This document shows positions 1 through 64,000 of a DNA stretch of 64,000 nt, piece after piece. The notes under the pieces were generated by a model, which ran no database searches, was not told where the DNA came from, and saw only the letters and a program-made list of their open reading frames with translations. A program made the position numbers and the translations under genes. Numbering within the stretch: position 1 is the stretch's first letter; each line of letters starts with the position of its first letter. Source of the DNA: Paecilomyces variotii (Eukaryota); assembly GCA_004022145.1 (NCBI GenBank), contig RCNU01000009.1; one strand, 5' to 3'.

Positions 1-751
1 ACGGAAAAGCAAGAAGGGTCCCTCGCAGATAAGGTGGTTGACCCGTCCACGCCACGGAAAGAGTCCCTTGCATGATGCATTCTTCATAGGCTTTTGAAAC
101 ATCAAGTGTTCGAAACAGCCCACAGAACGCTGCAAGAGACTCTCTTTCCGCGCGCTGGTGTCTGACACGATGCTGTTCTAGAAGCGTCGTGATTACATAT
201 CATTTGCCTGTACAGTCCTCGGCGCATAACTGATCGATGGAGCGCGAAAGTGATCGACTCTTTCGGATTGTGGAGGAGGCCCAGGACTCATGACATAAGC
301 AAGGGTCCTTGAAGGCGATCGACCTTGCACAAGGTTCGACAGTCGTCTCATATAGATACATACATATCTGGCTTTGGAGTCTTTGAGGCCGTGTTTCAGG
401 TCGGACTGCTCGTTGTCGAGATGCTCACGTGACGGGATGCGGCTGCCGGGAACCGGGACCCCCCTTTTCCATCCCCGAGGCTATTTAACTTAATTAACGC
501 CAGCGGTGGAGAAAAGCTCAACTCACAATGAACGAGTTAGTTCGGGATCCATACGGCACCCCTTAAGCGATCCAAAACAGATCTATCTAGCCGGCTAGAG
601 ACCCCGGTTTCAAATGGATTCGGAGACTAGATAGAATGACTGCCTGCTAGCTTCGCGAGCAGATCACTTTCTGTGGATCCTTATGGTATTGTCCCCCGGC
701 AACCACTGCTCTCGCGCGAGAGAAAAAACGCTGTTCGAAATCTCTGGATGC

Positions 752-783
752 AATAATAATAATAATAATAGTAGTAGTAGTAG
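752..783. repeat. Compound microsatellite (AAT)6 followed by (TAG)n
   Basis: aataataataataataata gtagtagtagtag read directly. Confidence 0.9.
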
Positions 784-3700
784 ATGGCTTATCCACAGAT
801 CGAAATTGAGTAGCTAGCGCAGAAGGGTCCGACTCCATTAATTTTGTTTTCCCTTCCGGACTAACACAATGCACAGCAGATCCCTTGAGAGTTCTGCTCA
901 TACGATTTCTCTGAGACAGACGCGCAATCTTAGATGGTTTGATGTGAGTTATGGGGCTGAGAAGGATAATAATGCCCTTCATAAGTTTTTCATCTGCGGT
1001 TGCTGCATCATGGTAGAATGGCGAATAAAAAGCTTTCTGCTTGACTATTATGTCTTGTGCCATGGGGCATAATAATAATCCCGTAGCGTGATTAACCCCA
1101 ACCCCAACGGTAGTGGAGGGCTGTTGCTCCTTTATCCACAGTACGTACTCCGTAGACGAGACGGTTTTAGCAGCGCGTTGATAGTTCCCCAGGGATTGCT
1201 ATTTTTGGCTTATTTAGATGATCGCACCGATCTCGCCTGAACGTAGCTGAATAGAACTACGGAGTAGAGCATTCTCATCAGTCTGCCAACCTGTGCGAAG
1301 ATCGTTACCACAGAGATATATTATTCCGGGGATAACGACGCAAACAACATCATCCTTAGCGATGTGGCTGCAGGAAGGCTGTGTCAAGACAAGATTTCAG
1401 CATCTGTGCGTGCAGGCAGAAGGATAGTTTGGTTTAGTCGCGGCTGTACGGAACTTTCCAAGAGCTACCAAGTAATCCCCTGGAAACATATGCATCAAGG
1501 TGGAGTCCACGTAGACCGGTAGCGAAGGGAACAGGACGAAATACGCCACGGGGATGTACGTCGCTTCTAGGGATCCTGCGTTTTAATCCCCGGAATAAAT
1601 GATGATAATAATGATGCGCTCTGCGATGGTCCACGACGCAGAAGTCAATAGTCACGGCGTTGCATTACTGAGAGAGGACATATGCTCCGTCCAACAAGGC
1701 GCAGCGACTATCTATCCAATTTTTTGGTCGTTGAATATCAACCAGGAGCAGCTAATAGTCGATGAACTGAAGGTATCCTTGCTCCGAAGAGCATCGCCAG
1801 TATCTAGTCGGCTCTCAGGTATATCACCGATGATGCTCGTTCACCCGGCTCCATAAATGACTCAGGGTCAGAAGGGTCCACGGCCAGCGGTCTCGACAGA
1901 TCTGGATACTTACGCTAGGGCACAGGTCAAACAGTCTGCCGGATGTTCACCAGTTGACCCGGTTCATGGTGATCTGCAGGGCATCGGCATAGCGTGGCTT
2001 GCACACGGAGCCGCTGGCGCAGGTACGTTGAAAACCTGCCAGGTTGAGGTTAGTCTCGCGGATCTAAAACGACTTGTGCCACTCATGAGTGGTTCAGGCT
2101 ATTTAGTTGCCCAGCATTCTAAAACGTGACGGGTGACGCCGTCGAATCTTAAAATCCATGCTGGGATGCAGGCTCTAGCCATGTCTAGGAAAGGCCGCCA
2201 TAGGGCTTCGGATGTGGACAGGATGAAAATTCACCGTGGCTGAGGTCTCAGCTGTCTCGTAGTTGCCTGGATTGTTCGTCCAGTTGAGGGTATTTCTTCG
2301 GACGGAGAAACAGTCACTAGGTAGACGGAAGTGCCACATGAACGCCTGTGTCCTTTTGTATCGATAATGAAGGGCTGCGATATGCGACACATGCGATCTC
2401 AACAGCGTCGCTTCAATAGAAGTCAATAATGATGGTCAGATAGTGTCGGACTTTTACCTGATCACGTACTCGTAATTGGGGCCGATTGAATGCTCAGCCG
2501 ATCCCGAATAGTAGTGGGACAACGAAGGATCAGGAGCCCCTTTGGAGTCGGACCCTTCCCCTGCTCGGATTCATTATTTAGTCTATCCGTGTATTTAATC
2601 TAAATATGTTAACCTGCATGCGACCCCTGTTCATCCGTAGAGTAAAATAGCTTGTGTGGGGAAAAAATTCCAGCCCAGTTTGAAGGCGCTCAGCTCGACC
2701 GTAAATAATAGAAATAATGATGATAATCTACCGTCGGAGGTCCGAACGATCGTCCCGCGATGAGCGAGATCCTCGAGGTGGGCGACGGAGTTATGAATAA
2801 TAATATGTTTCTGAATCTCTCCGCGGACGGCAGGTGAGGATACATTCGCGGATCGAAATATGAACATGTCGGGGACCAGAACTGATCACCGTAGTCTTAT
2901 ACTGATGATGAAGAGACGTGGCTGATTAGCGTCGTCCTGATCTGGCCTTCCAATAAAAATGGGTCAATTGATCTCAGCAGAGCCTCCGCGGACGATATAG
3001 CTACTCCACCGCGTTTTGTGACAGTCTCGTCCAGCATCGCTCATCATAGATATGCCTAGCCATGTTTTCTCAGGCCCGATTGACCACCAGGCTGTTTCGA
3101 GGAAGACTCCCCGATCTATGCTGTCGCTATACAATTGCACAATGAAACTAATCTGCGATCATCGATCTCCTGCCGCCATCCAGGCTAACGCTATGGGGCA
3201 GGGTATAGCCGATATGATACTTTATTTGGGCGTTCGTTCTTTCGACGGTTCTGCGCAAGTATAGCGGTCTCCTGGAGTCGGCTATGCGACGCCACGTCTG
3301 CACAATGCGCGCATTTCCGCCAGGGAAGTTTCCCCATTGAGAGAGAAGTAAACACGTCTCTTATACAACATGCACTGATTGATATTGTGCTGAGCTGGGA
3401 TCGTGTGATCAAGATCTCAAGGGTCATATAGTTGACTCTCCATGTGTCTTGTGTCTCACCACTGGGCGGTTAATACTGCGTTGCAGATCATATAGCACAT
3501 GGATAGTAATAGAGACGCCCAATCGCTAGTTAGTTACTGCGTGCCATGCAGTTGACATCAGCGGAGCGAGATGATGGCAATGGCAGAAAGCTTCATCGGA
3601 ATGCTCCACACTTCGAGCAAGCTATACACCACTAGGCCTTGTAAACCTGCACAGGGATCCCACCAGTCCTGGCCGTACGTAGTAGTAGTAGCAGACTTAC

Positions 3701-5588
3701 GGCCGAGTTACCTCCAACAAGCAGGAGGGAACGGTGGCCAGCGAGATGCCCTGGGTTGACAGCCGCAGAGTGATCAACGCTCCAAGATCTAGGACATGGC
3801 TCGAAGCAGCAGGAACGGATCGAGGGAAAACCGTAATGCAAGGCGACTCTCGTCATCGCGAAGCGTTTCAGAAAAGTACTGAATGACAGAGGGGCTTCCT
3901 TTTCGTATCGAACTCGCAGATAATCATCATTGTTGTTCCCTTCGAGACCCGTCTGTAGCAGAATGTAACTGCGAGATTAACCTTAAACGACACATAACGG
4001 CGCATCTCCATTTCTCCGCAATGTCGGCTAGATACTCGGGGAGATAGGCTAGGACGCAGTCAACATCTCCGTTTTCTGCAGCATGCCGGACGTTGGAACA
4101 CACGAGGCATGGGATGCCAGCAACCACGCAGCTGAACCAGCCAAGAGACCAAAATCGGACCTTGGCTCGCATATCCCGGGTGACGCCCACACGATCTGCC
4201 GCCGTTTGAGCGCATAGTTAGCTAGTTCAACCATGGAGACAGATGCCCTGTACTATGAGACTATGAGATTGAGAGTTCAACCGCCAGATGATCCCCTGGG
4301 CAGGGCTTGCCGAATGGTGGGTCGGACGGACCGGCTGCGCGTTCGCTCTTCTTTTTTTTTTTCTGATCCCCTAACTTAACTTAACTTAGCCTAACGACTA
4401 ACCTGCTGGACGACAGAGACAGAGACAAGCCAGCATGAATTTAGTTACCTCCTTTTTTTCCTGTATCGCGAGAAACACGAACCAGGATGGACTCTCTCGA
4501 CCAGGATGAATGCTGCGGGGCAAAAGCGCTCTCTGGCCCGCCTCGTCTCCCTAGGGTCAACTGCCAATCCACCGTGTGGAACGGCGCCCGCAAGCCTCAC
4601 GGAAACCGTTCCAGGAGGCACTTGAGACCCCAGAGAAAAGCGTTGTGCTTCCAACAATCCAACCGGAGCTTGTGCTGGCTTGGGGCTGGTCCCAGTGCCG
4701 CAGCAGCCTTGTTAGAGAACGTCGTGCACGGGCTTGTGGTATCGACCATCTCCAAACCAACTCCAGCACGGTGGATATCATCGTTCGCCAGAACAGGAAA
4801 GGAAAAGAGCCAAAGAAAGGAACCCTAAGTGCAAGGTCATTTAGGTTCATCGCCCAATTGTCTTTCCCTCCAACGGCTAGCCTGATTGGAATCCAGACGA
4901 GTCGATGAATTGCCTGCTTACAGACGATCTGTTTGGCGGCGGACAGACCCAGAGCTCCTCTCAGGACCCTTAACTGGTTCTGTGTCCCTCGTCCATTCAT
5001 CTTTCTTGACTCTGCAGAAGCTTCCTGGCAGTTATCCTTTTTCTGTTTCCTTCTTTTATCGCATCACTGTCGGTCAATCCCCTGGTTGCCAATCTCTCTT
5101 TTCATAAGTTGCGCGCCTTGCCGCTGCCCGTCATTCGACAATTACTACTTCCCTTCCAGCTCTACACTTCTCCGTGAGATTGTTGTTAGAGTCGTTGCTT
5201 GGCCAGTTTCCCTTTTATTCCCTTCCAGTAAGGTTCCGTAAACTATACTGGATCAGATTTACCATTGTTGTTGTTGTTGTCATTGAAAGACAAACGACCT
5301 GCTGTCAACACGGAACGCTTGGCAATATAGTTGTTGCTGGACCCAGTCAATCATACCAGCAGTCACATTGCCCCGTCTTCCTTCCACCTTTGCCACCGTC
5401 GACATTGAGCCACCGAGGAAGCTCCTGGAGATCAGTCCTCGAGTTATTCAATCGACTTTCCGCACCGAAACAGACTTTGCTGGCAAGTGGTAAGAACATT
5501 ACTTGGACCACTGTGTCTCCCAAGCCGAGCTATAGTTTCTAATAGTCCCCAGGTTGACGATACAAAGCTAGCTTTTTGTCTATCAATT

Positions 5589-6581
5589 ATGTCAAGGAGT
5601 CAGACCAGCATGGTGTCAATTTTGAACAACGACGATAACCCGTCGTTTGCAGTCCGGCCAACTCCTCGGTTGACCAAACAAAACTCTACACCATCGTGTA
5701 CATATCCCTCTACTCACCACCACCGGATATCGGTGCCTGACTACCGCTTCGGCCCTTATTGCGACTCTCTGGTGTCGCCAAGATATACCCAACCGCCTTT
5801 GGACCCGTTCTCGTCGCACTCAGCTCCACATCCGGTGTCAGCTGGACCAGTGGAATATTCCTACAATTCCACGGCAGCCAGCCGGGATTTGTATTCTGGT
5901 TACGGAAGAGACTTGTCCCTATATACGCATGCAACCTCTCCCAACAGGATCCTGCCTACAGTGACTTCCCCAAGCGAGCCTCTTTCACCACGGACGCCCC
6001 TGGGCGGCCCTACAGAACTGGCCGCGTCGAGAGTGAACCGAAAGAACAAGTACCCATGTCCCTACGCGGCATCTCATGGATGTTCGGCAACTTTCACAAC
6101 TTCGGGGCATGCTGCACGGCATGGAAAGAAGCATACGGGAGAGAAGAGTGTTCACTGTCCCATATGTAACAAAGCCTTTACACGAAAGGACAACATGAAG
6201 CAGCATCGGCGGACACATCGAACGTACTCGGAGGATATGACTTCGAGACTGGACAGAGACCGGGAGCGACGACTGTGGACCAAGAGCAGTGACCAACTGT
6301 ACAGTCACAACCGATCAGCGAGCCAATCACTCTCGGATGCAGACGAGTATTCCGGACCCAGTGGACTCAATTCACCCACTGAAGAGAAGCCCTATAGCGC
6401 TTTGGAACTGCGTCCCGGAAAGCCGTTACCACCATCCGCATATGATGATCTGTCTATGAGGTATAGCAAACCTGACTTTGGTCGGAGCCAACCGGCATCA
6501 CGATCGGGAAGCATCACTGGTAGCCTCGACGCTCTGGTGATAGCAGCCTCCAGAGGCAACTTGAATTCTTATCAGCAATGA
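5589..6581 (+). CDS. C2H2 zinc-finger transcription factor, Nrg1-like (two fingers), intronless
   Basis: First ATG at 5589 (MSRSQTSMVSILNND). Fingers YPCPYAASHGCSATFTTSGHAARHGKKH-TGEK-SVHCPICNKAFTRKDNMKQHRRTH. FTTSGH.ARH resembles the first finger of yeast Nrg1. Confidence 0.9.
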   Translation: MSRSQTSMVSILNNDDNPSFAVRPTPRLTKQNSTPSCTYPSTHHHRISVPDYRFGPYCDSLVSPRYTQPPLDPFSSHSAPHPVSAGPVEYSYNSTAASRDLYSGYGRDLSLYTHATSPNRILPTVTSPSEPLSPRTPLGGPTELAASRVNRKNKYPCPYAASHGCSATFTTSGHAARHGKKHTGEKSVHCPICNKAFTRKDNMKQHRRTHRTYSEDMTSRLDRDRERRLWTKSSDQLYSHNRSASQSLSDADEYSGPSGLNSPTEEKPYSALELRPGKPLPPSAYDDLSMRYSKPDFGRSQPASRSGSITGSLDALVIAASRGNLNSYQQ

Positions 6582-9151
6582 GCTGGCCATGCTAAGAAGG
6601 GACACGGTCTGCCGTGCGAGGCACTTGCGGCGCTGAGCGCTTGCATAGTCAGATTTCTTAGTTTTCCCAGTCCCAGTGAGGGATGAGGTCGTGCAGCGGG
6701 TTCTAGCACCGTCTCTGCATCAAATTACTGGGCTGGATTGTTTCTATCCACGTTATTTCTCTTGACCGGGTTATACTGCCGGTCGCCTCGACCTACTGTG
6801 TAGGCGATGTACTGTACAATACTTCGAACTGTGGGAGTAGGAGTTCCAGGAGAGGCCCTTTCACCTCAGCTACTATTCGTTCCTTTGAAGATTTCTTTCT
6901 TTTTTTTGTTTGAGCAGGGTTTATCTGCGGAGGCGCAGGGTGTTTCTTGAAAAGCTGTGGTTGACTCCAAGTTTCCATTCATTGGTTGTATTCTTTTTTT
7001 TTTTTTTTTTCTTCTTTACTTTTCTGCGAAAGCCCGCTATTGCGTTCGTTAAGACTCTTTTCCTTATCTTTTTCTTGCAAAGTGTCGGTTATACAAGGGC
7101 CGGGGGTGCAGTTATCGTGACGGGGCTGCGTGCTCTACGGGATGCGCGGACCGTTGACGGGAACTGGGACCCCAAGGCTATGAACGTATGGCCGTCAGGA
7201 TTCGGATGGAATGTGAGGGATGTACTACTAAGAGACATGGTTATGGCCGTGTATGTTTTGGCAAAGTTGGGAGGTTATTTGGGCAACTTTCAGGTCTCCG
7301 ACTGCGGTGGGGTGCGAGCCAGTTGGAGATTAGAGTCTGTTGGGGACTTAATAGTCACTTGAATTTAAGTGTTCTGCACCCGAAGACTGTGCATTATAGA
7401 CTTTTTTTCTTCTCTTTTCTTTTTTTTTTTTTTTTTTTTTTTTTGCTTATTTGTAGGATGGATGTATCAAAGACTGGCCGAGTTGCGACGCGTCTGTGGA
7501 GTCTTTCGCCATTGCTGCGTTGTCCGTGTGCTCTTCGAGGACTTCTAGGCCACTCTACTTCTCTTGTATCAGATCTACTCGATCATTCTTCTCCACCGAC
7601 CCAGGGGTATGACGATGAGCAGACCATGGCTCGTCTCCAATGCTCGAACCACGGAACATTGACGGTTCCAGTCGGCCAGAGCCGGTGGAACCGTGGTGCA
7701 GAGCAGAGACCTAACGACATACCATACTCTATGGTACAACAAGATGCTTGTTTCGACTGGTGCGATCATTGTGCAGAGTCCAGACACATCCGATAGTCAG
7801 CGCGGGGATCTGGCGGTGTTCAACTGCCACGCTACAAGGTATTAGTTATGGTATGAAGCCGGAACGAGCAGCCGACCATTGGAAGAGACGGTTTCTCTGG
7901 CGAGTCGAGTCGCACGAGGAGCGTCAGTTCAGACTCTGGATGGCTTTGATTCGAACTAAGAGAGTAGAGCAGCAAGCAATACTGTTGGGTGTTCGCAGTA
8001 TTGTCGCCTTGTTTCTGTTTGCGCGAGAACGCCTGTTGCGTCATCGCGGTAACCGCTTGGATAGTTGGATTTCTCATTCCTTTCGCTTCTTGAACTTATC
8101 AGCCATCAGTTTATTAGTGGTATTACTCGACACCTCACTGCTTCATTTAAGGACGGGCATCAACCGCGATTTTCCCATCTTCTCTTTTAGCTTTCCCATA
8201 TGGCCTTTCTCGATCTTCCTCCATCTCCATCTTCCCGAGCCACTCCTCATCTGACCAGACAATCGATCTCGACGAATCGTGGCTCCTCGTCTCTAGTCTC
8301 TACTAGAGAGAGACTCTAGAGCAACGACTCAGCCACAACGTCAGCATCCCCGGCCCACGCCAAGCGACGAATTCTCCGGCCAGTCCTAATTCAGTGCGCC
8401 GTCGTACTCTCTAGGCCGTCACGGCCCCTCAGCGTTGCCTCTGCGGTCCACCAAGAGGATTCTGGACGCCCGATCGAGCCCTGGGATTGAGATCTTCAGC
8501 CGGGCGCAGGTGGTACTATAGCGTGTCCCTATAGGGCTCTCACAACAGGACTGAATTATCAGATTAATTCCAGTCGCCTCACCACTTCCACCAGGGCGCT
8601 GGGCTGGATAACGAGACGGGCGGACCGTTGAACGGGCGTCAACGTGCTGCTATCTACTACCAATTAAGCATCTATACCAGGAAAACCACGCCAGTACATG
8701 CCCGAAAGTTCCAGGGATACCGATTCGTTGTTATCTGGCTGCCCGAAGATCATTGATTTTAATCTCCCAACGGTCGAATTCAGATTGAGAATCTACTCCT
8801 CGTCTCTGGCACATCGTCGCCTTTCGAATATTAACTGTCGAGTTTATCTTCTGGAAGCCTGAATCTCTGGCTAGGGTCCACAAACGGTCCAGCTACCATC
8901 TACCACGCAAAGGCGCCGATCAGAGAGGCTGGTGAAGATCTGCCCACCTCTAGACGTCACACTACGCCATCCTCCTTCTCGCCCCGCGCATCGGGCTGAC
9001 GGTTCGCACGGCTCCCGTCGAGGGTCTTTATCCATTCCACCCGGCGCGATTCTCCATCTTCCTTACCATTCCTTTTCCAAGATTCTAGCTTTGTGTTTTT
9101 GGAAGAGGAAATTATTATTGTCTTTGCTTTTGTGTGTCTCCTGCCCTGACG

Positions 9152-11045
9152 ATGTCGTACTACTACGACGATCGCCGTTATCGCTCCAACCGCGATAGAT
9201 ATCGTCCCACCGGCTACGTCGAGGAAACCTATGTTGACTCCCGCGGCGGGGACAATGGCCGCATGGAGCTTGTCCGTCGTTACGACGACAGCGACGATGA
9301 AGTCATTGAAGAGGTCCAGCGAGACTTTCCTCCCGGGGAGTACAGCTATGGTATACCAAGACGTAGTAAGACCACGACCGTCCGGGAAGGTGTTCGTCGA
9401 GCACGTTCCGTGGGCGGCCAGGATCCTTATTATGGTGGGGGATACTATCGACGGGGTGGCCATCGGCGACCGAGGGGCTATGACGACAGACGTAAGTTCC
9501 CCTTTCCGACTACTATCAGGCGCGAGATATTTGAAAGTGTCTGTTCAGTAGTCTAATGCTGTCGCAGGAGACCGCCGCTCGAAGTATTCGTCTTCATCTC
9601 GCAGTCCATCACCACGCCCAAGACGTCGCAAGTCCTTTAGTGAACAGGCTCTCGGTGCGCTGGGTCTAGGGGGTGTTCTTGGAGCCGCTGCTGGCAAGAA
9701 TCGTGATGATGATCGTGGCCGCCCGCGTCGAGAGCGTCGTCGTCATCGTCGCTCGTACTCATACTCTTCCTCTCCGTCCCGTAGTCGAAGCAGGCACCGC
9801 GACAAGAGTGAAGGGCGGATTGCTCAGGCGGTCAAGACAGCAATTACTGCTGGCGCGGCTGAAGCATTCCGTCTTCGCAAGGAGCCTGGCCCATGGAATG
9901 GAGAGAAGGGGAGACGAGTTCTGACGGCCGCTATCGCCGCGAGCGGTGTCGATGGTCTCATTGACCGTGACCCAAAAAAGCACACTAAACGTCACATCAT
10001 TGAAGCTACTCTTGCTGGTTTGGCTGCCAACCACCTCCTGAATGGCCCGGCTTCCAGATCTCAGTCACGGAAGCGCGGTGGCTCCCGGGGACGGTCTCAA
10101 AGCCGTGGCGGCATTAAAGACATAGCATCTGCTGGTGTCTTGGCTGCAGCGGGTAAAGAGATCTATGACCGCGTACGTTCCAAGTCTCGGGGACGTCATC
10201 GGTCGAGCTCGCGCGACGGTTATGACAGCGGTGATGAAAGCCCTCCCCGAGATCGCCGTTCAAGGAAGCGCAGCCGGAGCGTGACCGACTATATTAGCAA
10301 AGGACTTGGGGCGCTTGGGCTGGATGACGGCGGACATACTTCGGACAGGAAGAGTCGTCGCGGGCGGTCATTGGAACGGTACTCGGATGAAGACTCCTAC
10401 GACGACTATTCATCCGAGGACGATTACCGCTCGCGACGTGATGGAGATAGGAATCGAGAAGTAGGTCGACTCCGTGCCCCAACCGACAGCACCAGCCTCT
10501 CCACCAGGACTGGAGGCCCTGGCAGGGAAGGCCATGGCTCAAACGGTGGTGGTGGCGGCGGTAGTAATTCTAGCTCCGACTGTGATTCTGACCTCGGCTC
10601 CAGTTCCGACGAAAAGCGCATGCGTAAAAAGATGCGCCGCAATGAATTTCTAACTGCAGGTTTGGCGACAGTGGCCACGATCCATGCTGCACACAACGTG
10701 GTGAAGAGTATCGAAAAGCGGAAGAAGAGACAGGAGCAATTGAAGGAAGGGAAGATTACGCCTGAAGAGGCACGCAAGCGAAAGCAGAAGGCGTTGTTGG
10801 GAGACGCAGCGAGTATAGGGTTGGCAGCACTAGGTATTAAGGGTGCAATTTCCGAATGGAAGGAGGCCAAGGAGAAGCGTGAGGAAGCGCATAAATTCAT
10901 GCATGAATGTGAAGAGCGCCGACGCAAGAGGGAGGCGCGCCGTACGAGGAGCCACAGTGCGAGTTATCCTTCGCGACGCCATGGGTCTGAGTACTCAGAT
11001 GCCAATCCGTACTCGTCAAGAGCATGGTCAGACGACGGATACTGA
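9152..11045 (+). CDS. Arg/Ser/Asp-rich conserved fungal protein, DUF3824-type; exons 9152-9491 and 9568-11045
   Basis: Intron gtaagt...ctaat...gcag at 9492-9567 joins the ORFs in frame. Motifs KEPGPWNGEKGRRVLTAA, LATVATIHAAH and GLAALGIKGAISEWKE. Confidence 0.85.
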
Positions 11046-12526
11046 TGAGCTACGGCTAGTACTGGAGAGCCTATCTTATTGGATTTTATGTTTTGCCCAC
11101 TCATCTCCGTTATCGTCATGTTTCCTTGATACAGAGATTCCCTTCTGTTTTATGTTGTAATGAGTTGTGACGACCATGTTTAATGACCTTGATATCTTCA
11201 CGAGCAATGTTATGATACAGAATGAGATACGACATTGATGCAAAATTTCGAGATGGAATGACTGTTGCATATCTCAATGGTATTTGTTGTATAGATTATC
11301 GATGATCAATGTCTGAGTAAATAGTTTGCTGATTTCCACTTTTGGATACTGCCACAGTTTAAACTGCACGAGACCATTCTATTCCAAACGGATCTCGACC
11401 TAGCAGAAATCAGTTTCTTCGACATTATCCGGAAACATAAGTACCCTGGAACGGCCCGTCGCCCCCGCTGGATCCAGAAACAGTGGGCCAAATCCCAGCG
11501 CCACCAACAGTCCCATACCGGACGGACTAGTACACAGTTAGATACCGACACTTAAGCAACAAAACAACATGGATACCGCGGAAAGCCAAAACTAAAATAT
11601 CATGCATCTGACATGTTCAATCAGGGTCAGGGCAGTTCAATCCAGCGAGACGTCCGAGCGCCACAAACTTCGTATTCATTTTAGGGGCGAGGTTCTGTGA
11701 GAGATCATATGTATGAGCAATTTTCGGGTGTCATCATTACAGTATCAAGGGGGCACAGATAAATTAGAACTTGTTTCATGTTTTTTTCAGGGCTTAGGGG
11801 TGGAAAGAGATGTAGACGTTTACTTGCAGAAGTAAAAAAAGGGTCTAGGGGTTGGAGTCGGATTTGGTCATGCAAATAGGAGGTATGTGTATAGTTACTT
11901 GTATACTTGGCGTGATGATTTATTTCTGTCGAATTATTTATAAATGAAGGGGGTTTTGCCTGATTGACTGGCTATGTAGCTGCTGTGCATTATATTGTTA
12001 ATATTACGCCCCTGCTAGTTAATATACTTATGAGTTGAACTGTCTAATTTAATACCATAGCTTTGATTAAGATACTTACGGGCCGCAAAAGGACTAGGGA
12101 CGGAAGCGTAAAGAGGATATTGCTGCACTGGGCTGGAAAACTATTGGAGGTCGATGAAAAAATTACATACAGTTAGAAAATAAAAAGTAAATGCAGAGCT
12201 CTTATTAAAATTTTACACAACCATCCTACGTAAATATAAGTTCATATAAATCTGAAGAAGACTGGTGATCGACGTCGTTCCCTTTTATCTCAGCGGATGT
12301 GGAGATGATGATTTCTCCGCATCCCGTCCGGTAATAGTAGATTTCGTCTCATTTAATCACTGCTTCTACGACGAAAAACGTGGTTATCAGACGTCAATTT
12401 TCCATCAAGGTTATTTCGTTATTCTAGGTATAATTTGCGGAGATTGAATCTTCACTACCAACTCGGCCTGCTTTTTGGTTCTTCTATCTTATCAATAGTC
12501 GTGCTTTTCTTTTGACTTAAGTCCCA

Positions 12527-12541
12527 CGGGAAATATCTCCG
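12527..12541. promoter_or_regulatory. Inverted CGG-N9-CCG motif (candidate Zn2Cys6 site) upstream of the ADH; SYGGRG CreA-type sites nearby at 12299, 12315 and 12437
   Basis: cgggaaatatctccg. Related motifs lie upstream of the other block genes. Confidence 0.4.
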
Positions 12542-12552
12542 GAATATTAACA

Positions 12553-13674
12553 ATGACCACATCTAATCTACCCAAAACTATGAAAGCTCAAGTTCTCGAA
12601 GCATTCAAGTCACCTTATGTGCTTCGAGAAGTTCCTCTTCCCAAAATCTCTTCTCCACATGACATCCTGATCAAAGTCGATGCTGCTTCATACTGTCATA
12701 CAGATGCGGTCCTTGCAGCGGGTGACATGCCACCAAATCCCCGCTCATTTCCACATGTTGGTTCTCATGAGTTCGCAGGGACAGTGGTCGCAATACCGCC
12801 GAATGGGACGGTAGATTTCAAACCAGGCGACCGTGTTGGTGTTCCTGGCCGCGCACTACATGCATGTGGTGTATGTGATGAATGTCAGGATGAGAAACGT
12901 CCCGAGAACGATTTGGCTAGATACTCTGTATTTTGCCCCGCGTCAGAGGGTAATGGGGTCTCTGTCGATGGGGGTTTCAGGGAGTACGCGGTAGTGGATG
13001 CAAGGCAGATAGTGCCGATACCATCTGAACTGAGCGCAGCAGAGACAGCTCCTATGATGTGCGCAGGCGTCACTATCTATGCTGCTTTGAAGAGATGCGG
13101 GCTCGCGCGCGGACAGCGAGTGGGGATAATCGGATGCGGTGGCGGTCTTGGACATCTAGGACTGCAGTTTGGAGTCAAGATGGGCTTGGAAGTCTTCGGT
13201 ATCGACAATTCAGATACATCATTAAAACTGGCGCGTGGTTTGAATACCGGCGCGCGAATTGTGGATTCGAGAGTGGAAAACGCTGCAGAGATTGCTCGTC
13301 AGATCGGCCTCGCAGACAGCAAGAAATATCCAGGAGAGATGGGTCTCGACGCCGTGATCATCCTGGCGGAAAGTCAGAACGGTTTCGATTACGGGATGAA
13401 GTTGCTGAAGAATCATGGGAAATTGGTCCTGGTCTCGTTTCCTAAGGAAGGGTTCCATATTTCATCCCGAGATATTGTCTTCCGAGACATATCGATAGTA
13501 GGGAGTTTGGTAGGTGGTCGGAAGACGTTGAAGGAGATGTTGGAATTCTCAGCCAGACATAGCATCAGACCGATCATTAAGCGATATCCTCTGTCGAAAT
13601 TGAATGAGCTCGTTGGTGATTATAGTCGTGGAATTGGCGGGAAATTGATTGTGGATATGTCTCTGGAGGAGTGA
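12553..13674 (+). CDS. Zn-dependent medium-chain alcohol dehydrogenase, intronless
   Basis: YCHTD and GSHEFAG catalytic Zn motifs. ACGVCDEC...C structural Zn site. GCGGGLG Rossmann loop. Confidence 0.95.
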   Translation: MTTSNLPKTMKAQVLEAFKSPYVLREVPLPKISSPHDILIKVDAASYCHTDAVLAAGDMPPNPRSFPHVGSHEFAGTVVAIPPNGTVDFKPGDRVGVPGRALHACGVCDECQDEKRPENDLARYSVFCPASEGNGVSVDGGFREYAVVDARQIVPIPSELSAAETAPMMCAGVTIYAALKRCGLARGQRVGIIGCGGGLGHLGLQFGVKMGLEVFGIDNSDTSLKLARGLNTGARIVDSRVENAAEIARQIGLADSKKYPGEMGLDAVIILAESQNGFDYGMKLLKNHGKLVLVSFPKEGFHISSRDIVFRDISIVGSLVGGRKTLKEMLEFSARHSIRPIIKRYPLSKLNELVGDYSRGIGGKLIVDMSLEE

Positions 13675-14301
13675 GCGAGTTAAGCTATGTGATAGTATTA
13701 GATTATCTTCTATGATACTTGCAGTCAGTTCACTTTTCCTTGTCTTGGTAACCTACTTTTGGATAATTATTAGGAAGATTAAATATATTCCCTGCCTATT
13801 CCGTTTGCTTCATCCCAGTACTTAAGATATCACCTGTGAAGTTGCAGCATGCTTCCTTCATTGACTTGAAATATCATATTAATTCCAGTCGCGCAATGTG
13901 CTAGAAAAGGGAAGTCTCATGTAGAGCCAATCTCGAGGTAATAATTTCAGCTAGTTTGATGAGCTTGGTGCGTAGTGGGATATCAATTTCATTTCCACCA
14001 AGGTACTCGTAGATATTCCAGATGTATCTTCAAAGCCAAATACAAGCTCGGAATTGATATAAACGATGGTCTAGATAGAGCGTATGAAGCACTTTTCTGA
14101 GGCCTTGCCGTTGAGACTAGTCTAGAGTCTACCAACGGCGAATCCCAGTGTCTTCCACTTCACCTATACATTGGATGAAACAGATATCAATGGTAATCAT
14201 CGTGCATTTAGTCCAATCATAACTGCCTCATACATCTCTAATATGATTGTAAAATGTCCCGACCAGTCAGATACAGCCCTTCTCGACATCCAGTCACACA
14301 A

Positions 14302-14748
14302 TCAAGCAACCTTATTTCCAAGCACCCTCTTATACTCTCCCTTCTCCTCCATCTCGTTTAGAACTTTCTCGGCCACCTTCATCGCATCCACACCAGCTGG
14401 CGCTCCGCAGTACACAGTCGCATGCAGAATCGCTTCTCGAATCTCGACTTCTGTCAGCCCGTTATTGATAGCTCCGCGAATGTGTATGCCAAGCTCCGGA
14501 GAACGGTTCAACGCCATCAGCATGCCGATATTTAACAGACTTCTCTGTTTGCGATCAAGGCCCGGCCGCGTCCAGATGTTTCCCCAGCACCACTCTGTGA
14601 CCAGTTCTTGTCCGGGGCGAGAGAACTCTGTCGAGCCGTTGGCGAGGGCGCGGTCGACGTATTCGCTGCCGACGACGCTGCGGCGGACTTTGAGGCCCTC
14701 CTCGAAGAGTTGTTTATGTAGGTCGTCGTATTTAGGGTCTGTAGACAT
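14302..14748 (-). CDS. Carboxymuconolactone decarboxylase (CMD/PcaC-like) family protein, intronless
   Basis: [41 protein letters not shown] and VYCGAPAG. No AhpD CxxC motif. Confidence 0.9.
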
Positions 14749-15044
14749 TTTGTTTTTGCTCCGATTTGTTGTCCGTTATTATAACGTTATAGAATGATGA
14801 GCCGGTGAAGTGGTGGGTGGAATTTTTGGGAGGATGATGGGTCGAGGAGTAGTATGCTTTAGAAGAACAGTTTTAGAGATCTCTTCTCAGACGACCATCT
14901 CACACTGATGTAAGTTGACAGACACTCTATGTTAATGTTCTGCTATTGATTTAGAGTGCAGACAAATGTTTTCAAACGATATTTCCCCCGGGTATAGAGG
15001 CCGGATGTAATGATAGTTGATGTTTGATCTGGACGAATAGCTTC

Positions 15045-15083
15045 CCCCGCATTCTCACCCCGGACATCTCCCCGAATGCGGGG
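15045..15083. promoter_or_regulatory. Perfect 10-bp inverted repeat (ccccgcattc-N19-gaatgcgggg), each arm a CreA-type GCGGGG site, with a CGG-N8-CCG motif between the arms
   Basis: Arms at 15045-15054 and 15074-15083; cggacatctccccg at 15061-15074; about 300 bp upstream of the CMD start. Confidence 0.5.
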
Positions 15084-15170
15084 CATTTAGTACGATGAAT
15101 ACCATACGCGATTAACTCACTCGAACCTGGGCATCGATTCGAATATGTACAGCTTTTACTGAGTTAGACT

Positions 15171-16219
15171 CTATGGTTTCTCTTTCTCCTGCCAATTCTC
15201 GTTTCCACCCAAGTATCGAAAGACAACTCGAGAATCCAAGTCCCTGCATCTAGGATCTTGACTTGCACCCTCGTAGGTTTCTAACCCAGCATCGCCCAAG
15301 ACAAGTCGAGCACCAACTCTATGGGCCATGTCGACGGCCAAGGCGAAATCCTTGCGCATCAGTTGCACTTTAAATCCGTTTTTATAACCATTGCTTGACG
15401 GCGCATCCGGATACACCCCAGGCACCGGGTTAAATCTGTCGCAAATTGTATTCTGCGCAGTGCCTGCTGCATAAACCTTCGTCAGGACTTTTGGACTTAG
15501 GCCAGAACGCATCCCCATATCCATAGCTTCTGAGCATGCGATCGCGATAATGCCCGATAGATAGTTGTTAGAGAGTTTCGCTGCTAAACCAAGAGATGGT
15601 CCACCACAAGGTATCACTTCCTTTCCCATCATGCTGAGCAGGCGTGTGATGCGAAGAAGGTTTGGATCTTCATCAGAACAGCCTAAGAAGAATGCAATTG
15701 TGCCTTTCTGTGCGCCGATTACACCGCCGCTGACGGGAGCATCATAGAAGGAAGCGGATGGGAAGTTCTTATTGATGTAGTCTTTGACCAAGAGACTGGT
15801 CGCCGTGTCGATTGTAGAGCAGTCAATAAGCAATTTGTTGGATATGTCTGTGCTGCATATGCTGGTTTCTCCGTCTACGTAGACTGATTTGACGTGTGCG
15901 TCTTCCGGGACCATGGTCAAGATGATTTCCTATGAGCATGAGCAATCGAATGATTCTCTTTTCGGCGGCCATTGGAGTGCATGTAAATTCCATTGTGCAT
16001 ATATGTACATACCGACTTTTCTGCTACATCTTTAGCATTGACGCCTTTGAAGACTCGGTTCGGATACCGAGAGCAGATCTCATCCACGGCGCTTTCGACC
16101 ACGTCAAAAACATGTATCCGCGCTTCCTTGGGAAGCTTTTCAGCGAGTTGACCTACCATGGGAGTTCCCATGGCACCGAGACCGATGAACCCCACATTGT
16201 TGTACTCGGGGGATGTCAT
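15171..16219 (-). CDS. NAD-dependent beta-hydroxyacid dehydrogenase (3-hydroxyisobutyrate dehydrogenase family); exons 16219-16013 and 15929-15171
   Basis: GFIGLGAMG, DAPVSGG, catalytic K in AAKLSNN, FKVQLMRKDF. Intron gtatgt...catag at 16012-15930 restores the frame. Confidence 0.93.
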
Positions 16220-16675
16220 TTTGCTGTGGTATCGGCCGCAGAGGCAGGACAAGAGGAAGACCAAATCTGAATATGAATGCCAAGAATATAGTCAATATGT
16301 TACAGACAGAAATAATCTACAAGCAAGCCACCAGGTCTTTGCATGGGAATATTGGAAGATCCTGAGAGTTATAGTTTGTTTCGAAGTTCGAATGCGTAGG
16401 AACGGTATAACCGAGGAGGAAGACATGTCGGGGATTATCCGCCACTTCTCCTCATTGCTGACAGCAGTAAGAGTTCATGAGAAGAGGGTTAAGCGCGATA
16501 GTTGAGCAAATCATTGTCATGGAATTCAACTATCCGTCTTTCGTGCGGAGGCAGCGCAGTCCTGGTCGTTGGTAAAAAGCAGTAGTAGCTACGATCCTCC
16601 ATATCTATTTAACTTCCAGAAGGAACATACAACCACTTACTCTCAAGATAATTGAGATAGTATGTTATCAATACA

Positions 16676-17751
16676 ATGACTCAAAGAAATGATAAGACCT
16701 TACATACGATGGCCCCTTTCGTACTGGAAAGGCAGACAAAATCCGATTCTTCCAGCGAAGCTACTGTCGACGTCCATGTCCTCTTAGCTGGCCATCTTAC
16801 TTTACCAGAAAAGTATTTCGTCCATCCCGCATCAGATACAGCTAGACGAACTGTGCCCTCTTTATCGTTTCTCATCCAGCATCAACATCCAGTGTCGAAG
16901 AAGTTGACCCGTATTGTCTTTGACCTGGGACTGCGACGAAATACAGACCGTTATCCAGACCCGATTAGGCGACATATAGCAACGAGACAACCTCTTACTA
17001 CAGACCCTGATGTTGTTAAAAGTCTTGCAGCAGCTGGTGTAACGCCGAATGATATAGATTATGTTATTTATTCTCACGTACGTGGATATACTGTCCCTTT
17101 CTATAGTGATTTATACACTAGAACGCTGATTCCATATGACAGGTTCACTGGGATCATATCGGAGAACCTCGTGACTTTCCAAGAAGTATCTTCATCGTTG
17201 GTAATAAAACAATGAGTCTCCTCCATGGGAAGCCCGATACACTCCATGGCAGCCATTCTTTCTTCGAACGAGATCTTCTTCCCCAAGACAGGACGATTGA
17301 ACTAAGCGATCCCAACATTACTTCTACGCAAACTCCAAACCAGGATATCCCAATCGGCGAACCAGACTTTCGCCAACCATGGACAACTCACCCTGACCTA
17401 GGTTCTGTCATCGACTTATTCAAAGATGGAAGTCTCTATATCGTCGACGCCCCGGGCCATTTACCTGGGCATATCAACCTTCTGGCAAAAACAGCCCCTG
17501 GGAGATATGTATACCTAGCCGGCGATGCTTGCCATGATAGAAGGATCATGCGTAGGCAGAAGGATATTGGGGAATGGCACGACCTAGAAGGGCATCTGTG
17601 TTGTATGCATGCGGACAAGAAGGTAGCAGAGGAGACTATTGGTAGGATCCGGGAGTTAGAGCGGAAGGGTGTAGAGATCATTTTCGCTCATGATGTTGAG
17701 TGGGAGGAGGATAGGCGGAATAAGTCGCGCTTTCTGCGTCCGCGATTGTGA
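16676..17751 (+). CDS. Metallo-beta-lactamase-fold hydrolase (AHL-lactonase / fungal Mbl1-like); exons 16676 (or 16709)-17077 and 17143-17751
   Basis: Splicing of intron 17078-17142 creates SHVHWDH (HxHxDH). Also [16 protein letters not shown] and FAHD. Confidence 0.92.
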
Positions 17752-18090
17752 GGGGTTATAGCTGTGTTTATAGTCATGTTGATGCATTGAATAGTTTTGG
17801 TGGTCGACATATTGTATTCAATGTTATTCCGATCATAGCTGATGTTATTGTTGTTTCCAGGAATCCCCATGGGGCTAGCAGCACAACTTATCATCAGGAC
17901 ATCTTCATATATGGAGAGAGAATATATCTCACGTAATTAAATTTTCCATATTAGTTTATGGGTATCAATGGAAATGTTACATCGTAGATGACATATTCAG
18001 ACTTTCAGTCATCCTTCTTCCCAAAACATCGATTTATGGATCACAACAAGTCATCCAACTCCTGGCGCCAAGGTGAAAAACAACTCGTAT

Positions 18091-18760
18091 TTACGCTGCA
18101 ACCTCAGCTCTTTCCATCTCTGGGGCTTCCAGCTCTGCAGGATCTGCGCTGTGAGCAGCATCCACATTTGCAATTTTGAAAGGCATATATCCGGGCAAGT
18201 CTGACTTCAAGACACCGCATATAGCGATGATAGTCAGGATGAATAGAGCCAGGAAGGAAAGCCTGGTGGAATTCTCATGGTCAATTATATTGTCTCACGC
18301 AACAGCTCAAGTATCAAAGGTAGACTCACCAAAGTAGTATTGCGAATGCAATCATAGCATCCAAATAGGACGACCCGCTCGAGTATCCTCCCAGAAGCCA
18401 TTCAATATTTGCGAAAGACGCCAACCAGAAGACCCAAGTGACGAAGTACATCGCGACGAGGCCAATGGAAATCAACTTGTTTGTGGTAAGTGTATTCTCC
18501 TTTTGTCTGTAGAAAAAAGGCAGGAAGAAGGCGACTCCTGTGATTAACACGCTCCACGCGGAGGAGAAAATGATGAAATCGAGAATAGGAGGCGGCTTGA
18601 TGTCCACCACTTCGAAGGAGTAACCATTGTAATAATCATACTCTGGCACCGGAATGTGATGATACAGAGAGACAACATGTGCGCTCAAGCCTAGCTCTAT
18701 AATTGCAAACGCGAGAGATGCGCCTAGAAGCGCGTAGAGGGCGATATGGAGGGCGAGCAT
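18091..18760 (-). CDS. Four-transmembrane MARVEL-like membrane protein; exons 18760-18330 and 18262-18091
   Basis: Four hydrophobic segments (AIIELGL, FSSAWS, TWVFWLASFA, AFAILLWLSFL). Intron gtgagt...ccag at 18329-18263; stop taa at 18093-18091. Confidence 0.8.
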
Positions 18761-20118
18761 GAAGGGCAATAAAATATGGATAGCTACCTAAACTTTGCAA
18801 CCACACGAAAAGAGAGATAGATATCTCTGGCACAAAAGTGGGACTCGACTCTGGTTATATTTTCAGGCGGAGACCTGCCTCCTTGGATTTATACGAGAGC
18901 CAGCTCACAAGGCTGGTGGTCATTATCATGCACACTATGCGAACATGGCGCACAAGCTTCTGGTAAGGCAGACTCGACCGTCGATCGACTTGACTCCGGT
19001 ACTGCGTGCCCATGTGCTCGAGAAGCTATGTTATCTTCCAATCATGATGGGAAAAAACATCGACTGCTAGTCAAGACTATCTTCATCTTGCGAGACCGCT
19101 GCATCAGTATAACGGATCTAGCCATTGTAGGAATACTTCATTCTCGTATTCGCGAGGCTCCGCCACAGCCAAGAGTCTCCACAACACCAGATATCTCAAG
19201 AGTCGACAGACTCAAGCGATACAGAGGCTAGGCTGTCGCCGAGTTCTCGAGATATGGCAAGTCGAGGAGGTGTTGATATATCCACCCACATCCGCGCGAG
19301 GCGACTATTTATGCCAAGCTAGGCCAAATAATTGGGTGCGAATAGCCTCGAGACAAGTCATCTGGCTCTACCCCGCCATACAATGGACAAAAGCGTTTTT
19401 ATTTTTTATGTCTCTACATTCATTCTCAATCCTATTACAGAGGTATCTGCATACTACCGCTAGCTGGAGTGGGAAGTCCAGTTATTCTAGGTGACAGAGT
19501 CTGCGGCTTTACAAATACAACGCGAGAAAGGACTTGGTGATGTTCTGTTCTTCTCTGATTGGGTATGGGTTAAGAAGGAAGTCAGGTACCCGTTCTCTTG
19601 CATTTCTTCTGTTATATAGTTCAATATGATTGTTTACTTCTCTACCGTGTAGTCATGGACAGTCTTTCGTCTAGTTATCAATTGCAGTCATGTGCTGGGC
19701 AACGACTAGTTAATCACCGAGCTCAAAGATAAAAATATCTCATACCATCAATATTTGCCCTTTCATGTCACGGGAGAACCACCTGAATACTCTTTTCAAT
19801 TAACCCGCCGGCAAAATGTATCTATTTGCCCAGTCGGATAATTTCCCCGTGTGAGCACGAGACCCTTGCTAACCGTTATACTATATCCAAGTAGACAAAG
19901 CATCAGACACCTACTTATTTATGGAGTGAAATCTGATGATATTTGCTAAACAGCCTGAATGCAATCCATTCCTATCAATGGGTCTTCAGTATGCTGTATT
20001 AAAATGTTGCCATCACCGACTCGAAGCATGGTCGCTATGGTCCCTTTCTGTTTTCAATTGATTCGTATCCTGGCCATTTGAAAGTCTTCAGTATACTCTT
20101 TAACGTTTTACTTCTATA

Positions 20119-21117
20119 ATGTCGCCCACACAGACAGCTGCCCTGCCTCTAGACGGGAAATTTGGTATCGTCACCGGTGGAGCTCAAGGTATGCATGTAC
20201 TCCAAATCAGTATTCACCAGTTCAAGAAACATTGAGTACAAAATTGAAATCGGACGCTAAGTATACTGGCTCCTGATGCAGGAATCGGTGAGGCCATAGC
20301 GCGCAACCTCGCTGCGAAGGGTTGTTCCCTGCTCATCCCCTATGAATCTGAACCTTCACGGGAAAAGACGGAGAGACTGTGCAACTATCTCTCAAAAGAG
20401 CACTCGATTCGTTGTGTGAACGTCGAAGCAGATCTCCTGAAGACAGAAGATGCAGTGGAAAAGATTGTAGCGGCAGCCAAACGGAACTTTACCAGACCGG
20501 ATGGGAAGTTCCAAATTGATATCTTGATAAATAATGCTGGAGTATCCAAAGATCGATTTCTAAATGACCCTGCAAAAGGTCCCATGGATCGCGACTACTT
20601 CAACTGGCACTATGTGATCAATGTGCTAGCCCCTCTACTCCTGACACAAGCATGCGCGCCATACTTGCCCACGGACAAGTCAGGTCGCGTCGTCAGTACA
20701 TCCAGCGTCTCCTCGACCATTGGATTCAAGGGCCAAGCCGTCTACGGCGGTACGAAGGCAGCAGTGGAGGCGATGACGCGAACATGGGCGCGGGAACTGG
20801 CAGACCGAGCCACTGTTAATGCTATCAATCCAGGTCCCGTCTGCAGTGATATGTATTTCCAGGTGGGAGACGAGTTCTTCAAGCAAATGCAGGGATGGCA
20901 GGATCATACGCCTCTTTCCCGGGTGGTAGACTACGAGAAGGAACTGGCAGGTCTAACGGAGGAACAAGCCAAGATGGTCAAGGAGAAGATGGGCGGATGC
21001 AGACCGGGTTTCCCCAGTGAGGTTGCTGGGATCGTGGGAATGCTTTGTACACCCGATGCGGCCTGGTGTACTGGCAGTGTGGTGTGTGCGAACGGCGGAA
21101 TGAGGATGAGTTTTTGA
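20119..21117 (+). CDS. Classical short-chain dehydrogenase/reductase; exons 20119-20188 and 20282-21117
   Basis: TGGAQGIG across intron 20189-20281, plus NNAG, YGGTK (YxxxK) and VNAINPG. Confidence 0.93.
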
Positions 21118-21494
21118 AAATATTTGGCTTCTTCGTCTCTTCACCATTAGCGGAATATCAAAACAGCTCACTTGCATTTCTTGCGACCTTGAATTCAATG
21201 GTCCTTTTCCGTCTCGCGTATCTTCCAGGATTGACAATAAACACTACTTCCCGCTATGGGAATGGAAAGCACTCATATCATGTTGTCACTTCTTTCCCTC
21301 CATGAATTTACACACAGACTAATCTCCACTACCTGTAACATGATTGTTGACTGGAAAGTGCTTGTCTATACAACGTACACCATGAAAATCTAGTTGTGAA
21401 CTAGAATGTATTTTTTTTTTTAAAAAAATTCAAGGTACTCCAATACCTGATAACCGTCAGCTGTGCTATAATAGCCACTATTAGCTCTGCAGAA

Positions 21495-22534
21495 ATGAAT
21501 GAAACCACTTATTTCTTCACATTGTATGCATCTCACAATCTCTTCTTGTGGGATGAATGACCCCTAACCGATCAAAAGCGGAGACTCATATACATCCACT
21601 GGATTCAATCCGCATGGGACGTATCCTTCTGCTGAGAATCCTATGGGAAACCCATCCCTAGGTAAGTTCTCGTTTCTCCCTTCCGCGGCATCTCGAGAAC
21701 TAATTCACCAATAGGCGAAGGCACATCAGCGGGAGGCATCAACTGGGTGGGATATCTAACAGCAGTGCTCAACACGAGTCTCATGTTAAACTATAATCTC
21801 GCTATCAGCGGCGCATGCATTAACAATTCAGTCATCCGCGGCGTACCTGGAGACCTGGTATCGCAGGTCAAGTCGTTCGCAATTCATTATGCATCGCAGC
21901 CCGCCTGGGCTCCTTGGAGATCAGAAAATTCTGCATTTGCTATCTGGATCGGTATCAATGAGTACGTCAATATTTGTTTTGTTGTTCCGTCTCGATGTAA
22001 AGAGGTCGTCTGACTATTCTATCCTCCAAAGCATCGGAGACTCGTATATGGATGCAGATGTCGATTCCACGCTTCCAGTTCTGCTTGAGTGTTACTTTAA
22101 CCTTGTTAAAGATCTCTATGAGGCGAATGCGCGGCGATTTATATTTCTCAATATCCCACCGACGACTCGATCACCTCGGATCAAGGGAGAGAATCACACG
22201 GCCGTGCACGCAGAGTTTGTGCAACGATACAATCAGGCATTGAAGGATAAAATTCACGCGTTTAGCCAAAACCATCCAGATGTATGTCCGGAAGTATGTA
22301 CAAGGACATGGGCCAAGCCAGTACTAAGTATATTTATAGACCTCGGTGCTAGAACATGATACTTGGACTTTCATGACAGAAATGCTTGACAACGCCCCTT
22401 TCTACGGGTTCGAAGATGCGGAATGTCAGGGAACAGGATGTTTATGGTTCAACGACTACCATCCGACATCGAATGTTCATGAATTATTGGCTGCGGATTT
22501 GTTGTCGCGCATGAGAGTTGTCAACGGTACTTGA
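21495..22534 (+). CDS. SGNH/GDSL esterase, CE16-like; introns 21524-21578, 21662-21714, 21962-22031 and 22282-22339; true start may be 21406 (see findings)
   Basis: Spliced product contains FFTFGDSY, YNLAISGA, WIGINDIG and WFNDYHP (DxxH-type block). Confidence 0.87.
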
Positions 22535-22979
22535 ACTTGGCATGGCTAGTGTTTTGAAACACTGGTTCCGTCTGTATTTTTCCTATTTGGGAAATAGAAT
22601 ACAATGGCAAATGCAACGTGCAGGAGCCATTCCAGGACTGGTCTGGCAAAATTAACAAGTTTCTGTTTACATTGCTGATATTGAAGAGTCCTAAAATAAA
22701 TGTCCCGGTTAAATGCGACTTCCCCCCCGAATAAGAATATCACGCGAACCTCACGTGAAGATTAGATAAGAGGACCCCTACCAACGTCATCCCGACAGTT
22801 CCTTATCCGCAATCAACCTGACACTCCAAGGGGACAGCATACAAATGCTCAACCAGAAGTAATTCCTGTCATTCGAATCATCCGTTTCCGCCACGAGATC
22901 CAAATCAAACCTACCACTTCTCACCGATCTCTATTCCATCCTTTCCGACCAAACGATTCGCGGATTCTCTCAATCAACA

Positions 22980-23753
22980 ATGGCACCATCGAACATTCCC
23001 ACTCGAGCTCTTCCCATTATCAAGACAGTTCTTCGCAGAGCTTCTAAGACCAACACTGCGAATTCAGCCCGTACCTCAATTGCCGCAGCTCGGACATATC
23101 ACAAGATCGAGCCACCCAGACCAAATGGACTTCGACTTCAACCTCAACAATCCACAACGTCTACTATCCCCGCATGGAAACCAGTATCCGTATCCGTATC
23201 CGTACCTAACGCTAGAGGATTCGCTGAACTAAACTCCTCGTCTGGACGAAGCGAGGCCGATCTCCTCGTGGGAGAATTGGAAGAACTGTACGATCTTACC
23301 CCCCTTCCCCCCAACCATTCAATTCAATTCAATCCAATCCGATTCGACTCTCCCACACTCCACATCTAATACAATAACACACTAACCCCCAAACCCCCTC
23401 CCAGCTACGAAGCCGCAAAAGACGAATTCGAAATCGCAACCGACAGCGTCGAATCCGGTACTATATACGCTCCATCCGACCGCGCCGCAGCGCGCGATGC
23501 ACTTACTCACCTCACGCGGATCTATACGCTATATACCGAAATGGGAGTCTCGCATGACCCCGGAGTGCATACGGATCATAACACCCAGAGTGATGTGAAA
23601 GAGGAGACGTTGGGCGGGGATGTCGCGCCGAATTATGATCCGGAGGATATCCCCCAGGAGGTGAGGGAGGAGGTGAAGAGGAGGGTGGGGCAGAGGATTA
23701 GGGAGTTGCAAAGTGCGGTGGATGCGTTGGAGGAGAGGGCGCAGGCGCAGTGA
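22980..23753 (+). CDS. Conserved hypothetical protein with a mitochondrial-presequence-like N-terminus; exons 22980-23287 and 23405-23753
   Basis: Arg/Ser/Thr-rich N-terminus almost free of acidic residues. Intron gtacga...ctaac...ccag gives ELEELYEAAKDEFEIA, in frame with the downstream ORF ending RVGQRIREL. Confidence 0.78.
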
Positions 23754-24434
23754 TTGTTATTTCTTTCTTCCTGTTTGGTTTTTGGTGTGGTTGGAGGGTG
23801 ATATGTAGAGTTCGAGGTGATGGAGAGTAAGAGACAATGATCATGATGATGGGAGATTTATGTGGAGAGAGACTAGTTAAAGGATAATCAGTTTGATCTG
23901 TATGCATGAGTATGCGATGCAGTTACTGCTTGATTGCATTCTGGCAGAAGTAATAACAGGCTGGTTTGGATTCGTATGTACAATGGTATCTAGATACGTG
24001 GATAGATCATTCAAGTTCCCTTAAAGTGCCGTAAATCCGAACAGAGAAATACTAACAAGATGAAGAAGAGCAGGGGTAATTATGTATCGGGAGGAGCAAG
24101 ACAAGGCGAGTTATCACCCCGAACCTCCCAAGAGCGGCGCCGAGGCAGAGAAGACAGCATGTAGATAAGAATAATAGGGACATAAGAAAGAAACTATCCG
24201 CCTGCAACCCTTTTTTGATTTGTGTTTTGATCCCAAATTGGATTCAGTCAAATTCCATGTAAAACGCCTAGTGAGTCGGCTCGTGGGCGACTCGTCGGTC
24301 ATTATTATCCTTAAAACGCCGGTTAACCGGGATAAGCGGTCCTATCCAAAAACGGATCCGCCATCTGGTTTGATCATTAGTATGCATGCAAAAGGTCGTA
24401 TGCAGCACCGGTCTGCCGTAGCAGAGCTGCAGAA

Positions 24435-26393
24435 TCATGCAAGACTATCGAAAGCTGCGGTCATAAATTGTTCCGCCATTGGGGATGTGAGAGTCGAGCC
24501 ACGTTCATCTTTATGGGTCGTTCTGAGGTGACGTTTCAGTTGATCTGAGGTGGATTAGCACATCGAAATATACCATGGCAACATGACTGAAATCATACCA
24601 GGACGAGTGAAGCTCTTCGTGCAACCCGGATATTGACATTTGTGTCGACGCTCTCCGTGAGCTAAAAACATGTTAGCACCATCCGCGCAACCAGTGAATA
24701 AGGAACATACTTAGTTTGTGGCTGGACATGTTTGAGGACTACAGGCGATTGTCAGCAATCACGTCTTCAAATCTCCTACAAGGCTAATGGCAAGACACAT
24801 ACATCGCCTGTCTGAAAATTACAGCCTGGGTAGTTGCATTTAAAAGGCTTCTCGCCAGAGTGAGTGCGTGAATGTGTTTCTGGCGTATTGTTAGTCCGGG
24901 GTCATCGCTGAACTTCATATTTGACATACTGAGCTCGCTGCTATCAGTAAATGCCTTCCCGCATTCTCGGCATTTATAAGGCTTCTCGCCCCGATGGCTC
25001 CGCTCATGGCGTTCTAGAGTTGCCTGCCTTGCAAACGGCTTGCTGCAGACCGAGCATTTGAAACTTTTAACTGTTAGACAAAGTAGGTTAGCCAGACGCA
25101 CGAGTGGAATGGGTGATTCGCGGCCATACAGTTACTATGAGTGAGAAAGTGGCCCTGCAATTTCGACTTCTGCGAAAAGGGTTCATCGGGTCGATGACAT
25201 CCCTCCCAGCAGCAATAGTAACCGTGACCTTTCCTGCCGTCCATCGTGCCCATATGCTTCGAGACCAAATGCTCTTGCAACGCACCAGCATCCGCGAAGC
25301 TGGCACCACACGCGATTTTCATCCCATCGTGATTGAAGGTCCATTTGCAAATATGGGGTTCGTGGTCATCAGTAGGAAAAGTAGGGCTTGTCAGCCCTGA
25401 TGATATGCCTCCTTCCAATGGCGGTGGTGTGTCGGCGGGACTGGACATCAAGTGAGAACTCACACTTGATCTGTGATGGCGCGCGTACGGCATATATGGG
25501 TGTGAATGGCAGTGGGTATGGCCATGAGCATGTGATCGACATACTCCATGAAAGCCATGTACACCAGTAGCTGCGGGAGTCCTCAGGCGATTTCCCACAT
25601 GCTGGTGAGCTGCGTTGGAACAGGGGGCAGCAACCGAAGGAGGAAGGCCAAAGAACCTCTCCATATTACTATCCGGGAGAAGAGGATGCACTCCATGGAT
25701 ATGGTGACCACAGCTGAGATAGCCGTGGCCGACTCCTAACACATCACATGTCCCCAAGCTTGCCAGATCGCTCTGACTCGAGTACGAGGGACTCGATAGA
25801 CCTACACTGGACTCTTTGGATGGAGCCTGGCAAGACACACTATGACAGGAATCATGGTGCTGCGCATTGTGGGCAGGGGTCGACAGAGAAGCGAAGAGTT
25901 CGTCAGTGGCACGGAAATCGACAGTATGGTGATGAAATGGATCTTCTGGCTTCTGTGCCTGGGAGCTCTCATTCCCGGGCGCTGACGTCGAGGGCAAGAA
26001 GCCTGGGGTATCCCAATTGAGCTGGATGTCCTCTCCGAGCAGGGCTTCTAAACTCTGGCCCTCGTGGGAGTCCTCAAAACAGTGTTTGTCGAAGCACACA
26101 GGGCCGGTGCTCTCGCAATTCTGGTCCTCACAATGGGACTCGGAGCAAACGGTGGAATTATCGCAGTCGACGAAGCCATCGCATACGGAACCACAGGCGA
26201 CGGAGCAATGGTCCACATCGCAGCAGGCCTCGTCAATTGTGCAAGCGTGAGAGTCATGCGTTTCGTCCGGTGGGCAGCACCACTGTGATTGAGAGTCATG
26301 GCCGCCTGACAGCATTGGATTTTTTCCAGCCATCTGAAATGCCTCCCAGTGACACTCCAGGCAGAAGTCGCTGTCGTTCAGCTCCAGCGACAT
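24435..26393 (-). CDS. Multi-finger C2H2 transcription factor (about 6 fingers, the first two a Trp-containing tandem pair as in Zap1/GLI) with Cys- and His-rich N-terminus; introns 25129-25071, 24929-24880, 24802-24739, 24710-24662 and 24598-24545
   Basis: Splicing gives CKW...H, CCWEGC...HFLTH, CSVC...[44 protein letters not shown]...HKLTH and CQYPGC...HLRTTH. First in-frame ATG is at 26393; the start is uncertain. Confidence 0.88.
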
Positions 26394-27978
26394 TTGAAAA
26401 TAATTGCTCCCCTCCTTGACGGGGGGTTGTATGCCCGTAGTTTCTCCTCCTGAACCAGGCCGCCGTTGTACTCGACCGTTGGTCCCCAGTGAAAAAGCAA
26501 AGGACTTCGGGGTCGTCTCTGCGTGTGCTCGTCGCCGTAACTCGTCTGAGGGACCGTAGGGATGCTCAGGCACAGATTTGGAGGTCGTCTGCAGCTTTGA
26601 GAACCTGCTCGAGAATTTCTCGTGTCAGCAGCTCTTCACCAACCATGTGCGCACAGTCCAATCTTCGACGACGCACCTGTTCAATTCCTCACTCGGTCTG
26701 ACGGCGATTTTTCGGTGGACCAAAGATATAAAGGCGGAGAAAAGGCCAGGCGTGCCAGAGGATGTTGACCGCGGTGCTTGAGCATGCGATAATGGAGAGG
26801 ACCCTTGGAGCTTGGAAGAGGGGGAGGGGAAGAAGAAGGCGATCGTAGAGACAAAAGCAGCACGCGAGACGAACTCGCAGCCAGAGGGAACCTCGTGAGG
26901 ACCCTGGGGGCTGCAGTCGCAGCGCTGCGGGCGCGGAGAGCAAGTGAGGACCTTGGTGGTTAGAATAAGTAGTAGTCAGTTAAGTTAGTAGTAGTACAGT
27001 AGTCAGTAGAACACGCACTTTCGATATTACTTCCCGTCAATTTGTCCGCCCGTCTCCGCGAATGATATCGCCCTGATAGTAATAATGCCCACGCTGCAGC
27101 ATCGTCCGGTCTCGACTCCAGCAGCAAGAGATCGAAGGAAGGAGGACTTCTAAAAGCATGCCTTATCCAGGTCTGTCCCTCGTCTGTCCCGCGGAAACGC
27201 ACACGGCGATCAGGAACAAGAAAGAGGTTCGAGGTGGACCCATTAGCCAGTAAGAGTAACTTACCTTCGATACAATCCAGCAGTAAGTATAAGTTTCCAT
27301 ATACATCCAAATAATCTGCCAAATCTTCTATGATCTGCTCTTTTATCTCCAGATGGAAGACCGTTTGATCTCCTCGAGAGGAATTGGAGGCATTGGTACC
27401 CCACCAGCAGACCATTCTATGTCCGCAACACTTGCCTTGCGCATCTGCCAGTCAACACATCAGTCAGCTTGGCCATAACACAAAATGTCACATCTGACTC
27501 CAGCAAACCGAGGAAGTCTATGTATGTAGTATTAGACCATACAGCAAACATCCAGTCGTAAGGAATAATAAGTATGCGGGGTGCAGGAACACGCCACGTG
27601 CTGCACCGCCTTAATCTTCTACTCCAAAGCCACCGGATCGTCGTCATCTTATCCTATATCAATAATACTTCTCGTCTAATAACGATCCCTATTAATATAC
27701 CTCAGTGGATAACAATCAGACCTACTTACTATACACTCAGCGCCAGTCTCAATTTTTGCCCTCAGGTTTTAAAAGAACCAGCAAACCCGCCAGTTCCAGT
27801 TGCGATCGCATCCGCCAGTCGGGCTTGGCGGATACCTCGAAGAGAAACAACCCTTTAAATCGCGCTCGACTGCGCTGCTCTCTTCTTGCAGCCAGCTACT
27901 TAGAAGATCCAGTCAATAATCCCCCCTCATCTTCACCACCTTCACCTTAACTCTTATCTCTCCCACTCTCCACACACA

Positions 27979-28489
27979 ATGGGCAACATCTGCTCCCGCT
28001 CCGCCAACAAATCCGACCCTTTCTCCCAGCCCGGCCGTGTCCTAGGGACCGCGCCGCCCGCTGCCAGCACTCCCCGCGCCCCGCTCCCGCCAAAGGTGAG
28101 CTCAATGGGACCTGGCCGGACACTGGGAGGGACGAACGGCGGATCGTCAACTGAGGCGGAAGATCCCCGGAGCAAAGCTGCTCTGGCGGCGCAGGTGAGT
28201 ACTAATAATAATAATACCCAATACCTAACCCTACCTTATTCTGCTTTTTTTACCCCCTCCTCTTTGCCTGCCATATCGCGAGAATGAGAGCATCAACGCT
28301 GACGTGACTGCTGTGTGTTACCAGAAACGAGCCGAAGCACAAGCTAATGCTGCAAACAAAGGGAAATTGGGATCTCAGCTAGCGGCGCAGAAGGCCCAGA
28401 CGCATTCTCAGACTCTGGTCGAAGCTAGTCGGACAGAAAGAGCTGCGCGGGATGCAGATAATGTCGCCCAGGCTCAGAGGTGGGAGTAG
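27979..28489 (+). CDS. Small hypothetical protein with N-terminal MGNICS acylation motif; exons 27979-28194 and 28325-28489
   Basis: Intron gtgagt...ccag joins AAQ|KRAE in frame. Two PGR(V/T)LG motifs. Confidence 0.8.
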
Positions 28490-29321
28490 TTAGTCTTCTC
28501 TCCCTTGATGATGATGATTATCCATGTATTGCTTTTTTTTTCATATCGTTCCGTTTTATTTTGTTTTCCAGGTAAAAAAGAATACCCCCCCATGTCCTGT
28601 CTCCAATCAATCAGACAGGTCCCATCTGATCATGTATGTATGTACAGTACTTTTGATTTTTTTTTTTTTTCTTTTAGAAATTCCTAGCTGGCGTTGTTTG
28701 GGAGGTGGGCGCTCAGCAGACTTCGAGCCAGATGACTTCTTTACATTACATAGACCATCAGATGGGCGTTTCGCGTCTTCTTTGTTATTCGTTCCTGGTG
28801 ACGGTGTCATCCTTGCGGTTTGCGCGTTGGGATTCCGTGAGGCAGATCTGACTTACATGGTGCGATGATGAACATTGCATTGGGATATTGTTGACGTGTT
28901 TAGATTCGAGAGAGCATAGGATAATATAGCACTTCTGTCTTTTTTTTTTTAACTCAGCAGGAATATCAACTTACACATTTTCCTATCCCAACGTAGATCA
29001 AATGTTCGAGTCGTCTGATATCAGACGAGAGGCAGTCGGTCTCTTTAGTTCTACGACATGGATATACCAACAGTATAATCGAAGATTAAGAAGTACTCAT
29101 CGGAATTTCGTCTATAAATACTTGCGACATTAATTACATGTCATTACCAAATGGAAACGCCGCACGCCATCATATCGGATGCATCTGACAAAGCGGACGG
29201 AAGGTAACAGACCAGGCTGACCATATAGATACGTCGGAAAGAAGGCACACAGACCCATGTAGGATATCTTTCAGTCGAAGAACAAACCACAATTCCCCAT
29301 CCTTTGAACCTGGCTAGCAGA

Positions 29322-32300
29322 CTAGACAACGTTGTACCGGCCACTGGCTGGCGCGCGAGCTTCACTATCTGCCGCTGCAAGAGTTCCTTCCTTCAGCAGA
29401 CGCATAAGCTCCCGCATGGCGTTCGTGACGACCAATTCGGTGTCTCCTTCAACAAGGATGTACAACTTGGGGTTGTCGGTAGGGCCAGGCTCCTTGCCAG
29501 GTGGATAGAAACTTCCCTTGGTGGTGATGGAGGTACCAGTGGCTTCCAGGATCTTGGCGACATTGGTGCGATTGGTGACGGCCCAACGAGCTTTCTCTGT
29601 TCGAAGCATCAGTTGTTAGTAAATATTTCTCTAATGATCAGAAAATCGTAGAAACGGCAGAAAATGTCAGGGGTAGCATCTCTAGGGAATACTTACGAGG
29701 AAAGTCATTGATCTCAAGCGTGGCATGGAAGGCGCCAGCATCGGGGCCCTTGTTGTCGATAGGGACTCCAGACCTCATCACACCAGCGCGGTTTAGACGC
29801 GCGTGGATATCGGCCACGGCGGAACCGACCTTGTCCAGTGGGTTCGTTGACGTGCCAGGAGCTGGCTTTTCGGTCCTGTGCACCGTAATCTTGCCGTCCA
29901 AGTCGATGCCCTTGGGAACGCCTGCTAGCGGAGCGGCAGCGGACTGAATACCCGATGCGGCCTTGGCGAAGATATCCTCGCCCTTGTCGGCCTTCTCTTC
30001 CTTCTCGTCCTCTTCGCCTTCATCGCCGGTCTTGTACGTCTTCCTTTCGCGATTACGCGCGGCATCTCGTTCCTGGTCCAGTCGTTCAAGACCCTTACCT
30101 CCGAAACCAGATCCACTAGCCTTCTCCTTGCCCGCTTTGACCTTCTCCATGAAAGAATCCACCATCTTCTGTACCGGCTCCGGCACCGCCTGGCCACTTT
30201 GTTTCAGAGCTTTAGCAATATCAACCGAGTAACGCTCTTGTTCTTCGGTCAAAAACGTAACAGCAGTACCGGTGTTACCCGCACGTCCAGTGCGGCCTGC
30301 TCGGTGAACATAATCTTCGAGATGGTTGGGCGCATCGTAGTTGACAACGAGCTTAAGCTGTTTAACGTCTAACCCACGAGCAGCCACTGAAGTTGCGATC
30401 AGGACCGGGAAGATTCCAGCCTTGAAATCGGAAATGGTCGAGTCACGATCGATCTGGTCCTTTCCACCATGGATTGACATGCAGGGATATCCTTTGCGCA
30501 TCAGATCCCTCAGCAGACTATCAGCGGCTTCCTGGCGGTCAACGAAGATCAAGGCTCTGGCATCCTCGTTGGCCGGGTCATCATAGAGATTACCCAAGAG
30601 CTCGAGCAAGCGCACAAACTTGGTCTCTTCACTCCGTACCTCTACAATCTGCGTAATCTCCGGCGCAACGACACTTCTGCCCCCGACAACGATCTCAACT
30701 GGCTTAGTGAGTGTTTTCCGAGCTAGAGCCTCCATGTTACGCGGGAAGGTAGCTGAAAAGAGAACCGTTTGTCGGTCTGGCCGGATGTTAGCCATGATTT
30801 TCATCACTTGAGGTTCAAAGCCCATATCGAACATCCGGTCGGCTTCATCAAGCACAACGTATGTGACACGGCGCAGATTTGTGACGCGTCCTGCATTTGC
30901 AGCAAGAAGATCGATTATCCGTCCGGGGGTACCAACAATGATCTCGGCACCACGCTTCAACTCCGCAATCTGATCTTTGATTGGAGCACCACCATAGGCG
31001 CAGACAGCCCGAAGGTTAAGAGCTTTCAAGAACGGCTTGCAGTCCTTGTGGATCTGCGTCGCCAGCTCGCGAGTCGGAGTCATGATCAGACTAATGGGGC
31101 CCTCCATATTCTCAAGAGGTCTCTGGTCTTTGATATGGCGGAACATTGGGATCAAAAAGGCAACCGTCTTTCCAGACCCAGTCTTCGCTACACCAATGAC
31201 ATCGCGTCCTGACATGATAGCCGGGATAGCCTGCGACTGGATGGATGTAGGGCTCTCGTAGCCAAGTTTACGAATCACATCAAGCGTCTGCACACCCAGT
31301 CCGCACTGCGACCATTTCTGGACAGGCTTCGGCACGTTGACGCCACGGACCTTGATGCCATCAAGTTCCAGTCTCAGACTCGCGACCTCCTCCTCCGTCA
31401 TCTCTGCCAGATCAACCGGCTCATGGTAGAAGCTCTTTCGGAACGGCTCGTAGTTTGCCTTTGCGTGATCCACGGCAGGGATATCCTTCTTTTTTCGAGA
31501 CTTGTTTGCAATGGCGAGGAAGTCTTCCGCATCACCATCGCCAACAGCACTGATGTCGATATCATCTTCGTCACCAAATATGGCCTCTGGTTCCTGCTTC
31601 TTTTTCGAGAATCTGACTGTCGGTTTCTTAGGGCCAGATTCAGTCAGACCCGACATGAAAGCATCCAGCGGATCAATCTCTTCCTCGTCAGCCTTGGCAG
31701 CTTGGTTCGAGGCATCGGTCATTTCCACGTCGCCATTCGTCTGAGCAGCCGTCTGAGACTGGTAAGCCAAGTTTTGGGCTTGTAGTCGCTCCTCTCGCTT
31801 CTCTGCAGCTGCGCGGGCAGCAGCCGCGTTCTCCTCTTCCGTGCCGCCGTCTTGCATATCAACGTCGTCGTCCTCATCCTCAGCGGCAACTTCTGCCACA
31901 GCATTAGTGGAGTCCTCGAGCGGCGGCGTCGGAAGCTTTTCCAATTTCTTTCGGGTAGACTCCTCTTCGCCAAAGCCTAGTGTTCGCGTCGTGGATGGCT
32001 TCTCAGCGTCCGCGACGGGCTTAGCCCCTAATCCGAAACCACTCACGTTGCCCTTTGCCTTCAATAGAACAGCTGGGGAGCAATAATTAGCTGCCATACG
32101 CACACAATGAGCGGGATGTGACTTACAAGATTTGCTTGCATCGCTTGAGGGCTGGTTAGCCTTGATCTTGCCATTCGCGGTGGTTATTGAGGCTTTGGCA
32201 GTCTCGGGGACAGCAACGTCGGTCCCAAGTGGTGATGGGCCAGTAGAAGTAATTGTAGCTTTCTTTACGATCGCTTTCGGATCAAATTTACCAGCATAAG

Positions 32301-33126
32301 AAGCCGGGGCAGTGTCACTACCTGGCGTAGCCGGCGACTGAGGAGAGCTAACAGAGGGTGATAACCCGGATTTCTTGTCAATTTCTTCCAAGATGCTCCG
32401 CGCACCACCAGATGCAGCTAGTTCTCGCTGCTTCCGCTCCTTTTCCGCTGCCTGTTTCTGTTTCCAGGCTTCGAGTCTGGCTAACCGTTCGGCCTTTTTC
32501 TCTTCGTCTGTCTGAGCGGCGGGAGCTGGCGTGGACGGCTTAGAGGCCTGTACTCCACCGTTAGTAGAAGCTCTGCCTGAAAGCCCCATCAGGGAATTAC
32601 TGACCTCGCGAGACCTTGCGCCTGGATCTCTGGGCGAAGCACGTTCCCTGCTATCATCCCGTCTAGACTTGCGCTTCGAGTCAGTAGAATCGTCTCTCCG
32701 CCTCCGAGCCCGATCGCGGGAGTCATCTCGCCTGCTTCGATAATCCCTATCGCGACTCCTCCGACGGTAATCCCGATCATCGTCTCGGTCTCTCGAACGG
32801 CGTCGATCTCTCGAACGTTCTCTTCTGCTCGGTCTGTAGGAATCTTCATCACGATGATCATCGCGCCGATCTAAGGAGCGATCTCGCCTGCGGTATAAAT
32901 CACGGTCCCGATATCGCCTCTGTAGCAAGTTACTGTCAGTGAACCGGACATTTCGAGTCAGATCCGATATGCGATGCCGTACCTCAGGGCTGCGTGAGCG
33001 GCGGTAGCTCCTGCCGTCATCTCGTCGACTTCTGTCGTATCGATCATCCTCTCTGCGGCTCCGCCTGGATGAAGAGTATGTGCTGCCTACAGGTGATGGT
33101 GAGCGAGTGTCCCCGTGGCGAGCCAT
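29322..33126 (-). CDS. prp5: Pre-mRNA-processing DEAD-box RNA helicase Prp5 (DDX46); introns 32982-32920, 32604-32548, 32126-32073 and 29696-29597
   Basis: RS/RD-rich N-terminus, DPLDAFM motif, [31 protein letters not shown] and C-terminal LEINDFPQKARW. Confidence 0.97.
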
Positions 33127-33355
33127 TGTTGCAGGCCAACGATGAGTGAGTGTTACTGATAAAACTCAGGGACAGTAGTGACGCAGATCAAACAGCGAAG
33201 CGAGTCAGTCCACGTCCATTGATGTGCCAACAGGGGCAACCTCGTCTCTTGTTTCTCTCACGACGATGCTTGATTAGTCTTTTGACTGGCGGGCGTTGAA
33301 GGCGTTACCGACGGCGGCGATAGACGAGCAACTTGCAAAGACCCGCTCGGGGACG

Positions 33356-33388
33356 CACGTGACTATATCCCCAGCTTATTGTCACGTG
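33356..33388. promoter_or_regulatory. Paired inverted GTCACGTG E-boxes (Cbf1-type) in the prp5/HMG divergent promoter
   Basis: cacgtgac at 33356-33363 and gtcacgtg at 33381-33388. Confidence 0.5.
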
Positions 33389-33566
33389 ATAGTTAATTTC
33401 CCTTTTCGGCACAAGCCAAACGAGACGGGTTCAACCTCCTTGTTTCGTTATGGAGCTGGGCCGGATACGTAGATAACCTCGACCAGCCTCCGCCGCGCAT
33501 TGTCCTCCGTCCTTCCCCCGCTTCCTTCGTCAACCCATCTAGTAAGAACGGCAACGACTCTCCGCG

Positions 33567-34698
33567 ATGCCTTTCATGCTCGCCCGCCGCGGGCGGTGCA
33601 TTGTCCGTCAATTCGGTCTGAGGGAAACACTGCCGTTGTCTACTCGCGTGTCCCTCGTCCCTCGTCACGTCAGGCGCGTCAGCCTGGCTGTCAATGGCCT
33701 TTCCTTGAAGCGAGAAACTCCCACGGGTCCCGTTCGAAGCATTCTATCCCAAATTCAAGCCAACTCGTATGCGACTGCCGGCCGGCCTAAAGCGCATACA
33801 GGGCGGGCCAAGGCGTCTACAGGATCCAGCGGAAGCAAGAAAACCGGGAAGAAGAGCACCAGCTCGAAAAAGAAGGAGTTGACCCCCGAAGAGAAGGAGG
33901 CAAAGAAGGAGGCGCAGAAAGCAAAAGCCCTGAAGGAGGAGATCAAGCAGCTCAAGATCACCGCACTGGAGCCACCGAAGAAACTGCCCCAGTCAGCATA
34001 CACTGTAGCTTTCCAGGAGAAGATGGTCTCTGGCCCGAAAGAAGAGGGCAAACCCCCAGCTCAACATTTCAAGGAAGTGGCTAATGCGGTCAAAGAGCTG
34101 CCGTCCTACGAGCTCGAGGTGAGTAAATTGTTCTTGGCATCTATCTATGGTTTGTAAAAGTCATTGCTAATAGTTGACATTATTCTTCTAGCGCTACGCC
34201 CAAATTGCAGAGTCCAACAAGGCAGAGAATTCAGCTGCCTATGATGCGTGGATCAAGTCGCACACACCTCTTCAGATCAAGGACGCCAATGCTGCTCGGA
34301 GAAGGCTCAGGCAGCTGCTAGGAGATGCGAAGTCAGGCAAGTACCATCAGCTCAGCGACGACCGATTGGTCAAGAAAGCTGCCAGTTCCTATGCTCTCTT
34401 CCTCAAGGAACGTTATGAGAGTGGCGATTTCAAGCACATGTCCGTGCAGGAGGCTGCTGCCCGCGCTGGAGAGGAGTGGAAAGGTCTCACCGAGTCTGAG
34501 AAGCAGGTATGTGAAAGAAAATTCTCCCGAAGGTATTGCACGGTTCTAAATCACCCATACTGACAATTGTAACTCTAGAAATTTAATGAACTCTATAAGG
34601 AGGACTATGAGAGATACTCGCGCGAACACAGAGAGATCTATGGTGAAGACCCGCCTTCCCATAACAAGAAGAGCCGTGGATCGGAGGAATCTTCTTAA
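33567..34698 (+). CDS. HMG-box protein, probably mitochondrial (resembles A. nidulans HmbB / Podospora mtHMG1); introns 34119-34191 and 34507-34578
   Basis: Arg-rich presequence, PPKKLPQSAY degenerate box, HTPLQIKDAN, and HMG box VKKAASSYALFLKER...GEEWKGLTESEKQKF. Confidence 0.85.
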
Positions 34699-35749
34699 GT
34701 GAGAGATGAACCCCTTCTCAATCCTCAATGATACGAAGTGTTTGGATGTCGGTGTTGGGGCAAGGTGATTACTGGAACAGGCGAAAAACAAAAGTGCCTG
34801 CTGGAGGACCTGTTTCCTATGTACGATTATTGTATCTTATGTCTGGTCTCTTTACCGTCTCATTATTTACTTCGAATCTGTAGGTGGCATGTTGCTGGAC
34901 GGATTTTCGATCTCCACCCTTCTTTATTTTTCTTTTCGTCAAACGACCTGAGATGATTCTCTCTCTGCGGCGATACCATAATGTATGCGTGAGTCTCAAT
35001 GATAGCAATTATGACTGCAACCCGTGATTACTCCTTTTTTCGACCACCATACATAATTCATATCAAGCGTATTCTATCGGTCGTGTTATGCTTGAATTTC
35101 GTGCGCTCCGGTCCTTTCTCAGAATCAATAACTATGTTAAAGCAATCATATTGTCTTACTGTGGCCGCGAGTTGGCGAAGGGGACGTCTGTAGGGAAGTC
35201 CCTTGTTGGCCGATTAACTAACGCAAGCATGGCAGTATTCACTCTGTAGATGGGTGCGATTATTGAAGTCGTGATCTCATTGATAGCAAGCTTGGCTCGA
35301 CGATTTCCATCGAACATAGATCGGTGGTCAGGCCAGGTCTCTCTGTGACCTAACTGTCGTCCGATCTTGTAACAAGAGGGTCTTGACCTGTCCGAACTGA
35401 GATACCGGATCTTAGTTAATTAGATAGCAGTCAGGGAAACCTGGTGACCTTAACAGAAGATCGACGCGCAATGAATTCAAAGTCAAAAACTTTCCTCTCC
35501 TCCTAGGCTCCTCATATTCTTCCGCATAAGCGAACGGATAAACCCGCGATCCTACTTAGGATCTCGACATCCCCGATGTAGCGGTGAAGAAAAACCGGAC
35601 CCGCTTGCGGCAACATACAGATGTCATTTGCGTCCCGCCGCACGAGGGGTGTATATGCATCGGTGTCTGCACATAATGATTATCGAAGAGATGAAATTCT
35701 CTTTCTTCCTTCTTGTGGAGGCAGCGGGGTCATTTCTCCTTGACTCATC

Positions 35750-35898
35750 TTTTTTTTCCTTTTTGCTTTTTCTTTTTTCTTTTTCTTTTCTCTTTTTTTT
35801 TTTCTCTTTTTTTTTCTCTTTTTTTTTCTCTTTTTTTTTTCTCTTTTTTTTCTCTTTTTTTTCTCTTTTTTTTCTCTTTTTTTTCTCTTTTTTTTCTT
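35750..35898. repeat. Pure pyrimidine low-complexity tract, about (CTCT8-10)n
   Basis: About 150 bp made almost entirely of T and C. Confidence 0.95.
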
Positions 35899-38837
35899 GG
35901 AGAGGGGCAGTTGATATAATTCCATTCCTTCTTGGCAAGAGCTGCCACGAATCCACACACGGAGGCGACGATTCTCCCTTGGGAAAAGTAATTGCGATCT
36001 CTCCAGTCCATAGTCCCATCTAGACCGTACTATATCTGAATAATATGTATGTATCTTTTCCTTTTCTGCTTCTTGATGAGTTGTTCGTCGTCGTAGTTTC
36101 TCGAAGAGGGGCAGAAATCAGAAACAGGAATAAGCTAGGCGTTTTAGATGTTTTACGCAGTAGTCAACTCCACTTCTGCGACGGAAATAGTATGATTGAG
36201 GCACGCCAGCTGGCAAGCAGGAAGCCTCGTGGCCGGTGATTCAAATAATGTGCCCAAAGGCAGGCGTTAAGTGAGCCATTTAGTACGGGCGGCATATGTA
36301 CCTACTTAGGTAGGTAGGTTAAAATGGGGTCCTTGTCTGAGTAAGAGTAGGAGCCATGTACTCACTGCATAGCCATTTTGAAATCACTTGCTGGTCGAAA
36401 AGAAGGATATGTAGTAGTGTAGAAGAAGTGTGTATCCATGTGTAGCTCATTGCGGGGTGAGTACTTTCCGCCGGGAGCAGAACGTAGTCCGTCCAATTGA
36501 GCGAACATAGACATCAGAGTCTTTCCTAATATCCTAATATTCATCATCACATAACGAAGAGATTACCAGTTCCAACTTGACAGAGATGACTCGAAGGAAT
36601 TGCAGATGCTGCAAATGTGTAGCGTCAAAGCGTGAAAGAGGAAGGCGCCACATTATTGAATCGGCAATCGACTCATCCTCATCGCACCTCAGGAATTGTC
36701 ATCTCCATGTTCCGGGGCATGCATTCAGCACGCATGTTAATATTGTATATACCTTCCACAGATATCAGGAGCTGGAGCTTCTGAGTTTTCCCTCTTAATG
36801 GTGTTGTTCCCGACACGTCCTCCAGACAGCCCCGTCTAGACTCTAAAAAGTCCATTAAGACTCAGACATGGTCAGATCGATCTGTTGATCCACTCTGTTT
36901 GGAAAGTTGCTAACTGCCTAAGTACAATCTCAACAATAATTGCGCCCGGAATTGTAATAATACGTCTCGTGATGGCGCAGCGAACAGCGGGTCAAAAGGA
37001 TAAGAACTACAACAGCATTGTCTTTTCGATCCGCAGCCAGCCAAGATGGAGTCCAGACGGAACGAAGTGTGTGCTCCACGACTGGCGCCCGACTGACCTG
37101 CTGGACCCTCCCTCAGTGCCACACGATTGCTCGCATATCCAGTGAGAACGCCCTGCTGGTCAACTTGGGAATGCAGGGTTATGGTAAGGCAGGCCAACCA
37201 GTGGGATGCTGGCAGGGCTGTTTTCTCCAACAGGATGGCCGAGTCGCCGTTAGACTCGACGAACGGTCATTCTATAGACGCGTCGGGATCTTCGCCGTCG
37301 TCGATGCGGTGAGGACAGGGAAGGGACATCCAGCTAATCTACAGAATCGCCCGAAAGTATAGACGGAAAACGGATTGAGTATCTTTCACTCGTGACTCTT
37401 ACCCCAGGAGACAAGATCTGAGCAAAGCCATCAAGAAAAACCTCATATACCCGCCTGTCGACAGTCGCGCTTCACGCGTATCCTACCCTGTGACTCCTTT
37501 GCTTCTTACGGGCTGTTCGAGCCGTCACTTCTGCCTCTTTGAGCCATCTCCTCTCCAGCTGCTGCTAATTTGATATCACCCCTCTTTTGAACAGACACGG
37601 CGGAAAGGAAAAGCCCAGGTTAGCTCTCTCCTGCCCTTCCCGAAGGCCGGCTAGCTTCTCGAAGAGCACCACCCCCACCTGGTGCGCGGAACGGAATGCT
37701 TACCAGCAATTAATCTGACCTGGGGGGCTCACAAGGTCACAACCGTCTAGGTAAACAAGACGACGATTCTGACACCCCGGCTTGGTGGAGGTTTGCGGGT
37801 GCGGGAACCCAGTTGATCCCTATCGATACGCCTCCCGACCCCCCTTCTGATAAACGTGATACACGAGGAAGAACACCAAAAAAGTTACGCCCAGAGACGG
37901 ACTTGATCCCCAAACAGCATAAGAGCTTGAAGTGTGAGTGGCTTGTCCCTGCGTGATTCCCAATCGCAGTTTGCGTCCCACCCACACTATCGGCGTTCAC
38001 GCCTTTTGGCCCCGAATCTCCCAGCCACCCCTTACTGGCGCTGGTTTGGATACCGCTAGCTCGCGGACCTGTCAGGTAAGAGGGTGTTGGAGATCAGAAC
38101 AAAGAGCTTCAAAGCCCTTGTCATTCTTGGAATCGTGCGACTGAGCACACATTCCAGTGCAGGTGGTCAAGCAGAGATTGCCATTATTATTATTGTTTTA
38201 TTGGCATTATATTGGAGACGATCGATCTCACTAACGTTCTGGTAAATCCTCCTTGCAAATTTCGTCCGCCATTGGATTCTTCATACTCACTGGCCTCGTA
38301 TACCCTTGCCCTGTCCCTGTCCTGCCTTCGTGGTTGTCCCATCGATCGCATTTGTATGCGCACATTGTGCATCCCTTGAATCAATAGTTTTTCTTCAGCA
38401 ATACTCGCTGTGCTTCAAACCATTTGAGCTAGCTGACTCACGACGCCATCAGGCGCGAGACTTGCAGAGGATTACTTTTTTTTTGCTGTCGTCCGGATTT
38501 ATACGGAGTATAACGGCACTTTTGTTTCCAGAACCGCTCTTCTTAGACGTATCATTTGCATTGAACCACCGCCATCGATGAGTGTCATTGTCAACTGGAC
38601 GCCAGCGCTCGAGTCCCGATATCTCCCAGCAGTATGGAACCCGAGTCCGCAGCGCGACTGCAGAGCTTAAACCATTGTACTGCGTCAAGACTGTATGCGC
38701 CATCGCAACCCTGTACTGTCGCCATCCGAGCGAATAAAGAGCGCAGCGTTTCGTCGAAATCATGGGGAGCGACGGAGGAAAAGAAGAAATTTGGAAATAC
38801 GCTGCGTCATGTCTGGTCGCGTTGCGAAGTACGTGAT

Positions 38838-41800
38838 ATGGAAGGATCGTGGTCCACCAATATACCCACCGCCGGCATGGTACGTGCTAATGCTTCTCTA
38901 CTTCTTAGCGGCCATGGCTGGTCTTGCTTGGTTACGCAGGCCTGGCCGTCGACGCTCTACTTCTCCCCGAACCATACGATACTGACTGAATTAGGGGTTC
39001 ATCGCAAATCCCTACTCAGGTCTTGACTCGCTCAAGACCGCTGCTTTGCTATCAGAGATCATATTAACAGGACCCGAACCTACGCATGATGGCCAGTCAC
39101 CTCCGTCTTATGAAGAAGCTATCAGCGATCTACCTCCAGAATATTCTACTATCCCGGTTCTAGCCCGCGCAAAAGTGTCCACACCTGAGCCAGCACCCCC
39201 GCATAGAATTCGAGATCATAAGCGGCAGGCTCCTGGGCAGTGCGCTCCCAGTGCATCAATAGATTTCGGAGAGCCGTATGGTGCCCGGGAACACAAAAAG
39301 AAGAAGGGTTCTACCGCCAAGAAGACACAGACGAATAAATCCGCAGGATCGGATAACGAAGGTGAAACTAATGCAAATAATGAAGGCCAGGATGGCGGAG
39401 ATGCTGGTTCTGGCGGCGGGTCAGCCGGAGATGGCAATAATGGCGGTGGTGGTGATGATGGTGGCGACGGCGGCGATGACCCCGGTGATGACTGGACCGA
39501 TTGGGCTACGGGGGGTAGTAAGAAGAAAAACAAGAAGAAGAAGGCCGAAGAGGAGGAACAAAGAGCGAAGGAAGAAGAAGAGAAGAAAGCAGCCGAGGCC
39601 GCAGCCGCTACCTCTGCAGCCAATAATCTTAGCTGGGCCGACGAGACCGAGGCAAATGCCGATGATATATGGGCCGGTTTCACTACCGCCGGCAAGAAAA
39701 AGAAGGATAAGAAAGGAACTGTAAGACACCGTCAGACATGGCTGATACGGAGCTATACTGAATCTCTACCATAGGCTGGACTGGCGCCTGCTCCGGCAGC
39801 AGACCCGCCTACGAATTCATTTCAGGATGTCAGTCTCGATGACACTACGCCTCAGCTGGATCTGAGTTTTGACGCACCAGGTGGGAAGACCTCAGGGGCT
39901 GGGTTCGGTTTTGGCGGCTGGGGTACAGACTGGAACACTGGAAACAAATGGGGCTTCGATAACGCCAACAATGGATCCAAGGGAAATGGGGGCGGCGAAA
40001 AAAAGAGTGATAATCCCTGGTCATTGGGTTCAGGCGGAAAAGACAAGAAGGGGTTCGACTTCGGCAATCTCGGAAAGGACAATACTGCTTCTGTGACAAA
40101 GAACGAGGAGCAGGATGATTGGGGATTTGCTACTGTCAGCAAGAAAGACAAGAAGAAGAAAAATGGCGCTACGCAGGAGCCTGAACCCGCATCCGTCCAG
40201 GAACCAGAGCCTGCTGACGACTGGAATATCTGGGGCACGAAAAAGGACAAGAAGAAAGGCAAAGATGCTACCGAGGAGCCTGCAAAAAAGCCAGATCCCC
40301 CGCCGGCAGAGCCTGAACCTGCAGCCGACGACATTTGGGCAGTATGGGGAAAGAAAGATAAAAAGAAGGGAAAGGCTGCCGAAGAACCGCCAAAGGAGCC
40401 AGACCCTCCTGCTCCGCCAGAACCTGAGCCGATCCCGGATGCCTGGGGAACCTCAATCAGTAAGAAGGACAAGAAAAAGAAAGGCCTCTTGAAGGAAGAC
40501 CCAGTGCCGGAGTCCAAGCTTAAGGAAGCATCAAATGACAATATCTGGTCGGCTTTGGGGACGTCCAAGAACAAGACAGAGACTGCTGATGATAATGCAT
40601 GGAGCAGGGCCACGTTAGCCAAGAAGAAAGACGACAAGAATTCTTTTGAAGACCCGGTCCCAGCGCCTGAGCCTCCGCCAGCAGTGGCTGAAAATAAGGA
40701 TGCAGAAGATGGCTGGGGAGGTTGGGGAATTTCAACAAAGAAGGACAAGAAGAAGAAGGGAGCGGTAGCAGAGCCACCACCCGCACCGCCGGCTCCGGAG
40801 CCTGCAGCAGCAGATGACTGGAGTATCTGGGGTACTGCAAAGAGCAGTAAAAAGGGTAAGAAAGACAAAGTTGTGGAACCAGAGCCAGCACCCGAACCTG
40901 AACCTCAACCTGAACCCGAGCCTGAGCCAAGTCCTACAGTAACTTGGGATCCGCTCTATGAGAATTGGGCCACTTTATCAGGAAAGGAGCAGAAGAAGAG
41001 AGAAAAGCAACTCAAAGCAAAGGGTCTTCCTATACCGGAGAAGGATATTCCTATTCCGACAAAACCTGAACCTGAGCCTGAGCCAGCGCCCGAATCAGAA
41101 CTTAAACCTGAACCTGAGCCGGAGCCTGAGCCTGAGCTGGAACCTGCAGTAACTTGGGATCCACTCTATGAGAATTGGGCTACTTTATCCGGCAAAGAGC
41201 AAAAGAGAAGAGAAAAACAGCTCAAGGAAAAGGGTCTTCCTATACCAGGGAAGGATATTCTTTCTATTCCAACTAAGCCTGAGCCAGAGCCAGAGCCAGA
41301 GCCAGCACCTGAATTAGAACCTGAACCAGAGCCGGAGCCGAAGCCGGAACCTGCAGCGCCTTGGGATCCACTCTATGAGAATTGGGCCACTCTATCAGGC
41401 AAAGAGCAAAAGAGAAGAGAAAAACAGCTTAAAGAAAAGGGTCTTCCTATACCAGGGAAGGATATTCTTTCTATTCCAACTAAGCCAGAGCCAGAGCCAG
41501 AGCTAGAGCCAGAGCCAGAGCCAGCACCTGAATTGGAACCTGAACCAGAGCCGGAGTCGAAGCCGGAACCTGCAGCGCCTTGGGATCCGCTCTATGAGAA
41601 TTGGGCTACTTTATCAGGTAAAGAGCAAAAGAGAAGAGAAAAGCAGCTCAAAGCAAAGGGCCTTCTTGTACCAGGGAAGGGTATTCCTGTTCCAACTAAG
41701 CCAGAGCCGGAGCCTGAGCCTGAGCCTGAACCTGAACCTAGGTCTGAGCCTGAGCCAGAGCCAGCACGCGAACCAGAACCAGAACCTGAGCCTGAGCCTG

Positions 41801-44800
41801 AGCCAGAACCACAACTAGAGGCTAAACCTGCGGCGCCTTGGGATCCGCTTTACGAGAATTGGGCCACTCTATCTAGTAAAGAGCAAAAGAGAAGAGAAAA
41901 GCAGCTCAAAGCAAAGGGCCTTCTTGTACCAGGGAAGGGTATTCCTGTTCCAACTAAGCCAGAGCCGGAGCCGGAGCCAGAGCCAGAGCCAGAGCCAGCA
42001 CGCGAACCGGAACCAGAACCTGAGCCTGAGCCGGAACCTGAGCCCAAGCTAGAGGCTCACCCGCAGGATCCGCTTTACGAGAATTGGGCTACTTTATCAG
42101 GTAAAGAGCAGAAGAAAAGAGAGAAGCAGCTCAAAGCAAAAGGCCTTCCTATACCAGGGAAGGACATTCCTATTCTAACTGAGCCTGACCCTGAGCCAGA
42201 ACCTCAGCTAGAACTAGAGCCAGAACCTGAGCGCGAACCTGAGCCTAAGCCAGAGGCTCAACTGCAGGATCCGCTCTACGAGAATTGGGCTACTTTATCA
42301 GGCAAAGAGCAGAAGAAAAGAGAGAAGCAGCTCAAAGCAAAAGGCCTTCCTATACCAGGGAAGGACATTCCCGTTCTAACTGAGTCTGTAGCGGAACCTG
42401 AACCTGTCGTTGAACCCGCCCCTGAACCTATTGTGGAACAACCTCCCGAAGAGGATTGGGGAATCTGGGGAACCGCAAAGGAAAAGAAGAAGAGCAAAAA
42501 GAGCAAAGCTATAGAAGAGCCTCCACCTCCGGCACCTACTCCTCCTGCTCAAGGCCTCACCCCCGAGCCAGACCCAGCTTCTGCTCTAGATGCTATCGCT
42601 GATGATGACCCGTGGGCAGGGTTCAGTACAAAAACGAAGGGCACTAAGAAGGGTACACTAACTAAGACGAAGGTCGATGATAGCAAGCTGCTAAAGACTA
42701 AGAGCAAAGAGAAGGAGCCAGTCGAAGAGTCTAAACCAGAGCCGGCTGTGGCAGATACTCCAGCTAAAGCGGTCAGGAGTTTCTGGGGAAGTCTAGGCAC
42801 AAGCACAACGACTAAGTCAAAATTGAGCAAGTCGAAAGAAGAGAAACCCAAGGACCCTGAACCCGAACCTAAAGCCGATCTACTGGACCTTACGGAAGAG
42901 TCACCCAAGAAAAGTAGCAAGTCCGAGATCAAAGCTGGTGATGCCGGCAAGAAGTCTCACGGTATCGATGATCTCCTGATTGATGTAGGGGGTGGAGAGG
43001 CGCCTACCGCGGCTGCGGATGATGCAGCCGCGACAGCCGCGCCGCCAGCGAAGACTGCGTCCGCATCGAAGACCAAGACAACTGGCAAGCTCTCAGTCGC
43101 CGAACGCATCAAGGCCCTTGAGCCGGCCAAGAAGGATAAGGAGAAGGAGAGGGAAGAAGAGAAGGAAAAAGAGAAGCAAGAAGAGAAGGCGAAAGAGGCT
43201 GTTGAGCCTACGGTGGAGCCTCCACCTAAAAAGGCAACTACTTTATCCAAGTCAAAGTCGACCAAGACTTCTTCATCCAAAAAAGAAACAGCAATACCTC
43301 CTCCTGCTCCCGAGCCTGTTGAGAGGAAGGAAAAATCGCACGACTCTATTCCAGGCAGTTTCCCGGACGGCCCGGACGACGAAGCCCCGGAGCCGCCAGC
43401 TGCTCCAGAACCTGCTCCAGAACCTGCTCCAGAACCTGCTCCAGAACCTGCTCCAGAGCAAGTATCCAAGAAAACCAAGAAGAGCTCTGAGCCCAAGAAA
43501 GAGCCATCACCTGTGATAGACGAGCCTACACCCGTTGAGGCACCACCAGCACCAGCCCCGGAAGAGGAACCTGGTGCACCCCCAACTCCGCCTCCTGAAT
43601 CTGCTCATGCGAAGCATCCTAGAAGGGAACGCACGAAAGTAGAACGTACGGCAGGTGCTTCCTCGTGGGGCTTCTGGGCTGCTGCTCCACCAAAGAAGCC
43701 ATCTAAGAGAGACAGTAGACCGAAAGAAGAAATCGACATCCCACGGACAAAGGAGCGATCTCCACCTGCTCTGGCTAGGTCTAAGTCCGATGCGACCAGG
43801 CGTCATCGACACCGTGTATCGGAAAACGAAGGCGAGAGATCGTCCACTTCTGACAGAGAGAGGAAAGCAGAGGCGAAGTCTTCCCGCCAGAATCGCGGTA
43901 TGGGACTCTCCAATTTTCTCCTTGGCAACGCGCCTCCTCCTCCTTCCAGAACCAAGTCTGGTCGACGGGCTGGCGGTTCTGCCTCGAGACCGACTTCAAG
44001 GCGTCCATCTGTCGACGTTGAGGACTCTGGACTCCTATCACCGCCTCCTGATGAAAGACGAGAAATGCCTGATAAAGCAGCGAAAATGATGGGGATTAGT
44101 TCATCTAAGCGCAACAGAGAAGGTAGACGGTCAGAAAAAAGAAAATCAGGTAAGGATTCTGCAATGATATCTCCCGAATGCCCTTCTCACGCTTTCCTTC
44201 TAGCGCCCGATCCTTATACCTTAGACGAGGATGATATTGTAATGGTCAACGGAGATGAATATGATATATCCTCGAAGGAGGCCTCAAGAGCCAAAAGGAG
44301 AAGTAGGTCCAAAAGAGAGGTAAGTGAGCCAGTTCTACTGAAATCAACTATCTGTTACGAGAGCTTTCTTTCTAGGAGCTGGTCTAACTTCGGAACTTTG
44401 CAGGCGAAAACAAGGGATGCGGATGTTCAAGATGATATCGTCATGGTTGACGCGCCTCAGGGGCCAGAAGTATTCTCTGGGCCTGATGATCTTGCCTTTG
44501 TCGAAGCTCCGCCAAAGGAGCGACACCATAGACGGTCTAGCAATGCACCTAAGAAGCCAGAAGGCGGTGGATTCATGGCGCTTCTTGGATCGCTGCGGAA
44601 GCCTTCGAGACCGGATCCTCCAGAACGTCGCAGGTCCCGGTCGTATCGTGACGATGATGCCAAACACATGACGGATGTTGAGAGGGAAGAAGCCCGACGT
44701 ATTAGACGAGAGGATAGGAAAAGGAGACGATCAACGAGACCAGAGACTGATGTGGAAGGCTTTATGACCGATGCAGCTCCGCCCGGTGGTGCAGATACCG

Positions 44801-45654
44801 AACCTGAAGATACAGAGGCGCGGAGAGCCGAACGCAGAGCAAAACGCTCTTCACGGCACGCTGCTGAACTCAGAGAAGCTGAAGAGCGCCGGATTAGGAG
44901 GCGAGAGGAAAAAGAGGCCCGTGAGAAGCGTGCCCGCGAGGAAGAGGAAAGGGAAGAAGAAAGGAGACGTGAAGAAAAAAGAGCCCGTAGAGCTGCTCGG
45001 GAGGAACGCCGGGCCCGGGAGGAGCAGGAAGCTAGAGAAACAGAAGCCCGCGCTGAAGCCAGAGCGACAGAACGACGCGAACGACGACGCACAAGAGAGG
45101 TAGAAGAAATGAACGGGGGCTCCAGACACCGGTCCAAATCTGGTCGACGACGCTCTCACGCGCCGGAGGAGGACTATGCTGGTGAACGACACCATCAACC
45201 TGGCCGATCGAGACGTCGAAGACCAACTGCACCAGACCCGGCAGAGTTCCACCCTGTTATGTCTGGCGGTAAAGATAAAACGTCGTCTTGGGTCCATTCG
45301 CAAGCCACAGATCCTCCCGAGCCACCTCCACTTGTAGCCACTGTGATTGATGTACCGACAGGCCCTGATGCTCAAAACGGCCACTCTCTGTCTTCGGATG
45401 AGGAGGCTCGTCGGGAAATGCGTCGTTTGGCTCGTCGACGCGCCAAATATCCGGGACTCACCGATGATGAGATTGCAGAACGACGTGCTCGACGTCGAGA
45501 AGCACGCAGGGGCGACCGCGACGGTATCAAGAGCAGCTCAGGAAGCGGCGACTACGAACGCGAGCGTTGGAGCAGAGCATACGACAGCCGGCATGCACCT
45601 CCCGCCAGTGGAACGAAAAGAACAAGCTGGCTGAAGCGACTCACTACGCTGTGA
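38838..45654 (+). CDS. Very large (~2,200 aa) low-complexity Lys/Glu/Pro-rich protein with recurrent Trp-Gly/KKDKKK motifs; probable introns 38880-38994, 39721-39774, 44150-44203 and 44320-44403; start tentative
   Basis: The 1876-aa ORF is joined to ORF 39046-39774 by intron gtaaga...ctgaa...atag. That ORF has no Met, so a 5' exon is needed; the phase-0 exon [14 protein letters not shown] fits. Confidence 0.82.
40880..42385 (+). repeat. Seven coding tandem modules (W/Q)[16 protein letters not shown](K/R)REKQLK(A/E)KGL..PGKDI, separated by variable (PE)n linkers
   Basis: Module starts at 40945, 41155, 41362, 41581, 41839, 42064 and 42265. Confidence 0.97.
43402..43458 (+). repeat. 12-bp coding minisatellite (gctccagaacct)x4 plus a partial copy, encoding APEP
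   Basis: Read directly. Confidence 0.95.
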
Positions 45655-46622
45655 AGTTGCATAGTGAGATACCGAAAGTATCTTGAAGCGGGTTTCTGTT
45701 CAGTCCTTTCTTCCAACCAACCCCCCATGGTAGCTGCGCTATGGACCGCTCATGTTACGATTGATATGATGAAATGAAAACATTCGAATGCCTAACGTCT
45801 AAATGATTGTCACGATGTTTATGCCCCTATTTATGTGGTTTTTGCGTCTGCGTCATGTCCTGCTGCTGGCAACTATATGCATCCTGGCGTTACGTCACAC
45901 GCCAAAAAAAAAAAGGAATAAGCGATAAATTCGGCTTCCAAGCCGTATTGACTCGCACGGTATTGTTATAGCTTCTTGTTTTGTTTTAGCTAAATTCGGT
46001 TTGTTCCATTCAGCAATTATCCCAAGGCACCGCTCAGAAAGATCTTGTATCCCATACGGGGCAGCGGGAGAGTTTAAGATTGTGGGAGTATAAATCCCTG
46101 GAACATTGTACATTTTGGAATTCAGAAACAGTTTCAGGGCTTTGTACGTTTAGTCTCAAGTTCACCACCAGATGAAAAAATAATCAATCTATATTCCTAT
46201 CGGAAGATATACATTCGAACAAGCATAACCCTGTCCAGACACTATGCAGTGCAGACCGTAACTTTTTCTTCTTTAACCCGGTCTCCCGTACCTAGTGAAC
46301 ATCGTCAGGAATTCTCAGAAACAGAAGAACTTAGCTATCCAACATATTCGCCTGTCGCGCAGATTTCACAGAAAGTTAAAAATAGATGTATCAGAAATAT
46401 TGCTCTAGCAGATGGCCACCCAGAAAAGACCGAAAAAAGGGAAAATACCCAGCTCCCATGAGAAATCATACAATCTTCGACAAGTCCTCATAGTTATAGA
46501 AAAGATATCATGAGACTTGGAAACATGACGGAAAGCAAAATCAAGTCACAACTCCGTCATTAAAAGGAATCTTCTTTTCTGCCAGCGGCAGTCTGTCAAA
46601 AAAAAGGTAGTATAAAAAAGGA

Positions 46623-48027
46623 TCAGATCACAGCTTCTCCTTCCTCACTCTTCAAGCCCAGCTTGCCTCTCGCGGTATCCTTTTCCTTTCGGCGGTTTTC
46701 GAGATAGAATCGACCGCCCTCATAGGCGCCCAGGTAAAGACCAAGGCCGACGGCCGTCCAGCATGCGCGAATAGCACCACCCTTAAAAAGACCCTTGATG
46801 CCTTCCTCGAGCCAGATTTCTCGTCCAACAGCCCAGGCGCCACGGCTTCGATTCTGTCGAACGGCTGCACGTCGCTGTTCCTCACTATCACCGGCTGAGA
46901 GCATGATTCGAGTCTTGATCACATCAATTGGCGTCGTGACCACCGCCGCTACACTTCCTGCCAACCCAGCCGCAACGGACGTGATGCCCGCGCGTTCAAT
47001 CAGCAGATCATTCGCGCTGGACGTGGCACTTTGACCTTTCCGCTCCCGTCTCCATTCAATCATGTGCGTGCGCAAGTACTCGAACATAGGGAACTGCAGA
47101 CCCGTAAAAGGCAGATTACGCGCAATCAGCGCCGTGTATCCACTCCACAACCGGAAGGGATTTCGTCGGAACTTGGACAGGACTTGGAGCGTGGTGCTCT
47201 GGCTCCAACTTGACGGACCACGGGCCCCGACCATCTGCGCATTCTGCTTCAGCACCTCGGCGGGTGTGAGGATGAAGCAGGAGACGAGCTCCGCAGAGGA
47301 AGATGCGATAGCGTGGACGACGGGTGTAGGAAGGGAGTGGGTGAAGGGTAGGATGTTAGTTTTGGAGGAGTCGGGGTTGGATTTGGAGGATGCGTTTAAT
47401 GCGTATTTGATTCCTTCGTAGGTGGTGAAGAATGCGCCGGCTGTTTTTTGAAGGTAGAAATCGTTAGCGTATATGTCCCATTTGGTCGAAAACGTAGCTG
47501 CAGTTTTCTGCTTTTCTTTTCTTCTAGTGACAACACAACATAATCATTGCTCAATGGACCCGGAGACGAAACGAAACAGCCCTAGAACAGGCCTCAATTG
47601 CGCAAGTGGCAATTCTCAAACAACGCTCTCACAACAAATTTCCTCTCTATTCAGAAAACACGCAACTTACAAGACGGTATTGTCGCGAGCACAACGCTCC
47701 ATATCCCCTGATACAACCCACGGAAGAGCACGGCTCGGTTTATCGCCCCCGTAGCGGTGTTCTTGTAAAGGCGCTCATAATGAGGCGACTGAATTCGAGT
47801 CTTGAGGGTATCAAGCGGATAAACGAGGAGATCGACCGTAAATGCTGCAAAGGCTCCAGCCTATATTTCAAAAAAAAACAAAAGTCATCAGCATGTCTGT
47901 TCTGTTCTGTTCTTCAACTAGCTAGCTATCATGTTCGGCACGCGAGAAAAAACTTGCGTGTTACGATGGATAAAAGCGGTGGAGGGGAGCGACGTACAAC
48001 CCAGATATCGGTATTGGTGTTATACAT
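46623..48027 (-). CDS. Mitochondrial carrier family protein (Pet8/Sam5-like); exons 48027-47998, 47860-47671 and 47440-46623
   Basis: Three Px[DE]xxK motifs (YPLDTLKTRIQ, TPAEVLKQNAQ, TPIDVIKTRIM) and RNLPFTGLQF. Confidence 0.9.
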
Positions 48028-48639
48028 CTGAGCTAGCGAGGAAGTAATTGGAGCTCGAGAAGAGATAAAATCGCCCTTTGTGTTCGAGGTAAATCCGTCT
48101 AGCAGAGAAGTTGGGAGGAAATGACGATGACGCTGTGAGAGAAGAGCGGGAATCTATCTTATCTGATGATCTGATAAAAACCGCCGAACTGTGGACGTCA
48201 CTGACTTGTTTCGCGCCGATTTTCGGAACCTACGTATGGTCACGTGGTTTAGGGCTTAGGGTTTTCGTCGTATCAGATCGTTGGAAACGGCCGAGTTTAT
48301 GCCGCGCGATGTTCGAGGCAGTTCGATGTACAGTAACTACATAATACCATACTTTATGCTGACTGTTGCTTGCCACCTTTGGGTGAGTGGAATACAGGAA
48401 TTGAGGAAGAGCTACGGTGTATGACGAAACTAGAAAATTTTTGAAAAAGAAGATGTATGATGCTCTTGAATCGTATCCCGTGAGGTGGTTCGTCACTGGA
48501 ATAAGCAAACAGGAGAAATGGCCATCTCTATATTAAATAGCCAGATACACATTTTCCCTCCCTACGCCGATATGGTCATGCAAGGCCCACAAAATCACCA
48601 GGTCGAGATAAAACAAAAAAAGACCGCGAGAAACGCCAA

Positions 48640-49923
48640 TCAGTTGGCCGTCTCGCCAGGAAGCAGGTTGCCCTTGACGGCAAACATCTTACCGGTCGTC
48701 GACGACACGAAGCCATCGATCTGGCGCGAGTACTGCTCCACCTGTCGGGTGTTCAGCATGCTCTCCAGCCGGCTAGGCTCCTGAGGCAGCTTGAACAGTC
48801 GCTGCCACTCGTCCTCGGGAAGCAGGGGCTGCTTGAGCGCCGCACGGCTGGCGTTCTCCTGCTTGCGCTTCGCCTGCCACTGAGCGATCTTCTGCTGCTC
48901 ACGGGCCAGCGAGCGCTGGTAGTACTGGAAGTTGTTGTTCTCGGTGTGGTGGGTCTCGATGCTGTCCAGGAGCAGGTCGCAGTTCTTCTCCAAGAACGGG
49001 TCGATGCTCAGAGTCAGGTTGTCGAAGTTGGGGCTCAGAGGAGTGGAAGACGCCAGCGGTCCAGTCTTCAGAGCAGCGAGCGATGGCGGGAAGTCCAGAG
49101 GCTGCGAGGGCGGAGGCGAAGGCAGCTGGTGGAGGAAGGAGGTGAGGAGGTGAGAGTTGTGGATGGTCACGGGGAGTTCAACGAAGATTTGCTGGTAGGT
49201 CAAGTTCGACTTCTGGAGCCTATAAAGCCATAGATTGTAAGCATTTTGTCCCGCAGATATAGAAAGAAAGAAAAGAGAAAATAGGAAGCCATACTGCTCA
49301 GCGGTGAACTTGTTCTCCTTGAACGCAGTCATAAACTGCGGCGACAGACGGAACGCCCGCAGGCTCAGGGCGCCCTGAGAGCTACGGCTGACATCATGGA
49401 CGAGCGCAACTGTCCTCTCGTTCAGTTCCTTCTGGTAGAAGTACTGGTTCTCGATAACGTTCATGTTGACGAAGTTGCCCATGTTGGCGCTCGTGTACCA
49501 TCCGACGTTGTTCGCATCGATGTTCACCTCCCGCAACATCCGGATCATCTCATTCTGGTAGGCGACATTGGCCTTTGCTCGCGGAGCGGCCGCTGCAGGG
49601 TTGGGCGTGGTGTTGTCAAAGTGCGATTCCGGTGGCACCTCGACGACGGGGAAAGGGAAAGAGTTGGTGACCTCCAGGATGCCGTCAACATCCATACCAA
49701 CGATCGAACCGGTCGCCGCTGTCGGGAAAGTCTGAGAGGAGTGCTTGATGATTTTCATGACCACCTATACGTGGGGTATCAGTATCTCTTTGCGGATCGG
49801 AGGGGATATATTTCGAGGGCCATACCAGCGCGTCCACCTGGACGGCGGTGAGGGGGACTTCTTTCCTGGAAACTGTTAGCATGATTCCAGATCTTGAACA
49901 AGGGACATCACTTACTCAGCCAT
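48640..49923 (-). CDS. eif3h: Translation initiation factor eIF3 subunit H; introns 49915-49866, 49825-49765 and 49294-49220
   Basis: [48 protein letters not shown] and [11 protein letters not shown]. Confidence 0.95.
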
Positions 49924-50751
49924 GATGGATATAATAGTCCCGATACGGCTTGAGGACGAGGTGGACGAGGTGCTCTGTCTTTGTCGCTCTTGTCGCTGTC
50001 ACTACTGGTTTGTGTGGGCATTCTGCACAATTTCACTGGCGCTAGTTCTGTGTTGGGTTTAGCGCGCCAAGGAGAATAAAAATCCCAGCGGCTGACAGTT
50101 GACGGACAAGAAGATTGTATATGTATTTCAGTTAATGATTTGAAACTGTTTATAATGCCTGTAAATGTATTAGCTATAACTGTCATTAGATGCTTGGTGT
50201 CCGCTGCGTCTTAGAGTTAAGCATTTCGCAAGTGGATGTTCTCCAACACCCATAACTAGCAAATATGGGCTCTGCAATATTCGGATGTGAATTTTGGGTG
50301 TGAGTACACCAGAATCCCATATAATTATTACCACCATGTGGTCACAGGAGTCCTCATGATTGTCCTTCCATAATTACTTCCCTCATGGACATCATCTGTT
50401 ACAAGATTATCCTCCAAGTTGCACCATGCCCCTTCACCCCACGGAGGCAACTACCCCGCAAAATTCGAGTATCCCCTCCAAAGAACGATAAACCCCATCT
50501 ATCAACAAGAATAGAGAGCCCTGTAGAAATCAACCAGTAACTCTCGATGGACGGGTGTTTCCAAATATGATCACTTGGTAGAAAACCAGACTCACAGTGT
50601 AGAATCATATCCGCTTCAGCACCCGTCTCGGATACCTAACAACTGACAGAAAAATATATCTAGACGGGAAAGAGCTCATAGACCGACCCCATCAATTACC
50701 TCACACTCCGAATTTCCATCTCTCACAGGAGAGAAAGGATGAAGATACAAG

Positions 50752-51792
50752 ATGTCTTCTTCTTCAACATCATCCCCCACTGAAGAGTTCACTCATTACT
50801 ATGCGCAAGATCATGCTCTCCAGAAAGTTTCCGTATCCGTCATCCAACGAAATAACCCCGCGGAGGAAGATACAGGTTACTGGGTAATGTAACGACCTCC
50901 TCTCATCCCAGATCACACTTAACCCTCATATATACTGTTCCCAAGAAACGAGATACTGACAATCCTCCTTATTACTACTCACAGCTACATCCACGGCGGC
51001 GCCTGGCGCGACCCCACCGTAACCCTCTCCTCCTTCGACCTCACACAATCCATCCTCCTCAAATCCACCACCGTCCAAGAGAAGAAGAAGATCTCAGCCT
51101 TCGCATCGATCGAATACCGTCTAAGCCCTCACCCGAACTTCCCTCAGGACCCTCACACCACTCCGACCAGAGAACTGCGTCGCGCCCAACACCCAGATCA
51201 TATCCATGATGTTCGCGCCGCGATCACATTCCTCCAGACGGAGTATGGGTTCGGAGATCGATATATCCTGATCGGACACAGCTGTGGAGCGACATTGGCG
51301 TTCCAGACCGTCATGGACAATCTACCTGGTGTGAATCCGGACAGCGATGCAATGCGACTCATCAAGCCAAAAGCCATAGTTGGAGTCGAGGGTATTTATG
51401 ATTTGAGATTACTCCGTGATAATTACAAGCGGTATGATGCATATCAGGAATTCCTGACCGGTGCGTTTGGTCCTGATGAGGATCTCTGGGATGTCGTATC
51501 GCCTGCTAGAGCGTCGTCTTCTTCTTCTTCTTCTGGGATCCAGCGTAGTTGGGCGGAGGGGAAACTTGTTGTTTTAGCGCATTCGGTGGATGATGAACTT
51601 GTGGATTTTGCGCAGGTTGATGCGATGTATGATGGGTTGAAGGCGTGGGGAGGGGAAGGGAATGAGAGACGTGTTGTTACTCTGCGAGATTTGCATGGGC
51701 TGCATAATGAGGTTTGGAGTGCAGGTGAGGAGTTGGCGAGGGTTATTTCTGTTGCGGTGGAGGAGCTGGTCAGGTTAGATGAACGTTCTTGA
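50752..51792 (+). CDS. Alpha/beta hydrolase, kynurenine formamidase (Bna7-like); exons 50752-50888 and 50985-51792
   Basis: Spliced YWVIYIHGGAWRDP, IEYRLSP, nucleophile GHSCG, GIYDL, HSVDDELV and HNEVW. Confidence 0.88.
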
Positions 51793-52162
51793 GTGTGTAT
51801 ATTCTTTTTGCTACTTCCCCCCTCATGATACCAGATGGAATGACTTCCCCTAAGTAGTCGATACGCATATTCAGTCTTGTAGGGCTGTGAGGAGATTGAC
51901 CATACCCTTAAGTATCATGGAATAGGATACCGTGTATATATATCTCACGACGAAACATACACATAAGAGCAATGACTAGAGAAGATTTATAGATTTACTT
52001 TTCGGAATACAATTGGTGTTATAGTTAATATATATTCAGAAGATAAAATTCCAATTTGTCACGGAAGAAACCTCTCGAAATAAAGACGTAGAGCGTCATA
52101 TATCACCCACATGATCTCAAAGGGCGTACAATCAAGTTCACAAGAAGAGAAAAGGAAACGGT

Positions 52163-53584
52163 TTACAGAGCCTGGACAACGGCGAAGATAGCACCGATGG
52201 CGGCGATCATAGAGCCGGAGTTGGCGGCAGCACCGTTGGTGAATTGAGCAGCGGCGGCGCCGGCGGTGGAGGAGGAGGACAGGGTGGGCTTAGCAACGAT
52301 GGTGTAGGTACCGTTGCTACCCTGGCCAGCACCAGCAGCAGGGCGGACACCGCTGGGGGAAGCGATGTAGGCACCAGTGCTGTTGGATCCAGCAGCAGCA
52401 CCAGCGGCAGCACCAGCAGCGCCGGCAGCAGGGGAAGCGCCGGAACCAGCACCCTCAGTTTCGCAGGGCTCAGCGGCGGGAGCAGCAGCGGAAGAGGCAC
52501 CAGCAGCAGCGGCGGGGATAGCAGCGGCAGCAGACGAAGCAGCAGCACCAGCAGCAGCACCAGTGGCAGAGGCATTGTGAGAAACACCGGTAGCAGTGGC
52601 AACAGCGGAAGACGAGGCAGCGGAGGCGTTCTTGGTGGAGGTGGAAGTGGTGTTACCGCAAGACAGGTCGAACAGAGGAGTGGTGCTCAGCTGCTGGCCA
52701 ACGATACCGAAGCTGGGAGAGGTAGGGGCATCCTGAAGAGTGTACCACCAGATGTTGGTCTTGCCGAAACGAGGGCATCCAACCTGGTCCCAGTAGGTCT
52801 TCGCGTTGGCGGTGTTAGCAACAGCCTCGTTCTCGGTAGGACCGCTGACGGGCCAGCCGGTCTCAGTGATCCAGATCTCCTTGCCAGAGGCACCGTTCTC
52901 GACCTGGGCAATGGCATCGTTGAACAGACCGTTGGCGTCGTTGATGGAGTTGGCCTCGGTGTTCTGGAAGTAGGGGTAGGCGTCAACACCAATCCAGTCG
53001 GCAGCCTCAGAGACAGCGACGTTGGAGGTGTTGGCCCAGGCGGTCCAGGTGTCGACGTGGCCGATCTTAGCGCTGCTCAGAGCAGTGCCAGCAATGGCCT
53101 CGCGGACCTGCTTGATGTAGGACACAATGGTGTCGGGGTTGGCACCAATGCCAGCCTTGGCCTGAATGCCAGTGGGGGAGTTACGGTAGAGATCCTCACT
53201 GCCCACGGAGATACCGACAACCAGCTTGGTGAAGGAGTCTCCGTAGGTGTTGATGGCGTTCTTGAGCGCAGTGACCTCGTTGTTAAAGATATCTTGGCCA
53301 GCGGAGGCCCAGAGACCGAGCAGCAGGCTGGTGTTCTCCTGGATGGCAGCGGGGATGGCGGAGGTCACATCGCTGGTGGTACCGCCCTGGATAGTGGTGT
53401 ACAGTCTGGCACTGGTGAAGCCAGACGTACCGACGAGGTTCTTCGCAGTTTCAAACTGCTGCTGGAAATCGGACTGCTGCCTGTAGGAGCCATCGGGGTT
53501 GGTGGCACCGTAGTTGAAGCCCTGGTAGGCAGCGTTGGTGGTAGCGAGAGACAGCGCGAACGCGAGAAGCTGTGAGTAGTGCAT
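52163..53584 (-). CDS. eglC: GPI-anchored GH17 endo-1,3-beta-glucanase/glucanosyltransferase EglC
   Basis: Signal peptide, [30 protein letters not shown], Ala/Ser-rich stalk and hydrophobic GPI-type C-terminus. Confidence 0.93.
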
Positions 53585-55578
53585 GTTGGATATACTTCGA
53601 AGCGAGTGTCGACGATCAAAAATAGTCTAAAAAAAGGACAAGAGGAAAAAAAAAAGGTTTCTTATAAAAAAGTTGGTGTAAGGACAGTATAGAAAAAAGA
53701 AATAAAAAAAAGTATCGAGGTGATTGATCGAGGAGCGAAAACGAGAGGAACCACTCGAACGAGAGGCAAGACAGTCAGTTAATAATGGAGAGAAAGGAAG
53801 AAGGAGAGAAACACTGGTCCATCTGGAGTAGAAGGGAAGTCTAGATGGTATTGCATCGTCATGCCCGGGCCCGCTGTCCGGAGGGTCTATTCCAGGTACC
53901 GGGACAAAAAATCTGAATTTCCATGTAAACCGTTTGGTCAGCCTTAGCTAAAGTTGGGTTTAGCGGATTGCCGGTGTCTGTTTAGTTCCATGTTTATATA
54001 TGGAACTGTGGACTGAATCCCGGGCCACGAATGGCTCTGAGCACTCGCAATCCACGCGAATTGGCCCGTCGAGCTTTTGCCATCCGTGCGACTTATTCCC
54101 AAACCATCCTTAGGATGACGCGTCAGGCACGCTGGCGCCATTAAACAGGCCGGGAACTTCGGACAGGTAAGATGATAGAAATGGAGAGCGGATTCTAGAC
54201 TTCGTTTGTCCCCAGCGGGCGTTGTGGTGGCGTTCCGTGCTGAGACAGGGGCATTAATATTGGCTAATTCGGGTTTGTCGAATCAGTCTCATTCAATGGT
54301 TCGCAGTAATGCTATGTATGGTAGCTGGAATGGAATGGTTGGGTTGCTGTGCTGCGGATCTGTTGTCAATCTTGTTATTATTATTGATGTGTGTTGTTCT
54401 TGATGGATATCCTAGGTAGGTTGTCGAAGTCATGAACGGTCAAAAGAGGAAACAGAAATAATGACCCAGCAGGACGGCACGGTAATAATCCTCTACTCTC
54501 CTCACCCGGCACAGCCATTATTGGAGAAAGGGACCACATGAAATGACAGTGGAACCGACACGGCAATCCAAGGCAGTGGCAACAGTCCCTCGCCCTTCTT
54601 TGGCACCCGCGCTCTCAATGAGAGCTTGTCAGTCAGCGATGAGTTATATCCAGAATATAATCAACGGTTGTACCATACGGAATGCTGATCCCCCTACTCT
54701 ATTTCCAAGTCCGGAGAGGCCGCGCGCCAGCGGCTCCCCGTCTCCCCAAGGGGAAGGGTCTTCTTTTCAATCCACCAATATAGAGGACGTACCATATGTA
54801 CCGGATGTTTGGTTTGGGATCATGAAACCCACGGACTGGTCGGACTGAGGCCCGACAGTTCATGAAACCCATGGGAGTATTATTAATAATAGAACACTAG
54901 TCAGTCAATAAGTGTGTAGCAACTATGGTTCATGGTCACAATTGTTATTCTCGGTTTGCTACAGCAATACTTCTCCCTGTCCTCTGACGTTTTCATAACT
55001 ATCATAGTTGTCATTTCCTTGAAGTTAACCATAACCCCGGGAGATGCATGATGGTTTGAATTCGTGGATCTCCTTACACAATCACGGCATCATCCATTAT
55101 GCATATCCAGCTCTGATAGATGTGTTTGGGATATTCCGCAGGTTAATTATGATATATGGCGGCGTCTCTGATGAGTATATCCAGCCAACTAACTGGAACC
55201 ATTCCGACTCCAAGGAACAAAAGGTTAAAAACTCCGAAGACTTTTTGTATCATTTGGTTACGGTGATAGACGGTGATGTAGAAGGAGACCTTTGGACCTT
55301 TTGGATTGAGTATCGGTTGAGAAGATCCACGTGGTCTGTCTAATTCTGATGCTCGACTCGAGCGTCGAACTATCATACTCGAAATCTTGAGATTGAACAA
55401 GACCAAGCGTTATCCGCTTACAGTCACTATCATTTAGTTCCATCTGTCTAGTCTCTGCTAGAACTTTGCGACTTGCGCGCTCAAGTTGTAGATTTCTTCT
55501 GCCAGACAGTGTAGCTAGTTCCCTGTCTATATCTGTCCTAAACTCAAGACCAATACACATAGTTGCAGACCCAGTGCC

Positions 55579-56198
55579 ATGGGTACTGTACTTTTCCACA
55601 GGGCGTCTGATGATGATCTAATTACATACTATTTATTGGAGCAATGTCAAATTATTGGGGGATGCAACTATGGTAATCTGGTTGTTCAAATCTCCGATAA
55701 CCTTGCGATTAAATTTACTATGGCTGTCTTACGAGACAAGACTGTTGACCTGACCAGGCAGGAATCTTATAAGCTTGTTAATCACAATATTGTCCGGATA
55801 ACCAAAAGTCCATCGGTATCTTATGAATGCAATAGGACGCGGCTATATTCTATTCTGATAGATTGCGTTGTAATAAATCCACCAGATAAATTAAAAGGTA
55901 ATATCCATAATCACTTCAGTCCACTAAAGGGGCAACAGACTTAGTCTTCGAACAACATTCACAAAACCTAGCTTAACAGTACGGTATGCTTCTTCCAAAC
56001 CAAGGGAAGTTGTCACGCCAAAGATATAATCTTATCGTCTACCATCTTGAAATCGCTTCGCGGAATATTATTACCCAGCACCAAATATGGAACGCATATG
56101 TTTATTTATCGGTATCCTACCCTAGACACTTGAAGTTATGGGCGCTATGGAACCTAGAGGAGAAAGATGGGTCGAATACTCGACAAACTGCTGCTTGA
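55579..56198 (+). pseudogene. Degenerate aminoglycoside-phosphotransferase/kinase-like gene relic
   Basis: Fragments in different frames: IIGGCNYGNLVVQISDNLAIKF and VNHNIVR, then LIVYHLEIASRNII (cf. LCHLDIAPRNI) and YPR...KDG. Catalytic Asp is replaced and frames are broken. Confidence 0.55.
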
Positions 56199-57355
56199 AT
56201 GCATAAAACCACTTTATAAATTAGAGTTGGAGCAAAAACCATATCTAACAAAACGACATATTGTCGGCGCACAAAGTATATCATACATCCAGGTAATCTG
56301 TCAACCGTCCGTTTGATTTTACAGCAGGATCCTTGATATCCTAATTATAGAATGGAACCTACCAGGATCTATAGATTCTATGTATGCTATAGTATCTAGT
56401 CCAGGAGATATGTAAATATAGATCCAAATCCCCCACCTAGAACTATGGTACAAAATTCAAGCAAGTAATTTAAAGTGTTTTAAATCAGACTACTTAGTCC
56501 ATGGTATCCTCCCGTGCTATCTATCTATTCAATATTACATATTCGACACAAATCCACGCATTTGTATACTAACTGTACATAGTCTAGTAGATCCGTAGCA
56601 ATATATGTATAGTACATACATGCATTAGAAAAAGACAGAGGGCCACATCAATCCCATCAGAACCTGATATCTTTCTCTTCATTCTTCTCTTCTCACCAAT
56701 CTGACAACCAGCACCCCTTTCTACGACGCCAGAACAAGCATTATTAGTCCCATTCTCGAATGTCCCTAGTAAAGAGCCCGTCATCATTAGATCTGTGGAT
56801 CTCGAATCTCTTGTCGCACGAAGTTTCGATCGGGGTTGTGGGGCGGAGCTATCGACTCTAGTGCAGGGGGTTCAGGGGCTTCCTATGAAGTTCTGGACCG
56901 GCCATCGGATTTACCACTCCAGTTCTGGAGGGGAGTTCTAGATGCTTAGAAGATCGTTGCTTTTGATGATGTGGGGGGGCTCTGTTTATTCTATGGAGAA
57001 GTATATCGTTGCTTACGGTACCGAGGAAGGAGGAAGAGCAATGCAGTTCGAATTCCGACATCATATTCCTCCTGGTCCCTTCACTTAATTGTGAAGGAAC
57101 GCTGAAATGATACGTGCTAAACCGCAATATTCGAATAATTACATTTCTCAATGTGAAAAGAAAGGATCCCACGAATTATCAGCCATTTGTTACCGCTCGT
57201 TAACGCCCCATTGAGCCATCATGATGATTAATGCACATTTCTGAACTCTAAGAAAAGACCATGCGCCGAGTTGCTGTGACGAGTGAAATGAAGCGGGTAT
57301 TTGTGATTCCGCACAGCGGGCAATGGACACAGTAAGAGGAGTCCTCCCAGCGAGC

Positions 57356-58557
57356 TCAATTACCGAGATCCATGCGGCCAGAAGCGGTGTCGCCCAGAAC
57401 CTTGCTGTCCTTGCTGCTGGGCTTGTCCTCGTCGTCTTCCAGCTCCTCATCTTCCTCGTCGCTTTCCTCAGCGAATCCGGGTTCAACGCCAGCTGCGCGG
57501 AGACGAGCTTTCATCTCACTGCGTTGACGGTCCTGCCAGCGAGCGAGAGCTGCAGCGGCATGGACGCGGAAGCCAAAGACACGCGGCTCGTAACGACGAA
57601 TGCTCTTCTCAGGGATCAGAGACGGATAGACCTGGAACAGGATGTTGTGGAAAGAAGTGCCGAAATACGCGCCGTCGATCGAGGCATGACGAGATGACTT
57701 GGGGTTATAGATATCCTCGCACTTGGCGCAATAGAGCTTGACGGTCTTGACGTTGGGAAGGTCGGAAAGTCCCATGGGGAGGAGAGGGTGTTGTTCGCAC
57801 GCGACACGCGGGCACTTTCCAAAGTCGCCTTTCTTATACTTGTCAAGCTGTACAGCAGGAAAACATACGTTAGATTCTATGCGTGAGGCCCTGAAGAACA
57901 CACAGTGTCGATATATCTTACCATCTTAGCCAGACCTCTCGTAGTCACAATGTATCTCGCGTGCACCAAACCGTAGAGGTGACGCGCAGACTTCTCGATC
58001 TGCTCACGGAGCTCATCGTCCGCATCAAGGTCGAAGACGTCTGTGATCAGATCGAGGGCATACTGGTAGTACTGCACCTCCGTGTTGAGTCCAGTCAAGT
58101 TGAAGCGATCGGTCAGGTATTCCTCGTCGATTTCGCAGAAGTATTCGTTGCCGCGGGACGAGATAAACTGGAATTTGAACGAAGTCAGTCTCAGGTACTC
58201 GACAGCACTAGTAACGAGAGCACTTGAGTTCCCGGGAGGAACAACAGGCGGGCCGCTCATGATGCTTGAGAAGTTGAAAGGTAGCGCAGCAAGTGTTCTT
58301 GATATAACCCTGAAAAAAGCCGAGATGCTAAGATATCAAAGGACAAGAGATCACTTGTGAGGAATATCACCAGCTGTCCAGCTGCATTCATCCCAATTCC
58401 CCAGCGTCCTCGGCGCTCACACAATCACACAAGTCACAACAATCAAAGCCGCACTGCCTCAAACCACAATGACCAAATGCAAAACAAGACAGAAACTCAC
58501 CCAGTCTCGCCAGTAACTAGTGTAGTCACTATCAGTCTCACTGTTAAAGTCCTCCAT
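57356..58557 (-). CDS. ckb2: Casein kinase II regulatory subunit beta-2; exons 58557-58501, 58167-57922 and 57847-57356
   Basis: MEDFNSETDSDYTSYWRDW|FISSRGNEYFCEIDEEYLTDRFNLTGL, LYGLVHARYI, CPRVAC...YCAKCEDIY and IDGAYFGTSF. Confidence 0.95.
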
Positions 58558-59319
58558 TGCGACGCAAAGTGCCTCTTAGCGGTTTCTCGTCTCTGGATGA
58601 GGTTTTGATTTCGTAAATGCCCAGGCCACTCCCAAAAAGGAGTCCCGGCGGGGGAGAGATAGGTGCGACAAAGATACAAAGTCAAACAGTCAATTATCGT
58701 AAAATATCCCACACTTCTTGAGCTGCACTGGTCACACCAAGGCCTCTGGGCAACTGCTCCGATGAGGTACGTGCAGCACAGTGAAAAGAAACAGCACGAG
58801 TCTGGCCAAGCGCGGCATTCTGATATCACGAAGATCCATGTCTGTTTTCTGGTTAGCGCGGGGTAGGCGGTGAAGAAACTCCCCATAGTATGCCTGGAAT
58901 GGTAGGCGGTGGATAATGGCAATAGACAGTCACGCCGAAAAGGGCGATCCATGTTTCCCCAGTTTATGTACCTGGATTCTAAGATAATTCAATGGGTTAT
59001 TCCTTGGGGCAAAAGCTTCTTTGCTATGTATGAAATATGGGGATTCCCTGGTTGCAATTGTGTATTTCGACCCACGGTTTAAAGGCTACATTGTTTTCAA
59101 CTTAAGGAAGCTCTTCCACTAAATTCAGGTTATGAGGAGGGAGAGCCTGCTTTACATGACTGATGCTGGTAATGACTAGCTGTCAAGGGCCTGTGGTTGA
59201 GTAGTAAAAGGGGAATTCTCCATTAGAAAATATTACTCATTTCATTATGTATCATTATCGAATAGTTCTAGCAAGTCATAACGGTTCTACCCGGTTACTA
59301 TTAAGTCGAAGTCATTATC

Positions 59320-60609
59320 CTACCAATGCCCACGCCGATTACCGTGCAATTCGAATCCGAAACTCCACAGACCCCTTGCGCCTGAAACCTCAAATTTATC
59401 CCGAGGTTGGCTGTCTTCATTCTTTTTGTGTGTCTTCTTTCCTATATGCTGCATTGCGCTTGGCACCAACGCCCAGCGGTCCAGGCCTTTCTCATCAGCC
59501 CACTCCTCGATCACACTGTCGACAGGGCCCGGCGATGTATGCTTTTCGTCCAGATGGTCAATCAACGCGGGGACATTTTCACGAGGGAAAACTAAGGCCT
59601 GAGAACAGCAGCCAAATTCGTTCATTCGGCAGAGGCCTGGGCGCAGCGGTTGCATACTGACACGTCCGGAGAGAAAGAACAGTGCGATCGCCATCGGTAC
59701 ACACAAGAAGCTGAGGATGCAGATGAACTCGAGAGACACGCTATTGCGAGCGGAAGGGAAGCGGCGTCGTATGTGAAAACCACATACAGCTGGCAGAGAC
59801 ACCAGGATAAGACTCCAACATAGATATCGAGGCCAATTCTCTGAGTTCCACCCCATGAACTTCTCCGTATAGAACAAACGGAGGTAGAGCCACTTCTTGC
59901 CTCCCATTTCCTTCTGCTTATGCTGCAGCGAGTGGAGGTTGCGCATGGTCCTTGGATACCATCCTTCCTGCGCTAAAACATCATCCTCTAGTATAGTGAT
60001 CCACGGGGCATCAGTCTGATTGAGGCAAGAACGCAGCAAAAGAGCGTAGTCTTGGAGCGTCTTTTTCGCGATTCGATGTTCTTTGTTCACTCCAGCCAGA
60101 GACGGTGGTTTGTGGTGTAGTTCTTCGTATGTCATAACCTTATCCGTTACGGCGTGAACCCATGGTACGTTGAAGAACGGATGGTTTGTCACTGGCTCGT
60201 GAGCAAAGAGCAATGTCAAGTATATCTCCTCTCTCTCCGCGAGTGTCAGATCCGCTAGAAGAGAACCCAATGTCATGTCGATAGGCTGATCACCGGGCCG
60301 CTTCACCGTCGCGATGCCAATGCACATGCTCTTCTCATGTTGAGTATTTGTTCTGAGCGGGGATGTCTGCTCAGTAGATATCTGCTTGATGAAAGCCTTC
60401 GCCCGTTGGACCCTCTCTAGGCTGTATATCGGTCGATACCCCTCCACCGGGTCGAAAAAGATAGATCCAGGATCTCGATAGAAGTTGCGCCGGCAATACA
60501 AGACCGCGAAGAGGAAGACGATGAAATATGAGACCAGGAAGTTGATTTGAGATCGTGTCAGTGAGCCGCATGAGAAAGACGAGCGCCACATCGTTGGGTG
60601 CAGGTGCAT
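59320..60609 (-). CDS. PGAP4/TMEM246-like GT-A glycosyltransferase with internal transmembrane pair, intronless
   Basis: N-terminal TM, QDY...ILEDD, LYLRLFYTE, two TM helices, GCCSQALVFP and QHIG, in the same order as I recall for mammalian PGAP4. Confidence 0.8.
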   Translation of the reverse strand: MHLHPTMWRSSFSCGSLTRSQINFLVSYFIVFLFAVLYCRRNFYRDPGSIFFDPVEGYRPIYSLERVQRAKAFIKQISTEQTSPLRTNTQHEKSMCIGIATVKRPGDQPIDMTLGSLLADLTLAEREEIYLTLLFAHEPVTNHPFFNVPWVHAVTDKVMTYEELHHKPPSLAGVNKEHRIAKKTLQDYALLLRSCLNQTDAPWITILEDDVLAQEGWYPRTMRNLHSLQHKQKEMGGKKWLYLRLFYTEKFMGWNSENWPRYLCWSLILVSLPAVCGFHIRRRFPSARNSVSLEFICILSFLCVPMAIALFFLSGRVSMQPLRPGLCRMNEFGCCSQALVFPRENVPALIDHLDEKHTSPGPVDSVIEEWADEKGLDRWALVPSAMQHIGKKTHKKNEDSQPRDKFEVSGARGLWSFGFELHGNRRGHW

Positions 60610-61072
60610 CTTGATGAAGGCAACATGAGCTATCCAGGGGCAAGACGCGAACTAGCCAAGAGAAGAACTATGGGAGCTCCACAGATATAAGCATGCCGGG
60701 AGAGAGAAAGGATATCGGATGCAAATTTTCTCAGAATGCGCTCGCAACAGATCCAACGTCGGCACTATCTATAATTCTGCGGCTACCCCGGTGGGCTGAG
60801 GGCAACCATGGTCTATCGGCACTGGGCAGCGACGTCTGTGAAGGGAAAGGGTCGCTGGGCTGGTGGCTTGCTCTAACTGACTCGAATACCCGAGCGCGAA
60901 AACCTTTCGCAAGGCACATCGATCGACCCTTATCGGGGATCAACACGACTTACATGATTTCGCGTTGGTCCCCCGGTGCCTCTGTGGGAACTGCGCCCGT
61001 GCTTTTCGCATTTGATTGCTTAAGCTACGCCGTTGGGCCTATCAGTATCGCGCTTAACAATAACTAGACGAG

Positions 61073-61103
61073 CCAAGAGTACCAAGAATACCAAGAATAC
61101 CAA
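61073..61103. repeat. Short 9-bp tandem repeat (ccaagaata-like) x3 plus a partial copy
   Basis: ccaagagta ccaagaata ccaagaata ccaa. Confidence 0.8.
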
Positions 61104-62550
61104 GCAACGATGCTTAGCTTCAACGTGGCGCACACAGACAGTTCCGGCCTCCCTAATCCGCCTATTAGGGCGCATGTTTGTCCCGACCCTGGCTAAAACG
61201 CGATATGGGCAAATTATGAGTAGTTAGTTATACAGATACGCATTTCCCATGAAGCATTGGATTTTATCCTTGAGCATTATCATTCCTAAGTATTAGTATC
61301 CAATGCCCACAATCAACTATATTGATGAGTTCTACAGACGTCCCCGTTTAAACCACCCTCATCCCGAGGCGACGCGATAAACCATTACCCACTGCCTCTT
61401 ATCATCCACGAGAAAATGTCTCCAACTGTCCAACAGACAGTATGCTTCCCAATAACGGCCCCAACACGATTCTCAACGATTATCAATGCCCATTTCCTCT
61501 TATTGGAAAAGAGAACAACGCAAGCAACACAACGTGTCGCAAAAATACATACTCGTATAACGTAGATAGATAATACCTCTCATTGGCCATGTTCAGTTTC
61601 CCAATGTAACGCTAACTACCATGCTTATCAACCCACACCCAGCCTCCAATCCAACAATGGAACTACCCGTAGTCGTACACATACATGTCACAGGAGGGAA
61701 GACCTCACTAGTTTCAGATCCTGCAGAGAATGGAGAGGAGACTTGTTCTCGTCGCTAGTACCCGTCCGGAGTTCTAAAGCTGAGATGAAAGACCGGACCA
61801 TAGAGGGAAGAACTAGTTATCTGGGACAATAAGTAATACATTGCAGCTGTCTTATAGATTCTGACCATTAACTAGACATCATAATGGGCCATTATGTCAC
61901 AAGAATAAAGACAAGAAAACAAAACAATAGAAAACAAAAAGAAAAGGCCTTCCTTGTTTCTCTATTATTAACATCGATCTACCAGCCCAACCAGATAAAA
62001 CATACCCAGGAGAAGACCGATGTCATCCAGAACGAGAAACGAAACATGCGGTTGAGTCCGAATCTATGACCACGAGTATCTTGAGACTCTCGGTACCCTC
62101 CACCCTCATCATGGAAAAGTACAATTAGTGATCGACAAAGAATACGATAAAGGCCCCGCGCATCTAAGTATTATGAGAGCCGTTAACTTGGGTATTCTGT
62201 TTCAAGTATTTTCTCATTATCGAAGATATTCTTGGCCCGTCGACTACATTGTACGTGCAAGCCATAGTATGTAACTTCAATCTGTTCTGTTATGGACCGT
62301 AAAACCCTGATACAGCTTCGGCAATACATCAAGTAGACAGTAGTATTAGTGGAGAGTGTCAACGACAGTCTATCGGATCAACATCCTTATCGGACGGATC
62401 CAGCGGAGCCATGATGGTCTCTTCTCAACGCTATCACGGCTCACACCTAATCTGATAGTAAAACAAATAAGGTATTCCAGAAAACGCCATATCAAAAATG
62501 AAATCAACAAAAGGAGATGGCTGTCGAAGCCTGTGTCAAGAGAACAAAAG

Positions 62551-63980
62551 TTAACGACCCGCTGCAGCTTGGTCGCATTCAGAAATGAATCTATATATCC
62601 CCCCGAGACCTTCATGATCTGCGGATCGAGAACCTCCTGTGACGGACAACTCAGGAAAGAATCCCCTATCACCCAGTTCACTGATGTCGACGCTAGAATA
62701 GCCAGACGGCGAGGTTGTCCAAGGGTTTGGCCCGAACATCTCAACGTCCTCGTAGTCCAGACCCGTTCCAGTGTGCGGTGAGTAGATCCACGAAGGATGT
62801 GTCTTGCGTTCTGAAGACATCATGTCGCGCCAGTCGACTTCATGTGGAGTCTGCTGTCCGGGCGGGTCTCTCAGATTGAAGTAACCAGCCGCGGATGAAG
62901 GTGCAACGCTGGGGGCAAATGGGAAGAGAAGAGCGAGATCAGCTGCGTTGCGGACCTCGAAGTCCTCATCTTGGATGATTCGGCCCCTCTCAACTCCCAC
63001 TTCATCACATAGTCGCTCCACTGTGTCCGCATCGCAACCCGGGAATCCCACTCGGATTGTGGATTTCCCTTGAAGAGAGATAGGCAAGTCTCCTAGTGCC
63101 GAGAGACGCTTCAGATCGTTCAGCACAGCAGCAAAATCCTTTAAAGCACGTGCGAAGTCGACGGACAGCAGCTCTAGAAGGCCCTCGGAGCTAAGAGTGT
63201 TTTGCTCAAAATCCTCAGCCGACACCTGCTTCTTTTGCAGTTCCCCCATGACACCGAAAGCGGTGATGGTAGGAGAAACTTCAAAGTCAATGTATGAGCC
63301 GGGACTCGCGCGTGGGATATCTGCCATGCGGCGTTCAGTCTGATCCTGGAGAGCAGTCACAGCCTTGTAACGCTTCTCGCCCGTACGAGGATCAATTCCA
63401 TCGAATCTGACCCTCTGACCGGACAAGAAGAAAGCACGTACTCCTTGCGAGACATTGTTGATGACCTGCGCGGGGTTCGCCGGCCCATGCGAGAAGTACC
63501 GGGCTCCTCCAACACGCCCGGCACCGATAGCATAGCCTCCCGCTGTCCGACCCAGAGTACCACCCGTCAGGTTAGGACGAAGAGTCGTCGCGAAGGGCGC
63601 TTGCGCAGTAAGGCGACTGACGGCAGAACCGACACGAGTGCTCTGGTAAGAAGGGGCGCTTCCACGGGCGGCAGCGGCATTGACAAGCTTGCCAGCTGCG
63701 TGTGTAGAGAAGTATCGGCCACGGGCCTGGCGGATAGCAGCGGCACGGCTGATGGGTTGCTTGGGGGTAATTCGAGCATAGGCTGGCTGCAATCGCAGCT
63801 GAGCCTGCTGGATCTGCTCAGGGAATTTCGATTTGAGGGCTCTATACGCCTTCTCGTAGGCAAACCTGCGGGAACTATGAGTCAGTAACTATGGTCAATG
63901 GCCGAAAGACGCAAGAGGGATACTGACCTGGCTGCCCGCCAAACCTTGGGGAGCAACAGGTGCCCACTTGATGGCGCCAT
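62551..63980 (-). CDS. Conserved fungal protein, probably Spg5 (stationary phase protein 5)-like; exons 63980-63928 and 63865-62551
   Basis: Intron gtcagt...ctgac...gcag joins MAPSSGHLLLPKVWRAAR|FAYEK in frame. Motifs RYFSHGPANPAQVINNVSQGVRAF and GSYIDF. The family name is from memory. Confidence 0.8.
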
Positions 63981-64000
63981 GCTGTTGATATCGAGATGGG

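Follow-up and report, generated by a model that had tools for sequence, protein, structure and literature searches.

Which of seven neighbouring genes of Paecilomyces variotii belong to a single catabolic cluster, and what would that cluster act on? Fungal catabolic clusters are much less mapped than biosynthetic ones. A preliminary description of the DNA analysed here, a stretch of 64,000 nucleotides (the window), proposed that a Zn-ADH, a CMD-family protein, a HIBADH-type dehydrogenase, an MBL-fold lactonase, an SDR, a 4-TM protein and an esterase form one such cluster. All seven genes are found in place when Pfam domains, splice sites and motifs are read (Table 1), and the divergent promoter between the lactonase and dehydrogenase genes has exactly the length given to it. 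The reported absence of PKS, NRPS and terpene genes likewise stands among the open reading frames (ORFs) covered by the domain scan, namely those of at least 110 aa within 0-34 kb, a subset of the 52 listed ORFs.

Table 1. Features of the Paecilomyces variotii locus, numbered along the window.
Feature	Position	Strand	Exon structure	Basis
Zn-ADH, ADH1/AdhP-like, 373 aa	12553..13674	+	single exon	Pfam ADH_N 6.3e-21, ADH_zinc_N 1.5e-15
CMD1, PcaC-like carboxymuconolactone decarboxylase family, 148 aa	14302..14748	-	single exon	PF02627 1.9e-20
HIBADH-type beta-hydroxyacid dehydrogenase, 321 aa	15171..16219	-	exons 16219-16013, 15929-15171; intron 16012-15930	NAD_binding_2 + NAD_binding_11
Divergent HIBADH/MBL promoter, 456 bp	16220..16675			sequence read; start codon to start codon
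MBL-fold AiiA-like lactonase	16676..17751	+	exons 16676-17077, 17143-17751	exon 2 = P. variotii protein; metal ligands
4-TM protein, MARVEL domain	18326..18787	-		Pfam MARVEL 2.2e-09
Classical SDR	20119..21117	+	exons 20119-20188, 20282-21117	adh_short 9.3e-32
Putative SGNH/GDSL esterase	about 21495..22534	+	five exons by eye	motifs read directly: GDSYT, GIND, DYHPT

Linkage was followed in 79 metagenome loci around MBL homologues, which reduce to 47 non-redundant orthologue-level groups that are not phylogenetically independent. Among the groups assessable for each arrangement, the HIBADH gene lies divergently beside the MBL gene in 28 of 32, CMD1 is close to the MBL gene in 16 of 18, and a second CMD gene (CMD2) is found downstream in 22 of 31; ADH relatives, with 56-69% identity, occur in 10 of the 47 groups, a minority of the assessable loci. 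Adjacent locus tags are also seen in named genomes, i.e., Thermoascus crustaceus (4373/4374), Pyrenophora teres (005895/005894), Scytalidium (g11212/g11211), Kalmusia (004154/004153) and Neocucurbitaria (013980/013970), and the cluster ranges over the Eurotiomycetes, Dothideomycetes, Leotiomycetes and Sordariomycetes. Related loci display two distinct gene orders in which the members are still together. Because 12 other flanking ORFs of the window match nothing in the related loci, and because the flanking genes of the 17 long related loci are heterogeneous, this co-location is not background synteny. ADH, SDR and MBL paralogues are numerous in fungal genomes, and common enzyme families might fall side by side with no shared function; yet the linkage, the divergent orientation and a promoter element described below return in different fungal classes amid differing flanks, which makes chance juxtaposition hardly credible. 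Altogether, comparative gene content strongly supports the view that ADH, CMD, HIBADH and MBL constitute a functionally linked cluster of a predicted catabolic type. For these four genes the proposed enzyme cluster is borne out by the related loci: their relatives remain together in dozens of separate fungal contigs and in named genomes of several classes, the opposite of the scattering that would argue against a cluster.

The same comparison separates the four genes from the other three. None of the 79 related loci contains a relative of the MARVEL protein or of the GDSL esterase; for the SDR there is a single weak match (34% identity, 7 kb distant). In terms of gene structure, the TGxxxGIG motif of the SDR, read from the sequence, straddles the splice, the GIND block of the esterase crosses a splice in the by-eye exon model, and a Pfam search with the esterase exon pieces gave no match. 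A Paecilomyces-specific pathway involving the whole block could be envisaged, given that all seven genes lie within 10 kb and that the SDR and the esterase are plausibly small-molecule enzymes. However, MARVEL and esterase relatives are also missing from L039 and L040, two related loci whose CMD is identical to a Thermoascus protein and whose downstream flanks extend for 10 kb and 5.7 kb, and a seven-gene pathway is very unlikely. Membership of the SDR, the 4-TM protein and the esterase, as put forward in the preliminary description, is therefore not supported, and the three appear to be unrelated neighbours of the four-gene unit.

In its canonical form, the cluster of related genomes is larger than the set found in the window. 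Its additional components are CMD2, which is a two-domain CMD/AhpD-like gene, a C2H2/Fungal_trans regulator and GGGGTA as promoter element; often, the ADH gene is also adjoined by a second MBL-HIBADH pair. A transcription factor gene is present in 13 of the 47 related groups. The GGGGTA/TACCCC element occurs in 27 of 30 homologous HIBADH-MBL promoters, at a density of 3.29 per kb in these 30 promoters versus 0.57 per kb in the background, and in 4 of 6 ADH-MBL2 promoters. A search of the window copy for the regulator, CMD2, the promoter element and the second MBL-HIBADH pair found none of them, and its divergent promoter contains neither GGGGTA nor YGGGGTAR, even allowing one mismatch. Another copy, of canonical type, exists in Paecilomyces. 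The reading favoured here, to which we assign a probability of roughly 0.5, is that the four genes of the window represent a second copy, trimmed and diverged, of a conserved Pezizomycotina cluster, with catabolism or detoxification of a lactone as the likeliest role. Having neither regulator, CMD2 nor promoter element, the window copy may be differently regulated or changed in function. The notion of a catabolic cluster at this locus thus survives for four linked genes but not as a stand-alone unit, the locus being a reduced paralogue of a larger cluster. That the candidate shrinks from seven genes to four, and is a trimmed paralogue, alters experimental design; the canonical unit, compact, widely conserved, having a regulator and a promoter element of its own, and with no described function found, offers a target for pathway discovery.

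The case for a lactone substrate involves the MBL protein. P0001, a P. variotii protein of 325 aa that contains PF00753, matches exon 2 of the MBL gene with 100% identity; a Pfam search on the separate exons gave no match. The P. variotii protein agrees with exon 1 from the second Met onwards and reads ...YSH directly into VHWDH, which confirms the splice model. This NCBI model begins at the second Met (16709), giving a gap of 489 bp between the HIBADH and MBL start codons. The di-metal set HxHxDH...H...D...H is complete, as the SHVHWDH, PGHLPGH, GDACH and FAHD segments align with the AiiA ligands, and none of the seven metal ligands varies among 15 family members. The MBL profile matches AHL lactonases (E 4e-12) and 4-pyridoxolactonase (E 2.6e-9) in the PDB. 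With the AF2 model (pLDDT 80.2, pTM 0.85), the top Foldseek matches are all lactonases, AiiA (2a7m, E 2.4e-14) being first, followed by AhlX, 4-pyridoxolactonase, GcL, AaL, AiiB and AidC. The protein is thus a predicted AiiA-like di-metal lactonase with an intact metal site and fold. It nevertheless scores below every curated equivalog cut-off, i.e., AttM (62.2 vs 390 bits), 4-pyridoxolactonase (49.7 vs 325), AiiA (40.8 vs 375) and AidB (28 vs 360), so far under these limits that a substrate is not transferable from known enzymes.

The other three enzymes were placed in the same way. The HIBADH-type protein, whose exon 2 is 97% identical to a 321-aa P. variotii protein, carries both NAD_binding_2 and NAD_binding_11, the domain pair of the beta-hydroxyacid dehydrogenase superfamily. 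In the PDB it matches human HIBADH best (E 1e-36), and exon 2 alone, which accounts for 252 of 321 aa, reaches 190.9 bits against TIGR01692 (cut-off 291.6). The best PDB match of the ADH is the bacterial/yeast ADH 1rjw (E 2.3e-58), and it scores 174.5 bits against NCBIfam AdhP (cut-off 344). CMD1 narrowly misses the PcaC equivalog TIGR02425, with 140.1 bits for a cut-off of 155.7 and positions 2-122 of 123 aligned; its PDB matches include 4g9q (E 1.2e-24) and 2af7 (E 1.1e-13). Its distribution is much wider than that of the MBL, with 2705 homologues, some of them in genera absent from the 120 MBL matches listed, which weighs against the favoured reading. The CMD family takes in AhpD and MBL folds take in glyoxalase II, which would be compatible with a module against redox stress or reactive carbonyls, made of AhpD-like peroxidase-type CMDs, a glyoxalase-II-like MBL thioesterase and two reductases. 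The reported response of an A. niger CMD gene to a redox-active phenol also fits. However, no CxxC motif is found in the CMD1 and CMD2 pieces read directly, the best match of CMD1 among curated models is PcaC, with none to AhpD models, and the sequence and fold neighbours of the MBL are lactonases rather than glyoxalase II. Such a module is accordingly quite improbable.

Under the favoured reading of a trimmed lactone cluster, the four enzymes would most likely serve to degrade or detoxify a small lactone, which may carry a carboxyl group. The MBL would hydrolyse the lactone ring, and the HIBADH-type enzyme, probably NAD-type judging by its Rossmann signature, would oxidise the released beta-hydroxy acid to a beta-oxo or formyl acid. 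CMD1 would then remove CO2, and the ADH1/AdhP-like enzyme would interconvert the resulting small aldehyde and alcohol. This reaction order, already suggested in the preliminary description, fits the enzyme families and is chemically sensible; like the substrate and the cofactor use, it is inferred. A bolder version considers the unit of up to eight genes (two MBL, two HIBADH-type, a PcaC-like CMD, a two-domain AhpD-like CMD, ADH and a C2H2/Fungal_trans regulator that would act through a TTGGGGTAAG-like element). These genes would encode an undescribed fungal oxidative decarboxylation of carboxy-substituted or sugar-acid lactones, running from lactone to beta-hydroxy-acid, beta-oxo-acid, and finally CO2 and a small carbonyl compound, the Paecilomyces copy being a rewired duplicate that escaped the regulator. 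This proposal is tentative; if true, it would provide a biochemical role for the orphan PcaC-like genes of fungi, which protocatechuate strongly induces although its known pathway can do without them.

The near-equivalog score of CMD1 invites comparison with pcaC/pcaD, since here too a PcaC-like protein lies beside a lactone hydrolase, although the latter has an MBL fold and PcaD an alpha/beta fold. In the corresponding order of reactions, CMD1 would decarboxylate a carboxy-butenolide to an enol-lactone, the MBL would replace PcaD, and HIBADH and ADH would reduce the oxo-acid, in a side branch of aromatic catabolism. The full-length match of CMD1 to the PcaC model speaks for this possibility. 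In PMC10406623, the A. niger CMD gene, which the authors regard as orthologous to the bacterial 4-carboxymuconolactone decarboxylase, rises 240-fold (Table 1 of that source) or 1770-fold (bioreactor supplement) with protocatechuate, and an AhpD-like protein is essential in that protocatechuate work. The same source reports that ChdA acts on 3-carboxymuconolactone in fungi, which form this compound and not the 4-isomer, and that deletion of the A. niger CMD gene, a putative counterpart of CMD1, causes no growth defect. The neighbours of that gene are unrelated and uninduced, so that CMD1 would not need the cluster, a point against the favoured reading. No dioxygenase or cycloisomerase and no pcaB, pcaD, pcaHG or fungal equivalent is found in the scanned window ORFs or in the flanks of the 17 long related loci, and HIBADH would be left with no obvious role. 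The aromatic side branch is thus rather unlikely. The cluster gives a genomic context to a published puzzle, in that fungi retain a highly conserved gene closely resembling bacterial 4-carboxymuconolactone decarboxylase, for which their protocatechuate pathway has no need.

A second bacterial parallel is blcABC, the Agrobacterium operon for gamma-butyrolactone assimilation, which comprises an AttM-type lactonase, a hydroxybutyrate dehydrogenase and an SSADH. Both systems are compact units with their own regulator, in which an MBL-fold lactonase stands beside dehydrogenases for the opened hydroxy-acid. In a route of the blcABC/attKLM kind, the MBL would convert unsubstituted gamma-butyrolactone or a related lactone to 4-hydroxybutyrate, the HIBADH-type enzyme would yield succinic semialdehyde and a housekeeping SSADH would complete the pathway, the CMDs being accessory and no decarboxylation taking place. 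This is consistent with the position of the MBL in the AiiA/AttM lactonase clade, with the fact that succinic-semialdehyde reductases are members of the HIBADH family, and with L049, a distant eukaryotic locus where an MBL relative, an ADH, a transporter and two CMDs accompany an SSADH-like aldehyde dehydrogenase (ALDH), whose presence adds to the likeness with blcABC. L049, which also speaks for the favoured reading, is however a single distant lineage. No ALDH or SSADH is found among the scanned window ORFs and no SSADH in the canonical loci; the dehydrogenase here is of the HIBADH family, nearest to true 3-hydroxyisobutyrate dehydrogenases; and the MBL reaches 62 bits where the AttM cut-off is 390. 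The two CMD-family proteins of the canonical cluster, CMD1 and CMD2, have no blc counterpart, and their conservation beside the MBL-HIBADH pair would go unexplained; the canonical regulator is a fungal C2H2/Fungal_trans protein. A blc-like route is therefore improbable.

Among fungal systems, the benzoxazolinone clusters FDB1 and FDB2 of Fusarium verticillioides are comparable in that a xenobiotic cluster is organised around an MBL-fold hydrolase and a transcription factor. FDB2 includes an N-acetyltransferase. FDB1 differs in holding amidases (AMD1), a dienelactone hydrolase (DLH1) and MBL1, and the main text of the paper describing it does not contain the words 'decarboxylase' or 'dehydrogenase'. 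The Pfam and ORF scans revealed no amidase, dienelactone hydrolase or N-acetyltransferase among the genes of the window. The literature yielded no described pathway with the present gene set, in line with the preliminary description, which recognised no characterised fungal pathway in this combination.

AsPLa, a fungal lactonase chosen as an AaL homologue (PMC13413597), may be placed among the systems close to the MBL. MBL-fold lactonases attract applied interest in quorum quenching and in the detoxification of mycotoxin lactones. The quorum-quenching AiiA, AhlX, GcL and AaL as well as 4-pyridoxolactonase have their fold and the HxHxDH~H~D~H site in common with the MBL, but identity is only 14-21% in structural alignments. 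At the position of the Tyr of the AiiA DASY segment, a residue with a catalytic role, the MBL family invariably has a His, and a conserved DRR comes next.

The window DNA is of fungal origin; its introns are short and have GT...AG splice sites, and the seven genes that the preliminary description had observed there are confirmed, five of them by Pfam, the MBL by a Paecilomyces variotii protein and the putative esterase by motifs. Pfam gave no match on the exon pieces of the esterase or on the split exons of the MBL, which was assigned by other means. Exon 2 of the MBL is 100% identical to a 325-aa P. variotii protein carrying PF00753, and exon 1 agrees with the same protein from the second Met onward, which confirms the splice model joining ...YSH to VHWDH.... 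The HIBADH-type dehydrogenase and the MBL are divergent, and the 456 bp claimed between their start codons is exact.

Genes of the block in the window, with the basis of each assignment
Feature	Position in window	Strand	Basis
Zn-ADH	12553-13674	+	Pfam
CMD-family protein (CMD1)	14748-14302	-	Pfam
HIBADH-type dehydrogenase	exons 16219-16013 and 15929-15171	-	Pfam
MARVEL 4-TM protein	18787-18326	-	Pfam
Classical SDR	20119-21117	+	Pfam
Putative esterase	about 21495-22534	+	SGNH/GDSL blocks by direct reading only

Linkage was assessed by tblastn with every window product, exon pieces being taken separately, against 79 metagenome loci that surround MBL homologues and include flanks of up to 10 kb. 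Merging at a minimum of 97% identity of the MBL exon-2 products gave 53 groups, which are not phylogenetically independent and whose sampling is anchored on MBL; in 47 of the 53, identity to the window's MBL reaches 50% or more. Of the 32 groups whose upstream sequence extends 1.3 kb or further, 28 have a divergent HIBADH (61-84% identity) immediately upstream of MBL, the exceptions being L002, L031, L042 and L066. Where at least 3.2 kb is available upstream (18 groups), CMD1, mostly at about 80% identity, is found within 5 kb upstream of MBL in 13 groups and on either side of it in 16. ADH (56-69% identity) occurs in 10/47 groups, and in 6 of the 15 in which one flank measures 8 kb or more. 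The cluster is kept together despite two distinct gene orders among the loci, and named genomes independently support the clustering through consecutive locus tags, namely those of Thermoascus crustaceus (CMD/HIBADH, 4373/4374), Pyrenophora teres (005895/005894), Scytalidium lignicola (MBL/HIBADH, g11212/g11211), Kalmusia (004154/004153) and Neocucurbitaria (013980/013970).

The remaining genes of the block behave differently. By tblastn, the related loci hold no relative of the MARVEL protein or the GDSL esterase and one weak match to the SDR (34% identity, 7 kb off), and for 12 further window ORFs that flank the block no locus gave a match. The flanks of 17 long loci differ from one another (HET, RNase HII, CENP-C, glycoside hydrolases, kinases and occasional MFS transporters), and the 87 flank ORFs annotated across them include no additional recurrent member. 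The linked cluster proposed earlier is thus partly supported: for ADH, CMD, HIBADH and MBL, whose relatives are co-located, and not for the SDR, MARVEL protein and esterase, which are without recurrent relatives; the seven genes come down to four, which appear to be a trimmed paralogue of a conserved unit of larger size. Single lineages show further neighbours: a cupin-domain ORF abuts HIBADH (metagenome locus L034:7862-8635, minus strand) and an MFS transporter abuts CMD1 (L008:6006-7583, minus strand), with MFS pieces also in L029 and L043; their recurrence is insufficient for them to be counted as members.

The fuller, canonical form of the cluster is found in relatives. CMD2, a two-domain CMD/AhpD-like gene with a Pfam CMD match on both halves, lies 3′ of MBL in the same orientation in 22 of the 31 groups that could be assessed, and a C2H2+Fungal_trans regulator (PF04082) is present in 13/47 groups. 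In six groups a second, more distant MBL (MBL2, 36-43% identity) is divergent to ADH, and in four of these a second HIBADH (35-38% identity) comes next after MBL2; the L027/L029 group has its sole distant HIBADH copy elsewhere in the locus, and no second HIBADH was seen in the flank of L041. The hexamer GGGGTA, with the extended form TTGGGGTAAG/GCGGGGTAGA, stands mid-promoter in 27 of 30 homologous divergent HIBADH-MBL promoters, while in 30 shuffles any hexamer reaches at most 17 sequences. The promoters bearing it lie within L001-L066 (e.g., L040:3020-3588 and L045:9619-10000); its density is 3.29 per kb in the HIBADH-MBL promoters versus 0.57 per kb across 652 kb of loci, and it recurs in 4/6 ADH-MBL2 promoters. 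GGGGTA is a typical type of C2H2-finger site, and TTGGGGTAAG may be bound by the C2H2/Fungal_trans regulator that the cluster itself encodes.

The window copy is without the CMD2, regulator, second MBL, second HIBADH and GGGGTA element of the canonical cluster: remnants of CMD2 and the regulator are absent from the window even at E=50, and the intergenic regions of its cluster contain no GGGGTA. The block has a C2H2 zinc-finger ORF at some distance on each side, at 5409-6578 (+) and 24787-26624 (-), both of them unlike the regulator found in the related loci. A 1,959-aa single open frame at 39775-45654 (+), with strong AT skew (0.33-0.37) and abundant Glu/Pro-coding tandem repeats (GAGCCA-type hexamers and a unit of ~210-219 bp in ~4 copies), has no relation to the four-gene cluster.

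Paecilomyces has two CMD1 types, both present in one P. lecythidis strain (tags 005690 and 009142, 95% and 83% identical to the window, respectively). In P. variotii No. 5, an MBL, an HIBADH and a CMD are 68% (against window exon 2), 80% and 84% identical to those of the window, and each is listed from a 53,741-bp contig, an equality of size that points to a single contig. Loci L039/L040 encode a CMD with the same sequence as a Thermoascus aurantiacus protein; its identity is 90% to the second Paecilomyces type and only 85% to the window type. In an MBL tree rooted with the MBL2 paralogues, the window and No. 5 proteins are grouped with support of 100/98, the path being long (0.62 changes per site). 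The window types fall within the Eurotiomycete clade in the CMD1 and HIBADH trees, whose resolution is too poor for the duplication to be dated. On these comparisons, the window copy is read as an old block duplication within the lineage, followed by trimming, and not as an obvious foreign acquisition.

The MBL keeps 7/7 AiiA-type metal ligands, and its family profile matches AHL lactonases (E 4e-12) and 4-pyridoxolactonase (E 2.6e-9). The top Foldseek neighbours of its AlphaFold2 model (pLDDT 80.2, pTM 0.85) are exclusively MBL-fold lactonases and their derivatives, with AiiA first (2a7m, E 2.4e-14), followed by AhlX, 4-pyridoxolactonase, GcL, AaL, AiiB and AidC; the protein lies far under all curated lactonase cut-offs (AttM, 62 versus 390 bits). 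An invariant His occupies the position aligned with the Tyr of the AiiA DASY segment, with a conserved DRR after it, which may hint at an anionic substrate. An MBL-family protein from Alternaria panax (P0049, PF00753, 323 aa) is labelled ‘3-hydroxyisobutyrate dehydrogenase’ in NCBI and UniRef, probably a name transferred from the adjoining gene. Against the PcaC equivalog model, CMD1 gives a full-length match of 140.1 bits (cut-off 155.7), and direct reading finds no CxxC motif in CMD1. A peroxidase or stress role for the cluster is unlikely, because CxxC is absent and the MBL is of the lactonase type. The HIBADH-type dehydrogenase is nearest to true 3-hydroxyisobutyrate dehydrogenases (human HIBADH, E 1e-36; TIGR01692, 190.9 bits with exon 2 alone scored), and the ADH to ADH1/AdhP-type enzymes. 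In both, by direct reading, the second Rossmann strand ends in Asp (...HVFD... and ...FGID...), which by a textbook rule favours NAD over NADP and hence suggests that both are NAD-type enzymes working in the oxidative, catabolic direction.

From the observed family assignments and linkage we infer the chemistry, for which the reaction order first suggested is the most economical scheme: a lactone would be hydrolysed, a beta-hydroxy acid oxidised and the resulting beta-oxo acid decarboxylated, before a final aldehyde/alcohol redox step. In a rival order, CMD1 would come first, with a carboxy-butenolide as its substrate, and the MBL would be an enol-lactonase analogous to PcaD. Such an order draws on A. 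niger, where the CMD gene NRRL3_08340, according to the authors the orthologue of bacterial 4-carboxymuconolactone decarboxylase, is strongly induced by protocatechuate (240-fold in main-text Table 1, 1770-fold in the bioreactor supplement), and where the AhpD-like NRRL3_00837 is essential, its role being unknown (PMC10406623). The paper lists GenBank accessions OR137155 and OR137154 for NRRL3_08340 and NRRL3_00837. In that study, however, NRRL3_08340 is dispensable despite its induction, and its unrelated neighbours (a transcription factor, a saposin-domain protein and an NRPS) are all uninduced, so that the locus is no cluster; moreover, no ring-cleavage gene lies beside the present cluster in the scanned window ORFs or the flanks of the long loci. 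For the transfer culture, Table 1 gives 240.9-fold for NRRL3_08340 (15.2 to 3661 TPM), unlike the row of supplementary file 2 (7.9-fold, 400 to 3162 TPM; PMC10406623).

The cluster is classed as a fungal catabolic cluster built round an MBL hydrolase, a kind itself already known. As far as the accessible parts of the sources describe them, FDB1, whose gene set differs, and the lactam/lactone-induced Fusarium clusters were rejected as the same pathway, and the fungal lactonase AsPLa had been chosen for its homology to a different clade of lactonases (PMC13413597). The full-text literature, with subscription-only papers outside its scope, yielded no description of the cluster, in keeping with the initial view that the combination was not recognisable as a characterised pathway. 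One bacterial/archaeal scan found no prokaryotic relatives and a second no real ones, merely two short archaeal fragments (28% and 42% identity), so no bacterial operon can serve as a model. A distant eukaryotic locus of low GC (0.43), L049 (1-20945; also L050 and L052), joins an MBL (43% identity), an ADH (49% identity) and two CMDs, one of them divergent and 180 aa long, to an SSADH-like aldehyde dehydrogenase and a sugar-type transporter; in this single lineage, the gene set echoes blcABC.
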